DNA of 63,992 bases, filler included, from a bacterium (lineage in GTDB: Bacteria > UBA9089 > CG2-30-40-21 > SBAY01): assembly GCA_040757115.1 (NCBI GenBank). It is 4 parts of 4 records of this genome, joined end to end, with 100 filler letters (N's around TTAATTAATTAA, not from the genome) between each part and the next. Parts side by side here need not be neighbours in the genome. Positions count along the whole stretch, not along the records: positions 32,676 to 48,822 come from JBFLYA010000080.1; 3 more parts are not named here. The stretch is one strand, 5' to 3'. The notes beneath the pieces are model-generated. The model was not told the origin of the DNA. It did no database searches and saw only the letters and a list, made by a program, of their open reading frames with translations. The translations under genes were made by a program, and so were the position numbers. This document shows positions 1 through 63,992 of the stretch, in pieces; position 1 is the first letter of the stretch, and each line of letters opens with the position of its first letter.

Positions 1-140
1 TTATGGAAATTTGTTGTTTTCCACAATCAATTTCTACCTATTTCTATAAATTTCAATCTATTTCTATTATCTTATCTCCATATCACTCTTATCTCCTTAT
101 CCCCTTTCTTACACTTTTGATATATACCCTGAACGGTTAC
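1..140. mobile_element. Right part of a GTAAC-TIR MITE (copy of 57848-58084)
   Basis: 1-140 matches 57945-58084 except for one base and ends in the family TIR CTGAACGGTTAC. Confidence 0.85.
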
Positions 141-216
141 GTAGTATCTCAATGGGTAATTATGCTTACAAAGTTTAGTGGCAATTCTCCCCCCGCCGCT
201 GAACTCTGCGTTAGAC
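141..216 (+). other. Integron attC site, right half only (left half displaced by the MITE)
   Basis: Ends in CCGCCGCTGAACTCTGC-GTTAGAC (L' and R' boxes). GTTAGAC is complementary to GTCTAAC, which opens the next attC at 402. Confidence 0.55.
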
Positions 217-255
217 TAAAAGAGATTAAACCACGAAGGGCAGGGAGAACACGAA

Positions 256-360
256 GTGAAATTTGATGAAATATCTAATAAAGTTAGCAAATATTAAAGT
301 TGGCTTGTTAATAAATTCAATGTAGAAAGGTTGAAAGAAGGCATAAAAAGATTTGTCTTG
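256..360 (+). pseudogene. Internally deleted GxxExxY-family gene (cassette cargo)
   Basis: The N-terminus MKFDEISNKV is joined directly to the C-terminus KLANIKVGLLIN(F)NVERLKEGIKRFVL, both typical of GxxExxY proteins. It is flanked by inverted CCACGAAG.../...CTTCGTGG repeats (229-255, 367-394). Confidence 0.7.
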
Positions 361-401
361 TCCAATCTTCGTGACCTTCGTGCTCTTCGTGGTAAAAAAC
401 A

Positions 402-450
402 GTCTAACAAAACAATGAACCTGACAGAGCAAGTTATTTTATCGTTAGGC
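402..450 (+). other. Integron attC site (short)
   Basis: GTCTAAC-aaaac-AATGAACCTG...CAAGTTATT-ttatc-GTTAGGC gives R'', L'' with an extra base, L' and R'. It is followed by an RBS (GAGGAGG) and a GTG start. Confidence 0.65.
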
Positions 451-465
451 ATCCCAGAGGAGGAA

Positions 466-688
466 GTGAAATCTTTGAAACAGGTTTATAAAGGTATAGA
501 TGAAGATGATGTTATCCGTCTTGAGAGACAGATAGGACTTCCTATGGGAACAAAAATCCTTGTTATGGTAAAAACATTTTGCATGGATGAACAAAAGAAA
601 TAAAGGATACATAGATGAAACTACTTGAGCGAGGGTTTTATCTTGGGAAAAAATTATATTCAAAAGGAGAGGATCTATATGACAGATA
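466..688 (+). pseudogene. Frameshifted VapB-like antitoxin
   Basis: GTG 466 after GAGGAGG gives MKSLKQVYKGIDEDDVIRLERQIGLPMGTKILV; a shifted frame continues KLLERGFYLGKKLYSKGEDLYDR and overlaps the PIN gene start. Confidence 0.5.
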
Positions 689-2418
689 AACTGATAGATA
701 CGAACATTCTTGTATATGCTTACGATACCTCTGAAGGAATAAAACATGAGAAGTCAAAAAACCTTTTGAAACAGATATGGAAAGCAGGTGGAGGAATTGT
801 CTGTGTGCAAAATCTGATAGAATTTTTTATTGTTATCACCCCAATTGTCTTATTGTCTTTATCGTTTATCCCTTTTGCTTCTGCTGATGGGTTCATTCAT
901 ATTTACTATGAAGACAAGTGGAATTTATTCAATGAAGACCAGCAACTCTGTGCAATTAACTATAAAGACGGATTCCAAAATATGATTTTAATAGTAGACC
1001 CAGGTCAAGAACTAACCGGAGAAAAAGCAGTTTGGATATTTCCTATTCCAGTAAAACCAAATAGAATTGCTATCAATATTGTGAAAGATTTCCCTCAATT
1101 TTTGGGTTATGATGTTCAAGATAAAGCTGATGAATCAATCTCTAATGTTTTTATGGCTATGCGAGCAACCCAAATTTATACCTTTCCAGTCTTATCTCTC
1201 ACTATGCTTAAAATGGAAGGAGGAAGAAAGGGACTGGAAGATATGTTGGAGGAAGTTACCATTTATAACCATATTGAAAAAATGGGACTTACTACAGAAT
1301 TGGTTTCTGCTGTTGATGGGTCTTCATTGACAAATTATGTAACTTCAAAAGGTTTAAACTTACCAGAATCTTCAAGGTCTATTTTAGATGAATATATAGG
1401 TCGAGAATATTCTTTTGTCATATCCTGGATTTCTAATATTGAAAAATTCAAACAGGAGCAAGGATCAGTAAAACAAGGCTATGGTGAAAAGTGGGAAATG
1501 GGGACAAGTAATTCAATTGGGGTTTTTATTACATTCCCAACTGATAAAATATACTATCCTCTAAAACCAACATCTGTTTATGGAAGTAAAAGAGTTGCAG
1601 CAGTCATTTATGTTTTAGATTATGTCGAGCCTGAATTATACGATGGAGTTAAAACAAATGCCGAACTAAATTATTTCTTTGAAAACCAATTAAGTGCTCC
1701 AGAAGGATTAAGAGATTTTTTTGCTGAATATGAAAAGAAGCCTTACACTTACTATGCAGGAGAGGCTCAAGAACAAGGTTTCACGGTAAAAGATGTAAAA
1801 TATACAAGAATCAAAATAAATCCACCTTCAAAATATTTAACTCAAGATTTATGGATGAAAGTATCTGCCCCATTTAAAATAAAAGCAGCTGATTTTGCAA
1901 GCAGATATGGATTATTATACGGTTTAATATTTTTTATATTATGTTCTTGCTTAGCAAGTTTATTATCGGGTATGATTATTTTTAGAAACAAAACAATCTC
2001 AAAATTAAAATTTACATTGTTTGGTCTATGGAATTTCCTGACATTAATTGGTTTTTCAATCGCCGCTTATATTACTAAAATTGACATTAAATCTACCCAA
2101 TCACAAGAAATTCAAAAAAGTGATATTTCATTTGGAAAGATTATTACACGAAGCTTACTTATTGCACTTGTGATTACTGTTCTGTTTTTATTCCTCCTGT
2201 TTTTATTCCTATATACAAGTTCATTGAGATACTGGGATTTTGAAATGACTACTTCTGTGCTAATTATGTATGCTATTACAAGTGCATTCATCGCTATTTT
2301 TGAATGGGGTTATTACAAAAACAGGGAAATAATGAAGTTCATAATTTTGTTTACAGCACTATTTATTGTTCTAACAATAATTTCTCAAGAATTTTTGAAT
2401 TTGATAATCATTTTCTAA
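679..2418 (+). CDS. Chimeric ORF: truncated VapC PIN N-terminus fused to a DUF2330-like exported domain with a C-terminal multi-TM region
   Basis: MTDKLIDTNILVYAYD...QNLIEFF is the PIN N-half. It is followed by a signal-like LLSLSFIPFASA-DG, motifs AVWIFPIP and ITFPTDKIYYPLKPTS, and about 5 hydrophobic helices. RBS AAGGAG precedes ATG 679. Confidence 0.55.
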   Translation: MTDKLIDTNILVYAYDTSEGIKHEKSKNLLKQIWKAGGGIVCVQNLIEFFIVITPIVLLSLSFIPFASADGFIHIYYEDKWNLFNEDQQLCAINYKDGFQNMILIVDPGQELTGEKAVWIFPIPVKPNRIAINIVKDFPQFLGYDVQDKADESISNVFMAMRATQIYTFPVLSLTMLKMEGGRKGLEDMLEEVTIYNHIEKMGLTTELVSAVDGSSLTNYVTSKGLNLPESSRSILDEYIGREYSFVISWISNIEKFKQEQGSVKQGYGEKWEMGTSNSIGVFITFPTDKIYYPLKPTSVYGSKRVAAVIYVLDYVEPELYDGVKTNAELNYFFENQLSAPEGLRDFFAEYEKKPYTYYAGEAQEQGFTVKDVKYTRIKINPPSKYLTQDLWMKVSAPFKIKAADFASRYGLLYGLIFFILCSCLASLLSGMIIFRNKTISKLKFTLFGLWNFLTLIGFSIAAYITKIDIKSTQSQEIQKSDISFGKIITRSLLIALVITVLFLFLLFLFLYTSSLRYWDFEMTTSVLIMYAITSAFIAIFEWGYYKNREIMKFIILFTALFIVLTIISQEFLNLIIIF

Positions 2419-2490
2419 AAAACACAATCAGAGTCAGACCTCGAAAGCAGAATTAACTTGACGATAGAAGAAAAACGGCGACCATTAAAA

Positions 2491-2547
2491 GTCTAACCGA
2501 TCAATGAAGCGGATTCGCTTTGCTCACCGCTTATTTCTGTCTTAGAC
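2491..2547 (+). other. Integron attC site
   Basis: GTCTAAC-cgatc-AATGAAGCGG-A-TTCGC-TTT-GCTCA-CCGCTTATT-tctgt-CTTAGAC has two extrahelical bases at the canonical positions; R' has C in place of G. An RBS and TA genes follow. Confidence 0.75.
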
Positions 2548-2572
2548 GTGAGAATATGAGGAGGCAAAAACA

Positions 2573-2782
2573 ATGTTGGAAGTACACAAAAGAATAGTTC
2601 TCGATGAAAATCAACGCCCATTTGCTATTCAGATACCTATTGAGGAATTCGAACGATTGGAAGATGTCATCGAGAATTATGGGCTGTCAAAGATGATGGG
2701 CGAAGTAAAGGATGACGAAAAAATGTCCGTAGAGGAAGCAAGAGAATATTATGGGTGGTTGAAGACAAATGTGGAATGTTGA
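2573..2782 (+). CDS. Antitoxin of a RelE/ParE-type type II TA pair
   Basis: 69-aa acidic protein with RBS GAGGAGG, overlapping the toxin start. Confidence 0.7.
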   Translation: MLEVHKRIVLDENQRPFAIQIPIEEFERLEDVIENYGLSKMMGEVKDDEKMSVEEAREYYGWLKTNVEC

Positions 2783-3031
2783 GTACACAAAGCGTTTTCT
2801 TAAAGAGCTATCCGAATTGCCAAAAGAAGTCCGATCTCGGGCAGAAAAGATAGTCTTTGAGGAACTGCTGATTGGTAACCCCTTTTCGCTTGGATATATT
2901 GAGGGTATCCAGATAAGTATAAGATTCGGGTTGGTGATTACAGAATCGGTATCACAATAGATAAGCAAAGCGATTTGATAATTTGTCAACGGATAGCCCA
3001 TCGCAAAGATATATACAGGATGTTCCCATGA
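2769..3031 (+). pseudogene. RelE/ParE-family toxin, frameshifted
   Basis: MWNVEYTKRFLKELSELP...LGYIE, then a shifted frame GYPDKYKIRVGDYRIG...IAHRKDIYRMFP* carrying the RelE signature. Confidence 0.8.
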
Positions 3032-3057
3032 AAAGATAATTAGGGATAGGGGAGTAA

Positions 3058-3116
3058 GGTCAGACCTTGAATGTAGAAAGTAGTTCCTTTTACATTCAAC
3101 ATTCACGGTCTGACCC
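3058..3116. repeat. REPIN-like hairpin, type A (GGTCAGACC-TTGAATGTAGAAAG...TTACATTCAACATTCAC-GGTCTGACC)
   Basis: Near-identical copies at 10062-10121 and 11839-11898; partial copy at 9252-9277. Confidence 0.85.
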
Positions 3117-3351
3117 TGACCCCAAACCTTGCTCTGTTTTTTCTCTGCGTCTCTGCAGTAAAGGATTACCTAAACGGTTACAAAACATCGTTGTCATATT
3201 ATACCACAATTTCAATCTATGTCAATTAAAATTTTATACATACACTAAAATTTGTTCATCGTCAAACAAAATGTAGTTTTTTTGTCAACACTCACTCGAG
3301 GTCTAACCCAAAATAGTAGAAGATATTTTTAAAAAATTCTCGATCAGCCAC

Positions 3352-3380
3352 TTGACAAAAAAGGAAAAATAAAGTATAAT
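3352..3380 (+). promoter_or_regulatory. Sigma70 promoter of the RHS gene
   Basis: TTGACA-17 bp-TATAAT, perfect consensus. Confidence 0.8.
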
Positions 3381-3449
3381 TATCAGTATATTAGAAGACT
3401 CTCGGATATCAAGTTTGAAGGGGATTTTTATAAGATAAGGACTATTAAA

Positions 3450-6400
3450 ATGAAGAAATTTGCATCTCTATTGTTAGTATTATTAATATCAATACTTATT
3501 TTGCCAACAAAAGAGTGTTTTAGTGAAGAAGAGAGAGGATGTGGGATAAGAAGGTATATAAGTGAAGTTAAAATAGTCTCTGAATGGCAAATTGATGTCA
3601 CGGTAATGGTTAAGTTTAGTGAGGATTGTAGTCAATCTGGGAATTATATAAAGGTATGGATAGAACATGCCGGATGGTATTATGAGGATATAATCTATGA
3701 TGTTCCAGTAGGAGAGTGGATAGTTCATACTTTCCATTTCTTTACCTATGAACAATTGGCTAATGGAACCTCTCTTCGAATAGTATTAGAGGCTTATTCT
3801 CCTCCTATTACCTTTAAAAATGATGAAGTAAGAGGCAAGGTATATATGGATACCGAAAATCCTATCCTGGGTATCCCCTATGATAGAAATGCCTTGATAT
3901 TTGAGCCAATAAATATTACAAATGGTAATATGATTATGACTTCTAAAGATATGTTTTTACCTGGCAAGAATCTTCATATTAAATTTGATAGAACATATAA
4001 TAGCAGAAGTAATGAGATTGGACCATTTGGATATGGCTGGACTCATAGTTATAATATGTATCTTTTATTCAAATCTCAAAATCCAATGGCTGGAGCACTA
4101 AAGTTCTATGTAACATATCACTCTCAACCCCCACCACAAATTCCAAAATTTAGTGAAAAGAATTCAAAGGATAATGATAATTTTGTGGTAGTTGTAGATG
4201 AAACTGGTAGGTGGATTGTATTCACTAAACAAAATGATACTTATCTCCCACCTCCTGGAATCCATTCTACTTTAACAAAGAACATAGATAATACATATAC
4301 TTTACGAGAAAAGGATACTACTGAATATAATTTTGATTCAAATGGCAACTTAACTTCTATAATAGATAGAAATGACAATCAGATAAGTCTTACCTACACC
4401 GATAATAAACTTACTCGAATAACCAGTTCATCAGGACGGTTTATTGAACTGGAATATTATCCTGAAGAATACATTAAGTTAATTAGAGATAATATGGGAA
4501 GAGAGGTATCTTATATTTATGAAGGAGATGACCTGGTCAAAGTTATTGACCAGGAAAATAACGAGACTAAATATACTTATTTAAATCATAACCTCACTCA
4601 GAGAACAGATGCAAACTCAAATTCTATATATTTTACCTACCATTATGATAATGATATGGTAACTGAGGCAAAAGGTGCTGGAAATAATTACAAGCTGAGT
4701 TTATCTTATGACCCGGTATACAACAAAATTGTAGTTACAGACTCAAAAGGATATAATACGGAATATTATTATAATGAGAGTAATGTAATAACTAAGATTG
4801 TTGACGGAGTAGGTAATATTCAAGAATTTGGCTGGGATACGGATTTAAATAAGATATGGGTTAAAGATGCAAATGGGAATATTACAAAGATGGGTTATGA
4901 TTCAATGGGTAATATAACCAGCATAACTCCTCCAGCACCATTTGATACTCAAATTACTAATTTTACATATCACCCAACATATAATTTTATCACTTCTATT
5001 GACGACCCTATACATCCTGCTACTACATTTACATATAATGATAATACAGGTGATTTACTTTTTGTCACAGACCCATTAGAAAACCAGACCGAATATCAAT
5101 ATAATGGATATGGACAGTGCATATTGATGATAGATGCTAAACACAATAAAACAAAATATGAATATGAGAATAGATGGGGAGACCTTACTGAGGTAATAGA
5201 AGGATATGAAGTATTAAATTATGTGACTCAATTTAGTTATGATGATGTTGGTAATAGAATAAGTATGACAGATGCAAATGGAAATATCACTGAGTATATT
5301 TATGACAACTGTAATAGACTCACGGATATAATCTATCCAGGAGATAATGGCACTACGGATTATGAATATGATGGAGTTGGTAATAGAATAAGTATAACAG
5401 ACGCAAATGGTGTACTAACTACCTATGAATATGATGTTGTTAATCGACCTGGAACTGTTACTATTGACCCATTCGGATTAGCTATTAGAACTGCTTATCA
5501 ATACGATACTGAGGGAAATAGAATTAGTCTAACTGACTCCAACGGCAATGTTACTCATTATGAATATGACCCATTAAACAGATTAATAAAGGTAATCTCG
5601 GAAGACCCGGATGGTCCAGGACCTAAGGAGTCAGGTATTACTATATTTGAATATGACCCGGTGGGTAATAGAACTAAGATGATAGATGGAGAAGGAAATA
5701 TTACCAGATATGAGTATGATGTATTAAATAGACCTGGGACAGTCACACAGGTTTTAGATGGTAGAGACTTAAAGACTGGCTATGAATATGATGAGGTAGG
5801 TAACTTAAGATTTATTACAGATGCCAATGGACATACATCAGAATATCAATATGATGCCTTAAATCGCCTACGATTTAGTATTGACCCATTACTCAATACC
5901 ACTGAATACCAATATGATGAGGCAGGTAATTTAGATTATAAGATAAGTGCTAATGGGACTATGATTAACTATGTTTATGATGAGGTAAATAGACTAACAT
6001 CAATAATATATCCAGATACTAAACAGGTAAATTATGAATATGACCCGGTAGGGAACTTAACTAAGATGCAAGATTTTTATTTTAATACCTGGTATGAATA
6101 TGATGAATTAAATAGATTAAGTACTGAGACTCATTTTGCAGATTTTCTTAAGGTAAGGTATGGTTATGATAATGTAGGAAATAGAATAAGCCTTAGTGAC
6201 CCGTATGGAAGGACACTGAGATACAAATATGATCCAGCCAATCGATTAACTAATTTAGTCTTACAGGATAACAAAGGTACAATTTCATATACCTACAATC
6301 CAGTAGGAACTATAAAAGAGGTAGATTATCCTAATTTAGTAAGAGTTTCTTATACCTATGATAATTTAAACAGATTAACCCAACTGGTAAACAGAAACCA

Positions 6401-7691
6401 GGCAGGAACTATATCTTTCTTTAGTTATGATTATGATAAAGTAGGAAATAGAAATTATATGTTCACAAATAGTGGGACAACAAGTTATACTTATGATAAC
6501 CTATACAGGTTGACACATGTGAAATATCCTGAGCAAAGTTTTACTGATTATACCTATGATGATGTAGGTAATCGTGATACGATGACTACTTTAGAAGGGG
6601 TAACAAACTATACTTATGATGAGGCAAATAGACTTATTCAAGCAGGGAGTATTACCTACGGTTATGATAATAATGGTAATATAATTGAAAAGGTAACACC
6701 GCAAGGGACTATTAGTTATACCTACGATTATGAAAATAGGCTAATAATAGTAAGTAAGGGTTCACAGCCACAGGTTAATTACTATTATGATGGATATGGT
6801 AGGAGGTTAGCCAGACAAGTCGGTAATGAGGTAACAATCTATCTCTGGGATGGGCAGAATGAGTTAATGGAGTATGATTATTTTACTGCCAGTCCATTAG
6901 CAGAATATATTTATGCAGATGGTCAGCTTGTATCAAAGGATTTAGTCATGGGAGGATTATTCACTGCTTTCTTCCATCACGATGGATTAGGGAGTATAAG
7001 GGATATCACAGATAGGGAAGGAAATGTTCTAACTTCGTATGACTACGATGCATTTGGAGAGGTAAAACAGGGATACATTGGTAAATATAACTATAACTCC
7101 TTCACGGGGAAACAATATGACCCAGAGAGTAAGTTATATTACTTCGGCGCCAGATACTATGACCCGAAAATAGGGAGGTTTATAACAAAAGACCCAATAT
7201 TAGAGCCGATAGTGTTACAGAGTTTATCCTTGCCTTTTGAAATACTGTTATCAAAACCTTCTCCTGTTATTTTCCTGATTCCTCATATGAAAGAAACTCC
7301 TCAGGAGTTTCATCCATATATGTATTGCTACAATAATCCTGTAAACTGGGTAGACCTATGGGGATTATGTTCTGAAGAAGATTGGGGATTATATGGAGGA
7401 ATAAATTTAAAAGACTGGGGAGCAAAAATAGGAATTATAGGAATTTCTGGAGGAGCGAAAGATACAAAAGCTTATGTAAGTGGGCAACTTTTAGTTTTAG
7501 GAATAGAAGCAGGATATAATTGGTGGAATATGCAGTTTTATTATGAACCTTCCATGGGTATTGAATTTCAGGCTGGTCCTTTTTATGGAGGTTGGGATCT
7601 TGTAAAATTTACCGAGACACTCTGGAGTCCAGGAATAATAGGGAAATTTCCAGAAATAATAGAGAATTTTCAGAAGAAGAAGAAAAATTAA
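3450..7691 (+). CDS. RHS/YD-repeat polymorphic toxin with signal peptide, DUF6531-like domain, RHS core and a ~107-aa variable C-terminus
   Basis: N-terminus MKKFASLLLVLLISILIL; EPINITNGN...FDRTYNS...FGYGWTHSY; many YxYDxxGNR repeats; core YYFGARYYDPKIGRFITKDP...YMYCYNNPVNWVDLWGL. Confidence 0.93.
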   Translation: MKKFASLLLVLLISILILPTKECFSEEERGCGIRRYISEVKIVSEWQIDVTVMVKFSEDCSQSGNYIKVWIEHAGWYYEDIIYDVPVGEWIVHTFHFFTYEQLANGTSLRIVLEAYSPPITFKNDEVRGKVYMDTENPILGIPYDRNALIFEPINITNGNMIMTSKDMFLPGKNLHIKFDRTYNSRSNEIGPFGYGWTHSYNMYLLFKSQNPMAGALKFYVTYHSQPPPQIPKFSEKNSKDNDNFVVVVDETGRWIVFTKQNDTYLPPPGIHSTLTKNIDNTYTLREKDTTEYNFDSNGNLTSIIDRNDNQISLTYTDNKLTRITSSSGRFIELEYYPEEYIKLIRDNMGREVSYIYEGDDLVKVIDQENNETKYTYLNHNLTQRTDANSNSIYFTYHYDNDMVTEAKGAGNNYKLSLSYDPVYNKIVVTDSKGYNTEYYYNESNVITKIVDGVGNIQEFGWDTDLNKIWVKDANGNITKMGYDSMGNITSITPPAPFDTQITNFTYHPTYNFITSIDDPIHPATTFTYNDNTGDLLFVTDPLENQTEYQYNGYGQCILMIDAKHNKTKYEYENRWGDLTEVIEGYEVLNYVTQFSYDDVGNRISMTDANGNITEYIYDNCNRLTDIIYPGDNGTTDYEYDGVGNRISITDANGVLTTYEYDVVNRPGTVTIDPFGLAIRTAYQYDTEGNRISLTDSNGNVTHYEYDPLNRLIKVISEDPDGPGPKESGITIFEYDPVGNRTKMIDGEGNITRYEYDVLNRPGTVTQVLDGRDLKTGYEYDEVGNLRFITDANGHTSEYQYDALNRLRFSIDPLLNTTEYQYDEAGNLDYKISANGTMINYVYDEVNRLTSIIYPDTKQVNYEYDPVGNLTKMQDFYFNTWYEYDELNRLSTETHFADFLKVRYGYDNVGNRISLSDPYGRTLRYKYDPANRLTNLVLQDNKGTISYTYNPVGTIKEVDYPNLVRVSYTYDNLNRLTQLVNRNQAGTISFFSYDYDKVGNRNYMFTNSGTTSYTYDNLYRLTHVKYPEQSFTDYTYDDVGNRDTMTTLEGVTNYTYDEANRLIQAGSITYGYDNNGNIIEKVTPQGTISYTYDYENRLIIVSKGSQPQVNYYYDGYGRRLARQVGNEVTIYLWDGQNELMEYDYFTASPLAEYIYADGQLVSKDLVMGGLFTAFFHHDGLGSIRDITDREGNVLTSYDYDAFGEVKQGYIGKYNYNSFTGKQYDPESKLYYFGARYYDPKIGRFITKDPILEPIVLQSLSLPFEILLSKPSPVIFLIPHMKETPQEFHPYMYCYNNPVNWVDLWGLCSEEDWGLYGGINLKDWGAKIGIIGISGGAKDTKAYVSGQLLVLGIEAGYNWWNMQFYYEPSMGIEFQAGPFYGGWDLVKFTETLWSPGIIGKFPEIIENFQKKKKN

Positions 7692-7729
7692 TATCAAACA
7701 AATTTTAAAAAATACATTTGGTAAAAATA

Positions 7730-8239
7730 ATGGAAAATCCAAATATTTTAGTAAACCATAATAAATATTGTTATACAAGTTTTTGGAAACGCAGTATTTC
7801 TCTTACAATTGATTTTTTGATTCTTGATTTAGTCGGATTTTTATGGATGTTTTTCTTTTCTTTAGGAATGTTAGTATTTTTCCGAATAATACTAAAAGTA
7901 GATGATATTAGAAAGATTAATCTTTTATGGGAAATAATTAGTCAAGTGTGGGTAATAATATCTTTTATATTATTAAGTAGTTACTTTATTTTTATGCATG
8001 GAAGATATGGAGCTACATTGGGTAAAATGATTGTAAGGATAAAGGTTGTTAAGCAAGATTATACACCTATAAATTATAAAATTGCTATGATAAGATATTT
8101 CGCTTTTCTCTTATCATGTGCCACATGTGGGATTGGTTTTCTTTTAGCTGCCTTTGATTCTAAGAAACAGAGTTTACACGATAAAATTGCTAAGACTTAT
8201 GTGGTGTATAGATGTTCAATACAGGATAATGAGAAATAA
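7730..8239 (+). CDS. RDD-family membrane protein (candidate immunity protein)
   Basis: FWKRSISLTIDF...GATLGKMIVRIKVV...KQSLHDKIAKTYVV matches the RDD signature; lies directly after the RHS gene. Confidence 0.85.
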   Translation: MENPNILVNHNKYCYTSFWKRSISLTIDFLILDLVGFLWMFFFSLGMLVFFRIILKVDDIRKINLLWEIISQVWVIISFILLSSYFIFMHGRYGATLGKMIVRIKVVKQDYTPINYKIAMIRYFAFLLSCATCGIGFLLAAFDSKKQSLHDKIAKTYVVYRCSIQDNEK

Positions 8240-8280
8240 GGGGGGAATCGGGGGTCGCTCGGAATCGGATAGTGGGATTG

Positions 8281-8339
8281 GGGTCAGACCTCGAAAAGAG
8301 AATTTAAACTGTCTAAATTCTCTTTTCGAGGTCTGACCC
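8281..8339. repeat. REPIN-like perfect hairpin, type B (26-bp stem, 7-nt loop)
   Basis: GGGTCAGACCTCGAAAAGAGAATTTA-aactgtc-TAAATTCTCTTTTCGAGGTCTGACCC. Single arms occur at 2432, 3296, 11131-11156 and 11794. Confidence 0.9.
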
Positions 8340-8378
8340 TACCTACATACTTCATCTCCTGATTTTATAGTCCCAGAG

Positions 8379-8738
8379 ATGATAGATATTCCCCAAGACC
8401 TCCATCCCTATATGTACTGCTACAATAACCCAATTAATTGGATAGACCCGTTTGGACTATGCCCGGAAGAGCCTGGACTTGAATCTACATGGGATGAGTT
8501 AATGCTTATCCCAGGGTTAGGACTTGTTGGGAAAGTAGGGAAAGGAGCAAAATTTCTAGAGAAAGCAGAGGCTCTGATTTCCGGATATTTAAAACGCTCA
8601 AAATCATATCATTCTGAATATGCAAAGAAAACTTATCAGGAAATCATAGAACTAGCTAAAAAAGGTGATAAAAAAGCTCAACAAATGAAAAAGTTAATTC
8701 AGGAAAGAAAACGATTATTGAAGAAGAGGAAAAAATGA
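8379..8738 (+). CDS. Orphan RHS C-terminal toxin module
   Basis: HPYMYCYNNPINWIDPFGL core end followed by a new, basic ~92-aa C-terminus. Confidence 0.85.
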   Translation: MIDIPQDLHPYMYCYNNPINWIDPFGLCPEEPGLESTWDELMLIPGLGLVGKVGKGAKFLEKAEALISGYLKRSKSYHSEYAKKTYQEIIELAKKGDKKAQQMKKLIQERKRLLKKRKK

Positions 8739-9226
8739 GAAATTTCAAATATCTGAAAGAAAAAATGGAAGCAATCGAGATTTTAGAGAAACAAGAAGAC
8801 TTTAGGAAATCTTTAAAAGAGGTTCAACATCTCTTAACAGAATTTCCTTATCTTACTCCTTTATTAGTCCTAAAAGGGGAGTTGATTCAACTTTTGGATG
8901 AAGAGGATAGTAACCAATGGAAACTTGAAGATGCAAAAGAGGCATTAGAACAAGCAGTGGCAATTGATGAAAAATCTATGGATGCTTTACTTGAATTAGC
9001 TTTTTATTCTTACGCAGTAGAGGACAACAATGAAATAGCTCTTCATCTTTTTGAGAAGAGTATAAATATGAGTAGAAAATTTTTAGAGGAAGCATATGGG
9101 GGTAAATGTAAGTGTTTATTTGAAACTAATCGAAAAGAAGAAGCTTTAAAATGTCTTAAAGAATCTCTTATAATATTTCCTGAATCAGAGAAATTAAAAG
9201 AAACAGAAGAAGATTTCAAGGATTAG
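8735..9226 (+). CDS. Acidic TPR-like protein, putative cognate immunity
   Basis: ATGA overlap with the orphan toxin; helical TPR-like pattern (EDAKEALEQAV, EEALKCLKESL). Confidence 0.7.
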   Translation: MRNFKYLKEKMEAIEILEKQEDFRKSLKEVQHLLTEFPYLTPLLVLKGELIQLLDEEDSNQWKLEDAKEALEQAVAIDEKSMDALLELAFYSYAVEDNNEIALHLFEKSINMSRKFLEEAYGGKCKCLFETNRKEEALKCLKESLIIFPESEKLKETEEDFKD

Positions 9227-9317
9227 GGATTAGGGTCAGATTAGGAATTAAGGTCAGACCTTGAATGTAGAAAGTAGGGATTAAGTTTTTCCACTTAATT
9301 GCTCTTTGACAATCTAA

Positions 9318-9945
9318 TATTATGATAGTTTTGGCAGAAGGTTAGCCAGGCAGGGTGGAAGTGAGATAAAAGTATATCTCTGGGATGGGCAGAAAGAGTT
9401 TATGGAGTATGATTTTTGGAGTGCCAAGCCATTAGGAGAATATATTTATGCAAATGACCAGCTTGTATCAAAGGATTTAGTCATGGGAGGATTATTCACT
9501 GCTTTCTTCCATCACGATGGATTAGGGAGTATAAGGGATATCACAGATAGGGGAGGAAATGTTCTAACTTCTTATGACTACGATGCATTTGGAGAGGTAA
9601 AGCAAGGCTACATTGGTAAATATAACTATAACTCCTTCACAGGCAAACAATATGACCCAGAAAGTAAGTTATTTTACTTTGGCGCAAGATGGTATGATCC
9701 CCAAGTGGGGAGATTTGTGAGTAAGGATCTAGCGAATATAGCTACAGTACAACTTCCCTATGAACATCGGCCAATAGGAAATATTGGGTCACTTCAAGGT
9801 TACATATATGATCCTACACTACACTACAACATCTTTATGTATATGTAAGCAATAATCCGATTAATTGGATTGATCTTTATGGATTACAACCACATGCAGG
9901 ATTTATAGCAGCCTTACTTAAGATGTCAAATAAGAGTAGAATAGG
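9318..9945 (+). pseudogene. Second orphan RHS core fragment, frameshifted and truncated
   Basis: Starts YYDSFGRRLARQ and is nearly identical in DNA to ~6900-7130. A shifted frame reads HLYVYVSNNPINWIDLYGL before the fragment stops at a REP-like arm. Confidence 0.8.
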
Positions 9946-9949
9946 GTCA

Positions 9950-10049
9950 NNNNNNNNNNNNNNNNNNNNNNNNNNNNNNNNNNNNNNNNNNNNNNNNNNN
10001 NNNNNNNNNNNNNNNNNNNNNNNNNNNNNNNNNNNNNNNNNNNNNNNNN
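9950..10049. other. Scaffold gap (100 N)
   Basis: Both flanks share AAGAGTAGAATAGGGTCA, so the two contig ends probably overlap. Confidence 0.95.
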
Positions 10050-10061
10050 AAGAGTAGAATA

Positions 10062-10121
10062 GGGTCAGACCTTGAATGTAGAAAGCAGTTCCTTTTACAT
10101 TCAACATTCACGGTCTGACCC
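10062..10121. repeat. REPIN-like hairpin type A
   Basis: Copy of 3058-3116. Confidence 0.85.
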
Positions 10122-10159
10122 CAAAATAGTTCCAAAATAGTTCAAAAATAGTTCAAAAA

Positions 10160-10919
10160 GAATGTAGGTCAGGCTCCGAAGGAGTTGAGTTTGGATAGAG
10201 GATATGATGAGATTGAAGTAAGAGAACATGTAGAGAAAGATGAGACAAAAGCCTATATTAGTCTTGCCAAAAGGGAAAACAAATATGGTGTTTATTCCAC
10301 AGAGATGTTTGAGTTCAATAAAGAAGGTGATCTTCTTTGTCCAGCAGGAAAGCAAATGAAGAGGTTGGGTAAGAAACCTCGTAAAGATAGGAAGATAAGG
10401 TTTGAAGGGATAGCTTGTGGTGAATGTGAATTGAGAGGATTTTGTACTACTGTAAGTTACCGAACAGTAGAGATTATTGAAGATGAGCATAAGAGGAGAC
10501 AACAAGCAAGGGAATTAAATCAAACACCTGAACATAAGAAAGCGATAAAGATGCAATTAAGGATTGAAGCAGGTATTGGTCATCTAAAAGATTATCATCT
10601 GTTGCGGAGAGCATTTTATCGAAATAAAGAGATGATAAGGATTCAACAGTTGATGTCAGTAAGTTCAGCAAATATTGAAAAACTTGTTCGGGCAAAGGGT
10701 CATATGGAATTATAAGGTTTATTATTTCTGGTAAAGGCTATCGTTTTTCTCAATATAGGAGTGTTTTAAATGCTATAATTTTACCTCAGAGAGGAGAAAG
10801 ATTTAAGATTTTAAAGATAGCATTCATAAAACCCGGTTTTTAAGTTGTCGGACTTCTTATGTTAAAAATTAAAGTCAAAACCGATAAGAAAAAAAGGTAG
10901 ATTTTATGTCAACAGCCTG
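10160..10919 (+). mobile_element. Partial IS1182-family element (transposase C-terminal fragment 10185-10715 plus right end)
   Basis: LDRGY...CPAGK...CGECELRGFCT...RIEAGIGHLKDYHLLRRAFYR; putative right end TTTTATGTCAACAGCCTG. Confidence 0.75.
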
Positions 10920-10936
10920 TCGAATTGAGAAAATAG

Positions 10937-10965
10937 TTGACGAAGTCAAAGGTGTATGATATTAT
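10937..10965 (+). promoter_or_regulatory. Promoter of the RAYT remnant, with -35 inside the REP-like left end
   Basis: TTGACG-17 bp-TATTAT, 9 nt upstream of ATG 10975. Confidence 0.5.
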
Positions 10966-10974
10966 AAAAGTATT

Positions 10975-11156
10975 ATGGCAAGACCATGGAGAGTACAATA
11001 TGAGGATGCAGTTTATCATGTTATGTCAAGGGAAGTTGCTCAAGGGAGGATATTTCTCATTGATGAGGATTGTCATCGATTTTTAGATTGTCTTGAGAAA
11101 ACTTTTTAAAAAAAAAGTAGAAAGTATTCTTAATTTTCTTTTCGAGGTCTGACCCC
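10975..11156 (+). pseudogene. Internally deleted RAYT / IS200-like Y1 (HUH) transposase
   Basis: Not in the ORF track. 10975-11109 reads MARPWRVQYEDAVYHVMSREVAQGRIFLIDEDCHRFLDCLEKTF*, the typical N-terminus of this family, followed by TTTTCGAGGTCTGACCCC. Confidence 0.8.
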
Positions 11157-11282
11157 ATATCCTTCTTATAGTAGTATGTAGCGAAGGTCGATTTATTCTT
11201 GCATGAAGTAAATTAAGTAAAAATTCAGAAGGCAGGAATAGGAAAAGCTACTATAATTTTTAACAAAAGGAGGTGATAAAAG

Positions 11283-11774
11283 ATGAAAAAGGCGATATTA
11301 ACAACACTGTTAGCAATAAGCTTTATGCTCACTATGACTGCAACTGCGATAAGTCATCGGGTGATCACTGTGTGGTTATGTGATTCTGATAATTATGTGT
11401 ACGAATTAGGAGTAGAGATGCCAAGTCCGGGTGCAACCCTCCCTCATTTCGATCTCGCTGGTTATCGCTTTATAGGAACACCAACAGTAAATGCTGAACC
11501 GTACCCTGTTGATGGCGCTGCATTGCTAGACTACTGGAACTTTCTTCAAATAGGGTTGGAATGCCAATGTTTGTGGCTTCTAAACAACGAGCAGTTCATA
11601 TTTACTGTCTACAATGTACGGGCAGTTCTCAGCTACGATTACGAGGACAACCAATGGAAAGGGACACTACATTGGCGCAATCCGGACAAGAATAGGCAGG
11701 GAATAGCAACAAAGGCATGGTTACAATTTACACCACCACCACCACCAGGACCGCCTCTCACTCCTCGTGAGTGA
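11283..11774 (+). CDS. Secreted hypothetical protein with a Pro-rich tail
   Basis: RBS AGGAGGT, signal peptide MKKAILTTLLAISFML, tail PPPPPGPP; flanked on both sides by REP-like arms. Confidence 0.75.
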   Translation: MKKAILTTLLAISFMLTMTATAISHRVITVWLCDSDNYVYELGVEMPSPGATLPHFDLAGYRFIGTPTVNAEPYPVDGAALLDYWNFLQIGLECQCLWLLNNEQFIFTVYNVRAVLSYDYEDNQWKGTLHWRNPDKNRQGIATKAWLQFTPPPPPGPPLTPRE

Positions 11775-11793
11775 TTAAAGGAGGGGAGCAGAG

Positions 11794-11898
11794 GGGGTCA
11801 GACCTCGAATTGAGAAAATAGTTGACGGAAAGGAATTAGGGTCAGACCTTGAATGTAGAAAGTAGTTCCTTTTACATTCAACATTCACGGTCTGACCC
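11794..11898. repeat. REP-like type B left arm plus REPIN-like hairpin type A
   Basis: GGGGTCAGACCTCGAATTGAGAAAATAGTTGACG (same as upstream of the RAYT remnant), followed by a copy of 3058-3116. Confidence 0.85.
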
Positions 11899-12128
11899 CA
11901 AAATAGTCCTCAGAAGAATAGCACGCTGATAATGCGGATATTCGCGGATATAAGATAGAAGACAGAAAAAAGAGAAAAAAATCAGCGAAAATCCGTTAAA
12001 TCCGCGTCATCCGTGTTCTATTCTTACGGCTATTTTCATGAGAATCAACTTCTTTTCGGACATCTCACTTTCTACTTAAAAAAACTGTGAGGTAAAAAAA
12101 GAACTGTAAATTTTGGAGGTGTAAAAAA

Positions 12129-13028
12129 ATGAAGAGATATGTAATATTATTAGTAATGGGATTAGTAATATCCTTTACTTATGTTCAGGCTAAGACAAAT
12201 GAAAAAGCTGGGATGTGCGCTGCTCAGTTTTTGAAAATAGGTGCTGGGGCAAGACCGTCTGGTATGGGTGAGGCATTTTGTGCTGTATCCAATGATATTA
12301 ATGCTGTTTACTGGAATCCAGCCGGCCTATACCAGATTAATCAAAAACAAGCAACCTTTATGCACAATGAATGGCTGTATGATATTAAATATGAATTTTT
12401 AGCCTATTGTCAGCCGACAGACAGAGGGGTGAGTGCAGTTAGTCTGATTTATCTACGAATGGGTGATTTAGAAGGAAAAGATATGAATGATAACCCAATT
12501 GGGGATTTTTCTGCTTACGATTGTGCCTTGAATATCGCCTATTCATTAGCGGCAAATAAAAATACTTATTTGGGAATTACGGGAAAACTTATCCAGCAAA
12601 AGATAGAAAATGAAAAGGCAAAGGCTCTTGCTATAGATATTGGTATTTTGCATTTAGAATCAGCAAAAGAGGGATTTAAAACCGCGGCTGTGGTGCAAAA
12701 CTTAGGCTCAAAATTAAAATTCGTTCAACAGCCTGAAAATTTACCACTTACTTATAAAATGGGTATTTCTTATAAAAGAAATAAATTACTCTTAGCCACG
12801 GATATAACTAAACCAGAAGATAATAACACCAGAATAAATATTGGTGTAGAATATCTTTTTAATCCTACTTTAACCCTCCGGGCAGGCTACAATTCACAAA
12901 ACGACCTGGATTCAGGTTGGACGGTTGGAGCCGGAGTTAACTTAAAATCCTCACAATTTGACTATGCCTTTGTGCCTTACGGTGAATTAGATGATACACA
13001 TAGATTTTCAGTGATTATAAAGTTTTAA
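12129..13028 (+). CDS. PorV/PorQ-family outer-membrane beta-barrel protein
   Basis: AQFLKIGAGARPSGMGEAF...AVYWNPAGL...FDYAFVPYGELDDTHRFSVIIKF; signal peptide. Confidence 0.85.
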   Translation: MKRYVILLVMGLVISFTYVQAKTNEKAGMCAAQFLKIGAGARPSGMGEAFCAVSNDINAVYWNPAGLYQINQKQATFMHNEWLYDIKYEFLAYCQPTDRGVSAVSLIYLRMGDLEGKDMNDNPIGDFSAYDCALNIAYSLAANKNTYLGITGKLIQQKIENEKAKALAIDIGILHLESAKEGFKTAAVVQNLGSKLKFVQQPENLPLTYKMGISYKRNKLLLATDITKPEDNNTRINIGVEYLFNPTLTLRAGYNSQNDLDSGWTVGAGVNLKSSQFDYAFVPYGELDDTHRFSVIIKF

Positions 13029-13045
13029 TATATTGGTATCATAAG

Positions 13046-14404
13046 ATGATTAATCAATCAACTACTAAATTTTATTGTCAGGAATGTGGCTATGAATCAT
13101 TGAAATGGCTTGGGAAATGTCCTGGATGTGAAAAATGGAATACATTCGTAGAAGAAATTAAACTTCCTGCCTCAAAATATCCTTCTTTAGCCCCTTGCGA
13201 ACCAAAATCTATTTCTGACATTGAAATCTCAGAAGAAGAAAGATTATTAACTAAAATTAACGAATTTGACCGAGTTTTAGGTGGTGGAATAGTGCCAGGA
13301 GCATTAATTTTAATTGGTGGTGACCCGGGAATTGGAAAATCAACATTACTCCTTCAATCGGCAAATGCGTTGAGTATCGAATATGGGTTGTTATTATATG
13401 TTTCTGGTGAAGAATCATTACAACAAATTAAATTAAGGGCAAATAGAATAAATGCTGATTCTAAAAATCTACATATTCTTACAGAATGTAACCTTGAATA
13501 CATCATCAACAAAATAGAAGAGATAAAACCCAAGATAGTGATTATTGATTCTATTCAGACAATTTATAAATCAGAATTAGGTTCTTCTCCTGGCAATATT
13601 GGTCAGGTGCGCGAATGCACCACCTCATTAATGTATTTAGCCAAACAAAAACAAATTGCTATCTTTATCATTGGTCATGTAACCAAAGAAGGGGCAATTG
13701 CTGGACCCAGGGTATTAGAACATATAGTTGATACCGTGCTTTATTTTGAAGGGGCACAGTATAATACTTATCGAATTTTAAGGGCAGTAAAAAATCGTTT
13801 CGGGTCAACAAATGAGATTGGTGTATTTGAAATGCAAGAAAAAGGACTGGTTGAGGTAAATAGCCCCTCATCAGCATTTTTGTCTCAAAGACCAATAGGC
13901 GTTTCTGGTTCTGTAGTTACAGCCAGCATAGAAGGAACAAGACCTATTCTGGTTGAATTGCAATCTCTGGTCAGCCCGACTAACTTTGGTCTGGCAAAAA
14001 GGGAAACTCTGGGCGTAGATTACAATCGCACCGCACTCCTGTTAGCGGTTTTAGAAAAACGCATGGGATTACATCTTGGAATATACGATGTTTTTGTCAA
14101 TGTAACAGGTGGAATGAAAATTGTAGAACCCGGCGCAGATTTAGGCATTGCCTGTGCTGTGGTCTCAAGCCTTAAAGATAAACCCATTGATTCCAAAATC
14201 GCCATTGTTGGCGAGGTAGGCTTAGCCGGTGAGGTTAGAGGAATAAGTTATATTGAAAAAAGGATAGAAGAGGTAAGTAAACTGGGATTTGAACGCTTTA
14301 TTTTACCAGAATATAACTTAGCGGGACTAAAATCTTATTCAATTGACTTAATAGGGGTCAAAAATCTGAAAGAGGCTTTAGAAAATGTCAAACTGAATCA
14401 ATAA
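13046..14404 (+). CDS. radA: DNA repair protein RadA/Sms
   Basis: CQECG...CPGC Zn finger, GDPGIGKST, KNRFG motif. Confidence 0.97.
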   Translation: MINQSTTKFYCQECGYESLKWLGKCPGCEKWNTFVEEIKLPASKYPSLAPCEPKSISDIEISEEERLLTKINEFDRVLGGGIVPGALILIGGDPGIGKSTLLLQSANALSIEYGLLLYVSGEESLQQIKLRANRINADSKNLHILTECNLEYIINKIEEIKPKIVIIDSIQTIYKSELGSSPGNIGQVRECTTSLMYLAKQKQIAIFIIGHVTKEGAIAGPRVLEHIVDTVLYFEGAQYNTYRILRAVKNRFGSTNEIGVFEMQEKGLVEVNSPSSAFLSQRPIGVSGSVVTASIEGTRPILVELQSLVSPTNFGLAKRETLGVDYNRTALLLAVLEKRMGLHLGIYDVFVNVTGGMKIVEPGADLGIACAVVSSLKDKPIDSKIAIVGEVGLAGEVRGISYIEKRIEEVSKLGFERFILPEYNLAGLKSYSIDLIGVKNLKEALENVKLNQ

Positions 14405-14517
14405 GCAGTGAACAGAAGCCTACTAACCACTATTCACTGCTCAGTGTTTACCCTCTTTTCTATCTCTATCATTAATAAGCAGTTATGAAATAAGTAAAAA
14501 AAGTTTATTTTTTTCTT

Positions 14518-14546
14518 TTGACTTTTGAGATTAATTATGCTATAAT
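14518..14546 (+). promoter_or_regulatory. Sigma70 promoter of carD
   Basis: TTGACT-17 bp-TATAAT. The ORF-track TTG start is this -35 box. Confidence 0.7.
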
Positions 14547-14565
14547 AATTGCAAGGAAGCAAAAA

Positions 14566-15048
14566 ATGATGTTTAATGTAGGTGATAGAATAGTATATCC
14601 TCTACATGGAGCAGGAATCGTAGAGTCAATTGAGCACCATGAGGTACTGGGAAAAAATCAAAGTTATTATGTTCTAAGATTATTAATGGATAAAATAAGA
14701 ATAATGGTGCCAACTTCATCAGTAGAAAAGGTGAAATTAAGAGGAGTTATCTCTGGAGGTGAGGTATCAAAAGTAATAGAAATTTTAAGAAAAAAAGATG
14801 ATGAAATAAATTATATTTCTGATTGGAAGACAAGGTATGCAAATAATTTAGAAAAGATGAAAAGTGGTTGCATTTATAAAATAGCTGAAGTAGTAAAAAA
14901 TCTTTCTTCACGCCATAAAAAACATGGATTATCATCTATAGAAAAAAGGCTTTTTGATAATGCTTTATCAATGATTGTTAGTGAAGTATCTTTTGCTAAG
15001 GATATTGATATTAAAGAATCAATTGCTATGATTGAGGAAATATTATAA
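14566..15048 (+). CDS. carD: CarD-family transcriptional regulator
   Basis: FNVGDRIVYPLHGAGIV...WKTRYANNLEKMKSG; conserved radA-carD-PIN/TRAM gene order. Confidence 0.92.
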   Translation: MMFNVGDRIVYPLHGAGIVESIEHHEVLGKNQSYYVLRLLMDKIRIMVPTSSVEKVKLRGVISGGEVSKVIEILRKKDDEINYISDWKTRYANNLEKMKSGCIYKIAEVVKNLSSRHKKHGLSSIEKRLFDNALSMIVSEVSFAKDIDIKESIAMIEEIL

Positions 15049-15104
15049 ATAATAATAAAATTTTGTAATTATCTTACAAAAATCTTTTTAAACAGAATTT
15101 TTAG

Positions 15105-15144
15105 AGGCGTAGGGGAAAAAATTATTTCTTCTACGCCTTTTTTT
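15105..15144 (+). terminator. Intrinsic terminator after carD
   Basis: AGGCGTAGGGGA...TCTTCTACGCCT stem followed by a T-run. Confidence 0.65.
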
Positions 15145-15185
15145 CATCAAGGTTTCACGAAATCTAAAGGAGGTAAAAAAATATA

Positions 15186-16181
15186 ATGAGAAGGATTTTG
15201 TTTGTTCTTCTTTCCGTAGTAGTCGGATTCCTTATTGGTTATTTGAATAATCAATATTTAATGGGATTCTTAGTCGGATTAGGCTTCGGACTTACTATTA
15301 TTGGAATAGAGGTATGTTTAGTTCGAGTTCAAGGAGTAAAGGTTGTTTTTGCTGGATTAGGGTTAATGTTGGGATTAATCATTGCCAATTTATTAGCCTT
15401 ATCCTGTGTATATCTCCCTGAAATTCAAAGATTCTCGATGTATCTGCATTTGGCTCTATGTTTAATTTTTGGATATCTGGGAATGATAATTGCGGTAAAG
15501 AAAAAAGAGGATATATTAAAGACATTTACCTTTACCAGGATTCAATCTGAAGCAAAAGAAAAAGAAAAAGTCTCTAATGCGGAACTAAAAATATTAGATA
15601 CGAGTGTCATTATTGACGGAAGAATTGCTGATATATGCGAAACGGGTTTCATAGAAGGAATTTTAGTTATACCCCGCTTTGTTCTAAAGGAGTTACAAAA
15701 GATTGCCGATTCTTCTGATTCACTAAAAAGAAATCGCGGCAGAAGAGGATTGGATGTGCTCAATAAGATACAAAAAATGGTTAATATTCCAGTTAAGATA
15801 GACGAAACTGATTTCAATGACATTAGAGAAGTAGATAGTAAATTAGTGCGATTAGGAAAGTTATGCGGTGGAAAGGTATTTACTAATGACTTTAATCTAA
15901 ATAAAGTTGCTGAATTAGAAGGGGTTCGAGTATTAAATATAAATGAATTAGCCGAATCATTGAAACCTGTAGTTCTTCCTGGCGAAGAGATGAATGTTCA
16001 TGTTATTAAAGAGGGTAAAGAATTTAGTCAAGGCGTGGGTTATTTAGATGATGGAACAATGGTTGTTGTCGATAATGGCCAGGATTTCATAGGACAAAAG
16101 GTAAAAGTAATCGTCAGCTCTGTCTTACAAACGACTGCGGGCAGAATGATATTTGCTAAATTAGAAGAGGGGCGTATGTAA
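15186..16181 (+). CDS. Membrane PIN/TRAM-domain protein (YacL-like)
   Basis: [45 protein letters not shown]. Confidence 0.93.
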
Positions 16182-16304
16182 AAAATAGTTGACAGGGTGA
16201 CCGAGAATTACAGAGAAGCAAAATTCGTAACCGTTCAGGTCTTGAATTACTAATATTGATTGAGATTTCGGAACACTTACAAAATATTGAATGTAGAATG
16301 TAGA

Positions 16305-16404
16305 NNNNNNNNNNNNNNNNNNNNNNNNNNNNNNNNNNNNNNNNNNNNTTAATTAATTAANNNNNNNNNNNNNNNNNNNNNNNNNNNNNNNNNNNNNNNN
16401 NNNN
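16305..16404. other. Artificial contig linker
   Basis: N-run containing TTAATTAATTAA. Confidence 0.95.
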
Positions 16405-16474
16405 AATTGGCATTCAAATGCAGGTATTACAAAAACTAAAGTGGATGCACTTTATTAAAGGAGGTGTGAATCTT

Positions 16475-17317
16475 ATGTGGATATTAAAATTAAAAGGAAG
16501 GAGGTTCATTTTAGCTTTACTTACTGTGTCCATTATTATGTTAAGTGGCATGGGAAGGTATATAGATGTAGATGGGCTGCGTTTTAAACCCAGTTGGAAA
16601 CCAGATGATTGGTGGATAGTTAAAAGTTTCTTAGCTTACCAAATGCCAGAACGGGGAGATGTAAGACCATCTCCAATTCCAGAAGAAAAGAGATTCCGAG
16701 TTCACCGTTTTGATGTAATTGGATTGGAAAAAGTTGATAAGGAAAAATGTTATGTAGTAAAACTTCAATTTGTTCGTTCAAATGTGCGAGAGGCATTCCC
16801 AGAAGAACCATTTACCTTGTTATATTATAGAGAAAAGGATTTGACTTTAAGAAAGATAGTGCCATACACAAAAGAAGGAAAGCGAGTCATCAAAATTAAT
16901 ATATTTGGTAAGCCTTGTGAAGTTGCTGAAGAATATGATATTTCTGCTCCAGTTCTTCGTGATTATGTAGATGGCGGTGGTATACCACTTTCCTTCCCAC
17001 GATTTGATCTTCCTGGAACATATACAGCCCCAAGAGATATTATTAAGCCAGATAGACCAGGAGTTACTTTTTCTGATGAGAGATTATCTGACCAAAATAT
17101 GGAGATAATTTGGGAGGAAAAAGATAATAAAAAGAATGAGATTCTTAAAATAACCTTGAGTAGAGATAATGTTCTAGCAAAACGACAGTTCGAAGTAGTT
17201 CAACACTGGGTTCAAGGAAAACCTTGGTGGATTTATGCTAAAGAGATATGGGATGATGGAGTACGGTGTGAATCTATCCTTTTGGAATATGGAGATTATA
17301 AGGATAAAATAAAATAG
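16475..17317 (+). CDS. Exported hypothetical protein
   Basis: RBS GGAGGTG before ATG 16475; N-terminal hydrophobic segment. Confidence 0.7.
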   Translation: MWILKLKGRRFILALLTVSIIMLSGMGRYIDVDGLRFKPSWKPDDWWIVKSFLAYQMPERGDVRPSPIPEEKRFRVHRFDVIGLEKVDKEKCYVVKLQFVRSNVREAFPEEPFTLLYYREKDLTLRKIVPYTKEGKRVIKINIFGKPCEVAEEYDISAPVLRDYVDGGGIPLSFPRFDLPGTYTAPRDIIKPDRPGVTFSDERLSDQNMEIIWEEKDNKKNEILKITLSRDNVLAKRQFEVVQHWVQGKPWWIYAKEIWDDGVRCESILLEYGDYKDKIK

Positions 17318-17348
17318 AAATATAAAAGGACTTTTTTAGGAGATTTAG

Positions 17349-18530
17349 ATGTTTATCTTTCAGAAAAATATAATGAAAGAGTTAATAATTTTTTCCTATA
17401 TCTTTGTATTAGTGGAAGGTTGTTCTGGAGAGAAAGGCATCAAAACACTGGAAGATAATAATATTTTATCAGTGTTATTGAAACCTAAAGACCAAGACAA
17501 GTTTAAGTTTGGAGAAATATCAGAGGCAGTATTTATTTTGAAAAACCATTCCAATAAAGCAATAGTTGTATTAAATATCAAACCTATTACAAATCATGGT
17601 GAAGATTCCATCGTTCTTTCGAGTAGTGCATACGGAAGCATTAGTAAATTAGACAATGAGGACGCTTACTGTTATAATGGAATGATACAATGTGCTACTT
17701 CGATGCTCTTTCACGCTTGTTTGTTGCTGCCCAATCAAGAGGTATTAGTTTTATGTAACTATCGTCCGATTTCTAAAACTGAATGTTTTACGGTTGAATA
17801 TGTTTCTGCAAAAGATAAATATGATGGGACACTCAAGTCCCTGAGTCCACTTAACATTTATCTGATAGATAAGAATAAGAAAAATGGTTGGAGTAGTAGT
17901 ATATATCGTCCTTTTGTGGAAAAGAATTGGCTTAATATATGTAAAGAGACACCTCAAACTGGTCAAGTTGGTCCTGATATTTCAGAGAGGGCGGTTATAA
18001 TTCCTGGATTACCTGCAAGACCTACAGTACTAACAACTAAGGTATCGATAGAGTTAGAAAATGGAACATTTTCTGTGGAATCTGCTCAAAAAGTTGCTAC
18101 TAAAATTTTAGGTTCACAACTAAGTAATATTCAGCTTGGTTATAGTAGTGCACTTGGCGGATATATTGTTTTAGAAAGGAATTTTTCCTGGCTTCTTAGA
18201 AATGATTATCAGGAAAACCGTGGTAGACTACTCTCTCATTTTCCCCTAACAATGTTGAAAGATATAGATTCATTTGGAACTGTTACAATTTGTATTGGCA
18301 ATAAGCAGGAAGGATTTGGTCCGGAAAGACATGATGCTGGTTGGAAATTCTGGAATATTTACACTGTTGGTTATGGTGATGGGATGTATACACGAGGAGA
18401 ATTCATTCAGATTAACAAAACGAGTTTGGTAGATTTTTTAGAACAAGTTAAGGAAAAAGATGGAAAGATTACAGAGTATAAATACTTCTTTCGCTCAAGA
18501 TATTTTGTTCTTGAATTACCTAAAATGTAA
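17349..18530 (+). CDS. Hypothetical protein, probable lipoprotein
   Basis: Long ORF with lipobox-like VLVEGC. Confidence 0.65.
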   Translation: MFIFQKNIMKELIIFSYIFVLVEGCSGEKGIKTLEDNNILSVLLKPKDQDKFKFGEISEAVFILKNHSNKAIVVLNIKPITNHGEDSIVLSSSAYGSISKLDNEDAYCYNGMIQCATSMLFHACLLLPNQEVLVLCNYRPISKTECFTVEYVSAKDKYDGTLKSLSPLNIYLIDKNKKNGWSSSIYRPFVEKNWLNICKETPQTGQVGPDISERAVIIPGLPARPTVLTTKVSIELENGTFSVESAQKVATKILGSQLSNIQLGYSSALGGYIVLERNFSWLLRNDYQENRGRLLSHFPLTMLKDIDSFGTVTICIGNKQEGFGPERHDAGWKFWNIYTVGYGDGMYTRGEFIQINKTSLVDFLEQVKEKDGKITEYKYFFRSRYFVLELPKM

Positions 18531-18567
18531 CAAAAACAAAAATTTGCAAAAAGGAGGCCTTTTCACT

Positions 18568-19483
18568 ATGAAGAACCAATATTTAAGTTTTTTGGTATTA
18601 GTGATAGTAAGCATTTCAGGTATCGTATTTGCAGAAGAGGTAGTAAAGAAAGAAACTATACCAGTATTAAAGATTGATAAAAAAATTAATACTATTGAGC
18701 AACCTGTAAATCCAGTAGCACCGCAAGAGTCAATAAAAATTAAGCAACCTTTACCTATACCTAAAATTGAGACAATAAAGGATTTTAATTTTAAGGTAAC
18801 AGGATATGGTGATACTGAGATAATCTTCTTCTCACCTCATATAATTCCACTTAAGACTTCACCTGAAGAGATGTATCGAATAGGAGATTATCTCCAGGCT
18901 AAAGGTGTTTATCGAAGGGATTACCAAACAGAAGTTAATTATATTGATGTGATTAAGATTAATCCAGAAAACCTATCCGAGATTAGCTATTTAAAGATAT
19001 TCATTAAGGGTAATTTATCTTTATCTTATTATAGTTATGTAGAAGTAGAAGGTGAGATTAGTAATATTCTGTCACCTGATTCGGTTTTAGTAGATAGGTT
19101 AACCCATTGGGAAAAAATAGAGATAGATACAGAGGCTATCTATGATGAATGTGCAAATGAGATTATGCTACAAGCAGATATTATTCCAAGCAGCAACAGA
19201 AAACCCAGAGATAGCTCAATGGCTAAAGAAAGAATATAGTGTATCAAAAATTCCAAAGGAATATATAGAAAAATTACCTGATGCTAAATATAGAGAAATA
19301 GTAGGTTATGATTTTACTAATGAGTTGGTTACATGTACTTTTGAAGGGGATGAATTAATTAAAAATCCAAAATTTGCAGTATCTATGTTTATTAAATGCT
19401 TGTATGATGATAAGTATAAGAAAGTAGCAAAAATGCAGATCTCTTTCCGTAAGATTGCTAAGGGGCAATTAGGTAGTTATTGA
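18568..19483 (+). pseudogene. Exported hypothetical protein, probably one gene split by a frameshift near 19180
   Basis: RBS AGGAGG and signal peptide at 18568; ORFs 18460-19239 and 19142-19483 overlap and no RBS is evident for the second. Confidence 0.5.
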
Positions 19484-19497
19484 AAGGAGAAATTATA

Positions 19498-22400
19498 ATG
19501 CTGAGATTATCTTATTATGGAGTAACATTATTATTGATATTGTTATCATCTGTCTTAAATGCTCAGGCAGATAATAACAACTCTCCTTTTCCTCTCATTG
19601 GCATATTTGGCACTTTGGGAAATGGAGATGGTGAACTTCAACATCCATGCGGATTAGCAGTAGATGATATAAACGAATGGATTTATATTGCCGATACCGG
19701 TAATAATAAGATAAAGAAGTTCAATCGATTTGGAGACTTCCAGGATTCATTCGGAGGAGTAGGTACTGAGGATGGCAAGTTTATTCATCCTTACGGAGTA
19801 GCAGTAGATACTACTAATGATGATATTTATGTTGTGGATACGGTCAATCATCGTATTCAAAAATTTCATATTGCTCAAGGTACTTATACATTTATACTAA
19901 AATTTGGTGAGATGGGTAGTGGCAATACACAATTTTACTTACCAAGAGATATGGATGTTGGTCATGATGGTAATATTTATGTTTGTGACTCTGGCAACCA
20001 GCGAATACAAAAATTTAATACATCAGGAGACTGGTTAAATACTATTGGTCAAGATGCAGGATTACTATATCCTTATGGATTAGATGTAGATACTGATGGC
20101 AATATTTATGTTGCAGATACCTATCATCACCGTATTGTAAAATTTAATTCAAATGGAAACTTTTTAATGGAATTTGGTACTCATGGAACAGGTCCTGGTG
20201 AGTTTTATTTCCCTCGAGATGTAGGAGTAGATAGTAGTGGTAATATCTTTGTTGCTGATACAGAGAATTATCGAATACAAAAATTTGACTCAAATGGTGA
20301 ATATCTTAACTCATTTGGTGTATTTGTTGACTTTCTATCTCCACAAAAGGTAGTCATAGATAAAAACTATAAACTTTATGTAATCGATTCCAATACTAAC
20401 AAATTACGCATTTATGATGTCAGTGATTATATAAGCAATGTATTTGCAAAGCCAAATCCTTTCTCACCAGATAATGATACCTTCCTGGATACTACCTATA
20501 TTCATTATACCATTCCAGAACCAGCAAAAATAACTATTACTATTTATGATAATACCAGTAGTTTAGTCCGAACTTTATTAGAAAATGAAGAAAGATTTAC
20601 TTCTTCAAATGCAGAAGAATGGGATGGTAAAGATGATTACGGTATTACAGTTGTTGAAGGAATATATACCTGTAAGATAGATGCAGTAAATGCAGTTAAT
20701 TATCATGCCCCACAGGTATCATGTGAAGTAATGGTATATTATCCTAAAGGGCAAATTTCAGGGACAGTAACTGATGGGATAAATCCTATAGAAGGAGCAG
20801 TTGTTACCGATGGGATAAGATATAATATAACGGATAAAGATGGTAACTATACTATAAAAAATGTCCCGGCAGGTGTTTTTACTGTAATAGCAAGTAAGAG
20901 TGGTTACAGTAGTGCAGGGCAACAGGTTATAGTTGGAATAGAAGAGATAGTTACAGGAATCAATTTTATACTGGTACCTATATCTGCCGCAGGACAAATG
21001 TCAGGTAAGGTAGCTGATGATAAAATGAATCCAATAGAAGGAGCAATAGTATCAGATGGAGATAGACATGACATAACCAATGCCGATGGTGAGTATACAA
21101 TAAAGAATATCCCAGATGGGACATATACAGTCACTGCCAGTAAAGAAGGCTTTAAACCAGCATCTCAATCGGTTACAATAACAGATGGAGGAATAGTTGT
21201 AGGAGTAGATTTTATGCTTGAATCAGAAGTTAACCATCCACCTGTATTAGACCCAATTGGAGATAAAGAGGTTGATGAAGGTAAATTATTAGAGTTTATT
21301 ATTACTGCTACTGATGAAGATGATGATATTTTAATCTTTGAGGTTGAGAATTTACCAACAGGAAGTACATTTATTGATGCTAAATTCAGTTGGAGACCTG
21401 CTTATGACCAGGCAGGAACTTATCCAGTTACTTTCAATGTCTATGATGCTAAGGGCGGTACAGATACTGAAACTATCACAATTACAGTAAATGATATTAT
21501 TCCTCCACGCTATGTTTGGATGTATAAATTTGAAAAATTTGATAATAATGAGGTAATTGACTATTTATGTAACATGGAAATTAATGGAGTATTTCTTAGT
21601 CTTGATGTTAGGAAGATTAATGAAGGAAATCCCAATTACTCTGCAACATATACGGCTAAATTACAGGATTTCATTAACCAGGCTAATACTGAAGGTATTG
21701 AAGTTCATGCCATGACACTTGAAGACCCTAATTTTACCTATGAATCAGAGCATCAAAAGGGAATAGACCTGGTAGAGGATGTAATTGCATATTGCAGAAA
21801 TAATCCTCTTTTAGCATTAAAAGGTGTACATATTGATACTGAGCCACATGCATTAGATGAATGGCAAGATGGAGACTGGAACATACGAGAAATATTGATG
21901 CAGTCGTATGTACTGCTACTTAGTAAAATCAGAGATACTTTAGATGCTAATTCTGATGTCAACCTCCATTTTTCTGCCGGTATTGCCTGGTGGTACAATG
22001 AAAAGGCTAATGAAGGAAAACTACCTTCTGGTGATACCTCAAACTTAGCAAAATATCTACAAACAGTAGTTCCAATGGTGTATGTCTCACCTGATGGAAT
22101 AATAAGTCGAGTAGAAGATGAAATTGAGGAGGCAGATACTATTGTAGGTATCAAGGTAGAAGATTTCTTTAACTTTTATAAAGAACTTAAAGATACTATG
22201 GTTAAAATTGATAAAGAGTTTGAGAGCAAAACTCATTATAAAGGTATTTCCGTATTCGAATATAAGACAATGAAAGAGCTATACTTATTACCTACAATTA
22301 CTATCTTTACAGATAAACCCGAATATTATACTAATGATACTCTCACCATAACAGCCTATGTTACTAATCGTGGTAATGATGTTAATGTTGATGTAAAGAT

Positions 22401-22623
22401 TTGGCTAAAACTTCCAACTGATAAGTTAATATCATTGATAAATATGTATAATTATACTTTGAAACAAGGTATTGATTTTGAGGTTGATATATTTTACCAT
22501 ACCTTTGTTGGTAGTGAGCCACCTGGAGTGTATCTTGGAGGCAGTCGATTCTTAAATTTAATAACAGGTAATATTACCAGTGAGGATTTTACCTCTTTTG
22601 AATTTTTAGGTAGCTCTTATTAA
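19498..22623 (+). CDS. Multidomain surface protein: NHL-repeat propeller, FlgD-Ig, two carboxypeptidase-regulatory-like domains, cadherin-like Ig, TIM-barrel GH-like domain, C-terminal Ig
   Basis: IYVADTxNxRIQKF repeats; PNPFSPDND...WDGKDD; GQISGTVTD...PIEGAVV twice; NHPPVLDPIGDK; GVHIDTEPH. Confidence 0.85.
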   Translation: MLRLSYYGVTLLLILLSSVLNAQADNNNSPFPLIGIFGTLGNGDGELQHPCGLAVDDINEWIYIADTGNNKIKKFNRFGDFQDSFGGVGTEDGKFIHPYGVAVDTTNDDIYVVDTVNHRIQKFHIAQGTYTFILKFGEMGSGNTQFYLPRDMDVGHDGNIYVCDSGNQRIQKFNTSGDWLNTIGQDAGLLYPYGLDVDTDGNIYVADTYHHRIVKFNSNGNFLMEFGTHGTGPGEFYFPRDVGVDSSGNIFVADTENYRIQKFDSNGEYLNSFGVFVDFLSPQKVVIDKNYKLYVIDSNTNKLRIYDVSDYISNVFAKPNPFSPDNDTFLDTTYIHYTIPEPAKITITIYDNTSSLVRTLLENEERFTSSNAEEWDGKDDYGITVVEGIYTCKIDAVNAVNYHAPQVSCEVMVYYPKGQISGTVTDGINPIEGAVVTDGIRYNITDKDGNYTIKNVPAGVFTVIASKSGYSSAGQQVIVGIEEIVTGINFILVPISAAGQMSGKVADDKMNPIEGAIVSDGDRHDITNADGEYTIKNIPDGTYTVTASKEGFKPASQSVTITDGGIVVGVDFMLESEVNHPPVLDPIGDKEVDEGKLLEFIITATDEDDDILIFEVENLPTGSTFIDAKFSWRPAYDQAGTYPVTFNVYDAKGGTDTETITITVNDIIPPRYVWMYKFEKFDNNEVIDYLCNMEINGVFLSLDVRKINEGNPNYSATYTAKLQDFINQANTEGIEVHAMTLEDPNFTYESEHQKGIDLVEDVIAYCRNNPLLALKGVHIDTEPHALDEWQDGDWNIREILMQSYVLLLSKIRDTLDANSDVNLHFSAGIAWWYNEKANEGKLPSGDTSNLAKYLQTVVPMVYVSPDGIISRVEDEIEEADTIVGIKVEDFFNFYKELKDTMVKIDKEFESKTHYKGISVFEYKTMKELYLLPTITIFTDKPEYYTNDTLTITAYVTNRGNDVNVDVKIWLKLPTDKLISLINMYNYTLKQGIDFEVDIFYHTFVGSEPPGVYLGGSRFLNLITGNITSEDFTSFEFLGSSY

Positions 22624-22785
22624 CTACTATATTTATCCGTGCTAATCCGTGTTAATCAGTGGCTGAATAGTTACTTATTTTCAATACATTTATTGTAAGC
22701 GTTCAGCAGTCAGCCATCAGTTGTCAGCTTATATACAAAAGTGTTATTCTTTGTCAGGACGGATTTTTAATGTTATAGTTTCTAT

Positions 22786-23328
22786 TTAAAACTCAATCCC
22801 TTTTCTTCTCTGAATTCCTGAGTCATAAGGATGCTTTATTTTTTTTATCTCACTAACTAAATCTGCTTTTTCAATTATTTTCTGCGTTGCCCCACGACCA
22901 GTCAAAACCAATTCCATGCCTGGCGGTTTAGATTCCATTAGTTCTATTATTTCTTCCTCCTTCAAGAAGCCGTCCCGCAAGGAAATTAGAATTTCATCAA
23001 GTATCAGCATATCGTAGCGATTTTCCTGGTAGAGATTTTTAATAAACTTCAGTCCCTTCTGGCATTCTTCCCGCATCTCGTTGTAGGTAACATCTTTGAA
23101 GAAATGTGGGTGTTTTTTGGCAACCCCAAAAATATCCACTCCAATTTTTTCTAAGATTTGATGTTCGCCAGATTTCCATCGTGCTGGGGCTTTATGGAAA
23201 TAAACATATCCCACTTTGAAATTATGCCCCTTTGCTCTCACCGCAAGACCAACAGCCGCCGTTGTTTTACCTTTACCTTCTCCAGTATAAATCTGAATCA
23301 ATCCCCTTTTTTTCATTAAACAATTCAC
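22786..23328 (-). CDS. cobO: Cob(I)alamin adenosyltransferase CobO/BtuR
   Basis: GLIQIYTGEGKGKTTAAVGLAVRA, LILDEI, ELVLTGR, KHPYDSG...GIEF. Confidence 0.93.
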   Translation of the reverse strand: MNCLMKKRGLIQIYTGEGKGKTTAAVGLAVRAKGHNFKVGYVYFHKAPARWKSGEHQILEKIGVDIFGVAKKHPHFFKDVTYNEMREECQKGLKFIKNLYQENRYDMLILDEILISLRDGFLKEEEIIELMESKPPGMELVLTGRGATQKIIEKADLVSEIKKIKHPYDSGIQRRKGIEF

Positions 23329-23332
23329 CCCT

Positions 23333-25189
23333 TTAGAGTTGAAATACCGATATTGCCCCTTGACAGTAAATTAATTTTAAATGATTTTGCATAAATTCGT
23401 GATATAATCTTTTCTCTTCCTTATTTTGAAAAGAGAAGTAATCAAAATATTTACTTAGCCACTGGCTACCTATTTCATTATAAAGTAAATGGGTTACGCC
23501 TGATTTCTTTAAATTATCTATCAGGTCTTTTTTATTTTTGGATTTACGGATTAATTCAAGGATGATATTGGTATCGAATTGCGTACTGACTAATTTATCC
23601 TGCTGACAATAGTAACTTCGCACCTCGCCAATAAATAAAATCTTACTTTCTTTTGGTAAATGCTGATTAATATATGAAATAACATCATAATAATCTTTAA
23701 TGATTGATTTTTTAAGGAGAAATTTTTCACATCCATCTTTTTTTAAGCACATCAGATAAGAATTTTTATAGACAGTTTTTGAGACATTAAATAAATTCCA
23801 TAACAGGCAAATAGCCAGTAAAAGATAAAGGTATTTGAACTTCGAAATCACATAGCCTATGACAACACATAATAAAACAAAACAAGGCAAACTAAACCTA
23901 TCTACTGCACAAACATAAGACCAGAACAAAAAGAAAATCCCACAAAAGGTAAGTAAATATTTGAGGTTAAAATCTAATTTTTTAAGTTTCAGAAGGAAGG
24001 GTAGAGAAATAATGAATATTGGACCTACCGGGATTTTTACACCCGTATCCATCCCACCCCATTTAAAACATATATTCCAGAAGAAGATAAATGGTTTTAA
24101 TAACAGGTGTTCTCCGGCACTATATCTGGTCATCTCATGAAGATACCGGCTCTGGTGAATTTGACTCCAATTTTTCCCACCAAAAGTATCGTAAAGCAAT
24201 GGGAAAACAGGATTGCCGGTAAAAATAAGGTTTTTTATCAGCCATGGGACAACAGGTATCAAGGCAAATACCCCAAAAATAATCGTTGTTTTAATTGCTT
24301 TTAAAATCCCGTCTTGCCGCCACTTCCCAATTAAAATACTTAAAACTAAAATCCCAAATCCAAACCCGCCAAAATACTTAACACCAATAGATAATCCACA
24401 GGTTAGTCCAGACAGCAATAACCATCCATAAGTCTTTTCTTTATACCAAACTAAAAACGCATAAACCGCTAAAATCTCATAAAAAGTAATGGCAAAATCA
24501 TTAAAGGCAGATGTAGCCACAAAAATGGCTAATGGCATACTACAAAAAGATAAAACAGATAAAAAGGCAACCTTTGGAGTAAAATATCTTCTCGCTAAAG
24601 AGTAAATACTCAATCCCGATAATATCCCAAATAAAAAATGTATTAATTTAGCCAGCAAATCTCCATTTAATAAAAGTCCAAGAGTGAAAAGCATTTCGGT
24701 ATTAAAGGTATAGTTTGAAAAGCAATTATAGGGTAGATAGATAATCTTATGATGTTTAACATAAATTTCGGGCACGGCTAAATGATAAACCAGGGCATCA
24801 AAGGTAACTGTGGGAACCAGGACTAAAATTATGGCTAAGATGAGGGTAAGTGCAATGAAAAAACTGCAAATTAAAGAAAAGGGATTTAAATTAATTTTTA
24901 CAAGAAATTTTCTTAAAAGGTATAAAATTTCACAATAAAAAATGCCTGCTAACAGCACAAATATTAAATAAAAGACCCAATCATAAAGCAAGCCTGATAA
25001 TCCGAGGCATAACACAAGATAAGATACACATCCCAATCCTAATCCGGTTGAAAATATTAGTTCCTCTAAAAAACTATGTGTTTTAATCTTAAGGATTTTG
25101 AGTATCTTCAGCCCCAAACAGAAGGAAATTAGTATCAGAAGAAACAATTGACTAATTTCAGTTAACCTAAGATTCGCCAGATTTATCAT
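23333..25189 (-). CDS. Integral membrane GT-C (ArnT/PMT-like) glycosyltransferase
   Basis: Many TM helices; FDALVYHLAVP; PWLIKNLIFTGNPVFP. The ORF-track extension to 25345 lies inside a MITE. Confidence 0.75.
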   Translation of the reverse strand: MINLANLRLTEISQLFLLILISFCLGLKILKILKIKTHSFLEELIFSTGLGLGCVSYLVLCLGLSGLLYDWVFYLIFVLLAGIFYCEILYLLRKFLVKINLNPFSLICSFFIALTLILAIILVLVPTVTFDALVYHLAVPEIYVKHHKIIYLPYNCFSNYTFNTEMLFTLGLLLNGDLLAKLIHFLFGILSGLSIYSLARRYFTPKVAFLSVLSFCSMPLAIFVATSAFNDFAITFYEILAVYAFLVWYKEKTYGWLLLSGLTCGLSIGVKYFGGFGFGILVLSILIGKWRQDGILKAIKTTIIFGVFALIPVVPWLIKNLIFTGNPVFPLLYDTFGGKNWSQIHQSRYLHEMTRYSAGEHLLLKPFIFFWNICFKWGGMDTGVKIPVGPIFIISLPFLLKLKKLDFNLKYLLTFCGIFFLFWSYVCAVDRFSLPCFVLLCVVIGYVISKFKYLYLLLAICLLWNLFNVSKTVYKNSYLMCLKKDGCEKFLLKKSIIKDYYDVISYINQHLPKESKILFIGEVRSYYCQQDKLVSTQFDTNIILELIRKSKNKKDLIDNLKKSGVTHLLYNEIGSQWLSKYFDYFSFQNKEEKRLYHEFMQNHLKLIYCQGAISVFQL

Positions 25190-25198
25190 CTTATTACC

Positions 25199-25227
25199 AT
25201 TGTATCTAACACCTAACAGATTGTCAA
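25199..25227 (-). promoter_or_regulatory. Sigma70 promoter giving a near-leaderless transcript
   Basis: TTGACA-17 bp-TACAAT, 9 nt before ATG 25189. Confidence 0.6.
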
Positions 25228-25242
25228 GCAATTTAATTTTTA

Positions 25243-25685
25243 TATGGGTTATTAACTGGAAGTTTACATAGGATAATACCCATAAATAAGGCATGAGAAT
25301 AATCGTTCCGTTAGGAACATAATATCGGTAGGAATAGATAGACAAATCAATCAGTTCCGTAGGAACGATATATTGGTAGAAAATTTATGGAAAGCCATTT
25401 ACCGATATATTGTCCCTCTGGGACATTATTTGTATGATATTTATTTCTACCGATATGTTCTCCCTATGGGACATTAAATGAAGGATGAGGTAGAATTTTC
25501 ACATTCTATTTTTTCCCATTTTATCATAAGAAATGGGAGAAGGCAAGCCAAATGGACATAATTGTCTAAAAATATAGAGAGTTATAGCACTAATTTGACA
25601 TAGTGTAGTAATGGTTCACACATAACTTGTTAATTCACTACGAGTATTTAATTCTAAGTAATGTTTTGAATAATAACTGCTATAG
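25243..25685. mobile_element. MITE-like element with TATAGCRGTTATT termini and internal REP-like hairpins
   Basis: Near-identical second copy at 31728-32261. Confidence 0.75.
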
Positions 25686-25687
25686 TC

Positions 25688-25930
25688 GTAACTATTCAGC
25701 CACTGATTACCATGGATTAGCACGGATAAATAACAGAGGAGAGAAAGCACAGTGGTAGGAACAGAGCTTGTTCCTATCCGTTCCGTAGGCGGAAGAACTA
25801 CAAGGGTTGTCCTTATAACTCTAAGGACAGGCAAGTCTCCCAAATACGATTAGCGGGATTTTCCGTGTTTCATCTGTGTACATCCGTGGCTGAATCGTTA
25901 CCATATTTTTACCTATATCTGAACGCTTAC
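25688..25930. mobile_element. GTAAC-TIR MITE with compound right end and an internal GTAG-type REP doublet
   Basis: GTAACTATTCAGCCAC...GTGGCTGAATCGTTAC, followed by ...CTGAACGCTTAC. Confidence 0.7.
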
Positions 25931-26002
25931 AAAAAATCTTGCGTCCAATAAAAATCAGTATCTCATCCGTGTTCATCTATGGCTGAACAGTTATGATATT
26001 TT

Positions 26003-27481
26003 TTACCTTACTACTTTGATTGTTTTTAAAGTTGGGGCTTCGGGGCCATTAAATCGCATTCCAGCTTTAGACTCAAGATTAATATAATCAATAATCCCTT
26101 GAGATATTCTTTCCCCGGGAAAAAGAAGAGGGATACCAGGAGGGAAAGGAACAATTAATTCAGCTGAAATTTCTCCGGATGCGTGAGTGAATTCTATCGT
26201 CTTGTGCTTACCAAAGACAGCATCATGTGGAGTTAAAACCTGTTCTGGTAAATCATGTAAGAAGTTTATTAATGGACTATATTTTTTAGATAGCTCTTGT
26301 GTTTTTAAAGTATTTATTTCTTCTTTAGAAGTAAAATCCCGCAAGCAAAAAAGTAGATAATCTATATCTTGCTCAGTATCTCCGATACTTATAATCAGGA
26401 CAATGTTAAACAAATCTGACATCTCTATTTTAATCTTATATTGTTCTTGAAGGATTCGCTCTACTTCATACCCAAGGCAACCTATTTTCTTAACTGTAAT
26501 TGTTATTCGAGTAGGGTCTAAATCGTAAACTCCGGGTTTGCCAATTAGTTCTTTACCAAAACAGGACAACCCGGGGATTTTATTTACCTCATTTCGTACT
26601 TTTGTAGCTAATTCAATTGTTTTTGTTAATAGTTTTTCACCTTCGGTTGCCATTTGCATACGAGCACAATCAAGAGAGGCTCTTAAAATACAAGAAGGAC
26701 TTGTAGTTTGCAGTAGACTAAGGATTGACTTAACTCGCGCAGGATTTATGCTCTTTCCTTTAATATGAAGCATAGATGCTTGTGTCATCCCAGAAAGCAA
26801 TTTATGGGTGCTATTAACACACATATCTGCTCCTGCCTCCATAGCGGAAGTGGGAAGTAAAGGATGAAATTTAAAATGAGCTCCCCAGGCTTCATCCACT
26901 AAAAGTAACTTATCATAATGATGGGTAATTTGGGCTATTTTTTCAATATCCGTGGTCAATCCATAATAGGTTGGATTAACTATAATTACTGCCTTTGCTT
27001 GAGGATGTTTTTTGATTGCCTCTTCGACATCCTCAGGGGTAACATTATAAGGAATATGTAACTCCTCATCCATCTCAGAGGGTATAAATACCGGGACTGC
27101 ACCAGCTAAGATAACTCCAGAGATAATGGATTTATGAGCATTGCGAGGAACAATAATCTCATCTCCAGAACTACAAACAGAGAGAATCATTACATGGATA
27201 CCACTTGTCGTCCCATTCACTAAGAAGAAAGATTTATCGGCGCCATAGGCTTGTGCAGTAAATAATTGTGCCTCTTCCAACACCTTCTCATAATTCTCTA
27301 TATCATCTATATCCAGGTCTAATTTGAGGACTTCTTCTCCTACAAATTTGCGGAATTTTTCAGTACAACCCTTTCCTTGTTTATGTCCAGGAGTATGAAA
27401 AGGTAGTGTCTTATCCTCTACATATTTAATCATGGCATCAAAATATGGTGTCTGATATTGTGTTAACATCTTATCCTCCAA
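26003..27481 (-). CDS. PLP-dependent Arg/Lys/Orn decarboxylase (likely arginine decarboxylase from context)
   Basis: FHTPGHKQG, LVNGTT, VDEAWGAH, STHK, PFPPGIP; same operon as speD and speE. Confidence 0.9.
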   Translation of the reverse strand: MEDKMLTQYQTPYFDAMIKYVEDKTLPFHTPGHKQGKGCTEKFRKFVGEEVLKLDLDIDDIENYEKVLEEAQLFTAQAYGADKSFFLVNGTTSGIHVMILSVCSSGDEIIVPRNAHKSIISGVILAGAVPVFIPSEMDEELHIPYNVTPEDVEEAIKKHPQAKAVIIVNPTYYGLTTDIEKIAQITHHYDKLLLVDEAWGAHFKFHPLLPTSAMEAGADMCVNSTHKLLSGMTQASMLHIKGKSINPARVKSILSLLQTTSPSCILRASLDCARMQMATEGEKLLTKTIELATKVRNEVNKIPGLSCFGKELIGKPGVYDLDPTRITITVKKIGCLGYEVERILQEQYKIKIEMSDLFNIVLIISIGDTEQDIDYLLFCLRDFTSKEEINTLKTQELSKKYSPLINFLHDLPEQVLTPHDAVFGKHKTIEFTHASGEISAELIVPFPPGIPLLFPGERISQGIIDYINLESKAGMRFNGPEAPTLKTIKVVR

Positions 27482-28046
27482 CTACTATATTCTCTGAATA
27501 TTTTTTATACCAAAAATACATGATTATACCATACCCAATTATTGGAATGAATATAGTCAATAAGGTATATGGAATTAAACCTAATAATACTAATATCGCA
27601 AACAAAACAAAGATTACTACTCCAATACTATCAGTTATAATCCACACCTTAACTTTTGTTGGTGCTTTCTTCCTTCCATGTTCAAAAAACAACAAAATAT
27701 CCCAAAAAGAATATAAGATAAAAAGACCCGAAACCCAAATCCAATAATAGGTTATTTCTTTTGAGGAAGAAGTATAAATCAGTTTATATATTACAAATAA
27801 GATTATTGTATCTGTTGCAAATCGCCATTTAGTTTCTGAATAAGGTTTTTCAAAATCAGTCTCATGAACTATTATCCAATCACTTACGACAACAATGTAT
27901 GTGAAAAAGAACAAGATATATCCCATTGCACTTGAGATTTTTTCAAAGTTACTAAATCCAATCCCTAATATAACTCCATACATTACATCGATAAAACTAA
28001 ATAGATATTTTGATTCTTTTTTGACAATAGAGGTCTCTTTATTCAT
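27471..28046 (-). CDS. Hypothetical multi-pass membrane protein
   Basis: About 6 hydrophobic helices; overlaps both neighbouring genes. Confidence 0.75.
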   Translation of the reverse strand: MNKETSIVKKESKYLFSFIDVMYGVILGIGFSNFEKISSAMGYILFFFTYIVVVSDWIIVHETDFEKPYSETKWRFATDTIILFVIYKLIYTSSSKEITYYWIWVSGLFILYSFWDILLFFEHGRKKAPTKVKVWIITDSIGVVIFVLFAILVLLGLIPYTLLTIFIPIIGYGIIMYFWYKKYSENIVVGG

Positions 28047-28944
28047 TTTCTAATTTCCAAATCAAATCTTTTGAATTAAATATTCCATATGGAAGTTTAT
28101 TTGAAACAATATCTTTGAGAAATTCTGGTAATATAAAACAACCTTGATGAATCTCAGGTGTATAATATTTAAAATTCAATCCTCTGTCGTTAATTCTTCT
28201 TTTAATTTCTTCAATTTTTATTTCATCAGGTCTAAACGTCTTTGAACCGATAGTAAAACTCCAATAGATCCCAGGATAAGTTGGAACTATTGCGGTATAA
28301 ACCTTGACCACAGGAAATACTGTTTTCATATTATTGACTACCATTTGAAGCATATTAGGCTGAAATATAGGGGACCCACTCTGTGTAACTATTATTCCAC
28401 TATCATTCAAATATCGAGCCGCAGTTTGATAGAATTGAGGTGTGAACAAATTTACTGCCTCTCCAATTGGGTCAGTTGAATCTACCAATATTATATCATA
28501 AGATTCTTTGCTATTCTGAAGAGTTATGCTTGCCTCAGCAAATATTAAATTTACTCGACTGTCTTTATATGCATCTTTTGATATATCAAGATATTCCTGG
28601 CAGATTGAAACTACTTCCTTGTCTAACTCAACCATAGTTACTTTTTCAACAGGATGGCGCAAAACTTCACGCAAAGTGCAACCATCACCACCACCAACAA
28701 TATAAACAGAACCTGGTTCAGGATGTGTTAGAAGTGGTGAATGAACCAGCATTTCATGATAAATAAATTCATCCGTCTCAGTTAATTGAACGATGTCATC
28801 TAAAAGTAACATTTTACCAAATTGATATGAATCTACAATTTTAATATTTTGATAAGCAGATTGCTTTTCGTATAATAGATTTTTAATTTTGTAACTGTGG
28901 GCACAATACGGAGTAGCAAAATCTTTAATCCATTCTTCAAACAT
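28039..28944 (-). CDS. speE: Spermidine synthase (polyamine aminopropyltransferase)
   Basis: LLDDIVQLTETDEFIYHEML, VGGGDG, ILVDSTDP. Confidence 0.95.
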   Translation of the reverse strand: MFEEWIKDFATPYCAHSYKIKNLLYEKQSAYQNIKIVDSYQFGKMLLLDDIVQLTETDEFIYHEMLVHSPLLTHPEPGSVYIVGGGDGCTLREVLRHPVEKVTMVELDKEVVSICQEYLDISKDAYKDSRVNLIFAEASITLQNSKESYDIILVDSTDPIGEAVNLFTPQFYQTAARYLNDSGIIVTQSGSPIFQPNMLQMVVNNMKTVFPVVKVYTAIVPTYPGIYWSFTIGSKTFRPDEIKIEEIKRRINDRGLNFKYYTPEIHQGCFILPEFLKDIVSNKLPYGIFNSKDLIWKLENE

Positions 28945-28962
28945 CTACATTTTCTCCTCTTT

Positions 28963-29589
28963 GTAATCGCTCAGGTGTAGGTAAAAATATGGTAACTATA
29001 ACTCAAATGGGTGTGGCTATTCTTAAACGACAGGAGATTTATTGTATCTCCTATGGTTATGTAAAAAAGAGTTAATAAAAAAGTTCCCTTCGGGTATAGA
29101 TATAAAGTAGCCATCTTAATATCTCTATCAGAGATAGTCTATTTTCAGTTATCTTTGTGTTCTTTGTGTCTCCTTTGAGAACTTTGTGTTTAATAATGTA
29201 GGTATCCTTAATTTAACCACAAACCTTACGAAGTTTTTCACAACGCTCACAGAGATATAGATTTATAATGTAATGTTCTTTATAAACAGATTCCTTAAAA
29301 AGGAACAGGAAGTCTGTTTTAACCGTCGTCCAAAAGTAGCCACACCCAACTCAAATTTCAAAACGCAAAGATCAAAACTATAACTTAAAACTAAAGAGTT
29401 CTCCATCAGTCGCAATAAATCTTAATCAGTCTCTTAGAGAGTTCATAGAGTTATTGTAATTACAATCTCTTAATTCTACAAACTCTTAACTCTATAAACT
29501 CTATTAGTTTTAAGGTTTTGAGATGAGGTTTTGAGTTTTGACTTTTGAGTTAATATTGTCCAGCCTAATGGATAGGGCTGAACGGTTAC
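28963..29589. mobile_element. GTAAC-TIR MITE containing a nested GGGTGTGGCTA-TIR element (29009-29347)
   Basis: Outer TSD TCCTCTTT/TCCTATTT; inner perfect 9-bp TSD AACTCAAAT. Confidence 0.8.
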
Positions 29590-29591
29590 TC

Positions 29592-29969
29592 CTATTTGTA
29601 TTTTAATGGTGCACCATGTGGTTTTAAAATCCCTCTTTTAATCTCATGCAAGGTAAAATTTTTTGCCTTGAGTTCTTTTACCAGATAATCTGCGGCATCT
29701 TCAGGTTTCAATACTGTTCCACAGGTAAAAACATCACCTGCCGCATAGTTATATTCAGGCCAGGTATGGATGGATAAATGCGATTCTGCGATGACAACTA
29801 TGGCACTCACACCATGTGGTGAAAATTTATGTGAAGATGTCTTAAGTACAGTAGCACCACAATTTTCTGCCGCAGAGACCAATATGTGCTCTACCTTCTT
29901 TTCATCATTTAAGATGTCTTTATCACATTCATATAATTCTATGAGTAAATGTTGTCCCAATGCCTCCAT
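29592..29969 (-). CDS. speD: S-adenosylmethionine decarboxylase proenzyme
   Basis: FSPHGVS...AESHLSIHTWPE...DVFTCG. Confidence 0.93.
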   Translation of the reverse strand: MEALGQHLLIELYECDKDILNDEKKVEHILVSAAENCGATVLKTSSHKFSPHGVSAIVVIAESHLSIHTWPEYNYAAGDVFTCGTVLKPEDAADYLVKELKAKNFTLHEIKRGILKPHGAPLKYK

Positions 29970-29999
29970 TTCATCTCTCCTATAAAATTTAACCTTAAT

Positions 30000-30028
30000 A
30001 CTTTACATTAAAATACAGGATTTGTCAA
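30000..30028 (-). promoter_or_regulatory. Promoter of the spe operon
   Basis: TTGACA-17 bp-TAAAGT. Confidence 0.55.
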
Positions 30029-30046
30029 GAAAAATTTTACATCCTT

Positions 30047-31471
30047 CTATCTCATCGTCTTACCACTTATTACCTTTATACCTGCTTTTACCTTTTTTTT
30101 AAATTCGCCAAAGGATTTTATTTTAAGCAATTCCTTGAGGATATATGTTGGTCTTGTGTAAAAATACTTATAGGAATAATCAATTAATTCAAGTAATTCC
30201 GCAGAGGTAAGGTTTTCTTCCCAATATTCGGGTTGAAAGTTTTCTGTTGGATTTTGGGCAAAGTCGTGCCAGAAGTCTCTTTTTATAATTCCCTGTTCCA
30301 GTCCCTTTTGGTAAATATAGGTAGCCGGAAATGGCGTTGTAATGGTAATGTGGACAAAATCAGGGTTTAGTTTTTTGGCAAATTTTAAGGTTTGTAAAAT
30401 ATCCTCTTTAGTTTCTGTAGGTGAGCCAATCATAAAATAAGCCAGGGTAGAAATTCCTATCTTTTTAGTCAGACGAAATGCCTCTTCTACCTGCGTTAAT
30501 GTAATTCCTTTCCTTAAAACCTTAAGTATTTTTTCAGTTCCTGCCTCAACACCGTAATGGATTCTTTCACAATTAGCCTGTTTTAATTTTTTTAGCATCG
30601 TCTCATCGACTGTATCCACTCGCACCCTTATATCCCAGCCAATATCTAATCTTTCCTTGATAATCTCATCGCAAATATCCAATACTCGTTGTCTATCAAT
30701 GGAAAAGGTATCATCATAGATTAAAAATTCATTAATCCCCAGTTTAATACATTCTTTCATTTCCAAAATGACATTTTTCGCCGAATGTGCTCTAAATCGT
30801 TTCCCAAGGTGAGGTCTTGAACAAAAACTGCAATTATAAGGACAGCCGCGGCTGGTAATCATCGTCGTAATCGGGTTTCGTTTGGCAATCAAAGAAGAGT
30901 ATTTTTTATAAGGGACCAAATGTCTTGCCGGATGCGGGAGTTCATCTAAATTTGTTATAAAATCTCGCGAGCCGGTATTGTATATTTTCCCATTGGCTTT
31001 AAATACTAATCCAGGGATATTCTTTAATTTCTCTAAATCATTAATATTATCCACCAATTCTGCAAAGGTGATTTCTCCCTCACCTAAGACTAAAAAGTCG
31101 ATTTCAGGGAAAGATATTGTTTCGTTCGGGTAGATATAGATATGTGGACCACCTAAGACAATCTGGATTTCCTTAGAGATATTTTTAATCAGCTTAGCCG
31201 TTTTAAGAACATCAATCAATGTAAATGTCATCGTGGTCATTCCCACAACATCAGGATTGGTTTGTCTAATTTTTGATTCCAGTTCGTCGTAGTTTATTCC
31301 CTCTACCTGGGAATCCAATATCTTTACTTGATGAGATGTCCGTTTCTCAAGGTAACCAGCGATATACAGTAATCCTAATGGTGGATTATATCCTCGCTCT
31401 TCATCAATTATTGAGGGATTATTTCCTTTTAAGGTATATTTTGCTGGTGGATTGATTAATAATATTTTCAT
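30047..31471 (-). CDS. B12-binding-domain radical SAM protein
   Basis: PPLGLLYIA, LGGPH, GEGE, TSRGCPYNCSFC. Confidence 0.93.
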   Translation of the reverse strand: MKILLINPPAKYTLKGNNPSIIDEERGYNPPLGLLYIAGYLEKRTSHQVKILDSQVEGINYDELESKIRQTNPDVVGMTTMTFTLIDVLKTAKLIKNISKEIQIVLGGPHIYIYPNETISFPEIDFLVLGEGEITFAELVDNINDLEKLKNIPGLVFKANGKIYNTGSRDFITNLDELPHPARHLVPYKKYSSLIAKRNPITTMITSRGCPYNCSFCSRPHLGKRFRAHSAKNVILEMKECIKLGINEFLIYDDTFSIDRQRVLDICDEIIKERLDIGWDIRVRVDTVDETMLKKLKQANCERIHYGVEAGTEKILKVLRKGITLTQVEEAFRLTKKIGISTLAYFMIGSPTETKEDILQTLKFAKKLNPDFVHITITTPFPATYIYQKGLEQGIIKRDFWHDFAQNPTENFQPEYWEENLTSAELLELIDYSYKYFYTRPTYILKELLKIKSFGEFKKKVKAGIKVISGKTMR

Positions 31472-31727
31472 CACCAATAATATACCAGATATAGATGGTA
31501 TTTGTCAAGAAGAAGATATTGAAACTTACCCATATCTTTTAATCTTAAGTTTTTATATCTATTCAGGTTATGACAAGTTTTATTTGATATTAACTCAAAA
31601 CCCAAATGTCAAAAGTCAAATCTACAACTCAAAACTTAAAACTGATGTCCTTATTCAGCCACTGATTAACACGGATTAACACAGATAGAATAGAATGAGT
31701 TAAAATATGAAAGATAACAGAGGATAT

Positions 31728-32261
31728 TATAGCGGTTATTAACTGGAAGTTTACATAGGATAATACCCATAAATAAGGTATGAGAATAATCCTTCCGTTA
31801 GGAACATAATATCGGTAGGAATAGATAGACAAATCAATCAATTCCGTAGGAACGATATATTGGTAGAATGAAAGGTAATGAGTCTTGCGAAGTAGTAAAA
31901 TTTCCCATTTTTCATTTCCTATTTTACATTTTACATTTTACATTTATTTTTCCTTTGCGTCTCTGCGATGAATTAGTCTAATCGCACAGGTAGAAAATTT
32001 ATGGAAAGCCATTTACCGATATATTGTCCCTATGGGACATTAAATGAAGGATGAGGTAGAATTTTCACATTCTATTTTTTCCCATTTTATCATAAGAAAT
32101 GGGGGAAGGCAAGCCAAAGGGATATAATTGTCTAAAAATATAGAGAGTTATAGCACTAATTTGACATAGTGTAGTAATGGTTCACGCATAACTTGTTAAT
32201 TCACTACGAGTAGTTACGAGTATTTAATTCTAAGTAAAGTTTTGAATAATAACTGCTATAG
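31728..32261. mobile_element. Second copy of the TATAGCRGTTATT MITE, with a nested fragment (31869-31995) of the ACCTGTGCG element
   Basis: Aligns with 25243-25685; the insert matches 32894-33008. Confidence 0.75.
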
Positions 32262-32328
32262 CAAGTAAAGGGTAGAGCGAAAAAAATAGCAGATAGTGAT
32301 GTTTTCCGCGCTACTCTCTACATATCAT

Positions 32329-32516
32329 CTTATCCTTACCCACAAGTTTTAGTGGACACCGTAAAGCGTGAGAAGGAAGGGGTTTTAATAATTGACAATT
32401 GACAATTCACCACTCACCATTATTAAGGAAATTTAGGGAAAAAATTGTGAATGGTGAATTGTGAATGAATGCATAGTTAATAACATTGTCCATTAAAAGA
32501 TGTGGGTAAGGATAAA
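32329..32516. mobile_element. IS4/IS50-like MITE
   Basis: CTTATCCTTACCCACAAGT...AGATGTGGGTAAGGATAA ends with an 11-bp TSD CTACATATCAT. Confidence 0.85.
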
Positions 32517-32575
32517 CTACATATCATAGGGGGAAATTAAAGATAATGTTTCAAAATCTGTTTTATTTCTTATTA

Positions 32576-32675
32576 NNNNNNNNNNNNNNNNNNNNNNNNN
32601 NNNNNNNNNNNNNNNNNNNTTAATTAATTAANNNNNNNNNNNNNNNNNNNNNNNNNNNNNNNNNNNNNNNNNNNN
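32576..32675. other. Artificial contig linker
   Basis: N-run containing TTAATTAATTAA. Confidence 0.95.
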
Positions 32676-32828
32676 ACCCCCTAACCCCCTTTATTAAGGG
32701 GGAATATCTGTCCTCTACCTCTCATCTTTTCTATATTTGGGTGAGGGAATTTCATGAAGCCCTATTTGGTAATTGAAACCAATTACCATTTACTTGCTTT
32801 TAATTTCGTAAAGCACCAAAATTATTCC

Positions 32829-33008
32829 ACCTGTGCGGTTAAATGTAAAATGGATAATGTAAAATGAGAAATGTAAAATGAAAATGTATAACTGAAAGGT
32901 AATGAGTCTGGCGAAGTACTAAAATTTCCCATTTTTCATTTCCTATTTTACATTTTACATTTATTTTTCCTTTGCGTCTCTGCGATGAATTAGTCTAATC
33001 GCACAGGT
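32829..33008. mobile_element. MITE-like element with ACCTGTGCGRTTA termini and AAAATGT heptamer arms
   Basis: Inverted termini; partial second copy at 31869-31991. Confidence 0.65.
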
Positions 33009-33113
33009 CGCAATCTTTCAAACAAAAGTGAACCGTCCCGATTTTTTTATTTTATGTAAACTTTTGACTAATACCTGCTATAACTCTTACCCTTTATCGT
33101 CATTCAACGCTCC

Positions 33114-34082
33114 TTAACTTTGAGCTATAAATCCTTCTTTTTGTAAAACCATTTTCGCCGCACCAATTAGCCCGGCGTCATCTCCTCGCTGTGCCAGGAC
33201 AATAGAAATTCGCTTACAAGGTTCTAAATAAGTCCTTTTTGTAACTTCTTCTTTCACATATTGTAATAGTAAATCTCCTATTTGGGCAACCTTGCCACCA
33301 ATAACTACTAATTGTGGGTTCAACACATTAACGATGCTGACAATCCCAATTCCCAGATACCTGCCTGTTTCTTTCAGAATATAATTTGCCACCTCATCCC
33401 CTTTTATGGCAGCTTGATAGACTACCAGTGGCGTAATCCTTTCTAATTGGTTTTGCACCAATTCACTAATGATAGTCGTTGTCCCTTGTTTTATTGCATA
33501 GGTGGTGCGTTTTGTAATCCCCTGACCTGAGGCATAGGCCTCCATACACCCGTAATTTCCACAACCACACCTCAGTCCATTGGGTTCAACAATAATATGT
33601 CCAACCTCTCCTGCGGCATCATTTGAGCCGTGAAAAATCTCACCGTTGATAATAATTCCACCACCAATGCCAGTGCCTAATGTCAGGCAGACAAGATTTT
33701 CTACCTCTTTACCTGCCCCAAGCCACTTCTCACCTAAGGCGGCTAAATTACCATCATTATCCACATAAGTTGGCAGATGAAATTCCTCTTCAATTGTCTC
33801 TTTCAAAGCTACATTTTTCCAGCCCAGATTAGGTGTATCAATGATTACACCTGTCTTTGTATCAAGTGGGCCTGGCGAACCTATACCAATACCCACTATT
33901 TGTTGGAAAGATACTTCTTTAATCACATCCTGGATAAGTTCTTTCATCTGCTGGATAACAACTTCATGTCCTTCAGATACCTTTGTAGCGGTATCTTTTT
34001 TTTCGATTATTTTGCCTGTTTGGTCAACTACAGCAGCTCTTATATTTGTTCCACCCAGGTCAACTGCAATTACATAATTCAT
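33114..34082 (-). CDS. ROK-family sugar kinase (glucokinase-like)
   Basis: AVDLGGT, GIGSPG, DNDGN, LGTGIGGG, GEVGH, CGCGNYGCMEAYAS. Confidence 0.93.
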   Translation of the reverse strand: MNYVIAVDLGGTNIRAAVVDQTGKIIEKKDTATKVSEGHEVVIQQMKELIQDVIKEVSFQQIVGIGIGSPGPLDTKTGVIIDTPNLGWKNVALKETIEEEFHLPTYVDNDGNLAALGEKWLGAGKEVENLVCLTLGTGIGGGIIINGEIFHGSNDAAGEVGHIIVEPNGLRCGCGNYGCMEAYASGQGITKRTTYAIKQGTTTIISELVQNQLERITPLVVYQAAIKGDEVANYILKETGRYLGIGIVSIVNVLNPQLVVIGGKVAQIGDLLLQYVKEEVTKRTYLEPCKRISIVLAQRGDDAGLIGAAKMVLQKEGFIAQS

Positions 34083-34127
34083 AAGTCTAATCCATCCAGA
34101 CAAGTATAATTGCATCAAATTTATTTT

Positions 34128-34532
34128 TCAAGATGTCATCTTTTGTTCTTTTATATATCCTTCAATTCTTTCTACATACTTTTCTGCGTTCTTTATTTGA
34201 TGTTCTGCCTGTTCCTTTGTTGCTATAAAAAAATCATCATAATCACTATCGTTTCTTATTTCTTCGGCTTCTCTTAACATCTTTGAATACTCCATTTCAA
34301 TTTTCCCTGTCTTCACATAATATTGATTGAAATAAGAGATTATTCCTGAATGTTTGCTACTGTCAAACCTATCAAAAGACAATAGAGCCCTGGTTATGTG
34401 AAACATAGCATAGTAAGAACGATTTATCGACTGCGCAAATTTACCGTTATCAAAATTTATTTTTGCCGTCTCTAAATCTCCTTTTGCTTTTTCAATCCGA
34501 TAGATGGCTAAATCTTTTTCAGTTCCGTTCAT
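34128..34532 (-). CDS. HEPN-domain protein (MNT-HEPN TA toxin)
   Basis: SINRSYYAMFH, SSKHSGIISYF, RNDSDY. Confidence 0.88.
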   Translation of the reverse strand: MNGTEKDLAIYRIEKAKGDLETAKINFDNGKFAQSINRSYYAMFHITRALLSFDRFDSSKHSGIISYFNQYYVKTGKIEMEYSKMLREAEEIRNDSDYDDFFIATKEQAEHQIKNAEKYVERIEGYIKEQKMTS

Positions 34533-34881
34533 AAATAATAACTCCCTGGTTGGAAACATTTTTATAAAAAGGTAATATATCTAAATATTTGTTGTAATTT
34601 TGATAATTCTTTTTTATTACAGAGATAATAATTCCATATTCCAGTTCTAAATCAAAAATAGCATTTGTAACCACTCCATAGCATTTACTCAATTCCTCAT
34701 TGTTCAGATCAACCAAAGCCATAATATCAATATCTGATTGGCTATTATAATCACCTCTTGCATGAGAGCCAAATAAGATAACACTTTTCAACCTATTTTT
34801 AAATATATTTTCCAGTCTTTTCCTTACTTCTAAAACTATTTTTAAAACACTTTCACTTTTTATAGTTGAAATATCTTTCAT
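34519..34881 (-). CDS. Minimal nucleotidyltransferase (MNT antitoxin)
   Basis: LFGSHARGD...SDIDI. Confidence 0.9.
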   Translation of the reverse strand: MKDISTIKSESVLKIVLEVRKRLENIFKNRLKSVILFGSHARGDYNSQSDIDIMALVDLNNEELSKCYGVVTNAIFDLELEYGIIISVIKKNYQNYNKYLDILPFYKNVSNQGVIIYERN

Positions 34882-34962
34882 AATAAATCACCATCCAAAT
34901 CTGATAATAGTTCAAATTACTTACAATATATCAAATAAAAAACTGGGATATGGTAGCCATGT

Positions 34963-35700
34963 TTAATATTCCCCTGTATATCCACACATTCCGACCCGTG
35001 GAGAATTAACCACTGGCAAGAACATATCTTCGCCGCACTCATGTTTTTGAGCGCATTTATCACAAAACCATCCTTCGCCTTCATAGATACATTGTGTGCA
35101 AACCTGGGTAGCGATTTTTCCACATATCTCACAAATTATCTGAGGAGGTTCATTTCTAGCCAGAATCTGAATTGATTTGTTTTTGATATTTTCTTCGCGT
35201 TCTGATAGAACTCGCAATGTCAGATGTGTAGTGGTTCCAAAATCATATTCGTAATGGAATTTGAGACCCGGCGATAGAACAGAGCCAGTAGGGACATTCA
35301 TACTCCTCCTTGCTCTCTCTGTGCCAAATATCCCTGACCACATAGTATCTACGCCACCAGTATCTTCCTCATACTCTATATTATTGATGTAGAAAGCACT
35401 CAAATGCCAGCAGCACTCCACCCAGATATCTCTAAGAAAATTATCCAGGTCTTTGAGCTTTGCATCCCCTGGCACATCAAGATGCATCCAATACTCAGGA
35501 CTGTAACTTCCTTCAACCACAAGATGGAATACCCTCTTATCCTGCTGATTTGACTTCTGTCCAGATGATGGTTCTATTGGAGTAATCTCTCTTTGCTTAC
35601 ATGACTTCAGATGATTAGTCATTGTAGATTTTGAGAATATACCTCCGCAAAAACTACATTTTCCGTCTGATTCCTGTTTTTTTATTTTCTGCTTGCTCAT
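34963..35700 (-). CDS. pRiA4b ORF-3-like protein with Zn-finger motifs
   Basis: LDNFLRDIWVECCWHLSAF, YEYDFGTTT, PVVNSPRVGMCGY; RBS GGAGG before ATG 35700. Confidence 0.75.
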   Translation of the reverse strand: MSKQKIKKQESDGKCSFCGGIFSKSTMTNHLKSCKQREITPIEPSSGQKSNQQDKRVFHLVVEGSYSPEYWMHLDVPGDAKLKDLDNFLRDIWVECCWHLSAFYINNIEYEEDTGGVDTMWSGIFGTERARRSMNVPTGSVLSPGLKFHYEYDFGTTTHLTLRVLSEREENIKNKSIQILARNEPPQIICEICGKIATQVCTQCIYEGEGWFCDKCAQKHECGEDMFLPVVNSPRVGMCGYTGEY

Positions 35701-35895
35701 TTTAAAACCTCCTTTTTTTATAGTATTCTCGTATATCTTCCCATTTCCCCTTCCCAAAATTTTAGATAAATATCTTCAAATAAAAGTAAATTTTTATTGA
35801 AATATTATACCATATGAAACATCTCGCCATTTAATGATACCGTCGCCAATACCTGTCCCTATAGTTAAACCGATATTTCGGCTGCATATTATCTT

Positions 35896-37068
35896 TTAAA
35901 ATAAGCTCTCTTCAAATCCCTTACCCTCGGTTATAAAAGACAATTTAAAGATATTAGCAATAGTTGCGGAGATATCTGCAAAAGAATTCCTTATGCCAAG
36001 ATTAACCCCTTTTTTAACTTTGGAGCCGTAACCTATTAAAGGAACATATTCTCGTGAATGGTCTGTGCTTTTAGTTGTTGGGTCACAACCATGGTCAGCG
36101 GTTAAAATTAAAATATCTCCTTCATAAAGAGCGTCTAAAATTTCAGGTAGTCGTTTATCAAAATCTTGTAGTGCCTTGGCATAACCCCAAATATCATTTC
36201 GATGGCCGTAGACCATATCAAAATCAATCAGATTAGTAAAAATTAATCCTTTACTTTTACTCCGCATAGCCTTAATTGTTTTATCAATTCCATCTAAATT
36301 GTTCTCTATGTGAAAAGAGGTGGTAATCCCTGAACCAGCAAATATATCATTTATCTTACCAATAGCAGTAACACTAAAGCCTCCTTCCGTAAGAGCATTC
36401 AGGATAGTTGGTCGAAAGGGAGCAATAGAATAATCTTTTCGCAGATGATTAATTCTCTTAAACTCTCCTACTTTACCTCCAAACGGTCGAGCTATCACTC
36501 TATTAACAGCATGTTCACCTACTAAAATCTTCCGTGCTATTTCACAAAACCTGTATAATTCCTCAATCGAAATAATATCTACATGAGTAGCTATCTGGAA
36601 GACGCTATCTGCTGAGGTATAAACTATTGGAAAACCAGTCTCTAAATGTTGCTTCCCTAATTCTTTTATAATCTCAGTTCCAGAAACAGGTTTATTGCCC
36701 AAGATATCCCTCCCGATAGCTTCTTTAAATGGTCTAATTATCTCCTCAGGGAAACCCATTGGATACAGAGGAAAAGGCTTTTTTAGAACAAGCCCCGCTA
36801 TCTCCCAATGTCCGGTGGTAGTATCCTTACCCACGGACTTTTCAATCATTTTACCAATAGCTGCTGCTGGAGTTAGTACTGGCTTTACTCCTTTAATTTG
36901 ACCAAGATTCCCTAATCCTAACTTAGCTAAATTAGGTAAGGAAAGTCCACCAACTGCGTTGGATAAGTTAACCAGGGTATTACTTCCTTCATCTCCATAA
37001 TGCTTAGCATCGGGTAACTCTCCAATTCCTACACTATCTAAGACTATCAAAATAAAACGATTAATCAT
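35896..37068 (-). CDS. deoB: Phosphopentomutase
   Basis: [52 protein letters not shown]. Confidence 0.96.
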
Positions 37069-37214
37069 TTAATCTGATAAAAGCCTATAATTTTCTATTT
37101 TTTAAACACAAACTTCATGCCGTCAACGGTGATTATGTTCTTAACTGTTCTTTTACTTCCGCCAATGTCAATTATTGTTTCTTCTATAACTTCCTTTTTT
37201 ATAATCAATTAAGA

Positions 37215-37919
37215 TTAACATATTCTATTAATAATAATCTCTGTTGCTATTGCGGAATCTTTTGTGATGACCATATCTACTATTATCCTTGCTACATCAT
37301 AAGGGTTCATGAACTTTGAAGTATCCACAGATAAACCACAATCTTCAGTCCAGAATGGTGTATTCATACCTCCAGGATAAACAGCGATTACTTTAATCGG
37401 GGTTCCTTTCGTTGCTGCTTGTATTGCTTCGGTATAACCTCGTGCACCCCATTTTGCAGCACAGTAAACTGACTCTTGTGGCTTACCCGTATGAGCAGCA
37501 GTTGACATAATATTTACAATAATGCCTCCTTTATCTTTCATCACTTTAAGGGCATAGGACGAAAGTAATATTGTACCGACCAGATTAGCTTCGAAAACCT
37601 TATCAATCATTTCTTTCGAGACTGAGTCAGGATCGCCAAAGAGCCCCATTCCTGCAACATTGAATACCATATCAACCTCAAAATTATTCTCTGTAATATA
37701 TTGGAATAGTTTGCTTACATCATTCTCATTTCCTACATTTGCAATATAGCTATGCAATTGTGCTGAACTTGATATTGAGGAAAGTTTAGAGATAGCCCTG
37801 TTGAGCTTTGAATCCAATCTTGAAGTAATACAGACATTATACCCATTTTCAAGTAAACATTTAGCAATCTCGTAACCCAGTCCTGAAGAACCACCGGTAA
37901 CCAATGCTATCTTGTGCAT
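37215..37919 (-). CDS. SDR-family oxidoreductase
   Basis: TGGSSGLG, NVAG, S...YCAAK. Confidence 0.93.
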   Translation of the reverse strand: MHKIALVTGGSSGLGYEIAKCLLENGYNVCITSRLDSKLNRAISKLSSISSSAQLHSYIANVGNENDVSKLFQYITENNFEVDMVFNVAGMGLFGDPDSVSKEMIDKVFEANLVGTILLSSYALKVMKDKGGIIVNIMSTAAHTGKPQESVYCAAKWGARGYTEAIQAATKGTPIKVIAVYPGGMNTPFWTEDCGLSVDTSKFMNPYDVARIIVDMVITKDSAIATEIIINRIC

Positions 37920-37957
37920 AATAATCTCCCCTTTTGGAGAATTTTCTTCTCTCTATT

Positions 37958-39142
37958 CTATAAACTGCCAATAGGAGTGGATAAATTTTGCAGATGCTTT
38001 AACCCCTCTCTATATGCCTGATACTGCGGTGTAGGTTGTTGTGTTACCCATGTATAATCAAAAGCTGGGCATACCCTTATGTCAGCATCCCAGATATATG
38101 GGCTGATGTGGATACGTCCCCCCGGTTCATCCCAGTCCCAATATGAGGCGAAGTAGAACGGGCGATCATACTCCCGGAAATCAAGACTCCGGACATGACC
38201 GTTCAGAACCTTACGCAGATTTTTTATTGCCGTTTGCTTGTCCCGGAGAAGCTTCTCGTGCCCCCTTTCTTTCGTTTCCATCCATTGCAAAATATTATCC
38301 TTGAGGAAAAAGATGTCTATCCGTTCCCAGTTCTTGGACGGATTATTTCTCAATACCTTTACAATAATGTTGGCCAACTGGTCGTTGGTAGCGCCTACAA
38401 ATGCTAATTTGTTATGTTTATTAAGGAGTTCTTCGGGAGGAATCTTTTTATCTTTCCAGCCGTATTTGTCTACAGACAGAATCGGCGGTTCAATTTGCAG
38501 ATGCCACTTGTTTGCAGGTGCACCGGACTTCCCAAAAGGATATTCTCTGCCATCCCGGATTATCCTTCCGGTCACATTTTTGACCGTTATAATCTCGTTA
38601 TGTTTAGCAATCACCTCATATTCCTCAGGCTCAATCTGATATTTAAAGTCGTTGTGCTTACTCTGGTCATCTGGATCCAGACGTTGGGTGAATTCTTTAT
38701 GGCGAACCAACAGTTGTCCAGGCTCGGCGGCGTCCATGATGCGCTGAGCTACATTAATGGCTGCTCCGCAAACATTCGTCTGGTCGTATGGGTCCTTAAC
38801 CAGGTCAAGTTCACCCTGATTGATTCCGCATCGTATACCTATCTTTGGGTCGTGTGTATTTGCCCATACCATCATACTTCCAGCCAACCACAGAGCGGTG
38901 TGCTCTCGCTGGGGATGAGCATCAGCCTTCTTCCACAGGACCACCACAGCACCGTCTCCAGTGGGCAAAAGACAGTATCGGCTGTCGTCCGAGCGATCGG
39001 GCGGTACTCCCCATAGGTAGACCAGTAAGGTTTTTAACTTTTCAAAGAATGATCTGGCGATAGATAATTGAACCGGATCCCAATTCATCGAGAACGCGGC
39101 CAAATCGACGAAGAGGATGGTTCCGGTACGTTCGTCATTCAT
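37958..39142 (-). CDS. Class III nucleotidyl cyclase fused to a PLD/DUF5919-like C-terminal domain
   Basis: ILFVDLAAFS, PTGDGAVVV, IRCGINQG, GAAINVAQRIMD. The C-domain (LAFVGAT...IDIFFL...RIHISPY) is a lower-confidence fold guess. Confidence 0.8.
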   Translation of the reverse strand: MNDERTGTILFVDLAAFSMNWDPVQLSIARSFFEKLKTLLVYLWGVPPDRSDDSRYCLLPTGDGAVVVLWKKADAHPQREHTALWLAGSMMVWANTHDPKIGIRCGINQGELDLVKDPYDQTNVCGAAINVAQRIMDAAEPGQLLVRHKEFTQRLDPDDQSKHNDFKYQIEPEEYEVIAKHNEIITVKNVTGRIIRDGREYPFGKSGAPANKWHLQIEPPILSVDKYGWKDKKIPPEELLNKHNKLAFVGATNDQLANIIVKVLRNNPSKNWERIDIFFLKDNILQWMETKERGHEKLLRDKQTAIKNLRKVLNGHVRSLDFREYDRPFYFASYWDWDEPGGRIHISPYIWDADIRVCPAFDYTWVTQQPTPQYQAYREGLKHLQNLSTPIGSL

Positions 39143-39213
39143 GAGTAATCCTCCCTATGAAAATATCTGAATCAAAGATAGTCAATTCAAAGCCCCCATA
39201 GTTTCTCTGAATT

Positions 39214-39984
39214 TTATTCTATTGGACTTTCAAAAAAATTTACATTTATCTGTCCATACTTTATATGAGCTTGATTATCGCAAACTTTACAAGGGTCATA
39301 TAAATCACGGCGACCTTCTATAAGATTTTGTCTCATTTTATTAAAAGTATCTGAGAACCATACTTCTTTTATGCTTTTATCTTTAATATTACCAAATCTA
39401 TTTATTCTTCTTGCATCTTCATAACATAATAAAATATCGCCATTATATGCTATAACGAGTCGGTGTCGAGGAACAAAGCATGGCAGATTTAATGTTTTGA
39501 TACAACCTAATACCCCGCCTTTGTTATTAATATGAAAATTTTCAAGTACAGTTTGAAAAGGACGAAGTGGAAATTCTTTTTTGGAATGATTTGAGATTAC
39601 AATTAGAGTTACTCCTGATTCTACTAATTTATTATATTTTGATTCAGTTAATTTATCACCATTTGTATATAATATACGTTCAGCTCTGGGGTGGAGTTTT
39701 TCAGTCGCATATTTTATTATCCATTCTATTTGAGGATGGAGTAAAGGTTCACTATAAAAATGAAAAGAAAGTCGTCCTGAAAAACCGAGTTCTTTTAACT
39801 CATCAATTATCTTTGTGTAAAGATTATCATCCATCAGTTGAGGTGGATCAATTGGATCAATTATCGAATTAGGACAGTATGAACAATAGCTTCCAGAAAG
39901 ATCTTTCATATTACACGCGGTATTAATTTCTATTTCAACCCTGCTAAAAATATCTGGAATTTTAGAAGAATAATTCTCAATCAT
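39214..39984 (-). CDS. Radical SAM/twitch (SPASM) enzyme, BtrN-like
   Basis: EIEINTAC-x9-CSYCPNS, GRLSFHFYSEPLL, YTNGD, NKGG, CFVP, CYED, CKVC. Confidence 0.85.
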   Translation of the reverse strand: MIENYSSKIPDIFSRVEIEINTACNMKDLSGSYCSYCPNSIIDPIDPPQLMDDNLYTKIIDELKELGFSGRLSFHFYSEPLLHPQIEWIIKYATEKLHPRAERILYTNGDKLTESKYNKLVESGVTLIVISNHSKKEFPLRPFQTVLENFHINNKGGVLGCIKTLNLPCFVPRHRLVIAYNGDILLCYEDARRINRFGNIKDKSIKEVWFSDTFNKMRQNLIEGRRDLYDPCKVCDNQAHIKYGQINVNFFESPIE

Positions 39985-41033
39985 TTATATAACTCCATAA
40001 TAGCTTTAACCAAATTTTCTTTTAATTCCGTTAAGTTTGACAATTCATATTTTATTTGAATATTATTAGCTATGTCAGATGCTGATTCTCCCGGAGATTG
40101 ATTTATCAACACCGTTTTTTTGCCTAAGCCAATACCCATGCCATATTCGTAGAGGACATTGGGGTTATTACCTGTTAAATCTACAATTAAAAGTGAAGCT
40201 TCAGAGATACATTGGGATAATGAACTGTCAATTTTACCCGAACGGAGTACGTCGTGTCGTTTACATTGATACTTTGCCGGCAAGTTATAAATACTATTAG
40301 TAAAAATTTCCATAATAGAAGAATATACTTCATCGAATTTTTTACTAAAAGGCATAATTATAAATACTTTATTATTAGTTATTGGTATAGGGGTGCAACG
40401 ATACTTATTCTTTTTCTTAGCCAACTCAATTGCAATATCGACTGCTATTTTCCCTATTTGCTGTTGGTTAGAAATGAGGTTTAGTTTGTCCAAGTCCTCA
40501 ATTTTTTTTGAAATAAAATTGCTTTTATAAAAACAATATGGAGGAGACGGATCGTCAAATCTTGACCTTATGAGATTCCAACATTCAAGGCTGGAACCAC
40601 CTGTAGGCCAAATTGGAATAACTGGCGTTCCAACATTTAAACAAGATTCTATCTCTGCTCCCGTACCCTTGCCTCCTTCTATTGTTATTAGAGAATCTAT
40701 CAAAGAGGCCATAAAAGGTCGTCTTTCAGGTCTCGTTTTACCCTGACAGACAAATTTATTACCTTGAGCTATGGTTGTAAATTTTTGACCTGGAATTTTA
40801 TCATCTGGAAGTATAGAAATGATCCTGTGCTGTTGTTCTATTGTATCGCTTAAAGAATCAGCCGCCTTTTGAGCACAATACTGAGTTAATCCACCTGCGC
40901 ACCCGCCGCTAACAAGTCTATGACCTCTTTTCATTATTTCTTCACCGAGTGTTTCTGCTAATATCTGATATTTAATAGATTTCTCTCGATCACTTGTACC
41001 TGCAAAGCCAATAAAATAACCATTTATTATCAT
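39981..41033 (-). CDS. SLOG (LOG-like) domain fused to a nucleoside-2-deoxyribosyltransferase-like domain
   Basis: LVSGGCAGG, EGGKGTGAEI...PVIPIWPTGGSS; then KVFIIMPF...IVDLTGNNPNVLYEYGMGIG. Confidence 0.8.
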   Translation of the reverse strand: MIINGYFIGFAGTSDREKSIKYQILAETLGEEIMKRGHRLVSGGCAGGLTQYCAQKAADSLSDTIEQQHRIISILPDDKIPGQKFTTIAQGNKFVCQGKTRPERRPFMASLIDSLITIEGGKGTGAEIESCLNVGTPVIPIWPTGGSSLECWNLIRSRFDDPSPPYCFYKSNFISKKIEDLDKLNLISNQQQIGKIAVDIAIELAKKKNKYRCTPIPITNNKVFIIMPFSKKFDEVYSSIMEIFTNSIYNLPAKYQCKRHDVLRSGKIDSSLSQCISEASLLIVDLTGNNPNVLYEYGMGIGLGKKTVLINQSPGESASDIANNIQIKYELSNLTELKENLVKAIMELYK

Positions 41034-41078
41034 AAAAATCTCCTCCTTTTTAATAACCTCTCTCTTATGTAGTCATGA

Positions 41079-41139
41079 TTATAACGCCAGAGTTCAGCCG
41101 TCCCGTTCCAGCGGGGTAGGCTGCAGCGAGTCGTCATCC
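41079..41139 (-). other. Degenerate integron attC site
   Basis: Minus strand GGATGAC-gactc-GCTGCAGCCTACCCCG-ctggaa-CGGGACGGCTGAAC-tctggc-GTTATAA. Confidence 0.65.
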
Positions 41140-42161
41140 ATTGCAGACTCTGGTTCTTTAGGGATAGTAGGAGGCCAGTCTCCTTCTTTAAAACGATTCT
41201 CAATCTTGGCAAAGTCAATTTCTAGCAGACTACGTAGCATGTCTTTATCTTTATACTTACTATCAAGTCTTACTGTCTTTTCACTGCGCCAAGGCTCCTC
41301 AAAATGATTAGCTCTGAATTTCTTAAAAATAGAATTTGGATCTTCTGTATCTTCTATTATTAGGGTGAAGTTGTCGTATACAGGACCGTGTAGAGTGCTA
41401 GCGTTTACCAACATTGCTCTACTTGTAAAGATGGCATATGCCGTTATTACACCTGGATACAAACGGATATTCTTCCGGTCGAGTAGGCCCCCCTTGGGGC
41501 TTTCCTGAGACTCTACGGATTTACCATCGAGGATATCTTTTGCAAGATACTTGAGTGTGCGTTGAATATCTCTAGCTACAGCAGCCCGTTCACGATTCTC
41601 TACTCTCTCTCTAAATTCTCCATAAGCTGGGTGCATTAGCAATGCTCTAATCCTAACATTATTTTCAAGTTTATGTTTGAGTAAGTGGTACAGTTGTTTC
41701 TTTTCTTCGCTTTCCTCTGCTGGGTCAAGTGAACCAAGAAGAGAAGTTCCAACAAAATCAATTGATTTATCTTCTCGCTCAAGCTCGCTCCGGAATTTTT
41801 GCATAGCTGAGGAACGATTGGCAAAAACACCTATTACACCAGCTTCATAAAATATTTGTATTTGCCGAAGTTTTTCTACAGCAACATCAAGATCACTTAT
41901 CGGCTTTTGTAACGCCCTTGCAGCTTCTTTGCTGACCCCTTTTTGAATAAATCCCACGATAATATTCCCTATTGCAGTTACAGCAAGGGCAGCTAAGAAC
42001 GACAGGATGGGTGTGCGATAATTCCCAATAGGAATTTCTGGTGGAACTATCGCAAAGAACACAAAGCCAAGAAGCAACAAAATACCCGAAACAATTAGAA
42101 AGACGTACTCTATTGGCAACTGAGTTCCGCCTCTTTGAATTCCATTTTCTTTTTTCATCAC
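41094..42161 (-). CDS. Two-TM protein with a cytoplasmic PLD/DUF5919-like domain
   Basis: Two N-terminal TM helices; IDFVGTSL...VRIRALLMHP...NIRLYPG...AIFTSRAMLVN...F..PW; no HKD motif. Confidence 0.65.
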   Translation of the reverse strand: MMKKENGIQRGGTQLPIEYVFLIVSGILLLLGFVFFAIVPPEIPIGNYRTPILSFLAALAVTAIGNIIVGFIQKGVSKEAARALQKPISDLDVAVEKLRQIQIFYEAGVIGVFANRSSAMQKFRSELEREDKSIDFVGTSLLGSLDPAEESEEKKQLYHLLKHKLENNVRIRALLMHPAYGEFRERVENRERAAVARDIQRTLKYLAKDILDGKSVESQESPKGGLLDRKNIRLYPGVITAYAIFTSRAMLVNASTLHGPVYDNFTLIIEDTEDPNSIFKKFRANHFEEPWRSEKTVRLDSKYKDKDMLRSLLEIDFAKIENRFKEGDWPPTIPKEPESAMDDDSLQPTPLERDG

Positions 42162-42204
42162 TTAACCTCCCTATTTATAATGGATAGCAAATTTATCCAT
42201 CCCA

Positions 42205-44169
42205 TCATATTTTCAAATTAATTAGCGATTGTTGGTAATCTTTAATCTCACCTTTATCCTTTCCTTCAATGTAGTATCTAATCAATGCGTCTGTGCCGGA
42301 GGCGCGGATAAGAAACCAGAAGTCATCGAACTCCATGTATGTTCCCTCCAATAGCTTGCCCTCGCCTACGAGGCAGACCCGCTTCGGTTTAGGTATAGCC
42401 CTGTCCGCATCAGTCAGCCTTGAGTTAATCTCGTCGTGTATCTCGTCCAGAGATTTTCCGGCTGATGCTTGTTCGGCCAGTTTCTTGAAAAAATTCATGA
42501 TTCTGTCTCTGGTTTGTTCTCCATCAGATTTAGCTTTTTGTAGGTCAGCTCCGGTCAGGCTTTCATCGTATAGCCTTATATCTCTGCGGTCAAAAAATCT
42601 GTTCTGTATGTTATACTTCTCTATCAAGCTGGAGTAGTAATTCGCGAATGACTGATTCGAATTGTATAAATGAGCTGCCAGTGATAATGCCATCAGACCG
42701 AACTGCATGCCATCCTTCTCGCGAAGTGCTATCAGGCCTTTTGAGCCGCTTTCGTTCATGAGTAACTCTATTCCGCCGAAGACGGCACCACCAGACTCTT
42801 CGCACATAATCAAGGCTCGTGGCTTCTCGCCTATGTAAATCTTGTCCCCGATGGCGTTGATGAAGGGTTCATTAGAGTCAGTGCGATTTTCGAGCCATTC
42901 GGAGAAGGTACCCATATATTTAAAACCTACGCGGACATGGGCAACCGGTATATTTTCCTGTGCGGCGAGTTCGCTAATCGAACGGGAAGTAGAAATAGAA
43001 GGGGTAATGAACCAATTGAAAACATTGAGCAATCCAGCCTCCTTCAGAACGCTAATCCGGTAAGCAGTCAGCATAAAAAAGAGCTGGTTGGGCGAAAAAT
43101 AGACAATGGACTTATCTCTACCGGGATACAAATCAACCTTAAGGCCAAGTATCTCAGCCTGTTTGGCTTGTTCCGCAGAGGTTATGGTAACAATATTGAA
43201 CCTATCGCCGTCCGGATCCCAGATGAAAACAATATCTGCCTTGCCATTAAGCAATATCTCCTGGGCGCCAATGTTCTTGTAGACCTCCTGCTTGCTGGGG
43301 TCAGGTCCGAAATGCTTCCCGTCTTTCTCGCCAAGTTGATGGTATTGTGAATCCTCTTCTCCAAAGAGATATTGAATGATGCCATCCTGACCTATGGAGA
43401 TGTCAAGCATCGGGAACAAACGTTCGGTAGTAGCCTTCATTGAACCGCCAACTGTACAAATTGTACATCGGAACCCTTTTTCTTTAGCTCGCTTAATATC
43501 ATCTTTGGATTTGTCAACAATTACTGATTGTTGGTACTTTATATAAGCCTGGTCAACATTGAAATCATAAATAATCTTCTCTTTTAATCCCCATGGCGCA
43601 AGGCTTATTTTTTCCCGGTTGTTGACAATATTCCTTACCTCAGAGATAATTTCTTTTTCTTCTGTGAGGAGCTGTTTGCCGGCTGAGTCCATAGGCTTCC
43701 ATCCCCCTTTAAAAAAAGGCGAATGACTGGCGGTAAGGTTATCCCCACTTTGATATTCCTTATAAAAGGTTCCAAAAGAAGAATACCAGATTGGGGTTGT
43801 TTTAATATCTGCTCTAAGATGTACTTTTATATTGTGAGCGGCATACACTCGGGACAGAAGAGCGATGAAATCCTGGGTATGCGGTCGTGTTTCTCCTCCA
43901 ATGTGCACTTGTCCCTGTTCAAAAGGTGCAAGTTTTCGTTTAAAGACTCTGGCTTTGGCTTCACCCAAAATAGCAATTGTAAGCGAATTAAATGCAACCT
44001 CTGGATCATTAGCGTCTTTTGGGTTTAATTGGTCCCGGTAGCCTGCGGTCATTAAGGAAAACTCCTCTGCCCATTTCTCAAGAGAATATGAGGCAACTAT
44101 TTCTTCAGAGAGTACGATTTCTTGCCACTCTTTTCCATAGGGGTTAATTTCAAGCCTTTTTGAACTCAT
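42205..44169 (-). CDS. Divergent alpha-D-phosphohexomutase (PGM/PMM superfamily)
   Basis: TAGYR, TASHSP, DPDGDRF, VGFKYM, CEESGG, EKDG, RASGT. Confidence 0.88.
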   Translation of the reverse strand: MSSKRLEINPYGKEWQEIVLSEEIVASYSLEKWAEEFSLMTAGYRDQLNPKDANDPEVAFNSLTIAILGEAKARVFKRKLAPFEQGQVHIGGETRPHTQDFIALLSRVYAAHNIKVHLRADIKTTPIWYSSFGTFYKEYQSGDNLTASHSPFFKGGWKPMDSAGKQLLTEEKEIISEVRNIVNNREKISLAPWGLKEKIIYDFNVDQAYIKYQQSVIVDKSKDDIKRAKEKGFRCTICTVGGSMKATTERLFPMLDISIGQDGIIQYLFGEEDSQYHQLGEKDGKHFGPDPSKQEVYKNIGAQEILLNGKADIVFIWDPDGDRFNIVTITSAEQAKQAEILGLKVDLYPGRDKSIVYFSPNQLFFMLTAYRISVLKEAGLLNVFNWFITPSISTSRSISELAAQENIPVAHVRVGFKYMGTFSEWLENRTDSNEPFINAIGDKIYIGEKPRALIMCEESGGAVFGGIELLMNESGSKGLIALREKDGMQFGLMALSLAAHLYNSNQSFANYYSSLIEKYNIQNRFFDRRDIRLYDESLTGADLQKAKSDGEQTRDRIMNFFKKLAEQASAGKSLDEIHDEINSRLTDADRAIPKPKRVCLVGEGKLLEGTYMEFDDFWFLIRASGTDALIRYYIEGKDKGEIKDYQQSLINLKI

Positions 44170-44189
44170 TATCTTCCTCCAAAAAAAAA

Positions 44190-45038
44190 TTAATCTATGA
44201 ATTTAAGTTCATGAAGTTTATCTATCGTTTCGCGCCAGGAACTTATTTGAATCGCTTCTACTGGACATCTGGACTCTGAAGGCCATGCTTTAATAAACTC
44301 ATTGATAGCCGCATCGTTTCCACCTTCAAACAAGGCGTCACCCATGAACACAACTCTTTGGAAGCCTTTTTTCAATAATGTGCGTATTGGTTTGGTTTTA
44401 TCTTCACCAACTATACCTATATCAAAAGATGTTTGGCCACCAAAGGTAATTTTTAGCTGTTTTTCATTTATCAAGGAGGACAACTCCTGATTAAGATGTT
44501 CTAAAACTTTTTTTCTGTAATCATTTGCTCGATCGAACGCTACGAAATTATCTCTGTTGTTTTTACCCTCTGTGTCCTCCTGCTCCATTCTGCCAATAGG
44601 GCATAGGTTTATCATTGATACTCTATCGACTATTCTTCCATCGCGTATCTTTAGCGAAGGTGGTAAGCGAAATTTTTCCATTTCTAAAGTTTCGGTCAAT
44701 CTCTTTAATAAGTAATTATAATTGGCCTCGCCAAGATACTTCCTGAGGTTGAACTCTGAAACCAATTTGATTGACATCTCCTTAGAATAATCGCACTGAT
44801 AATGCATAGCGCCGTTACTGAGAAAGGCGTCAAATTGTTTGCGAAAGCCGAGAGCATAAAGTGGTCTAAAAAACTGCTCTTGTAAAAGCGAGAGGTGACT
44901 CCCAGCGGCTACGAAAAAAGGAACGCGTAATCGGCCCAACACCTTCACCATTGATCTGGTAATCGGCTGACGGGGAGGCGTAAGAGTACTATCAATATCG
45001 AAGACTAAAACCGTTTTCATTATTTTTTGAGATATCAT
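44190..45038 (-). CDS. Eukaryote-type phosphomannomutase (HAD-IIB, PMM1/PMM2-like)
   Basis: FDIDSTLTPPRQ, SNG, RVSMINLCPIGR, GGQTSFD, DK, FMGD...GGND. Confidence 0.85.
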   Translation of the reverse strand: MISQKIMKTVLVFDIDSTLTPPRQPITRSMVKVLGRLRVPFFVAAGSHLSLLQEQFFRPLYALGFRKQFDAFLSNGAMHYQCDYSKEMSIKLVSEFNLRKYLGEANYNYLLKRLTETLEMEKFRLPPSLKIRDGRIVDRVSMINLCPIGRMEQEDTEGKNNRDNFVAFDRANDYRKKVLEHLNQELSSLINEKQLKITFGGQTSFDIGIVGEDKTKPIRTLLKKGFQRVVFMGDALFEGGNDAAINEFIKAWPSESRCPVEAIQISSWRETIDKLHELKFID

Positions 45039-45254
45039 TATAACTTTCTTTAGGAGTTACTCCAACTCCTTTTCTCTCTGGAACACCGTAAGCAAGTCTA
45101 CATGGGACAATACGCTCCTCTTTGTATTCTATCCGATGACATCATTTCCTCAATAGATTTTAAAATCACTTTCCTGGAAAATCTGACGATGGTTACCTCG
45201 GTGTTATACAGTGCGGTACCTAATTACTACCAGTGATATCCGAACCCTACACAT

Positions 45255-45284
45255 ATTCTACAACATCCCTATCCATTTTGTCAA
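45255..45284 (-). promoter_or_regulatory. Putative promoter of the 7-gene island
   Basis: TTGACA-18 bp-TAGAAT, about 215 nt upstream of 45038. Confidence 0.5.
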
Positions 45285-45361
45285 GGATTAATTCTGAAAC
45301 GGGTGGATGTAATAAATATGGGTAACTTTTTTTACCACAAAGGCACAAAGACATAATATTT

Positions 45362-46786
45362 TTAAGTTCCTTTAATAAATTTACTGCCCGACTCAAGCAT
45401 CTTCTCTAACTTATGGTTATTATTTGTTTCAGCATAACATCTTATCACAGGCTCTGTTTGGGAAGCTCTTAGCGTTACCCAACTGCCGTCTTCAAGGATA
45501 AATTTATTTTCTGAGACAACTCTTTTTACAGCAATACCTGCAAATTCAGTTGGTGGATTATTTGTTAATTTCATTAAAAACAACTCTCTTTCTTTGTCTG
45601 TTACATAAAGACTCATCTTTTTATAAAAAAATGTACCAAATTCTGCGTAAAGTTCTTGCAAAATTTTACTTAAAGGTTTTTTTTCTACCGCCACCATTTC
45701 TGCCATCAAAAGGCAGCCTAAAATTCCATCCTTTTCCGGGATATGACCTTTAACCGCCATTCCACCGCTTTCTTCTCCTCCAATAATTGCCCCTTCCTGT
45801 ATGGCTTCTCCTATATATTTAAATCCAATGGAGGTTTCAATAAGAGAGCAGTGGTATTTCTTACAGATAGCATCAACAAGATGCGTAACAGTTATAGTTT
45901 TGGCGACTTTGCCTTTCCATCCCTTTGTTTTTAAAAGATAGAAAAGAATCAGAGCAAAAACCTTATTGGGGTCAAGATAAATTCCTTTTTCATCAACAAC
46001 TCCAAATCTATCCGCATCTCCATCCGTAGCCAGTCCCAGGTGAGCAGAGTTTTTGACTACAAGCTCAGCCGTATCTTTCAATGTTACTTCAGAAGGATCA
46101 GGCGGGCTACCTCCAAAAAGCGGGTCCATTTTTGTATTCAAGGCTATGCACTCACATCCTATCTCCTTAAAGATTCTCTCTAAATAGCCACATGCTGTAC
46201 CATGCATAGGGTTGATTACTACCTTCAAATTAGCTTTTTTAAACAGATCGATATCAACCAGGGACTTCAGATATTTCAGATAGTCCTCCATTGGATCAAT
46301 GAGACAAATTGATTTAGCCTCGATGCCTTGTTCATAAGAAATCTCTTTCACCTTTTTAAGAGGGAGAGAAAGGAAGCGTTCTTTAATCTCTTTATTAATA
46401 AGTGCGTATTTCCATCCCCCTTTTAGGGTGGAAAAACATTTCATTCCACTATACTCAGGAGGATTATGTGAAGCAGTAATATTAACACCACCACCGCTTT
46501 CTCTTTTTAACAATTCATAGGCAATAACAGGCGTAGGGGTTGGTCGATTAGTCATCCATACCTTAAGGCCATTTCCCGCTAATACAGAAGCCACTATTTG
46601 GGCAAACTTATCTGATAAGAATCTACTGTCGTAGCCAATCACCACGTCTCTTTTGATTTTCGTTCTTTCCTTAATGTAATCAGCTATAGCTTGAGCTAAT
46701 ATTCTAACGCTATCAAAAGTAAAGCCATCACCGATTATTGTTCGCCAGCCATGGCTTTCATGCCATTGACCTCTTATTTGATTCAA
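45362..46786 (-). CDS. Phosphoglucomutase/phosphomannomutase family protein
   Basis: TASHNP, DGDADRF, GFKYI, GEESGG, EKDG, RASQTEP. Confidence 0.93.
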   Translation of the reverse strand: MNQIRGQWHESHGWRTIIGDGFTFDSVRILAQAIADYIKERTKIKRDVVIGYDSRFLSDKFAQIVASVLAGNGLKVWMTNRPTPTPVIAYELLKRESGGGVNITASHNPPEYSGMKCFSTLKGGWKYALINKEIKERFLSLPLKKVKEISYEQGIEAKSICLIDPMEDYLKYLKSLVDIDLFKKANLKVVINPMHGTACGYLERIFKEIGCECIALNTKMDPLFGGSPPDPSEVTLKDTAELVVKNSAHLGLATDGDADRFGVVDEKGIYLDPNKVFALILFYLLKTKGWKGKVAKTITVTHLVDAICKKYHCSLIETSIGFKYIGEAIQEGAIIGGEESGGMAVKGHIPEKDGILGCLLMAEMVAVEKKPLSKILQELYAEFGTFFYKKMSLYVTDKERELFLMKLTNNPPTEFAGIAVKRVVSENKFILEDGSWVTLRASQTEPVIRCYAETNNNHKLEKMLESGSKFIKGT

Positions 46787-46860
46787 AATAGATCTCCTTT
46801 TTTCAAGTTTCTTGTCGGTTAGACTTCCTCCTCTACCAGGCAGAAAAATATGGAATCCTT

Positions 46861-47415
46861 TTAAAATATCTCTTTTAGATTAAAGTTTAGCCCTTTGATT
46901 AACTTTGATTTAACCACATCCCCTATTTTATAAATGCCCGTATCTTCATAGAACTTGCCGGTATGAGAAAATATCTGGAGTGTCTTTTTATCTGCATCGA
47001 CTATCCAGTATTCTTGAACCCGATAGGTCTCATAAAGTCTCTTTTTTAATAGTTTATCCAAATTTTGGGTATAAGGAGAGGTGATTTCGATAATTAAATC
47101 AGGTACACCTTCTATACACTTATCTGTAATGATAGACATCTTTTCCTTAGAGATAAAAAATATATCTGGTTGAACCACATTTTCATCTGATAAAACAACA
47201 TCACAAGGGGCATAAAATACTTCCCCTAAATTACCCCTGGTAACAAATTCATCAATAATTTTACCAAGTTTTCTAATAATCCTTTGATGATACGGAACTG
47301 GTGCTGGACTCATATAAACCTTCCCCTGAATTATTTGATACCTTTTCCCATTATCGGGAAACTGGACATAATCTTGATATGTCCAGTTTTCTTCCTCTGT
47401 GGCTACTGTTGACAT
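46861..47415 (-). CDS. Uma2-family (DUF820) endonuclease-like protein
   Basis: MSPAP..HQ, VVQPDI, PDLIIEITSP, EYWIVD. Confidence 0.92.
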   Translation of the reverse strand: MSTVATEEENWTYQDYVQFPDNGKRYQIIQGKVYMSPAPVPYHQRIIRKLGKIIDEFVTRGNLGEVFYAPCDVVLSDENVVQPDIFFISKEKMSIITDKCIEGVPDLIIEITSPYTQNLDKLLKKRLYETYRVQEYWIVDADKKTLQIFSHTGKFYEDTGIYKIGDVVKSKLIKGLNFNLKEIF

Positions 47416-47445
47416 TGATTTTCCTCCCTGCTTCTCTTAAAGTCT

Positions 47446-47472
47446 CCTGCAAGGTTTGAAAAACCTTGCAGG
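47446..47472. repeat. REP-like palindrome
   Basis: CCTGCAAGGTTT-gaa-AAACCTTGCAGG. Confidence 0.6.
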
Positions 47473-47662
47473 TAGTTGTTTTTTCACTATTTAAGAAGAC
47501 ACTATTACTATAATACACTTTTGCTTTACCAAATTAATCATACTTGTAATGAATTATCAACTTAAAAAATCTTTTTTCATTTATTGATTCTCTATTTCAA
47601 TCTTAACAAAAAAAGAAGAATTTGTCAACAAAGTTTTTCACGAAACCAAAAAGACTCTAATC

Positions 47663-48614
47663 TTAATGGTTATGAAGAACAAAGGTTTTAATTCCGTTGG
47701 AAGTGAGGATATATAACTTATTTTCTTCCATTGTAATATCTTTCGCCCTCTGGACTTTAAAGAAGCCTGGATGATGGTTATCGCAATCAGGGTTCAAATT
47801 CGTATCGAGAATTTGAATACAACCATCCTCATTTAAAGCAATAATATTGTTCTTACCAAAGGATAAATCTATTATTTTTTCTAAACTCTTAGAAGTTGAA
47901 ATCGAAATCTGGCTTTTTACTTTTTTTGTTCGCTTATTTATTTTTCCTATTTTTATCTTTGTCAGTCCCCCATTTTGTCTATCAATGGCACACAGTTCAT
48001 TACCTTTTACCATAATTTTTCCAAATTTTTCATTTGGGTAGGCATCAAGAGTCCAATTTTTGAATAAGTGACTTAAGATATAACATTCAATTCGGACTAC
48101 GGTTGATACATAAAAGTTCTCTTTTTCTATCACTATTCCATTTATTTCTTCCGGTAAAGAGACAAGTGTGCGTAAATATGTTTCTTGTTCTGCGTCTAAC
48201 TTCATAGATATGATTCTTTTCATCCCTATCTATCACATAAATTTTATTGTTGGCTACAGTTAAAGAAACAGGGTTTTTAAATCTGTATGCAATTTGCCCT
48301 ATTTCTATAATGCTCGTAATTCCTGCTTCCTGGATATATTTAGTTCTTTTGAAAGGGACTATTTCGCCTGAGTAAATATCAACTTTGGTAATACCCACAG
48401 GGGTAAGACAATACAGGATAGAGTTATCTATGGTTACATCAAGGGTATCATAAGGCACCGGGATAATTTGTGGAATTTCCTCTATGTTTTTCGCTACCCA
48501 CACTTGCCCTTCTCTATCTACATAAGGATAACTTCTGGATAAGGCTGATGTTGTCCAGTGAAACTCAATAATAATGATGACTACCAAAAGACCAACAACT
48601 TTCCATTTAGTCAT
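47663..48614 (-). pseudogene. Exported beta-rich protein split by a frameshift near 48218
   Basis: Signal peptide and RBS at 48614. Adding one A to the A4 run joins KIYVIDRDEK to RIISMKLD. Confidence 0.6.
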
Positions 48615-48822
48615 TTTTCCTTATACCTCCTCGTATAATATATATTGTTGGTCATTTTGAATGCCACAATCTTAATTCCTTATTAAATCCCCCACGATTG
48701 GGGGTTGGGGGTTGAAAATAAAATTAAAAAATTAATTATTAGTACTGGTAGTGATGTGGAGAGTGTGGGTAACTCCAAAGGAGTTATCCAAGCAATTGTG
48801 GGTAAGTTGTGGACAGCTCTGC

Positions 48823-48922
48823 NNNNNNNNNNNNNNNNNNNNNNNNNNNNNNNNNNNNNNNNNNNNTTAATTAATTAANNNNNNNNNNNNNNNNNNNNNN
48901 NNNNNNNNNNNNNNNNNNNNNN
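48823..48922. other. Artificial contig linker
   Basis: N-run containing TTAATTAATTAA. Confidence 0.95.
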
Positions 48923-50540
48923 GTATTTCAACGCCTGTTCCAATTCCCCCATATCGCTATAAACTATGCCGATATTGCCCAGGTCAGAAGCCTCTCCCGA
49001 CAGATACCCTATCTGCTTATGGAGCTCAAGAGCCTGCTTATGGTATTTCAACGCCTGTTCCAATTCCCCCATATCGTAATAAACCGAGCCGATATTGCCC
49101 AGTTGATTAGCCTCTCCCTGCAGATACCCTATCTGCTTATGGAGCTCAAGAGCCTGCTTGAAGTATTTCAACGCCTGTTCCAATTCCCCCATATCGCGAT
49201 AAACTATGCCGATATTGCCCAGGTCAGAAGCCTCTCCCTGCAGATACCCTATCTGCTTATCTATCTCAAGAGCCTGCTTATGGTATTTCAACGCCTGTTC
49301 CAATTCCCCCATATCGCTATAAACCAGGCCGATATTGCCCAGTTGATTAGCCTCTCCCTGCAGATACCCTATCTGCTTATCTATCTCAAGAGCCTGCTTA
49401 TGGTATTTCAACGCCTGTTCCAATTCCCCCATATCGCGATAAACCAGGCCGATATTGCCCAGGTCAGAAGCCTCTCCCTGCAGATACCCTATCTGCTTAT
49501 CTATCTCAAGAGCCTGCTTGAAGTATTTCAACGCCTGTTCCAATTCCCCCATATCGCGATAAACCAGGCCGATATTGCCCAGTTGATTAGCCTCTCCCTG
49601 CAGATACCCTATCTGCTTATCTATCTCAAGAGCCTGCTTTAGGTATTTCAACGCCTGTTCCAATTCCCCCATATCGCGATAAACCAGGCCGATATTGCCC
49701 AGGTCAGAAGCCTCTCCCTGCAGATACCCTATCTGCTTATCTATCTCAAGAGCCTGCTTGAAGTATTTCAACGCCTGTTCCAATTCCCCCATATCGCGAT
49801 AAACCAGGCCGATATTGCCCAGGTCAGAAGCCTCTCCCTGCAGATACCCTATCTGCTTATCTATCTCAAGAGCCTGCTTGAAGTATTTCAACGCCTGTTC
49901 CAATTCCCCCATATCGCGATAAACCAGGCCAATATTGCCCAGGTGATTAGCCTCTCCCTGCAGATACCCTATCTGCTTATCTATCTCAAGAGCCTGCTTG
50001 AAGTATTTCAACGCCTGTTCCAATTCCCCCATATCGCGATAAACCAGGCCAATATTGCCCAGGTGATTAGCCTCTCCCTGCAGATACCCTATCTGCTTAT
50101 GGAGCTCAAGAGCCTGCTTATGGTATTTCAACGCCTGTTCCAATTCCCCCATATCGCGATAAACCAGGCCGATATTGCCCAGTTGATTAGCCTCTCCCTG
50201 CAGATACCCTATCTGCTTATCTATCTCAAGAGCCTGCTTGAAGTATTTCAACGCCTGTTCCAATTCCCCCATATCGCGATAAACTATGCCGATATTGCCC
50301 AGGTCAGAAGCCTCTCCCTGCAGATACCCTATCTGCTTATCTATCTCAAGAGCCTGCTTATGGTATTTCAACGCCTGTTCCAATTCCCCCATATCGCTAT
50401 AAACCAGGCCGATATTACCCAAGGCAGAAGCCTCTCCCTGCAGATACCCTATCTGCTTATCTATCTCAAGAGCCTGCTTGAAGTATTTCAACGCCTGTTC
50501 CAATTCCCCCATATCGCGATAAACCAGGCCAATATTGCCA
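48923..50540. repeat. 120-bp coding tandem repeat, about 13.5 units
   Basis: Every second 60-nt line of the listing repeats almost exactly. Confidence 0.97.
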
Positions 50541-51277
50541 ATGACTGTTGCTTCATTTCTGTAAATTTTGGCTCTTTTAAACAGTGGCAGGGCTATTTCA
50601 TAATACCTTAGCGCATCCTGGAAATTTGAAAGCTCCTGGTGAAGGTAGCCAATCTCAAAAGCCAGGTCAGCCTTTGCTTCTTCAGATAACGACTCTGCCT
50701 GAGTTCTGAAGGTTTCTGTCAGAGAGGCAAGCCTCTGCTCATTTTCCGAAGGTTCTTCTGCCTTTTGAGCAATTTCCCGGCGAACCTTTGCCTCATCTCC
50801 AAACCGGAAGACACCTGACTTAAATGTATAAAAATCCGGGGCTTTAAAGATAACCAGGTTTAAGAGAGAATCATCTACGAAGAATATCAGACTGAGATTT
50901 TGCTGACCGATTTTATCTCGGTTAAGGTTTATCCCCTGCAGAAACCGGCTAAGGCTCGGCTCATCTTCCCTGATAGAGACAATATCCCGGATTAAAAAGA
51001 CAGGTTTCAAACAGGGTTTGGGCTTGGTTAAAAAGTACTGCTCAATTTTGGCAAAGGGGTCAATTATGGTTGGCGACAAAAAGATAGAATAGCAATCAAA
51101 CTCCCTGGCCATCTCACTTGCGATTCTCTCAGCCAGTTCATTTTCTACATCCGAAGTTTCACAACTAATAAAAAAAAGGCAGCCCCGGTTTTTAAAAAGG
51201 CGGAGTTGATGAAAGAGGCGGGGAATCTGAAGTTCATCCTTTTTACGAAAGACAACTGTTTTATCAGGCTTTTTCAT
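48923..51277 (-). CDS. TPR protein with a degenerate NTPase-like N-domain and at least 13.5 near-identical 40-aa repeats (3' end truncated by contig end)
   Basis: GINLNRD...APDFYTFKSGVFRF N-domain; repeat GEAxxLGNIGxVYxDMGELEQALKYxKQALExxKQIGYLQ. Confidence 0.9.
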
Positions 51278-52580
51278 TTTGTTTAATCTTCCTGTATTCT
51301 TCTACATCTGATATTAATAAAGGATGGATATCGCACCATTCATCACCATTCATATATTCGAGGGCAAACAGGGAATGGAATAATTCTAAAGCTTCTACCC
51401 TATCCGGGCTGAGGAGTCTCTTGTGGTCATATATTTCAAGCAATATATCATAATAAGTACGGTTAAGGGCACGCTTTTTATTTGCCCGCTCTTCATTGAT
51501 AGCTGTTTCCATGTCAACAGTATCAATCTTTTTACCGCCCTGGACCCTTGAATAACTTGAGGCAGAGGCAATAAGATCAATTAAGGTACGGAACACACCC
51601 CCACTGGCATCTACAGCCATATTCAAGGCATTGTCTTCAATCAAATCCTTTTCCATCCGCTTAAACACAAGCTGTCGCAGGGTTTCTCTATGTTTTATAG
51701 CTTTTTCATCTTCTTTGCCATCTCTATCTTTCAACCTCAGATTACGCAGGACCTTTTGCCGCCCAATCTTGCTAACAATCACCGCACTCTTTGGTGAATA
51801 AATCATTGAGATAGGAATAGTAAGCAAGGCACTGCACTTAATATCGCCAATAATATTTCCCTCTTCAAAGAAAAGCTTTTCTGCCTGTGTGGGACCAGTC
51901 TTGTCCAGATCGTCTATAATCAGCAATATATCACGTGGTGTAATTGATAGTTTGATATTAAGGATAATATCGTTGACTAAATTACGCAGGTCAGTAACCT
52001 TAACCCTGTAAAATTCACGAATCTGTTTGCGTGTTTCAGACTGCAGTCGTACTTTTGCGAAAAAGTCAGCACCCAGTCTTACAAAAGGGAATTTGAAACC
52101 CGTCTTTGCCTCTACGCCTCCTCCAATTTCACCATTTCTTGCTTTTGTAGTAGTCTTTTCGATTTGCAACTTGTCGGTGAAATAGCCCTCCATCTCTTTT
52201 AAACGCTCTTGCAAATATCCCGGCAGAGTAGTGTTTGTTTTTTCTGCCTTCTCTAAAATCTTAAAGGTCATAGTGAGCAAAAAGTCAATAATATCTATAT
52301 CATTAATATCAAGCACTTCATTGGCGCTGTATTTAACCACTAAATACTTTGCATTAATTGCTTCATCATAGTCAATCTTGTTCAGTTCAGTTGACTTACC
52401 ATTGCCCGGATGTCCACCAAGGAGAAATTTTAGCCCCCGGTTAGTGGTCAGAAGGTCATCTTTGATTATCTCAATCTCCTTTCGTTCTGTCTCCACATAC
52501 CAGGGATCATCTTTTGGACAAAGGGGTTTCTGGCTATCGAAACAATTTATCACATCATCCAATTTAGAAGCCTTTGACAT
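51264..52580 (-). CDS. P-loop ATPase (KAP/STAND-like)
   Basis: GGHPGNGKST, LLIIDDLDK, SGGVFR, C-terminal LEYMNGDEWCDIHPL; overlaps the TPR gene. Confidence 0.88.
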   Translation of the reverse strand: MSKASKLDDVINCFDSQKPLCPKDDPWYVETERKEIEIIKDDLLTTNRGLKFLLGGHPGNGKSTELNKIDYDEAINAKYLVVKYSANEVLDINDIDIIDFLLTMTFKILEKAEKTNTTLPGYLQERLKEMEGYFTDKLQIEKTTTKARNGEIGGGVEAKTGFKFPFVRLGADFFAKVRLQSETRKQIREFYRVKVTDLRNLVNDIILNIKLSITPRDILLIIDDLDKTGPTQAEKLFFEEGNIIGDIKCSALLTIPISMIYSPKSAVIVSKIGRQKVLRNLRLKDRDGKEDEKAIKHRETLRQLVFKRMEKDLIEDNALNMAVDASGGVFRTLIDLIASASSYSRVQGGKKIDTVDMETAINEERANKKRALNRTYYDILLEIYDHKRLLSPDRVEALELFHSLFALEYMNGDEWCDIHPLLISDVEEYRKIKQNEKA

Positions 52581-52599
52581 TTAGCACCTCTTATATTAT

Positions 52600-52628
52600 A
52601 TTCTACCAAAAAATTAAGATTATGTCAA
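52600..52628 (-). promoter_or_regulatory. Promoter of the ATPase-TPR operon
   Basis: TTGACA-17 bp-TAGAAT, then RBS GAGGTG. Confidence 0.7.
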
Positions 52629-52646
52629 TCAAATTTTGCATTTCCC

Positions 52647-52857
52647 GTAACTATTCAGCCACAGATGGACACAGATGAAACACTGAAAATTCGTAATCCG
52701 TGTCCGTAGTTAGGCTCAAGGTTGAAGGCTGATGGCTGAAAATTCAGGTATAGTGCCTCCTGTCTCCTCTCCTTCTCCGTTTCCCCTTTTCTCATCTGTC
52801 TTCTGACCTCTGTATTTATCCGTGTTAATCCGTGTTAATCAGTGGCTGAATAGTTAC
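52647..52857. mobile_element. GTAAC-TIR MITE
   Basis: GTAACTATTCAGCCAC...GTGGCTGAATAGTTAC; no TSD visible. Confidence 0.75.
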
Positions 52858-52962
52858 AAATCTATATCCTGAATTCCCTTTTATGTTACCATAAACAGGT
52901 TCTACTGTAGGGCCTTTGGGGTCAGACCAGCCAGGATAGCAATGCCAATAAAATTCAAATAA

Positions 52963-53601
52963 TCACCCTTGCCGACCAGAATTTCCTCCCCATTTAATTT
53001 CTTTTACTTCTGACTCAAAAAAATCTTTTACTTTCGCCCAATCGATTTCAATCAACAGGTTAGGCATAGGTTCTTTGTCAGCATCATCAAAATAAGTTAA
53101 ACTTTTAAGAATGTGAATAATATTATAATTTACACTTTTATATTTTTCTCTAAAAAATCCTAATATTTCCCTGAGATGTCTTTTTTGTTGACAAATGACA
53201 TATAAATCAATAAAATCTCTTCGACTTCCTCTTGAGGAAATAGCATCCATCTTCATACAAGCAATATCTAAAATATCTGCTACTTTTATGCCCATAAAAT
53301 CTTTAGTTGAAAACAAAAGTGGATAGGGATATTTAAAAAAACTAACTTTTGTTCCTTCAAATATTCCTATAACTGTATTAGGTGACTTTTTTTCCAATAT
53401 AAAATCACCTTTTTCTATAAGTCTTTCTATACATAAATTAGTATCAATATCCATTGGTGTAAAGAAATCTAAATCCAATGATTGACGATGTCCTAATTGT
53501 AACGCTACTCCTGTTTCACCTACTAAATAATAATCCTTACATAGTAATCTTAATAATTCCATATTGGACTTTGTTGCTTTTGAAATGACCTTTTCAAACA
53601 T
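52963..53601 (-). CDS. AbiEii/AbiGii-family nucleotidyltransferase toxin
   Basis: YYLVGETGVALQLGHRQSLDLDFF, IACMKMDAISSRGSRRDFIDLY. Confidence 0.88.
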   Translation of the reverse strand: MFEKVISKATKSNMELLRLLCKDYYLVGETGVALQLGHRQSLDLDFFTPMDIDTNLCIERLIEKGDFILEKKSPNTVIGIFEGTKVSFFKYPYPLLFSTKDFMGIKVADILDIACMKMDAISSRGSRRDFIDLYVICQQKRHLREILGFFREKYKSVNYNIIHILKSLTYFDDADKEPMPNLLIEIDWAKVKDFFESEVKEIKWGGNSGRQG

Positions 53602-53855
53602 AAAATTTCCTCTTTATTTAGGTCAAAATATAGGCGCCAGAAATTAGCACTTTTAGGAGATAGTCTTCGAGTGTGCAAAAGTGTATTTTTAATTAGCTGT
53701 ATAGAAAAACTCTTTATCATCCAGAAAATAGCCTTTTCATCTCCATATTCTAATATTCGCTCAATGATAAAGTTAGAATAGTTATCTTTATTTAGAGCTT
53801 CGAATGATATATCCCAGAAATATTTTTTTAAATATTTAGGCAACCTATTACTCAC
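53550..53855 (-). CDS. DUF6922-like partner (antitoxin) of the AbiEii toxin
   Basis: KKYFWD...FIIERILEYGD...LSPKSANFW. Confidence 0.8.
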   Translation of the reverse strand: MSNRLPKYLKKYFWDISFEALNKDNYSNFIIERILEYGDEKAIFWMIKSFSIQLIKNTLLHTRRLSPKSANFWRLYFDLNKEEILCLKRSFQKQQSPIWNY

Positions 53856-53885
53856 CTATCTTCCTCCCCATTTATAAATTTATAG

Positions 53886-54352
53886 GTAACTATTCAGCAT
53901 ACCAAGCAACTAGGAAGTAGGTAGTAGGTAGTAGGTAAGTAGGAAAGGGATAAAGGATGTGCACGGTATTCCTCTTCTGGGGACAATGTCTCCCCTTTCC
54001 TACTCTCCTACTTCCTACTTTCAGGGAAATCCCCCATTTCACTGATGCATTACCTTAGTTCTTCAAGAGATCCCTGGCTTATATTATAGGCATTTAACTT
54101 ATTCTTTATGCCTTGTTTCTTAAAACTTTCTGCAATATTTGCTGGAATAGAAACAGCCGCTTTGCACATCTGTTGCACCAATCCATATTTTTCTTCAGTT
54201 GGGAAGTTTTTGGTTATTTCGTATATTCTTATCACTAAATGATGGCTTTTTTGCCATACTACAAGTTGTCTAAAATCATCTAACTTCTCATTCATTTTCT
54301 TTCCCTTTCCTACTTCCCTACTCTCCTACTTTCCTACAGGGTGAATAGTTAC
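53886..54352. mobile_element. GTAAC-TIR element carrying a truncated four-helix-bundle gene
   Basis: GTAACTATTCA...TGAATAGTTAC with a perfect 8-bp TSD ATTTATAG. Confidence 0.85.
54050..54295 (-). pseudogene. Four-helix-bundle protein (23S rRNA IVP-like), 3'-truncated
   Basis: FRQLVVWQKSH...FPTEEKYGLVQQMCKAAVSIPANIAES...ISQGSLEEL, stopping at 81 aa. Confidence 0.85.
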
Positions 54353-54488
54353 ATTTATAGTAAGTATTAACCAGAAGTTCACATTAGTATTGTGGATAGT
54401 GGATAGTTGATAGTTGATGGTTGATAGTCTATGAAACTATCAACTATAAACCATCAACCATGTTTTTAGCCATAGTAATTACCATTTG

Positions 54489-54803
54489 TCATTTTTCTTC
54501 TTCTTTAGGGACAAACTTAACTTTTTTCTCCCCCTGTCGCATCATTCCCATTTGTCTGGCTAAATCCTCTATTCGGGTTGAGTCATTTTTTAATGCCGTT
54601 TTTTCCTTATCCAGAGCCTTATTCTTCTCCTCTATTTCTCGTATTTGTCTGGTTAAAGTTGAGACTTGCCGCTTCTGATGAAAAATAGTGAGGATATTAT
54701 TCATTCCACCAATGAATAATATGATAAAGATTATAGTTAAAACTAATAATTTTTTTTGTCTGGTCTTTTTCTTTTTCCGAGGAAAGGTTATTTCGAATTC
54801 CAT
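54489..54803 (-). CDS. ftsB: Septum formation initiator FtsB/DivIC
   Basis: TM plus coiled coil, IEDLARQMGMMRQGE; downstream of eno. Confidence 0.8.
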   Translation of the reverse strand: MEFEITFPRKKKKTRQKKLLVLTIIFIILFIGGMNNILTIFHQKRQVSTLTRQIREIEEKNKALDKEKTALKNDSTRIEDLARQMGMMRQGEKKVKFVPKEEEK

Positions 54804-54852
54804 TGTTTCCCCCAGTTTTAATTTTGGATTTTAATTCACTACTGCCTACTAA

Positions 54853-57679
<2,827 letters not shown>

Positions 57680-57758
57680 TTTTGCTCCCAAAAAACTTAT
57701 TGCTCAGTGAAGAGTAATTCAGTGAACAGAGGGCAGTAAAACTCTTTACTCTTCACTG

Positions 57759-58163
57759 GTAACCGTTCACCGCACAGACGCAGAGAAACAGAGAGGAAAA
57801 TATCTTTTTTTCGTGTTTTTCGCGTTTTTCGATGTTCAAAAAGGCTGGTAAGCGTTCAGGTGGTGTAACAAAAGGAGATGTGGAGATTAAGGAGATAGGG
57901 AGATATTATTAAAAAAATTGAAATTAATAGAAACTAATAGAAATTTATGGAAATTTGTTGTTTTCCACAATCAATTTCTACCTATTTCTATAAATTTCAA
58001 TCTATTTCTATTATCTTATCTCCATATCACTCTTATCTCCTTATCCCCTTTCTTACACTTTTGATATATAGCCTGAACGGTTACCGTCCCGAAAATCTCT
58101 GTCTCTGGTGAATAGATTTTAATTTTTTCTCTGCGTCTCTGTGTCTGTGCGGTGAATAATTAC
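57759..58163. mobile_element. GTAAC-TIR MITE with a nested second GTAAC-TIR MITE (57848-58084)
   Basis: GTAACCGTTCACCGCACAGAC...GTCTGTGCGGTGAATAATTAC with a perfect 8-bp TSD CTTCACTG that spans the atpC stop. Confidence 0.88.
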
Positions 58164-58165
58164 CT

Positions 58166-58420
58166 TCACTGTTCACTTTCTATCTTATCGGCTAAGATAA
58201 TAACTTTATCTGGTAAGACTTCGCAAAACCCATTTTCGATTTCAAACTTTTTTTGTTCTTTTTCACGATTAATTTGTAATCTACCGCTGCCAAGCGTAGT
58301 TAAAAGGGGTGCGTGGGAAGGTAAAACCCCAAATTCTCCTAAACTCCCCGGGCAGGTAATTGAATTTGCGTCACCTTCTAAAATTAATTTTTCTGGGGTA
58401 ATCAGTTTAAACTCTATCAT
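58166..58420 (-). CDS. atpC: ATP synthase F1 epsilon subunit (short, 84 aa)
   Basis: LITPE...PGSLGEFGVLPSHAPLLT...GFCEV...ILAD. Confidence 0.93.
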   Translation of the reverse strand: MIEFKLITPEKLILEGDANSITCPGSLGEFGVLPSHAPLLTTLGSGRLQINREKEQKKFEIENGFCEVLPDKVIILADKIESEQ

Positions 58421-59887
<1,467 letters not shown>

Positions 59888-59944
59888 TTAGTTAGCAATT
59901 TTTATCTAACTTCTGTTTTCTATCTCCTGATTTCTCTAAACCAT

Positions 59945-59973
59945 AGTTTATACTAAAATAATCATATTGTCAA
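59945..59973 (-). promoter_or_regulatory. Promoter upstream of atpD
   Basis: TTGACA-17 bp-TAAACT. Confidence 0.55.
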
Positions 59974-59989
59974 TATTTTTTTGCAACCA

Positions 59990-60700
59990 TTATCCCCAGA
60001 CAAACATCTTTAATATTAATCCAAAAATTACGGCAATAGATGTACTGGCAATACTGTCAAACAAACTATATTCTTCTTCTCTTTCTTTGGAAATGACCAT
60101 TCTGGCAATAAGGATAGTGGGGATGAAGAGAAAGAATAGACTGGGCATAAGAATTAAAGTCATAATCAATAGTCGCTCGATTATTCCGTATCTTTTAGTC
60201 TTTAATGCCTGAGATGAGTAATCCTCACTAATCATCTTCTTTAAATAATGAATAACTATTGCCCCAAAATAGCCACCGGCAATAAATCCACTTGCCGTTA
60301 AGAGTATAATTTTATCCTCCAGCACGCCTCTTGTAAATTCAGGTATTTTGATGGCAGATTCAGGGATAGAAAGAATAATTAAGGTAATAAACCACATAAC
60401 AATTATATGTAGAGACTGGTCTAACAAAAACATCCAGAGGTTATCTGTCTGTGTGTTAGTCGTAATGACTATTCGGAGATAATCAATCAGGAAATGGGAG
60501 ATTATCAAGATAAAGATTGCCAGCCACATCTTGAGACAAAGGATATAAGGAAACAAGAAAGGAATAGCCATTATTCCCACAATTCCACAGTGGAGTAACA
60601 CACCCCATTTACTCCTTACCTTCAATTTGAATAATTCATTAAATTGTAATGGATAATCTGCGATTAAATGAACTAATAATAATTGATAAAAAATAATCAT
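59990..60700 (-). CDS. DUF3307-domain membrane protein
   Basis: HLIADYPLQ, H..ID, DQSLH, GIIER. Confidence 0.85.
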   Translation of the reverse strand: MIIFYQLLLVHLIADYPLQFNELFKLKVRSKWGVLLHCGIVGIMAIPFLFPYILCLKMWLAIFILIISHFLIDYLRIVITTNTQTDNLWMFLLDQSLHIIVMWFITLIILSIPESAIKIPEFTRGVLEDKIILLTASGFIAGGYFGAIVIHYLKKMISEDYSSQALKTKRYGIIERLLIMTLILMPSLFFLFIPTILIARMVISKEREEEYSLFDSIASTSIAVIFGLILKMFVWG

Positions 60701-60718
60701 TTTCCCTCCCTCGCTACT

Positions 60719-60893
60719 CTAATCTTGACCCATAAGTTTTACTGGACAATGTTACATTCATTCACAATTCGCAATTCACCATTCACAAATTCTTCCCTAA
60801 ATTTCCTTAATAATGGTGGATGGTGAATTGTCAATTGTGAATTGTGAATTATCACTCTTCACGGTGTCCAGTAAAACTTGTGGGACAGGCTAA
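60719..60893. mobile_element. IS4/IS50-like MITE (degenerate)
   Basis: CTAATCTTGACCCATAAGT...ACTTGTGGGACAGGCTAA; an inverted relative of 32329-32516 with an imperfect TSD. Confidence 0.75.
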
Positions 60894-60898
60894 TCTCA

Positions 60899-62092
60899 CT
60901 ACTCTCTACTCACTACGGTAATCAATCCTTCTTCATACGCCTGCAAAAATGCCTTGACTACATCAGGGTCAAATTGGAATCCAGCCTGCTCCTTTAATTC
61001 ATCTAAAGCCTGTTGATGTGGTAACCCCTGACGATATGGTCTATCTGAGGTCATAGCATCAAAAGTATCGGCAATGGCTAATATTCTCCCCATTAGAGAT
61101 ATCTCTACATCTTTTACCCCAGAGGGATACCCTTTTCCATCATATCGCTCATGATGTTGGAAAACACCAGGAATAATAGCATCTAACTGTTTTATTGGCT
61201 TAATAATCTCTTTTCCAATACCGGGATGTCTTTTTACCTCGGCAAATTCTTCCTCTGTCAATCTACCAGGTTTTTTAATGATAGATTCATTAATACCTAT
61301 CTTGCCAATATCATGAAGTAATCCTGCCAATCTAATGGTTTCTTTTTCATTTTCATTCAAATTTAATTTCATTGTAATTGCTTGAGAATATTGCATTACT
61401 CGTTCACTATGGCCTCTGGTGTAAGGGTCTTTGGCTTCAATCGTGGTCACTAAGGCTTTGATACTATTAAAAAATAACTCTTTCAGGTCTTCATACAACT
61501 TCGCATTTTCAATCGCAATCCCCTCTTGATTAGCCATTGCCTGCAATAATTCTAAATCAGCGGTTGAAAATCCCTCATCCCCAATTTTATTGATTGCCTC
61601 GACTACTCCAATTACCCTATCTTTAATTAATAATGGCACACATAGAAGTGATTTCGTCACGAACTTAATTTCTTCATCAATCTTTCGATAAAATCTCGTG
61701 TCCTGACTAACATCTTTGATGGAAAGGGGCTGTTTGTTTTTAACTACCCAGCCCGCTACTCCCTCAGTAATAGGTAATTTAATCTTTTTTAACTCATTCT
61801 TTTTCTCGCCAATAGCAACCTCAAAAACAAAATGCTCATCTTCGATTAACATTAACGAAGATGCCTCTGCTTTCATCAGTTTAGTCGTCAGTTCCATAAT
61901 CAAGGGTAATAATTCCTTTATTTGCAATGTCGAGGTGACAATTTGACTGACTTCAATTAATGATTCTAAATTATAGACTCGTTGACAGATATTTTTAAAA
62001 GATTTCTCAAATGCGTTAAACTTTTCGCTTGTCCCAATTTTTCCCATTAGCTCTTCTAATTGCCTTTGGGCTAATTTTATGTCATCTTTCAT
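60899..62092 (-). CDS. GAF + HD-GYP cyclic-dinucleotide phosphodiesterase
   Basis: GVAGWV...EAINK GAF; HSERV, LLHDIGK, HHERYDGKGYP, DAMTSDRPYR. The ORF-track start at 62161 lies inside a MITE. Confidence 0.92.
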   Translation of the reverse strand: MKDDIKLAQRQLEELMGKIGTSEKFNAFEKSFKNICQRVYNLESLIEVSQIVTSTLQIKELLPLIMELTTKLMKAEASSLMLIEDEHFVFEVAIGEKKNELKKIKLPITEGVAGWVVKNKQPLSIKDVSQDTRFYRKIDEEIKFVTKSLLCVPLLIKDRVIGVVEAINKIGDEGFSTADLELLQAMANQEGIAIENAKLYEDLKELFFNSIKALVTTIEAKDPYTRGHSERVMQYSQAITMKLNLNENEKETIRLAGLLHDIGKIGINESIIKKPGRLTEEEFAEVKRHPGIGKEIIKPIKQLDAIIPGVFQHHERYDGKGYPSGVKDVEISLMGRILAIADTFDAMTSDRPYRQGLPHQQALDELKEQAGFQFDPDVVKAFLQAYEEGLITVVSRE

Positions 62093-62138
62093 ATCTGATA
62101 TAACCTCTATTGGGGGATATTTGTCCCCATCATAAGAT

Positions 62139-62355
62139 CTTATCGTTACCCACAAGTCCAAATATAGTTAATTGACAATTATCAATTAGCCATTATCAAT
62201 TCACAATTAATATTTGATGTTGACAAAATTAACAAATAATGGTCAATTGTTAATTGTAAATTGTCAATTGTTAATTATTGGGGGTTGCATATCTCTGTTA
62301 TTTCACAGTACTTCCCCTCAAAAATCTTCCCTCTCAAGATGTGGGTAACGATAAG
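62139..62355. mobile_element. IS4/IS50-like MITE inserted in the 3' end of epsI
   Basis: CTTATCGTTACCCACAAGT...AGATGTGGGTAACGATAAG with a perfect 10-bp TSD ATCATAAGAT. Confidence 0.9.
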
Positions 62356-62981
62356 ATCATAAGATATTTATCAAGTAACGGAGCTATCTCTTTAATAAAA
62401 TTCTCCTCGATGGTGTCTATGTTATCTATTTTCCCCTTTTCAACAAGACTACTGATTCTAATCATCGCGGCAACACTATCTTTTCGTCTTATTTGATCAA
62501 AAACTATATTCAATTGTTGAATATAATAACTATGCGTATTCCTTTTACCAACTCTAAACCAGTAGATTGTAAGGAATTCGGTATCTTTTTCTTTAATATA
62601 TAATTTATTACATCCAATCTTTCCGTGATTAATTTGAATTTGAACTATCTCTTTTTTAAGGAACTGGGTCCCTCCCCCTGTAAGACAAATCTCTGGTGGA
62701 TGAAATGCCTCTGGATTGACACTACTTGCCACGATAAAAAGTAAAACCGTATCTCCCTTTGTATTTGTGTATGCTCGCAGAAGTAAATCACTCTTCCTTA
62801 ACATCTTATAAACCCTCTCTTCAATAGGGTAGTCCTCACCCTTCCATTCACCAATTATTTTTGGAAAATGTTTTAGATTGGTCTCTCGAATCGGTGGTGA
62901 AGGTAAAGAAAGAAAAATTATAATTAATAACGCCACTGATAATAAAACTATGACTATAGTATAATTTTTTTTAGTTTCCAT
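62334..62981 (-). CDS. epsI: EpsI-family exosortase-associated protein
   Basis: FPKIIGEWKG, HPPEICLTGGG, YWF, AAMIRIS. Confidence 0.85.
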   Translation of the reverse strand: METKKNYTIVIVLLSVALLIIIFLSLPSPPIRETNLKHFPKIIGEWKGEDYPIEERVYKMLRKSDLLLRAYTNTKGDTVLLFIVASSVNPEAFHPPEICLTGGGTQFLKKEIVQIQINHGKIGCNKLYIKEKDTEFLTIYWFRVGKRNTHSYYIQQLNIVFDQIRRKDSVAAMIRISSLVEKGKIDNIDTIEENFIKEIAPLLDKYLMILSLPTS

Positions 62982-63819
62982 TTTTTCCCTCTTTATGCCA
63001 GGTTAAAACCTTTCCAATTGCTCCTAATCCTATTAAGGCGATGATAAATACCAATAATCCGGCGAGGGTATGCGTTGGTTCTGTTAATGCAGCCTCATGA
63101 CCATAGACATAAGTGATGAGTGTCAGGAAAATTATTCTCACGATATTAGATAAAATAGCCACAGGCACAGCAGAGAAAAATAGAATAATTCTCCTTAAAA
63201 ATGATATAGATAAAATATTGGCAAATAGTGTCCCTAAGGCTAAAAGTGTAATTAAAGATCTGAGTCCACTGCACGGTTCACCAACTTCAAGGAAATCATC
63301 CGGTAAATTTATTCTTGCTCCTTCCATAGATACCGGGATACCCATTAAATTTATAGAGACAGTCGCCCAGTAGGTTGCAAACATCTTAAGATGAAATGTT
63401 AAAAAAAGAGTAAATACCTCCGGCAGAGGAACCATAAAAACCAGGAAACTTATTGGGAAAATAAGTTTCCTGGTCATTTTAGCCCCTAAAAGATATAAAC
63501 ATAGTCCAAAAATGACAATAATAAGTGAAAAGCCGCTGACAAAGTCTATTAAAAAACAACGGCTTACCAGATGAATTAATAATCCTGCACAAAATAGTAT
63601 TAATCCTTTTGCACAGGAGATAACTGGTATCTTTTTTAACTCATCCTTCATTTTCCAGATTAAGAATAAGGAGATAATGGGAATTAATGGACCATGAGTA
63701 TAGTTTGACTCCCCTTCTAAATATTTATATTTCATCCAGAAAAAGGTTGGTAAATAGACGAGGATGACCAAAATAACCACTATCCAAACTTTTATCTTTG
63801 ACCAGATAATCATAACCAC
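62971..63819 (-). CDS. Exosortase (EpsH family)
   Basis: HGPLIP, FMVPLP, PCSGLRSL, NIVRI, H-TLAG catalytic pattern. Confidence 0.92.
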   Translation of the reverse strand: MVMIIWSKIKVWIVVILVILVYLPTFFWMKYKYLEGESNYTHGPLIPIISLFLIWKMKDELKKIPVISCAKGLILFCAGLLIHLVSRCFLIDFVSGFSLIIVIFGLCLYLLGAKMTRKLIFPISFLVFMVPLPEVFTLFLTFHLKMFATYWATVSINLMGIPVSMEGARINLPDDFLEVGEPCSGLRSLITLLALGTLFANILSISFLRRIILFFSAVPVAILSNIVRIIFLTLITYVYGHEAALTEPTHTLAGLLVFIIALIGLGAIGKVLTWHKEGKNGN

Positions 63820-63870
63820 CTACTCTTTTCCTAGTGCTCTGTCGCTACTCAATTGATGTTCTCCTTTGGC

Positions 63871-63992
63871 CTAATCATTACCCACATCTTTTAGTGGACA
63901 GATTTGATAGAAATTCCAAATTCCAAGCACCAAATTCCAAATAAATTCCAAATTCCAAGCACCAAATCCCAAACACCAAATTCCAAAGTTTA
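63871..63992. mobile_element. Left part of another IS4/IS50-like MITE with AAATTCC heptamer arm
   Basis: CTAATCATTACCCACATCTTTTAGTGGACA followed by AAATTCC repeats, running off the window end. Confidence 0.7.

Follow-up and report, generated by a model that had tools for sequence, protein, structure and literature searches.

Seven tightly packed open reading frames, g1–g7, lie on the minus strand at positions 37215–45038 of the window, i.e. the whole stretch of DNA analyzed (63,992 nucleotides), which comes from an uncultivated groundwater bacterium (Table 1). From g1 to g7 the intergenic distances are 20, 43, 60, −4, 71 and 38 bases; the negative value denotes an overlap of 4 bases between the g5 start and the g4 stop. 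The flanking spacers are 323 bases upstream of g1 and 146 bases downstream of g7, up to deoB. The open reading frame calls agree with the initial annotation, which had placed seven co-oriented genes with short gaps here. The mosaic base composition that it described is also present: GC3 from g1 to g7 is 0.385, 0.455, 0.337, 0.256, 0.163, 0.501 and 0.294, a range of 0.16 to 0.50, and the overall GC of the window is 0.356.

Table 1. Genes and other features of the locus, with positions in the window
Feature	Positions	Strand	Description
g1	44190–45038	−	HAD-IIB, eukaryote-type phosphomannomutase-like enzyme, 282 aa
g2	42205–44169	−	divergent four-domain alpha-D-phosphohexomutase, 654 aa
g3	41094–42161	−	two transmembrane helices, long helix, then non-catalytic PLD-fold (DUF5919-like) domain, 355 aa
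g4	39981–41033	−	SLOG (LDcluster4) + putative C-terminal NDT/TIR-like N-glycosidase-type domain, 350 aa
g5	39214–39984	−	BtrN-type radical SAM alcohol dehydrogenase homolog, 256 aa
g6	37958–39142	−	class III nucleotide cyclase domain (1–202) + non-catalytic PLD-fold (DUF5919-like) domain (216–394), 394 aa
g7	37215–37919	−	classical short-chain dehydrogenase/reductase (SDR), 234 aa
deoB (phosphopentomutase)	35896–37068	−	possibly associated; outside the counted unit
promoter-like site	45255–45284	−	TTGACA-18-TAGAAT; leader ~210 nt, then g1

The promoter-like site scores highest in the region (11/12); the scan as a whole is no better than chance, with 42 sites versus 36 ± 5.8 in shuffles. The g1 leader gave no match in an Rfam search, and in seven other loci the sequence ahead of g1 shows no conservation of it.

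The g1 sequence matches Pfam PMM (3.4e-21, 76.5 bits, cut-off 22.4) and its residues 6–246 match eukaryote-type PMM/PMM2 structures at 8e-20; the motif DIDST is found near the N-terminus. In g2 all four PGM_PMM domains are weakly matched in Pfam (4.6e-11 to 9e-4, domain II being below the cut-off). The sequence has TASHSP, DPDGDR, CEESGG and RASGTD, which we take from the phosphohexomutase consensus to be the phosphoserine, metal, sugar and phosphate loops. Domains I–IV together with these motifs place g2 among the four-domain alpha-D-phosphohexomutases. Relatives of g2 are found in 36 genome loci, and a g1 homolog is directly upstream of the g2 homolog in L064, L066–L071 and L033. Frequent neighbors of the pair are a 2H-like gene, an epimerase, deoB, a PfkB kinase or a SLOG-NDT gene.

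The likelier start of g3 is an ATG one codon in. The protein has no match in Pfam (E ≤ 0.01), NCBIfam or PADLOC. Its predicted model (pLDDT 82.4) displays helices at residues 16–37 and 45–105, and the part at residues 104–314 is similar to SauUSI (Z 12.4), vaccinia F13 (11.8), FAM83B (11.4), TrmBL2 (11.2) and NucT (11.0). In the Atlas the closest models belong to DUF5919 clusters, with TM by query of 0.66–0.80; where the aligned part itself is named DUF5919 the TM is 0.66–0.72, with predicted models on both sides of the comparison.

The g4 sequence displays SLOG LDcluster4 in Pfam (6.2e-7, 29.6 bits, cut-off 26.3); the LOG-type models TIGR00725 and TIGR00730 are matched below cut-off. Residues 110–333 match the PADLOC model PDLC00733, “Effector TIR”, at 5.1e-7, and the E-value with CAP12-PCTIR_TIR is 0.12. 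A PF05014 search of g4 itself gave no match; its relative P0177 (28% identity, 1e-20) has PF05014 and PF18306. The g4 family is rare, with 16 full-length members, and occurs in 1 of 301 genomes.

The g5 sequence has the Radical_SAM and SPASM domains of Pfam. Residues 8–238 align with BtrN (structure 4m7t) at 5.5e-40, including the four auxiliary-cluster cysteines, and a 6-residue insertion makes the SAM-cluster motif CX9CX2C. A search for relatives of g5 found none. The g7 sequence matches adh_short of Pfam at 3.8e-42, and its nearest structures are the uncharacterized SDRs 3l6e and 3guy.

No match to g6 was found in Pfam at E ≤ 0.01, nor among the PADLOC v2.0.0 models at E ≤ 0.01. The predicted model (pLDDT 86.2) shows a class III cyclase fold at residues 1–202 (3et6, Z 19.4 by VIA; cyclases at 6e-10 by Foldseek), and the matches at Z 14–16 include structures of uridylate and cytidylate cyclases. 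Across 25 relatives, residues D13, D63, N130 and R134 vary little or not at all, and they line up with the CyaC stretches FSDIVGF, GD and NIAARL. Presumably D13 and D63 are the metal-binding Asp pair and N130 and R134 the transition-state Asn and Arg. Residues 216–394 are similar to SauUSI (Z 10.7), the TrmB sugar-binding domain (10.3), FAM83B (10.1) and NucT (10.0), all by VIA, and the Atlas neighbors of g6 are DUF5919 clusters (TM by query 0.74–0.79, predicted models on both sides).

The C-terminal domains of g3 and g6 thus both display a PLD fold, with SauUSI, NucT, Nuc, Zucchini, FAM83B, F13 and BfiI aligned at Z 9.5–12.4 over 126–158 residues. The catalytic motif of PLD/HKD enzymes is HxK(x)4D, and this motif is not found in the PLD-fold domain of either protein. 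A histidine is invariant in each (H176 of g3, in MHPAYG; H345 of g6, in RIHISP), with no Lys at +2. Comparisons of g3-type with g6-type profiles are not significant, therefore the kinship of the two domains is at the fold level only. The initial annotation had guessed a PLD/DUF5919-like fold for both proteins, and this guess is correct, as are all seven of its domain calls.

The g6-type domain is present in 217 representative clusters at E ≤ 1e-3. A g6-like cyclase domain is found in 26 of the 101 listed representatives of at least 300 aa; among the 67 representatives scanned for fusions there are six with Peptidase_C14, four with Metallophos_2 and one with Trypsin_2, and ten match the PADLOC “caspase” model. 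Fusion to cyclase, caspase-like, metallophosphoesterase and trypsin-like domains suggests one sensor domain with many enzyme heads. The nearest predicted structures of the g3 and g6 domains are DUF5919 fused to HEPN_SAV2148, HTH, CAP12-type TIR, DUF4062 or cyclase. The PLD-fold domain of g3 and g6 would accordingly be a putative sensor.

The island is flanked by a PGM/PMM gene, identified by Pfam, and by deoB (NF003766 at 528 bits, cut-off 256), which bears out the identities first given to the flanks. The label “housekeeping” is doubtful: deoB is present in one of five family-level relatives. It also adjoins g1-g2, in convergent orientation, in L067. A ROK kinase gene is found in the flanks as well, and the window flanks also hold an HEPN-NTase pair and AbiEii, Uma2 and PRiA4_ORF3 genes. 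In the nearest genome a single weak DNA match of 141 bases (71%, window positions 45153–45293) is all that is found across positions ~35076 to 46851. A search of five family-level relatives found g2 in none of them, and neither g6 nor full-length g4 was found in the family and phylum genomes searched. The g1–g7 block is accessory and foreign in composition.

The island is not conserved as a whole. Just g1, g2, g6 and g7 recur together, in the order g1-g2...g6-g7, and this arrangement is repeated in only two metagenome loci, L033 and L030. In L033 the identities to the window are 71, 84, 82 and 78% (g1, g2, g6 and g7); in L030 they are 63, 57 and 67% for g2, g6 and g7. Operon genes in both loci overlap or have short gaps. 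The initial annotation had named a complete lack of co-occurrence in other genomes as the finding that would speak against a seven-gene island, and what was found lies halfway, since co-occurrence is limited to g1, g2, g6 and g7. In the g6 tree the proteins of the three island loci fall into a single clade (support 100/99), therefore the joining of sugar enzymes to sensor proteins has to be taken as a single event in evolution. Many contigs are only 2–8 kb in length, therefore counts of presence and absence are soft.

In L033 and L030 the three middle positions are occupied by a 2H-like gene, an epimerase gene and a gene whose TIR protein carries a domain of the g3 type. Thus a TIR-like protein holds the slot of the two-helix (2TM) membrane protein in both loci. 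An HMM built from the C-terminal domain of this TIR protein gives the g3 family for all of its next 27 hits.

The g6 family is also found in ten non-island loci, none of which has an island sugar enzyme. In six of these (L005, L006, L029, L031, L035 and L042) one to three ThsB-like or TIR_2 genes adjoin the g6 homolog, and in two there are NUDIX genes. The TIR proteins of g6 loci are homologous between loci (41–56% identity), and the small ThsB-like TIRs of the simpler loci have no sensor domain. The neighbors examined in L004, L005, L028 and L032 are ordinary genes and not defense islands. In the window no TIR was detected at E < 0.01 (tblastn, whole window), and the seven proteins have neither PF08937 nor PF13676.

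NCBIfam and PADLOC gave no match to a described catabolic operon or a named defense system, in agreement with the initial annotation, which recognized no named system with this combination. No description of sugar-phosphate enzymes and immune-type sensor proteins in one operon was found in the accessible literature. Among the closest known systems is Thoeris, in which, according to the accessible text of 10.64898/2025.12.03.692087, ThsB TIR proteins make a signal for sensor-effector proteins (types I–XI), among them ThsI, a “CMP hydrolase” effector of NDT-like kind, and TIR-plus-SLOG effector systems. As in Thoeris, small ThsB-like TIR genes, one to three in number, adjoin g6 relatives on one or both sides. 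The g4 protein has a SLOG domain as in ThsA-type effectors and a putative NDT-like head as in ThsI, and g3, with membrane helices followed by a putative sensor, has the layout of type II effectors; g4 and g3 would thus both join a sensor to a toxic or enzymatic domain. Unlike Thoeris, the window has no TIR gene, the putative sensor is a PLD-fold DUF5919-like domain, the head of g6 is a nucleotide cyclase, and the operon also has sugar-phosphate mutases, a radical SAM enzyme and an SDR. The main text of 10.64898/2025.12.03.692087 does not mention a cyclase as effector, PLD or DUF5919.

It is tentatively proposed, with a confidence that falls somewhat short of even, that the operon is a conflict-type signaling system built on the non-catalytic PLD-fold sensor, and that its sugar and nucleotide enzymes make or process the ligand. 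Signaling of an anti-phage or abortive-infection-like kind would center on the shared DUF5919-kind domain. In g3 this domain would be coupled to the two membrane helices, forming a candidate membrane-damaging effector. In g6 it accompanies a cyclase with its catalytic residues in place, and g6 may therefore be a ligand-gated cNMP maker or an NTP consumer. A second sensor-plus-enzyme protein would be g4, its SLOG and putative NDT-like N-glycosidase domains being of a type used as Thoeris effector. The ligand read by the PLD-fold domains may be derived from a sugar phosphate or a nucleotide, and the two mutases, the BtrN-type radical SAM dehydrogenase and the SDR might make, tailor or clear it; in the simpler relatives it may come from the adjacent ThsB-like TIR proteins. 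Defense or signaling was one of the readings offered by the initial annotation, and the ThsB-like TIRs beside g6 relatives, the exchange of the 2TM protein for a TIR in L033 and L030, and the fusions to caspase-like and other enzyme domains lend it real support; the defense function of the island itself is inferred.

A different explanation, which is unlikely but deserves to be weighed, is that two unrelated units are juxtaposed. A sugar-phosphate operon that moves horizontally, consisting of g1-g2 and, in some cases, 2H-like, epimerase, deoB and PfkB genes, would have received downstream, once, a conflict cassette of PLD-fold effector, SLOG-NDT and cyclase-PLD genes that has travelled with it ever since, and the enzymes would have no signaling role. 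The components do occur apart. The g1-g2 pair is present in seven other genome loci, none with g6, g7 or g3; four of these (L066, L067, L070 and L071) have no conflict gene at all, and in two (L067 and L068) the pair adjoins ribosomal, mnmG and riboflavin genes, i.e. housekeeping genes. Relatives of g3 were seen in two loci (L062 and L063) with no other island genes nearby. The ten g6 loci that lack island sugar enzymes, the single origin of the association on the g6 tree and the sharp GC3 differences between adjacent genes also fit such a juxtaposition. However the arrangement has been kept despite divergence to 57–67% protein identity in L030, where the genes are separated by 8-base gaps or overlap, and in the window enzyme genes lie among the conflict-type genes (g3, g4, g5, g6, g7). 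The SDR gene is confined to the combined loci (the window, L033 and L030), where it follows the g6 gene. The rare g4 family adjoins g1-g2 twice: in the only other g4 locus, L064, a homolog of 56–58% identity is next to g1-g2-2H in a different orientation, with g3 and g5–g7 missing. The oxidoreductase slot is also retained and the family that fills it varies, i.e. radical SAM in the window, epimerase in L033 and L030, and a GFO/IDH/MocA oxidoreductase, which precedes the g4 homolog, in L064.

It is improbable that the operon is instead a regulated metabolic pathway that breaks down, salvages or builds a modified sugar, cyclitol or nucleoside (perhaps an antimetabolite), and no immune system. 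The PLD-fold domains would then be TrmB-like sugar sensors that tune the cyclase and the membrane protein. Sugar or nucleotide enzymes account for five of the seven genes, deoB, PGM and ROK kinase genes flank the island, and L028 has a Crp-type cNMP-binding regulator ahead of its g6 homolog. The g5 protein, a close homolog of BtrN (the 2-deoxy-scyllo-inosamine dehydrogenase of butirosin biosynthesis), aligns over its whole length and keeps the auxiliary cysteines. It differs from BtrN in its cluster motif and in its context, which is a SLOG-NDT gene and not an aminoglycoside cluster. No partner gene of the 2-deoxystreptamine pathway, such as DOI synthase or an aminotransferase, is among the seven, and they also include no glycosyltransferase, sugar-phosphate cyclase, nucleotidyltransferase or transporter. 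In TrmB and TrmBL2 the equivalent domain binds sugars. Both are among the structural matches and HTH-DUF5919 proteins are common Atlas neighbors; in all of these, as in g3 and g6, an output domain is joined to a PLD fold with no HKD motif (Z 10.0–11.2; Atlas TM 0.66–0.80). The output here, however, is a cyclase, membrane helices or TIR and not a DNA-binding domain. The g3 and g6 sequences match neither the DUF5919 (PF19319) nor the TrmB HMM, PF19319 not even at E ≤ 10, and ligand binding by them is putative. The exchange of the 2TM protein for a TIR-like protein, the TIR genes in six of ten g6 loci, the caspase-like and trypsin-like fusions, the enzyme classes missing from the seven genes and the absence of the searched island genes (g2, g6 and full-length g4) from close relatives all argue against a purely metabolic role.

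A low probability is also given to a Pycsar-like logic, in which g6 would make a cNMP and the PLD-fold domain of g3 (in L033 and L030, that of the TIR protein) would recognize it, and the PLD-fold domain on the cyclase would sense infection as the input. The effectors of Pycsar and Pucsar are TIR or TM proteins, according to the accessible part of 10.64898/2026.08.12.744502. Here again a minimal class III cyclase with intact catalytic residues shares an operon with a TM or TIR effector that has a PLD fold, in three loci, and the structural matches of g6 include PycC-type uridylate and cytidylate cyclases. Unlike Pycsar, the effectors have no cNMP-binding domain (none in g3 or g4 even at E ≤ 10), the C-terminal domain of g6 is a PLD fold rather than AGS-C or none, and g6 matches no PADLOC model, including curated PycC. 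Its architecture is in none of the clades described in the accessible part of 10.64898/2026.08.12.744502. Among the neighbors checked in the ten simpler g6 loci there is no second PLD-fold gene or cNMP-binding effector, and one domain type on both generator and effector fits a common upstream ligand better. It is slightly less probable still that the PLD-fold domain is the receptor for a non-nucleotide messenger, i.e. that the immune alarm is a tailored sugar phosphate, such as an oxidized pentose or hexose (bis)phosphate, which dedicated mutases and oxidoreductases would make from the N-glycosidase product and which would activate membrane effector and cyclase simultaneously.

If the operon is a conflict-type signaling system as proposed, the non-catalytic PLD fold would be a new immune-signaling sensor domain, found in cyclase, TIR, membrane, caspase-like and HEPN proteins. 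A ligand-gated nucleotide cyclase would be a new type of partner for multi-TIR (Thoeris-like) loci, chaining two signaling chemistries. The island would also be the first operonic link found between such modules and sugar-phosphate mutases with a BtrN-type radical SAM enzyme, which suggests that the ribose-phosphate portion of the signal may be tailored or recycled. Were the sugar enzymes bystanders, the cyclase-PLD and TIR system would still be a candidate defense system. A small protein family is common to the g4 locus L064 and the g6 locus L004 (39% identity, 4e-22).

The seven genes of the island (g1–g7) are head-to-tail open reading frames on the minus strand, running from position 45038 to 37215 of the window. 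The intergenic gaps, from g1 to g7, are 20, 43, 60, −4, 71 and 38 bases, and no convincing intrinsic terminator was found between these genes. The open reading frames, gaps and domain assignments confirm the seven-gene, co-oriented cluster described in the initial annotation. A 323-base intergenic region precedes g1 and contains the top-scoring sigma-70-like site of this area. The promoter scan as a whole does not rise above shuffled sequence (42 sites versus 36 ± 5.8). A riboswitch in the 323-base leader was considered and rejected, as Rfam gives no match anywhere in the window, the leader of g1 included, and the region upstream of g1 displays no conservation across seven other loci.

g1 encodes a HAD-IIB protein homologous to the eukaryote-type phosphomannomutases (Pfam PMM, 76.5 bits; PMM2 structures, 8e-20). 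g2 encodes a very divergent four-domain phosphohexomutase that displays the loops TASHSP, DPDGDR, CEESGG and RASGTD, which we take to be the phosphohexomutase consensus motifs. The g4 protein has a SLOG domain (LDcluster4) followed by a C-terminal NDT/TIR-like domain, which matches a PADLOC TIR-effector model (5.1e-7); a relative of g4 (P0177) has PF05014. The g5 sequence is a true homolog of BtrN, the radical SAM dehydrogenase of butirosin biosynthesis (5.5e-40 over residues 8–238), and all four auxiliary-cluster cysteines align. It differs from BtrN in the SAM-cluster loop (residues 24–37), where a six-residue insertion gives CX9CX2C instead of CX3CX2C. g7 encodes a classical SDR. Family models, structure matches and folded models of g3 and g6 bear out all domain calls of the initial annotation.

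Neither g3 nor g6 has a match in Pfam, NCBIfam or PADLOC at E ≤ 0.01, and both were modeled, with alignments of 30 (43%–75% identity) and 25 relatives (42%–82% identity), respectively. The g6 model (pLDDT 86.2) displays a class III cyclase at residues 1–202 (Foldseek 6e-10; 3et6, Z 19.4, rmsd 2.4, 170 residues aligned). Residues D13, D63, N130 and R134 vary little or not at all among the relatives and coincide in the alignment with the metal and transition-state residues of CyaC. Residues 216–394 have a PLD-superfamily fold (SauUSI, Z 10.7; the sugar-binding domain of the regulator TrmB, 10.3; FAM83B, 10.1; NucT, 10.0). In the g3 model (pLDDT 82.4) a pair of hydrophobic helices and one long helix come before a PLD-superfamily fold at residues 104–314 (Z-scores: SauUSI 12.4, F13 11.8, FAM83B 11.4, TrmBL2 11.2, NucT 11.0, Nuc 10.9). 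In both domains the invariant His is not followed by a Lys at the +2 position, thus neither is a canonical HKD enzyme.

For both domains the closest ESM Atlas models are DUF5919 domains (TM by query 0.66–0.80), whose fusion partners are HEPN_SAV2148, HTH, CAP12-type TIR, DUF4062 or cyclase. An older survey describes SAV_2148 as a fusion of HEPN and phospholipase D nuclease domains (PMC3710099). The term DUF5919 was not found in the literature searched. The Pfam DUF5919 model does not match g3 or g6, and a profile comparison of the two domain families is not significant. The label "PLD/DUF5919-like" therefore is right at the fold level only. A sequence-level kinship of the g3 and g6 domains was rejected (hhalign probabilities <3%); as judged from the models, their kinship is at the level of fold only.

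Comparison of the g6-type domain (residues 205–394) with 1.84 billion representative sequences yielded 217 clusters at E ≤ 1e-3, of which 146 reach 1e-10; the match almost always sits at the C-terminal end of proteins of 200 to >1000 aa. A g6-like cyclase domain is present in 26 of the 101 listed representatives of at least 300 aa. Among 67 representatives scanned, the Pfam heads are Peptidase_C14 (6), Metallophos_2 (4), Metallophos (2) and Trypsin_2 (1); the PADLOC models for "caspase" and RT-protease match ten and one, respectively, and the rest have N-terminal regions of no Pfam identity. Many enzymatic or killing heads on one C-terminal domain, together with HTH versions that echo TrmB, are the pattern of a ligand-sensing domain, from which we infer sensing. 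A second, independent fusion of a cyclase with a putative sensor is found in a Flavobacteriales MAG (L018:215–1843, plus strand). This 542-aa protein carries a g3-type, not a g6-type, PLD-fold domain, and the gene after it encodes a 166-aa protein that has a single hydrophobic helix.

Relatives of g2 are found at 36 genome loci. g1 is directly upstream of g2 in seven of the eight loci at ≥59% identity, the contig of the eighth being too short to decide; of the 28 loci with more distant relatives, none has g1 beside g2. Genes near the g1–g2 pair include a 2H-like gene (L064, L068 as a fragment, L033 and L030), an NAD-dependent epimerase/dehydratase (L033, L030, L071, L096), a PfkB kinase (L070, L071) and, as in the window, deoB (L067). 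Ribosomal, mnmG and riboflavin genes surround the pair at L067 and L068. At L064 a g4 homolog (56%–58% identity) follows a GFO/IDH/MocA oxidoreductase and is convergent to g1-g2-2H. Relatives of g3 occur at two genome loci (L062, L063), both devoid of the other island genes.

Two metagenome loci come closest to the island. L033 has g1 (71% identity), g2 (84%), three different genes, g6 (82%) and g7 (78%). L030, cut within g2 (63%), has the same three middle genes, g6 (57%) and g7 (67%), and its genes overlap or are 8 bases apart. The middle genes encode a 2H-like protein, an epimerase and a third protein of 381/385 aa, whose N-terminus matches TIR_2 weakly (1e-4 and 7e-4, under the Pfam cut-off). 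The 2H-like label of the 235-aa L033 protein, which has no Pfam or PDB sequence match, is based on two HxT motifs. An NAD-dependent sugar oxidoreductase takes the slot of the radical SAM dehydrogenase. An HMM made from the C-terminal domains of the L033/L030 TIR-like protein and the L018 fusion was run against a 334-protein database, and all of the next 27 matches are of the g3 family (E 7e-6 to 0.04). This small-database test is the only sequence-level link of these domains to g3; it indicates that in L033/L030 a TIR head replaces the 2TM head of g3, with the domain type unchanged. The g6 tree groups the proteins of the three island loci in a single clade (100/99), thus the association arose once; the g2 tree gives no decision on this.

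The island is therefore a unit only in part: a frame of g1, g2, g6 and g7 recurs in L033 and L030, but the middle genes differ and parts occur separately elsewhere. A juxtaposition of bystanders, i.e. a mobile sugar operon beside a conflict cassette, is considered less likely than one signaling system.

In the window's phylum, a region of genome G024 (G024:C123:18933–23270; L112, L001) has a RecQ gene 68% identical to the one that lies 1.5 kb downstream of g7 in L033 (region 11267–15724). The G024 gene precedes a 588-aa open reading frame whose cyclase domain resembles that of g6 (34% identity).

Single-sequence scans of genome contigs for g6 and g4 were empty, and an alignment-based g6 scan gave loci. 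Close g6 relatives are found in ten loci that do not have the island sugar enzymes (L004, L005, L006, L028, L029, L031, L032, L034, L035, L042). In six of these the g6 homolog has ThsB-like/TIR_2 genes as neighbors. L035 and L042 carry a single such gene, L006, L029 and L031 carry two apiece, and L005 has three, of which an IS splits one. The TIR sequences are homologous between loci (41%–56% identity), and L029 and L035 have NUDIX genes. No TIR gene was seen in L004, L028, L032 and L034; several contigs are only 2–8 kb. A wider defence-island context was rejected, as only ordinary genes were seen among the remaining neighbors checked in L004, L005, L028 and L032.

A small protein family (164/181 aa; 39% identity, 4e-22; no Pfam match) adjoins the pair of GFO and g4 homolog (SLOG-NDT) in L064 (14956–15450, minus strand) and the g6 homolog in L004 (5448–5993, minus strand). 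This is a second tie between g4-type and g6-type modules. In L005 (8384–9931) an IS4/5-family transposase gene (8595–9455) interrupts the ThsB-like TIR gene that immediately precedes the g6 homolog. In L004, 2.9 kb of DNA ahead of the g6 homolog (1119–4042) contain no N and no open frame >106 codons, and may be decayed genes or non-coding DNA.

The g6-relative loci with TIR genes, in which up to three of these small genes surround a single gene for a sensor joined to an enzyme, have the layout of Thoeris. A preprint lists 29 putative Thoeris types, among them an NDT-like "CMP hydrolase" effector and systems with a TIR-plus-SLOG effector (10.64898/2025.12.03.692087). A cyclase effector, PLD and DUF5919 are absent from that main text, although its Table S1 and Figure 1C might have them. 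Thoeris, ThsB and "guanylate cyclase" were not found together in the literature searched.

The reading we favor, at somewhat less than even probability, is that the island is a conflict-type signaling system whose sugar and nucleotide enzymes make, tailor or clear a ligand. The two mutases (g1, g2), the radical SAM dehydrogenase (g5) and the SDR (g7) would act on the ligand, which would be read by the PLD-fold domains on the membrane effector g3 and on the cyclase g6. The g4 SLOG-NDT protein may be a further sensor-enzyme, or an N-glycosidase supplying the sugar-phosphate moiety. In the simpler g6 relatives the adjacent TIRs may supply the ligand. The defence/signaling role originally proposed is supported in part. 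TIR neighbors, the TIR-head swap and the fusions speak for it; the window without a TIR gene and the single origin of the enzyme-sensor link speak against it, as does the fold-level kinship of the g3 and g6 domains, and many of the compared contigs are short. A regulated metabolic or antimetabolite pathway would account for the enzymes but is unlikely beside the TIR neighbors. Equally improbable is a Pycsar-like logic with a cNMP read by g3: g6 has the cyclase residues; the Pucsar preprint describes no cyclase clade with the g6 architecture (10.64898/2026.08.12.744502). As a whole the locus fits best as a variant of nucleotide-signal defence, and its enzymatic half is unusual.

The island block is accessory. 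The nearest genome (G001, 32% shared words) has one weak 141-base DNA match (71%) at window positions 45153–45293, the sole one between about 35076 and 46851. g2 is found in none of five family-level relatives and deoB in one; a g6 search of 40 relatives gave weak cyclase-domain matches in two and nothing more. Full-length g4 was found in none of 24 genomes of the window's phylum and in one of 301 genomes of another order (that of G041), among which g5 has no relative at 1e-20. Neither g6 nor g3 relatives turned up in viral contigs, and plasmids gave no relative of g6. GC3 ranges from 0.16 (g5) to 0.50 (g6) at an overall window GC of 35.6%, in agreement with the mosaic composition first noted.

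The flanks contain a HEPN-nucleotidyltransferase pair, PRiA4_ORF3-like and Uma2 genes, a large TPR protein and AbiEii, interspersed with a ROK kinase, deoB and a PGM. The AbiEii-type and PRiA4_ORF3-like genes frame the wider region and suggest a variable neighborhood rich in mobile elements.

Positions of the island genes and of neighboring features in the window
Feature	Position	Strand	Remark
g1	44190–45038	−	
g2	42205–44169	−	
g3	41094–42161	−	
g4	39981–41033	−	
g5	39214–39984	−	
g6	37958–39142	−	
g7	37215–37919	−	
Sigma-70-like site TTGACA-18-TAGAAT	45284–45255	−	top match of area, in 323-base region
HEPN (143 aa) and nucleotidyltransferase (120 aa), overlapping	34128–34881	−	toxin-antitoxin-like; two genes downstream of deoB
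PRiA4_ORF3-like gene	34963–35757	−	plasmid-type
Uma2-family gene	46861–47415	−	putative restriction endonuclease fold; just upstream of PGM
800-aa all-TPR protein and 438-aa protein, overlapping	48875–52580	−	438-aa protein comes first and has no Pfam match
AbiEii-type nucleotidyltransferase toxin gene	52963–53601	−	
B12-binding radical SAM protein (476 aa)	30047–31477	−	about 6 kb downstream of island

The 800-aa TPR protein gene has a GC content of 44%–48%, versus 35.6% for the window. One contig of the nearest genome (G001:C56) has at least four matches to the Uma2 gene of the window (71%–83% DNA identity). In L077, L078 and L098, too, a member of the Uma2 protein cluster lies ahead of a g2 homolog.

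Follow-up and report, generated by a model that had tools for sequence, protein, structure and literature searches.

A Widespread, Unnamed Bacterial Gene Pair Couples an AAA+ ATPase to a Repeat Protein Headed by a Dead AAA+ Domain

Organization of the Locus

The window, that is, the whole stretch of 63,992 nt analyzed, contains two overlapping genes, as the sequence-only reading had reported; both are on the minus strand, and the overlap is 14 nt. The gene of an ATPase of 438 amino acids with an AAA+, Orc1/Cdc6/TnsC-like fold (51264–52580, minus strand) is followed by that of its partner (48923–51277, minus strand), a protein of at least 785 amino acids. The partner gene has no stop codon and runs off the contig end. 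Contig C450 starts at position 48923, where the gene is left incomplete, and because 48823–48922 is an N-padded joint between contigs, the genes to the left of 48923 belong to another contig.

The ribosome-binding site of the ATPase gene (52585–52591, minus strand) is purine-rich and kept in all five aligned upstream regions. The pair had also been credited with its own promoter, and there is indeed a putative sigma-70–type site with an extended −10 (52600–52628, minus strand; 11 of 12 matches plus TG), identical in genome G001 and present with substitutions in G005. The upstream alignment shows that the site is absent in G006 and G010, and the number of such sites is at chance level (two, versus 1.2 ± 1.1 in shuffled sequences).

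The upstream neighbors are an AbiEii-family nucleotidyltransferase (a Pfam match above cut-off) and a DUF6922 protein, and an inverted-repeat element stands between these genes and the promoter-like site. They had been read as an AbiE-type TA pair; the AbiEii-family gene is there, but the family scan matched no AbiEi-type antitoxin family among the upstream genes. A link to the ATPase pair is unsupported, as the neighbors differ in three close relatives (G005, G006, and G010). In G001, the AbiEii-type gene sits on a separate short contig. Given the other neighbors in the three relatives, the intervening element, and a GC content of 29% versus 39.5%, the AbiEii-type pair was rejected as a part of the system and looks like a chance neighbor.

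The ATPase

The ATPase is composed of an AAA+ core, a lid, and a C-terminal winged helix (AF2 mean pLDDT 91). Its best fold match is Cdc6 (Z 16.6, rmsd 4.8, 258 aligned residues), followed by TnsC (Z 15.8) and archaeal Cdc6/Orc1 (Z 15.7); MuB is also among the matches, as are plant NLR and Apaf-1 folds at Z 13.2 and lower. As far as the fold goes, this is the architecture seen in AAA+ proteins from the ORC/Cdc6 clade, with a core, a lid bearing a sensor-2 arginine (R331, present in 77 of 84 ATPases), and a C-terminal winged helix. The Walker motifs are intact, as had been stated. In Walker A (residues 56–63; 52392–52415, minus strand), G56, G59, G61, K62, S63, and T64 do not vary among 58 sequences, and K62 is kept in 84 of 84. 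Walker B (residues 219–226; 51903–51926, minus strand) is acidic at 223 and 226 in all 84. The winged helix (residues 374–422 by AF2 secondary structure; 51315–51461, minus strand) is acidic, with a median net charge of −2.5 and a median pI of 6.0, and ends in a histidine-proline motif (H419 in 60/84).

The window ATPase has no match in Pfam or NCBIfam, none to NACHT, NB-ARC, or Avs profiles, and in PADLOC only two weak ones (E = 0.003 and 0.004), both to other systems. Among 58 homologs, 26 weakly match KAP_NTPase (best E = 3.6e-9; the window protein is unmatched), two weakly match NACHT, and two NB-ARC. Neither the ATPase nor the profiles of the dead domain and of the insert gave a relevant match in PDB sequence searches.

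The insert in question lies within the core (residues ~135–192; 52005–52178, minus strand) and has an alternating polar/nonpolar pattern and a conserved arginine pair (R184 in 63 of 84 ATPases, R188 in 81). It shows the highest mean beta-type hydrophobic moment in the ATPase, and in 19 of 33 proteins it contains the top alternation window (control mean 6.4). AF2 models it as a helix plus a disordered loop, and the pattern is equally compatible with an amphipathic helix or strand. None of the 84 inserts reaches a 19-residue mean hydropathy of 1.6, as a helical transmembrane segment would. A Pfam scan of 33 inserts gave single weak matches only, and an Atlas search with the insert no usable match. 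We consider it a candidate, if a rather doubtful one, for a membrane-inserting hairpin that attacks membranes.

The Dead AAA+ Domain of the Partner

The partner starts with a dead AAA+ core (residues ~10–160; 50798–51250, minus strand; AF2 mean pLDDT 93). It had been described as a degenerate NTPase-like domain of about 200 amino acids; the AF2 model and the fold matches bear out a dead AAA+ fold, but the domain is smaller, about 150 amino acids plus a linker helix. Its top folds are Cdc6/Orc1 (Z 11.8 and 11.7, rmsd 3.6 and 3.2, 148 and 143 aligned residues), and AAA+/STAND domains recur throughout the fold list. It lacks a P-loop, an acidic Walker B, a lid, and a winged helix. The conserved residues are N117, R120 (78 of 86 domains), D148, and a basic residue at position 153 (R or K in 60 of 86), which is a lysine in the window. 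Across the ATPase columns from sensor 1 to strand 5, arginine reaches at most 16 of 58 or 34 of 84 sequences. Conservation thus suggests that the basic residue at the arginine-finger position is kept only in the dead domain, as in BrxB for BrxC. BrxB is described as an inactivated AAA+ domain that gives an arginine to the ATP pocket of BrxC and raises its ATPase rate (PMC13326643). A Pfam scan of 86 dead domains gave single weak matches only. Profile–profile comparison of ATPase and dead domain aligns the Walker B and sensor-1 strands with a probability of only 2.6%, and hence direct descent of the dead domain from the partner ATPase is unsupported.

The predicted complex of the two proteins scores 0.61, versus 0.00 for the best control; of 157 solved complexes, 116 reach the mark for this score, as do 2 of 215 mismatched pairs, with the caveat that AAA+ pairs can score well through likeness to solved ORC or BREX complexes. 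At least 95% of contacts are shared between runs, and partner pLDDT is at least 84. In the model, P-loop residues 58–59, sensor-2 R331, and the winged helix of the ATPase face the two conserved motifs of the partner, and ATPase residues 399–404 also contact it. The dead domain is therefore predicted to dock over the nucleotide face of the ATPase, which adds predicted physical coupling to the coupled two-gene unit proposed earlier. This complex was modeled without ATP, and its named interface residues do not include residue 153.

The Repeat Array and the Missing 3′ End

The rest of the partner is an array of 40–amino acid TPR units (48923–50680, minus strand), whose DNA is near-identical from 48923 to 50539 (120-bp period, 13.5 copies, 93% matches) and so as homogeneous as had been claimed. 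At the protein level there are at least 15 units, the last one incomplete. Between two genomes with 98.9% identity in their ATPase genes, the repeat units differ in register by 2–11 nt of 120, and the repeat units of G005 cluster together, although unit order comes from short-read assemblies and may be scrambled. This agrees with the proposed likeness to repeat evolution in fungal NLRs, whose TPRs are described as highly conserved and near-identical (PMC4986451). However, within-array pN/pS is below 1 (0.77, 0.94, and 0.50), and only three of the seven variable positions of the window array are among the groove positions listed (PMC1261162).

It had been supposed that a C-terminal effector was lost at the contig end. 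Among complete TPR-type partners, 50 of 57 end at the repeats (≤80 amino acids beyond the last TPR), and the closest ones terminate in a cap; hence such an effector is unlikely, judging from homologous sequences. In the other seven, more than 80 amino acids follow the final TPR detected; one of these tailed partners has ParB domains. The matches listed for 54 partners scanned (E ≤ 1e-6; the 3′ end of the window gene is missing) include no HEPN or GT4 effector, and no known effector family was found in the window operon. No contig of the genome has further near-identical units or a G005-like cap. An attempt to recover the 3′ end found no exit from the array in the contigs of a possible source run, which are short inside the array.

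Distribution and Architectures of the Family

The family occurs at 575 or more loci among species-representative genomes, and the dead domain is carried by 7026 clusters at 50% identity. No model in Pfam, NCBIfam, or PADLOC is dedicated to this family, and literature searches found no description of it; it is a widespread, unnamed pair. In 78 of 83 pairs, no more than 150 nt lie between the ATPase stop and the start of the dead-domain model, 95 of 98 ORFs downstream of the ATPase match the dead-domain profile, and on 4854 ORFs the matches of this profile are limited to partners and extra copies of the dead domain. Distances among ATPases and among dead domains correlate (r 0.78 for 84 pairs, shuffled maximum 0.14), which, because kin share both genes and the comparison is without a control gene, indicates shared inheritance only.

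In 21 of 84 pairs, the dead domain heads a protein with a second, intact P-loop, corresponding to four changes on the ATPase tree (a FastTree phylogeny with many long branches). The STAND-type architectures behind the dead domain are nSTAND1-WD40, NACHT, and NB-ARC-TPR. Some carriers have SIR2 plus TIR, cyclase, or 2H-phosphoesterase domains, and a cyclase-NTPase-WD40 protein elsewhere in the same genome also carries the dead domain. A word-index search for long carriers returned only nine proteins.

The pair is matched in 15 of 41 related genomes, where it is patchy, multicopy, and often broken, the partners of relatives being truncated to 93, 284, and 647 amino acids. With repeats that vary as well, the homologs are not the single-copy housekeeping genes with invariant repeats that would speak against an immune receptor. 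Two clades nonetheless look vertically kept (24 Chloroflexota entries and 9 cyanobacterial WD40 entries). Viral contigs gave one weak partial match in 62 candidate stretches, and plasmids five in 72,556 records. PADLOC models match 13 of the 134 genes that flank the pairs, at 10 of 38 loci and mostly via generic domains, and 4 of 38 loci were judged, without a baseline, to be plausibly defensive; clustering in defense islands is not evident among the flanking genes of the 38 loci.

Comparison with Known Systems

The nSTAND2 two-gene operon is described as a mobile unit with an active STAND-like ATPase and winged helix, then an inactive NTPase-TPR protein (PMC8195603), and the window has the same gene order, active ATPase then inactive NTPase with TPRs. 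However, the same description places an arginine finger in both nSTAND2 proteins, whereas the window ATPase has no conserved finger, and equips the inactive protein with a winged helix plus an effector, HEPN or GT4, whereas the dead domain here is a bare core, usually without effector. The nSTAND2 profile (PF20702) has no match, up to E = 1, at the locus or in four related pair-bearing genomes; elsewhere in this genome, another locus exceeds its cut-off.

In type I BREX, BrxC-BrxB resembles the pair in combining an ORC/Cdc6-clade ATPase with an inactivated AAA+ domain, and BrxB is reported to complete the BrxC ATP pocket in trans and to bridge BrxC to other proteins (PMC13326643, PMC12839542). 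But BrxC, as described, has its own arginine, the window pair is accompanied by no methylase, PglZ, or other BREX gene, and its dead domain forms one chain with repeat sensors. At the pair loci of five genomes, nothing matches the BrxB profile (PF08747). iSTAND ternary systems are marked by the iSTAND profile (PF19995) and a MoxR-vWA pair; in five genomes, this profile has no match above cut-off and none at the pair loci, and no MoxR/vWA genes were recognized beside the window's pair.

Avs/AVAST and other single-chain STAND receptors are reported to share TPR or WD40 sensors and a STAND-related ATPase (PMC13581612), and the present family includes members that are complete STAND receptors with the dead domain in front. 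In contrast, the window sensor has neither an active NTPase nor an enzyme effector, and the ATPase is a separate Cdc6/TnsC-like gene; in place of a single-chain effector–STAND NTPase–repeats layout there are two genes, with a repeat protein lacking Walker A. KAP/YobI NTPases such as Tmn have an insert within the P-loop domain and repeat-based sensing, and Tmn is described as being itself the effector, a membrane oligomer that drains ATP (PMC13001434). The same source gives Tmn two transmembrane helices and places its sensor on the same polypeptide, whereas here 0 of 84 inserts are transmembrane-like and the sensor is a second protein.

Proposed Mechanism and Alternatives

Because the dead domain heads complete STAND receptors in a quarter of the pairs (the 21 of 84 above), it occupies an adaptor position, with the ATPase better read as a recruited downstream component; from these architectures, it looks like an adaptor rather than half of a split NLR. 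The proposed two-component innate-immune receptor thus keeps its coupled unit and its dead NTPase, but not the ATPase as the receptor's nucleotide-binding half, and its immune role is something we infer. The pair probably acts as an immune-type sensor with the ATPase as output. More precisely, we put at about even the chances that it is a sensor-adaptor-ATPase switch of biological-conflict type. The TPR array would bind a trigger, probably a foreign protein, its specificity being varied by the reshuffling of repeat units seen in the assemblies. The dead domain, docked as predicted, would supply in trans the basic finger residue absent from the ATPase and thereby control its ATP cycle and assembly, as conservation and the BrxB-BrxC precedent suggest. 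The output would be the ATPase and not some domain located after the repeats, most likely through oligomerization and membrane attack via the amphipathic insert, or through ATP drain and growth arrest. The same ATPase could also take input from other sensors that have this dead domain, the genome's cyclase-NTPase-WD40 protein being one example.

A non-immune signaling or assembly module, in which the ATPase remodels a host protein or complex caught by the TPR scaffold, as in ORC/Cdc6- or BrxC-type scaffolds, is the most probable alternative, though we hold it to be a minority possibility. It would fit the rarity of flanking defense genes, the stable Chloroflexota and cyanobacterial clades, the two-component genes (recognized from sequence) that adjoin the Chloroflexota loci, and the near absence from viral contigs and rarity on plasmids. 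It fits less well with a pair that, in the window's lineage, moves, decays, and reshuffles its repeats, and with partners that have NLR-type architectures and SIR2/TIR or cyclase domains.

The reading of the ATPase as the nucleotide-binding domain of a split NLR, with its effector at the lost C-terminus or encoded elsewhere, is favored by the active-type P-loop and the winged helix with the histidine-proline motif, the plant NLR and Apaf-1 fold matches, the missing 3′ end, and the seven tailed partners. Yet the best folds are Cdc6/Orc1/TnsC, the closest complete partners end in a cap, and a second receptor nucleotide-binding domain would be redundant because 21 of 84 partners already own a STAND domain; we find this reading unlikely. 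Least probable, and quite unlikely, is a DNA-directed system. In it, a TnsC/MuB-like ATPase filament would be seeded on invading DNA by the dead domain, in the manner of TniQ/TnsD or inactive ORC subunits; but the winged helix is acidic and used for partner docking in the model, and gene maps of 20 extended loci, inspected by eye, reveal no transposase or nuclease beside the pair, despite the TnsC, MuB, and Orc1/Cdc6 folds, the conserved R184 and R188, and the nucleic-acid binding proposed for inactive STANDs by Kaur et al. (PMC8195603).

If, in the sensor-adaptor-ATPase switch, the dead domain is the adaptor, many NLR-like proteins of bacteria that look effector-less, cyanobacterial nSTAND1-WD40 proteins included, would thereby gain the output step they have been missing. 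A bolder and rather improbable version is an inflammasome-like AAA+ relay, where varied sensors share a dead adaptor that licenses a finger-less ATPase in trans, the ATPase oligomerizes, and its insert becomes a beta-barrel pore; an insert that forms a pore would make it a new class of cell-death executor. The sensors of such a relay would be bare TPR arrays and NACHT, NB-ARC, and nSTAND1 receptors, with the ATPase both switch and killer.

Anatomy of the Operon

The ATPase gene (51264–52580, minus strand, 438 aa) and its partner, which runs without a stop codon from 51277 to 48923 on the same strand and is cut at the contig end, overlap by 14 nt and lie where the sequence-only reading had placed them. 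They form a real, widespread, and unnamed two-gene module of definite anatomy, folds, and tight linkage: the distance from the stop of the ATPase to the start of the dead domain (the AAA+ core without a P-loop that opens the partner) is no more than 150 nt in 78 of 83 pairs. Because position 48923 is base 1 of contig C450, the partner is truncated by the assembly, and since the window joins several contigs end to end, the genes to the left of this point are unrelated. A promoter-like site (11/12 matches plus a TG) is kept in the related genomes G001 and G005, but it is missing from G006 and G010. A second promoter-like site, also 11/12, lies at 52574–52602 (+), over the ATPase start codon and directed away from the operon. 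The host bacterium is uncultivated, its best-matching run being a groundwater metagenome, and a 70%-identical homolog is labeled Candidatus Desantisbacteria by its source.

The ATPase

No Pfam or NCBIfam family matches the ATPase, and two PADLOC models match it weakly; among 58 aligned homologs (drawn from 120 of the 533 found), the weak matches include KAP_NTPase (26) and AAA_16 (26). Its AF2 model (pLDDT 91) resembles most closely Cdc6 (Z 16.6), TnsC (15.8), and archaeal Orc1/Cdc6 (15.7), which are tied within about 1, and NLR structures rank lower (Z 13.2 and below). The aligned homologs conserve both Walker motifs, A and B, as well as the threonine of sensor 1 and the arginine of sensor 2. 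The arginine finger of AAA+ proteins is located between sensor 1 and strand 5; in this interval of the ATPase there is no conserved arginine (column maxima 16/58 and 34/84).

The ATPase core contains an insert of about 60 residues, located between the two Walker motifs. Over 84 sequences, the mean beta-type hydrophobic moment of the protein peaks in this insert (0.61–0.64 at 173–192, 0.48 at 150–157). Among 33 proteins hand-picked as nonredundant, its best 12-residue alternation window ties or tops all others in 19 and does so strictly in 6, random same-length stretches giving a mean of 6.4/33 and a maximum of 11; in the window's own ATPase it is not first. Cholesterol-dependent cytolysins and MACPF proteins turn helices of the monomer into membrane hairpins. 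AF2 renders the insert as a disordered loop plus a helix, the hydrophobic spacing is compatible with a helix too, none of the 84 inserts has a helical membrane span, and the insert has no sequence match to any pore former. That the insert forms a membrane pore is possible but unlikely. Tmn, a related kind of NTPase that likewise has an insert in its P-loop domain, is its own effector (PMC13001434).

The Dead Domain and Its Predicted Complex with the ATPase

Open reading frames downstream of the ATPase were collected from 113 loci and 20 longer stretches; removal of duplicates and replacement of short loci by longer ones left 98. The N-domain of the window's partner alone matched 50 of these and the iterated profile 95, a count that tilts in the profile's favor because the profile was built on that very set. 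Among the 4854 ORFs of all loci, its matches are confined to partners and additional domain copies, and clustering at 50% identity leaves 7026 representatives that it detects. The structural model of the domain (pLDDT 93) is a five-stranded AAA+ core with a shortened P-loop and without a lid, and its fold matches are AAA+ and STAND domains, headed by Cdc6/Orc1 (Z 11.8 and 11.7); "degenerate NTPase" was therefore the right description. The domain has a single conserved face, comprising N117, R120, and D148 (78/86 each) together with a basic residue 153, directly before strand 5, which is arginine in 49/86 and lysine in 11/86. In the window's own protein it is lysine.

The predicted complex of ATPase and dead domain scores 0.61 versus 0.00 for the best control, a score to which resemblance to ORC or BREX complexes of known structure may have contributed. 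The mark used for this score is attained by 116 of 157 solved complexes and by 2 of 215 mismatched pairs; the prediction runs agree in at least 95% of contacts, with a partner pLDDT of at least 84. The dead domain is predicted to bind over the nucleotide face of the ATPase, the modeled interface involving partner residues 117–125 and 136–156 and ATPase residues 58–59 (P-loop), 227–229, 331 (sensor 2), and 399–404 (winged helix). In this arrangement the dead domain would trans-activate the ATPase. Because residue 153 is not itself named among the interface residues and the complex was modeled without ATP, we infer, rather than read from the model, that it may act as a finger. A precedent for a finger supplied in trans by a dead AAA+ domain is found in PMC13326643, where BrxB, an inactivated AAA+ domain, contributes its R182 to the BrxC ATP pocket, and BrxB-PglZ raises the ATPase rate of truncated BrxC about 2- to 6-fold.

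Partner Architectures: Adaptor or Receptor

The C-terminal effector supposed to be lost at the contig end is absent in most relatives. The closest complete partners (663 aa in G005, 491 aa in P0277, 447 aa at locus L004) each end in a TPR and a cap. Of 57 complete partners that lack a second P-loop, 50 have at most 80 aa beyond the final detected TPR; the remaining seven include one with ParB domains and one with a 400-aa tail that has no Pfam match. Among 54 downstream proteins scanned at 1e-6, 44 have TPRs, four WD40, one NACHT only, one a CRISPR RAMP domain (not a true partner), and four nothing.

The dead domain also heads full STAND receptors. In 21 of 84 pairs an intact second Walker A follows it in the partner, a label that requires four changes on the ATPase FastTree (84 pairs; many long branches). 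These partners include cyanobacterial nSTAND1-WD40, Chloroflexota NACHT, and NB-ARC-TPR proteins, in some of which a cyclase domain intervenes; the N-terminal slot of such receptors holds an effector or an adaptor (PMC4986451). At some loci a single ATPase is accompanied by two dead-domain genes, the additional one being either bare or TPR-bearing. The window's own genome has one intact ATPase versus two dead-domain proteins, the second of which (contig C334; L132:3137–7864, minus strand; 1575 aa) reads dead domain-cyclase-NTPase-WD40 and sits among housekeeping genes; the ATPase is lost here and kept before its G001 counterpart. Capped ends, STAND-receptor heads, extra dead-domain genes, and the ratio of one ATPase to two dead-domain proteins thus favor the dead domain as an adaptor coupling sensors to the ATPase, which fits better than the split two-component receptor proposed from the sequence. 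We infer an immune role for the pair, as well as an output of the ATPase.

At L018, L033, L039, and elsewhere in Anaerolineae, the pair has a further dead-domain gene upstream of it, stand-alone (140–160 aa) or TPR-bearing; the neighbors of this extra gene we take, from their sequences, to be response-regulator, kinase-like, and MraZ-like genes. At L004 (2–1942, minus strand), 6 kb from an ATPase pair, a protein open at the locus end joins a dead domain to a TPR-like stretch, a SIR2-like domain, and TIR. P0123 has two tandem dead domains followed by a STAND-type NTPase.

Repeat Evolution

The TPR array is as homogeneous as first described (13.5 copies of a 120-bp period, 93%), with 15 units when the divergent first and incomplete last are included. 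The window's 12 full units vary at 7/40 amino acid positions, mainly through multibase codon alleles that also occur in G001 and G005. Mapped onto the TPR consensus, these are positions 2, 3, 9, 12, 24, 30, and 31. Positions 2, 9, and 12 belong to the seven-position TPR groove (PMC1261162), and the other four lie outside; position 13 varies in relatives. The ATPase gene of G001 is 98.9% identical, yet its nine repeat units differ in register by 2–11 nt, and eight G005 units form their own cluster. Within-array pN/pS is 0.77, 0.94, and 0.50 versus 0.25 for the dead domain (window versus G005), a comparison distinct from a formal test of positive selection. The pattern fits shuffling and concerted evolution of repeats under relaxed or site-specific selection. 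Short-read assembly could have scrambled the order of units: the contigs of the best-matching run are short within the array, and every one that spans position 48965 disagrees with the window at that base.

Comparison with Known Systems

The nearest described system is nSTAND2, which, in PMC8195603, has its defining finger in both proteins, unlike the window's pair. Its profile does not match at the pair and matches over the cut-off at a different locus of the same genome (contig C178, 4685–5209, plus strand). Membership in nSTAND2 was rejected on both grounds. The iSTAND and BrxB profiles do not match the pair either. Literature searches yielded no description of the pair, nor did passages of PMC7159879, PMC12839542, the ParA preprint 10.64898/2026.10.19.760177, and PMC13581612; the supplementary clade tables of the last, outside this comparison, may include the ATPase.

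Distribution and Genomic Context

Of 41 related genomes, 15 have family matches, as many as six in one genome, and the 16 most distant have none. Species-representative genomes hold at least 575 loci; Chloroflexota, cyanobacteria, Acidobacteriota, and archaea are represented among the 80 kept. Plasmids seldom carry the family (five records), and viral contigs almost never do. A PADLOC scan (134 of 183 flanking genes listed, 38 loci, cut-off 1e-12) matched 13 flanking genes in 10 loci, mostly via generic domains, and such few matches argue against a simple defense reading; four of the 38 loci look defensive, a count without a baseline. At L073 (7836–10678) a family ATPase lies within a type III CRISPR-Cas operon, its partner shrunk to a remnant of ~30 aa in frame with the RAMP gene.

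In close relatives the neighbors differ and partners are often broken (93 aa in G006, 284 aa in G010), that of G001 (647 aa) being interrupted by an inverted-repeat element of the miniature kind. The AbiEii-type pair next to the operon is most likely a chance neighbor. This pair (DUF6922 and an AbiEii-family nucleotidyltransferase; 52963–53855, minus strand; toxin gene GC 29%) is flanked by two inverted-repeat elements. Miniature elements with common terminal inverted repeats lie at 52647–52857 and 53886–54352 of the window and at L114:3300–3541; the one at 53886–54352 carries a four-helix-bundle ORF of the 23S rRNA IVP family, and, by a pattern count, the genome has 259 bounded elements of this type. 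Elsewhere in the window, at 39981–42161 (minus strand, contig C442), a SLOG-domain protein weakly matches a TIR-type effector model; the product of the adjoining gene has two N-terminal hydrophobic segments, and the two are possibly a separate defense pair.
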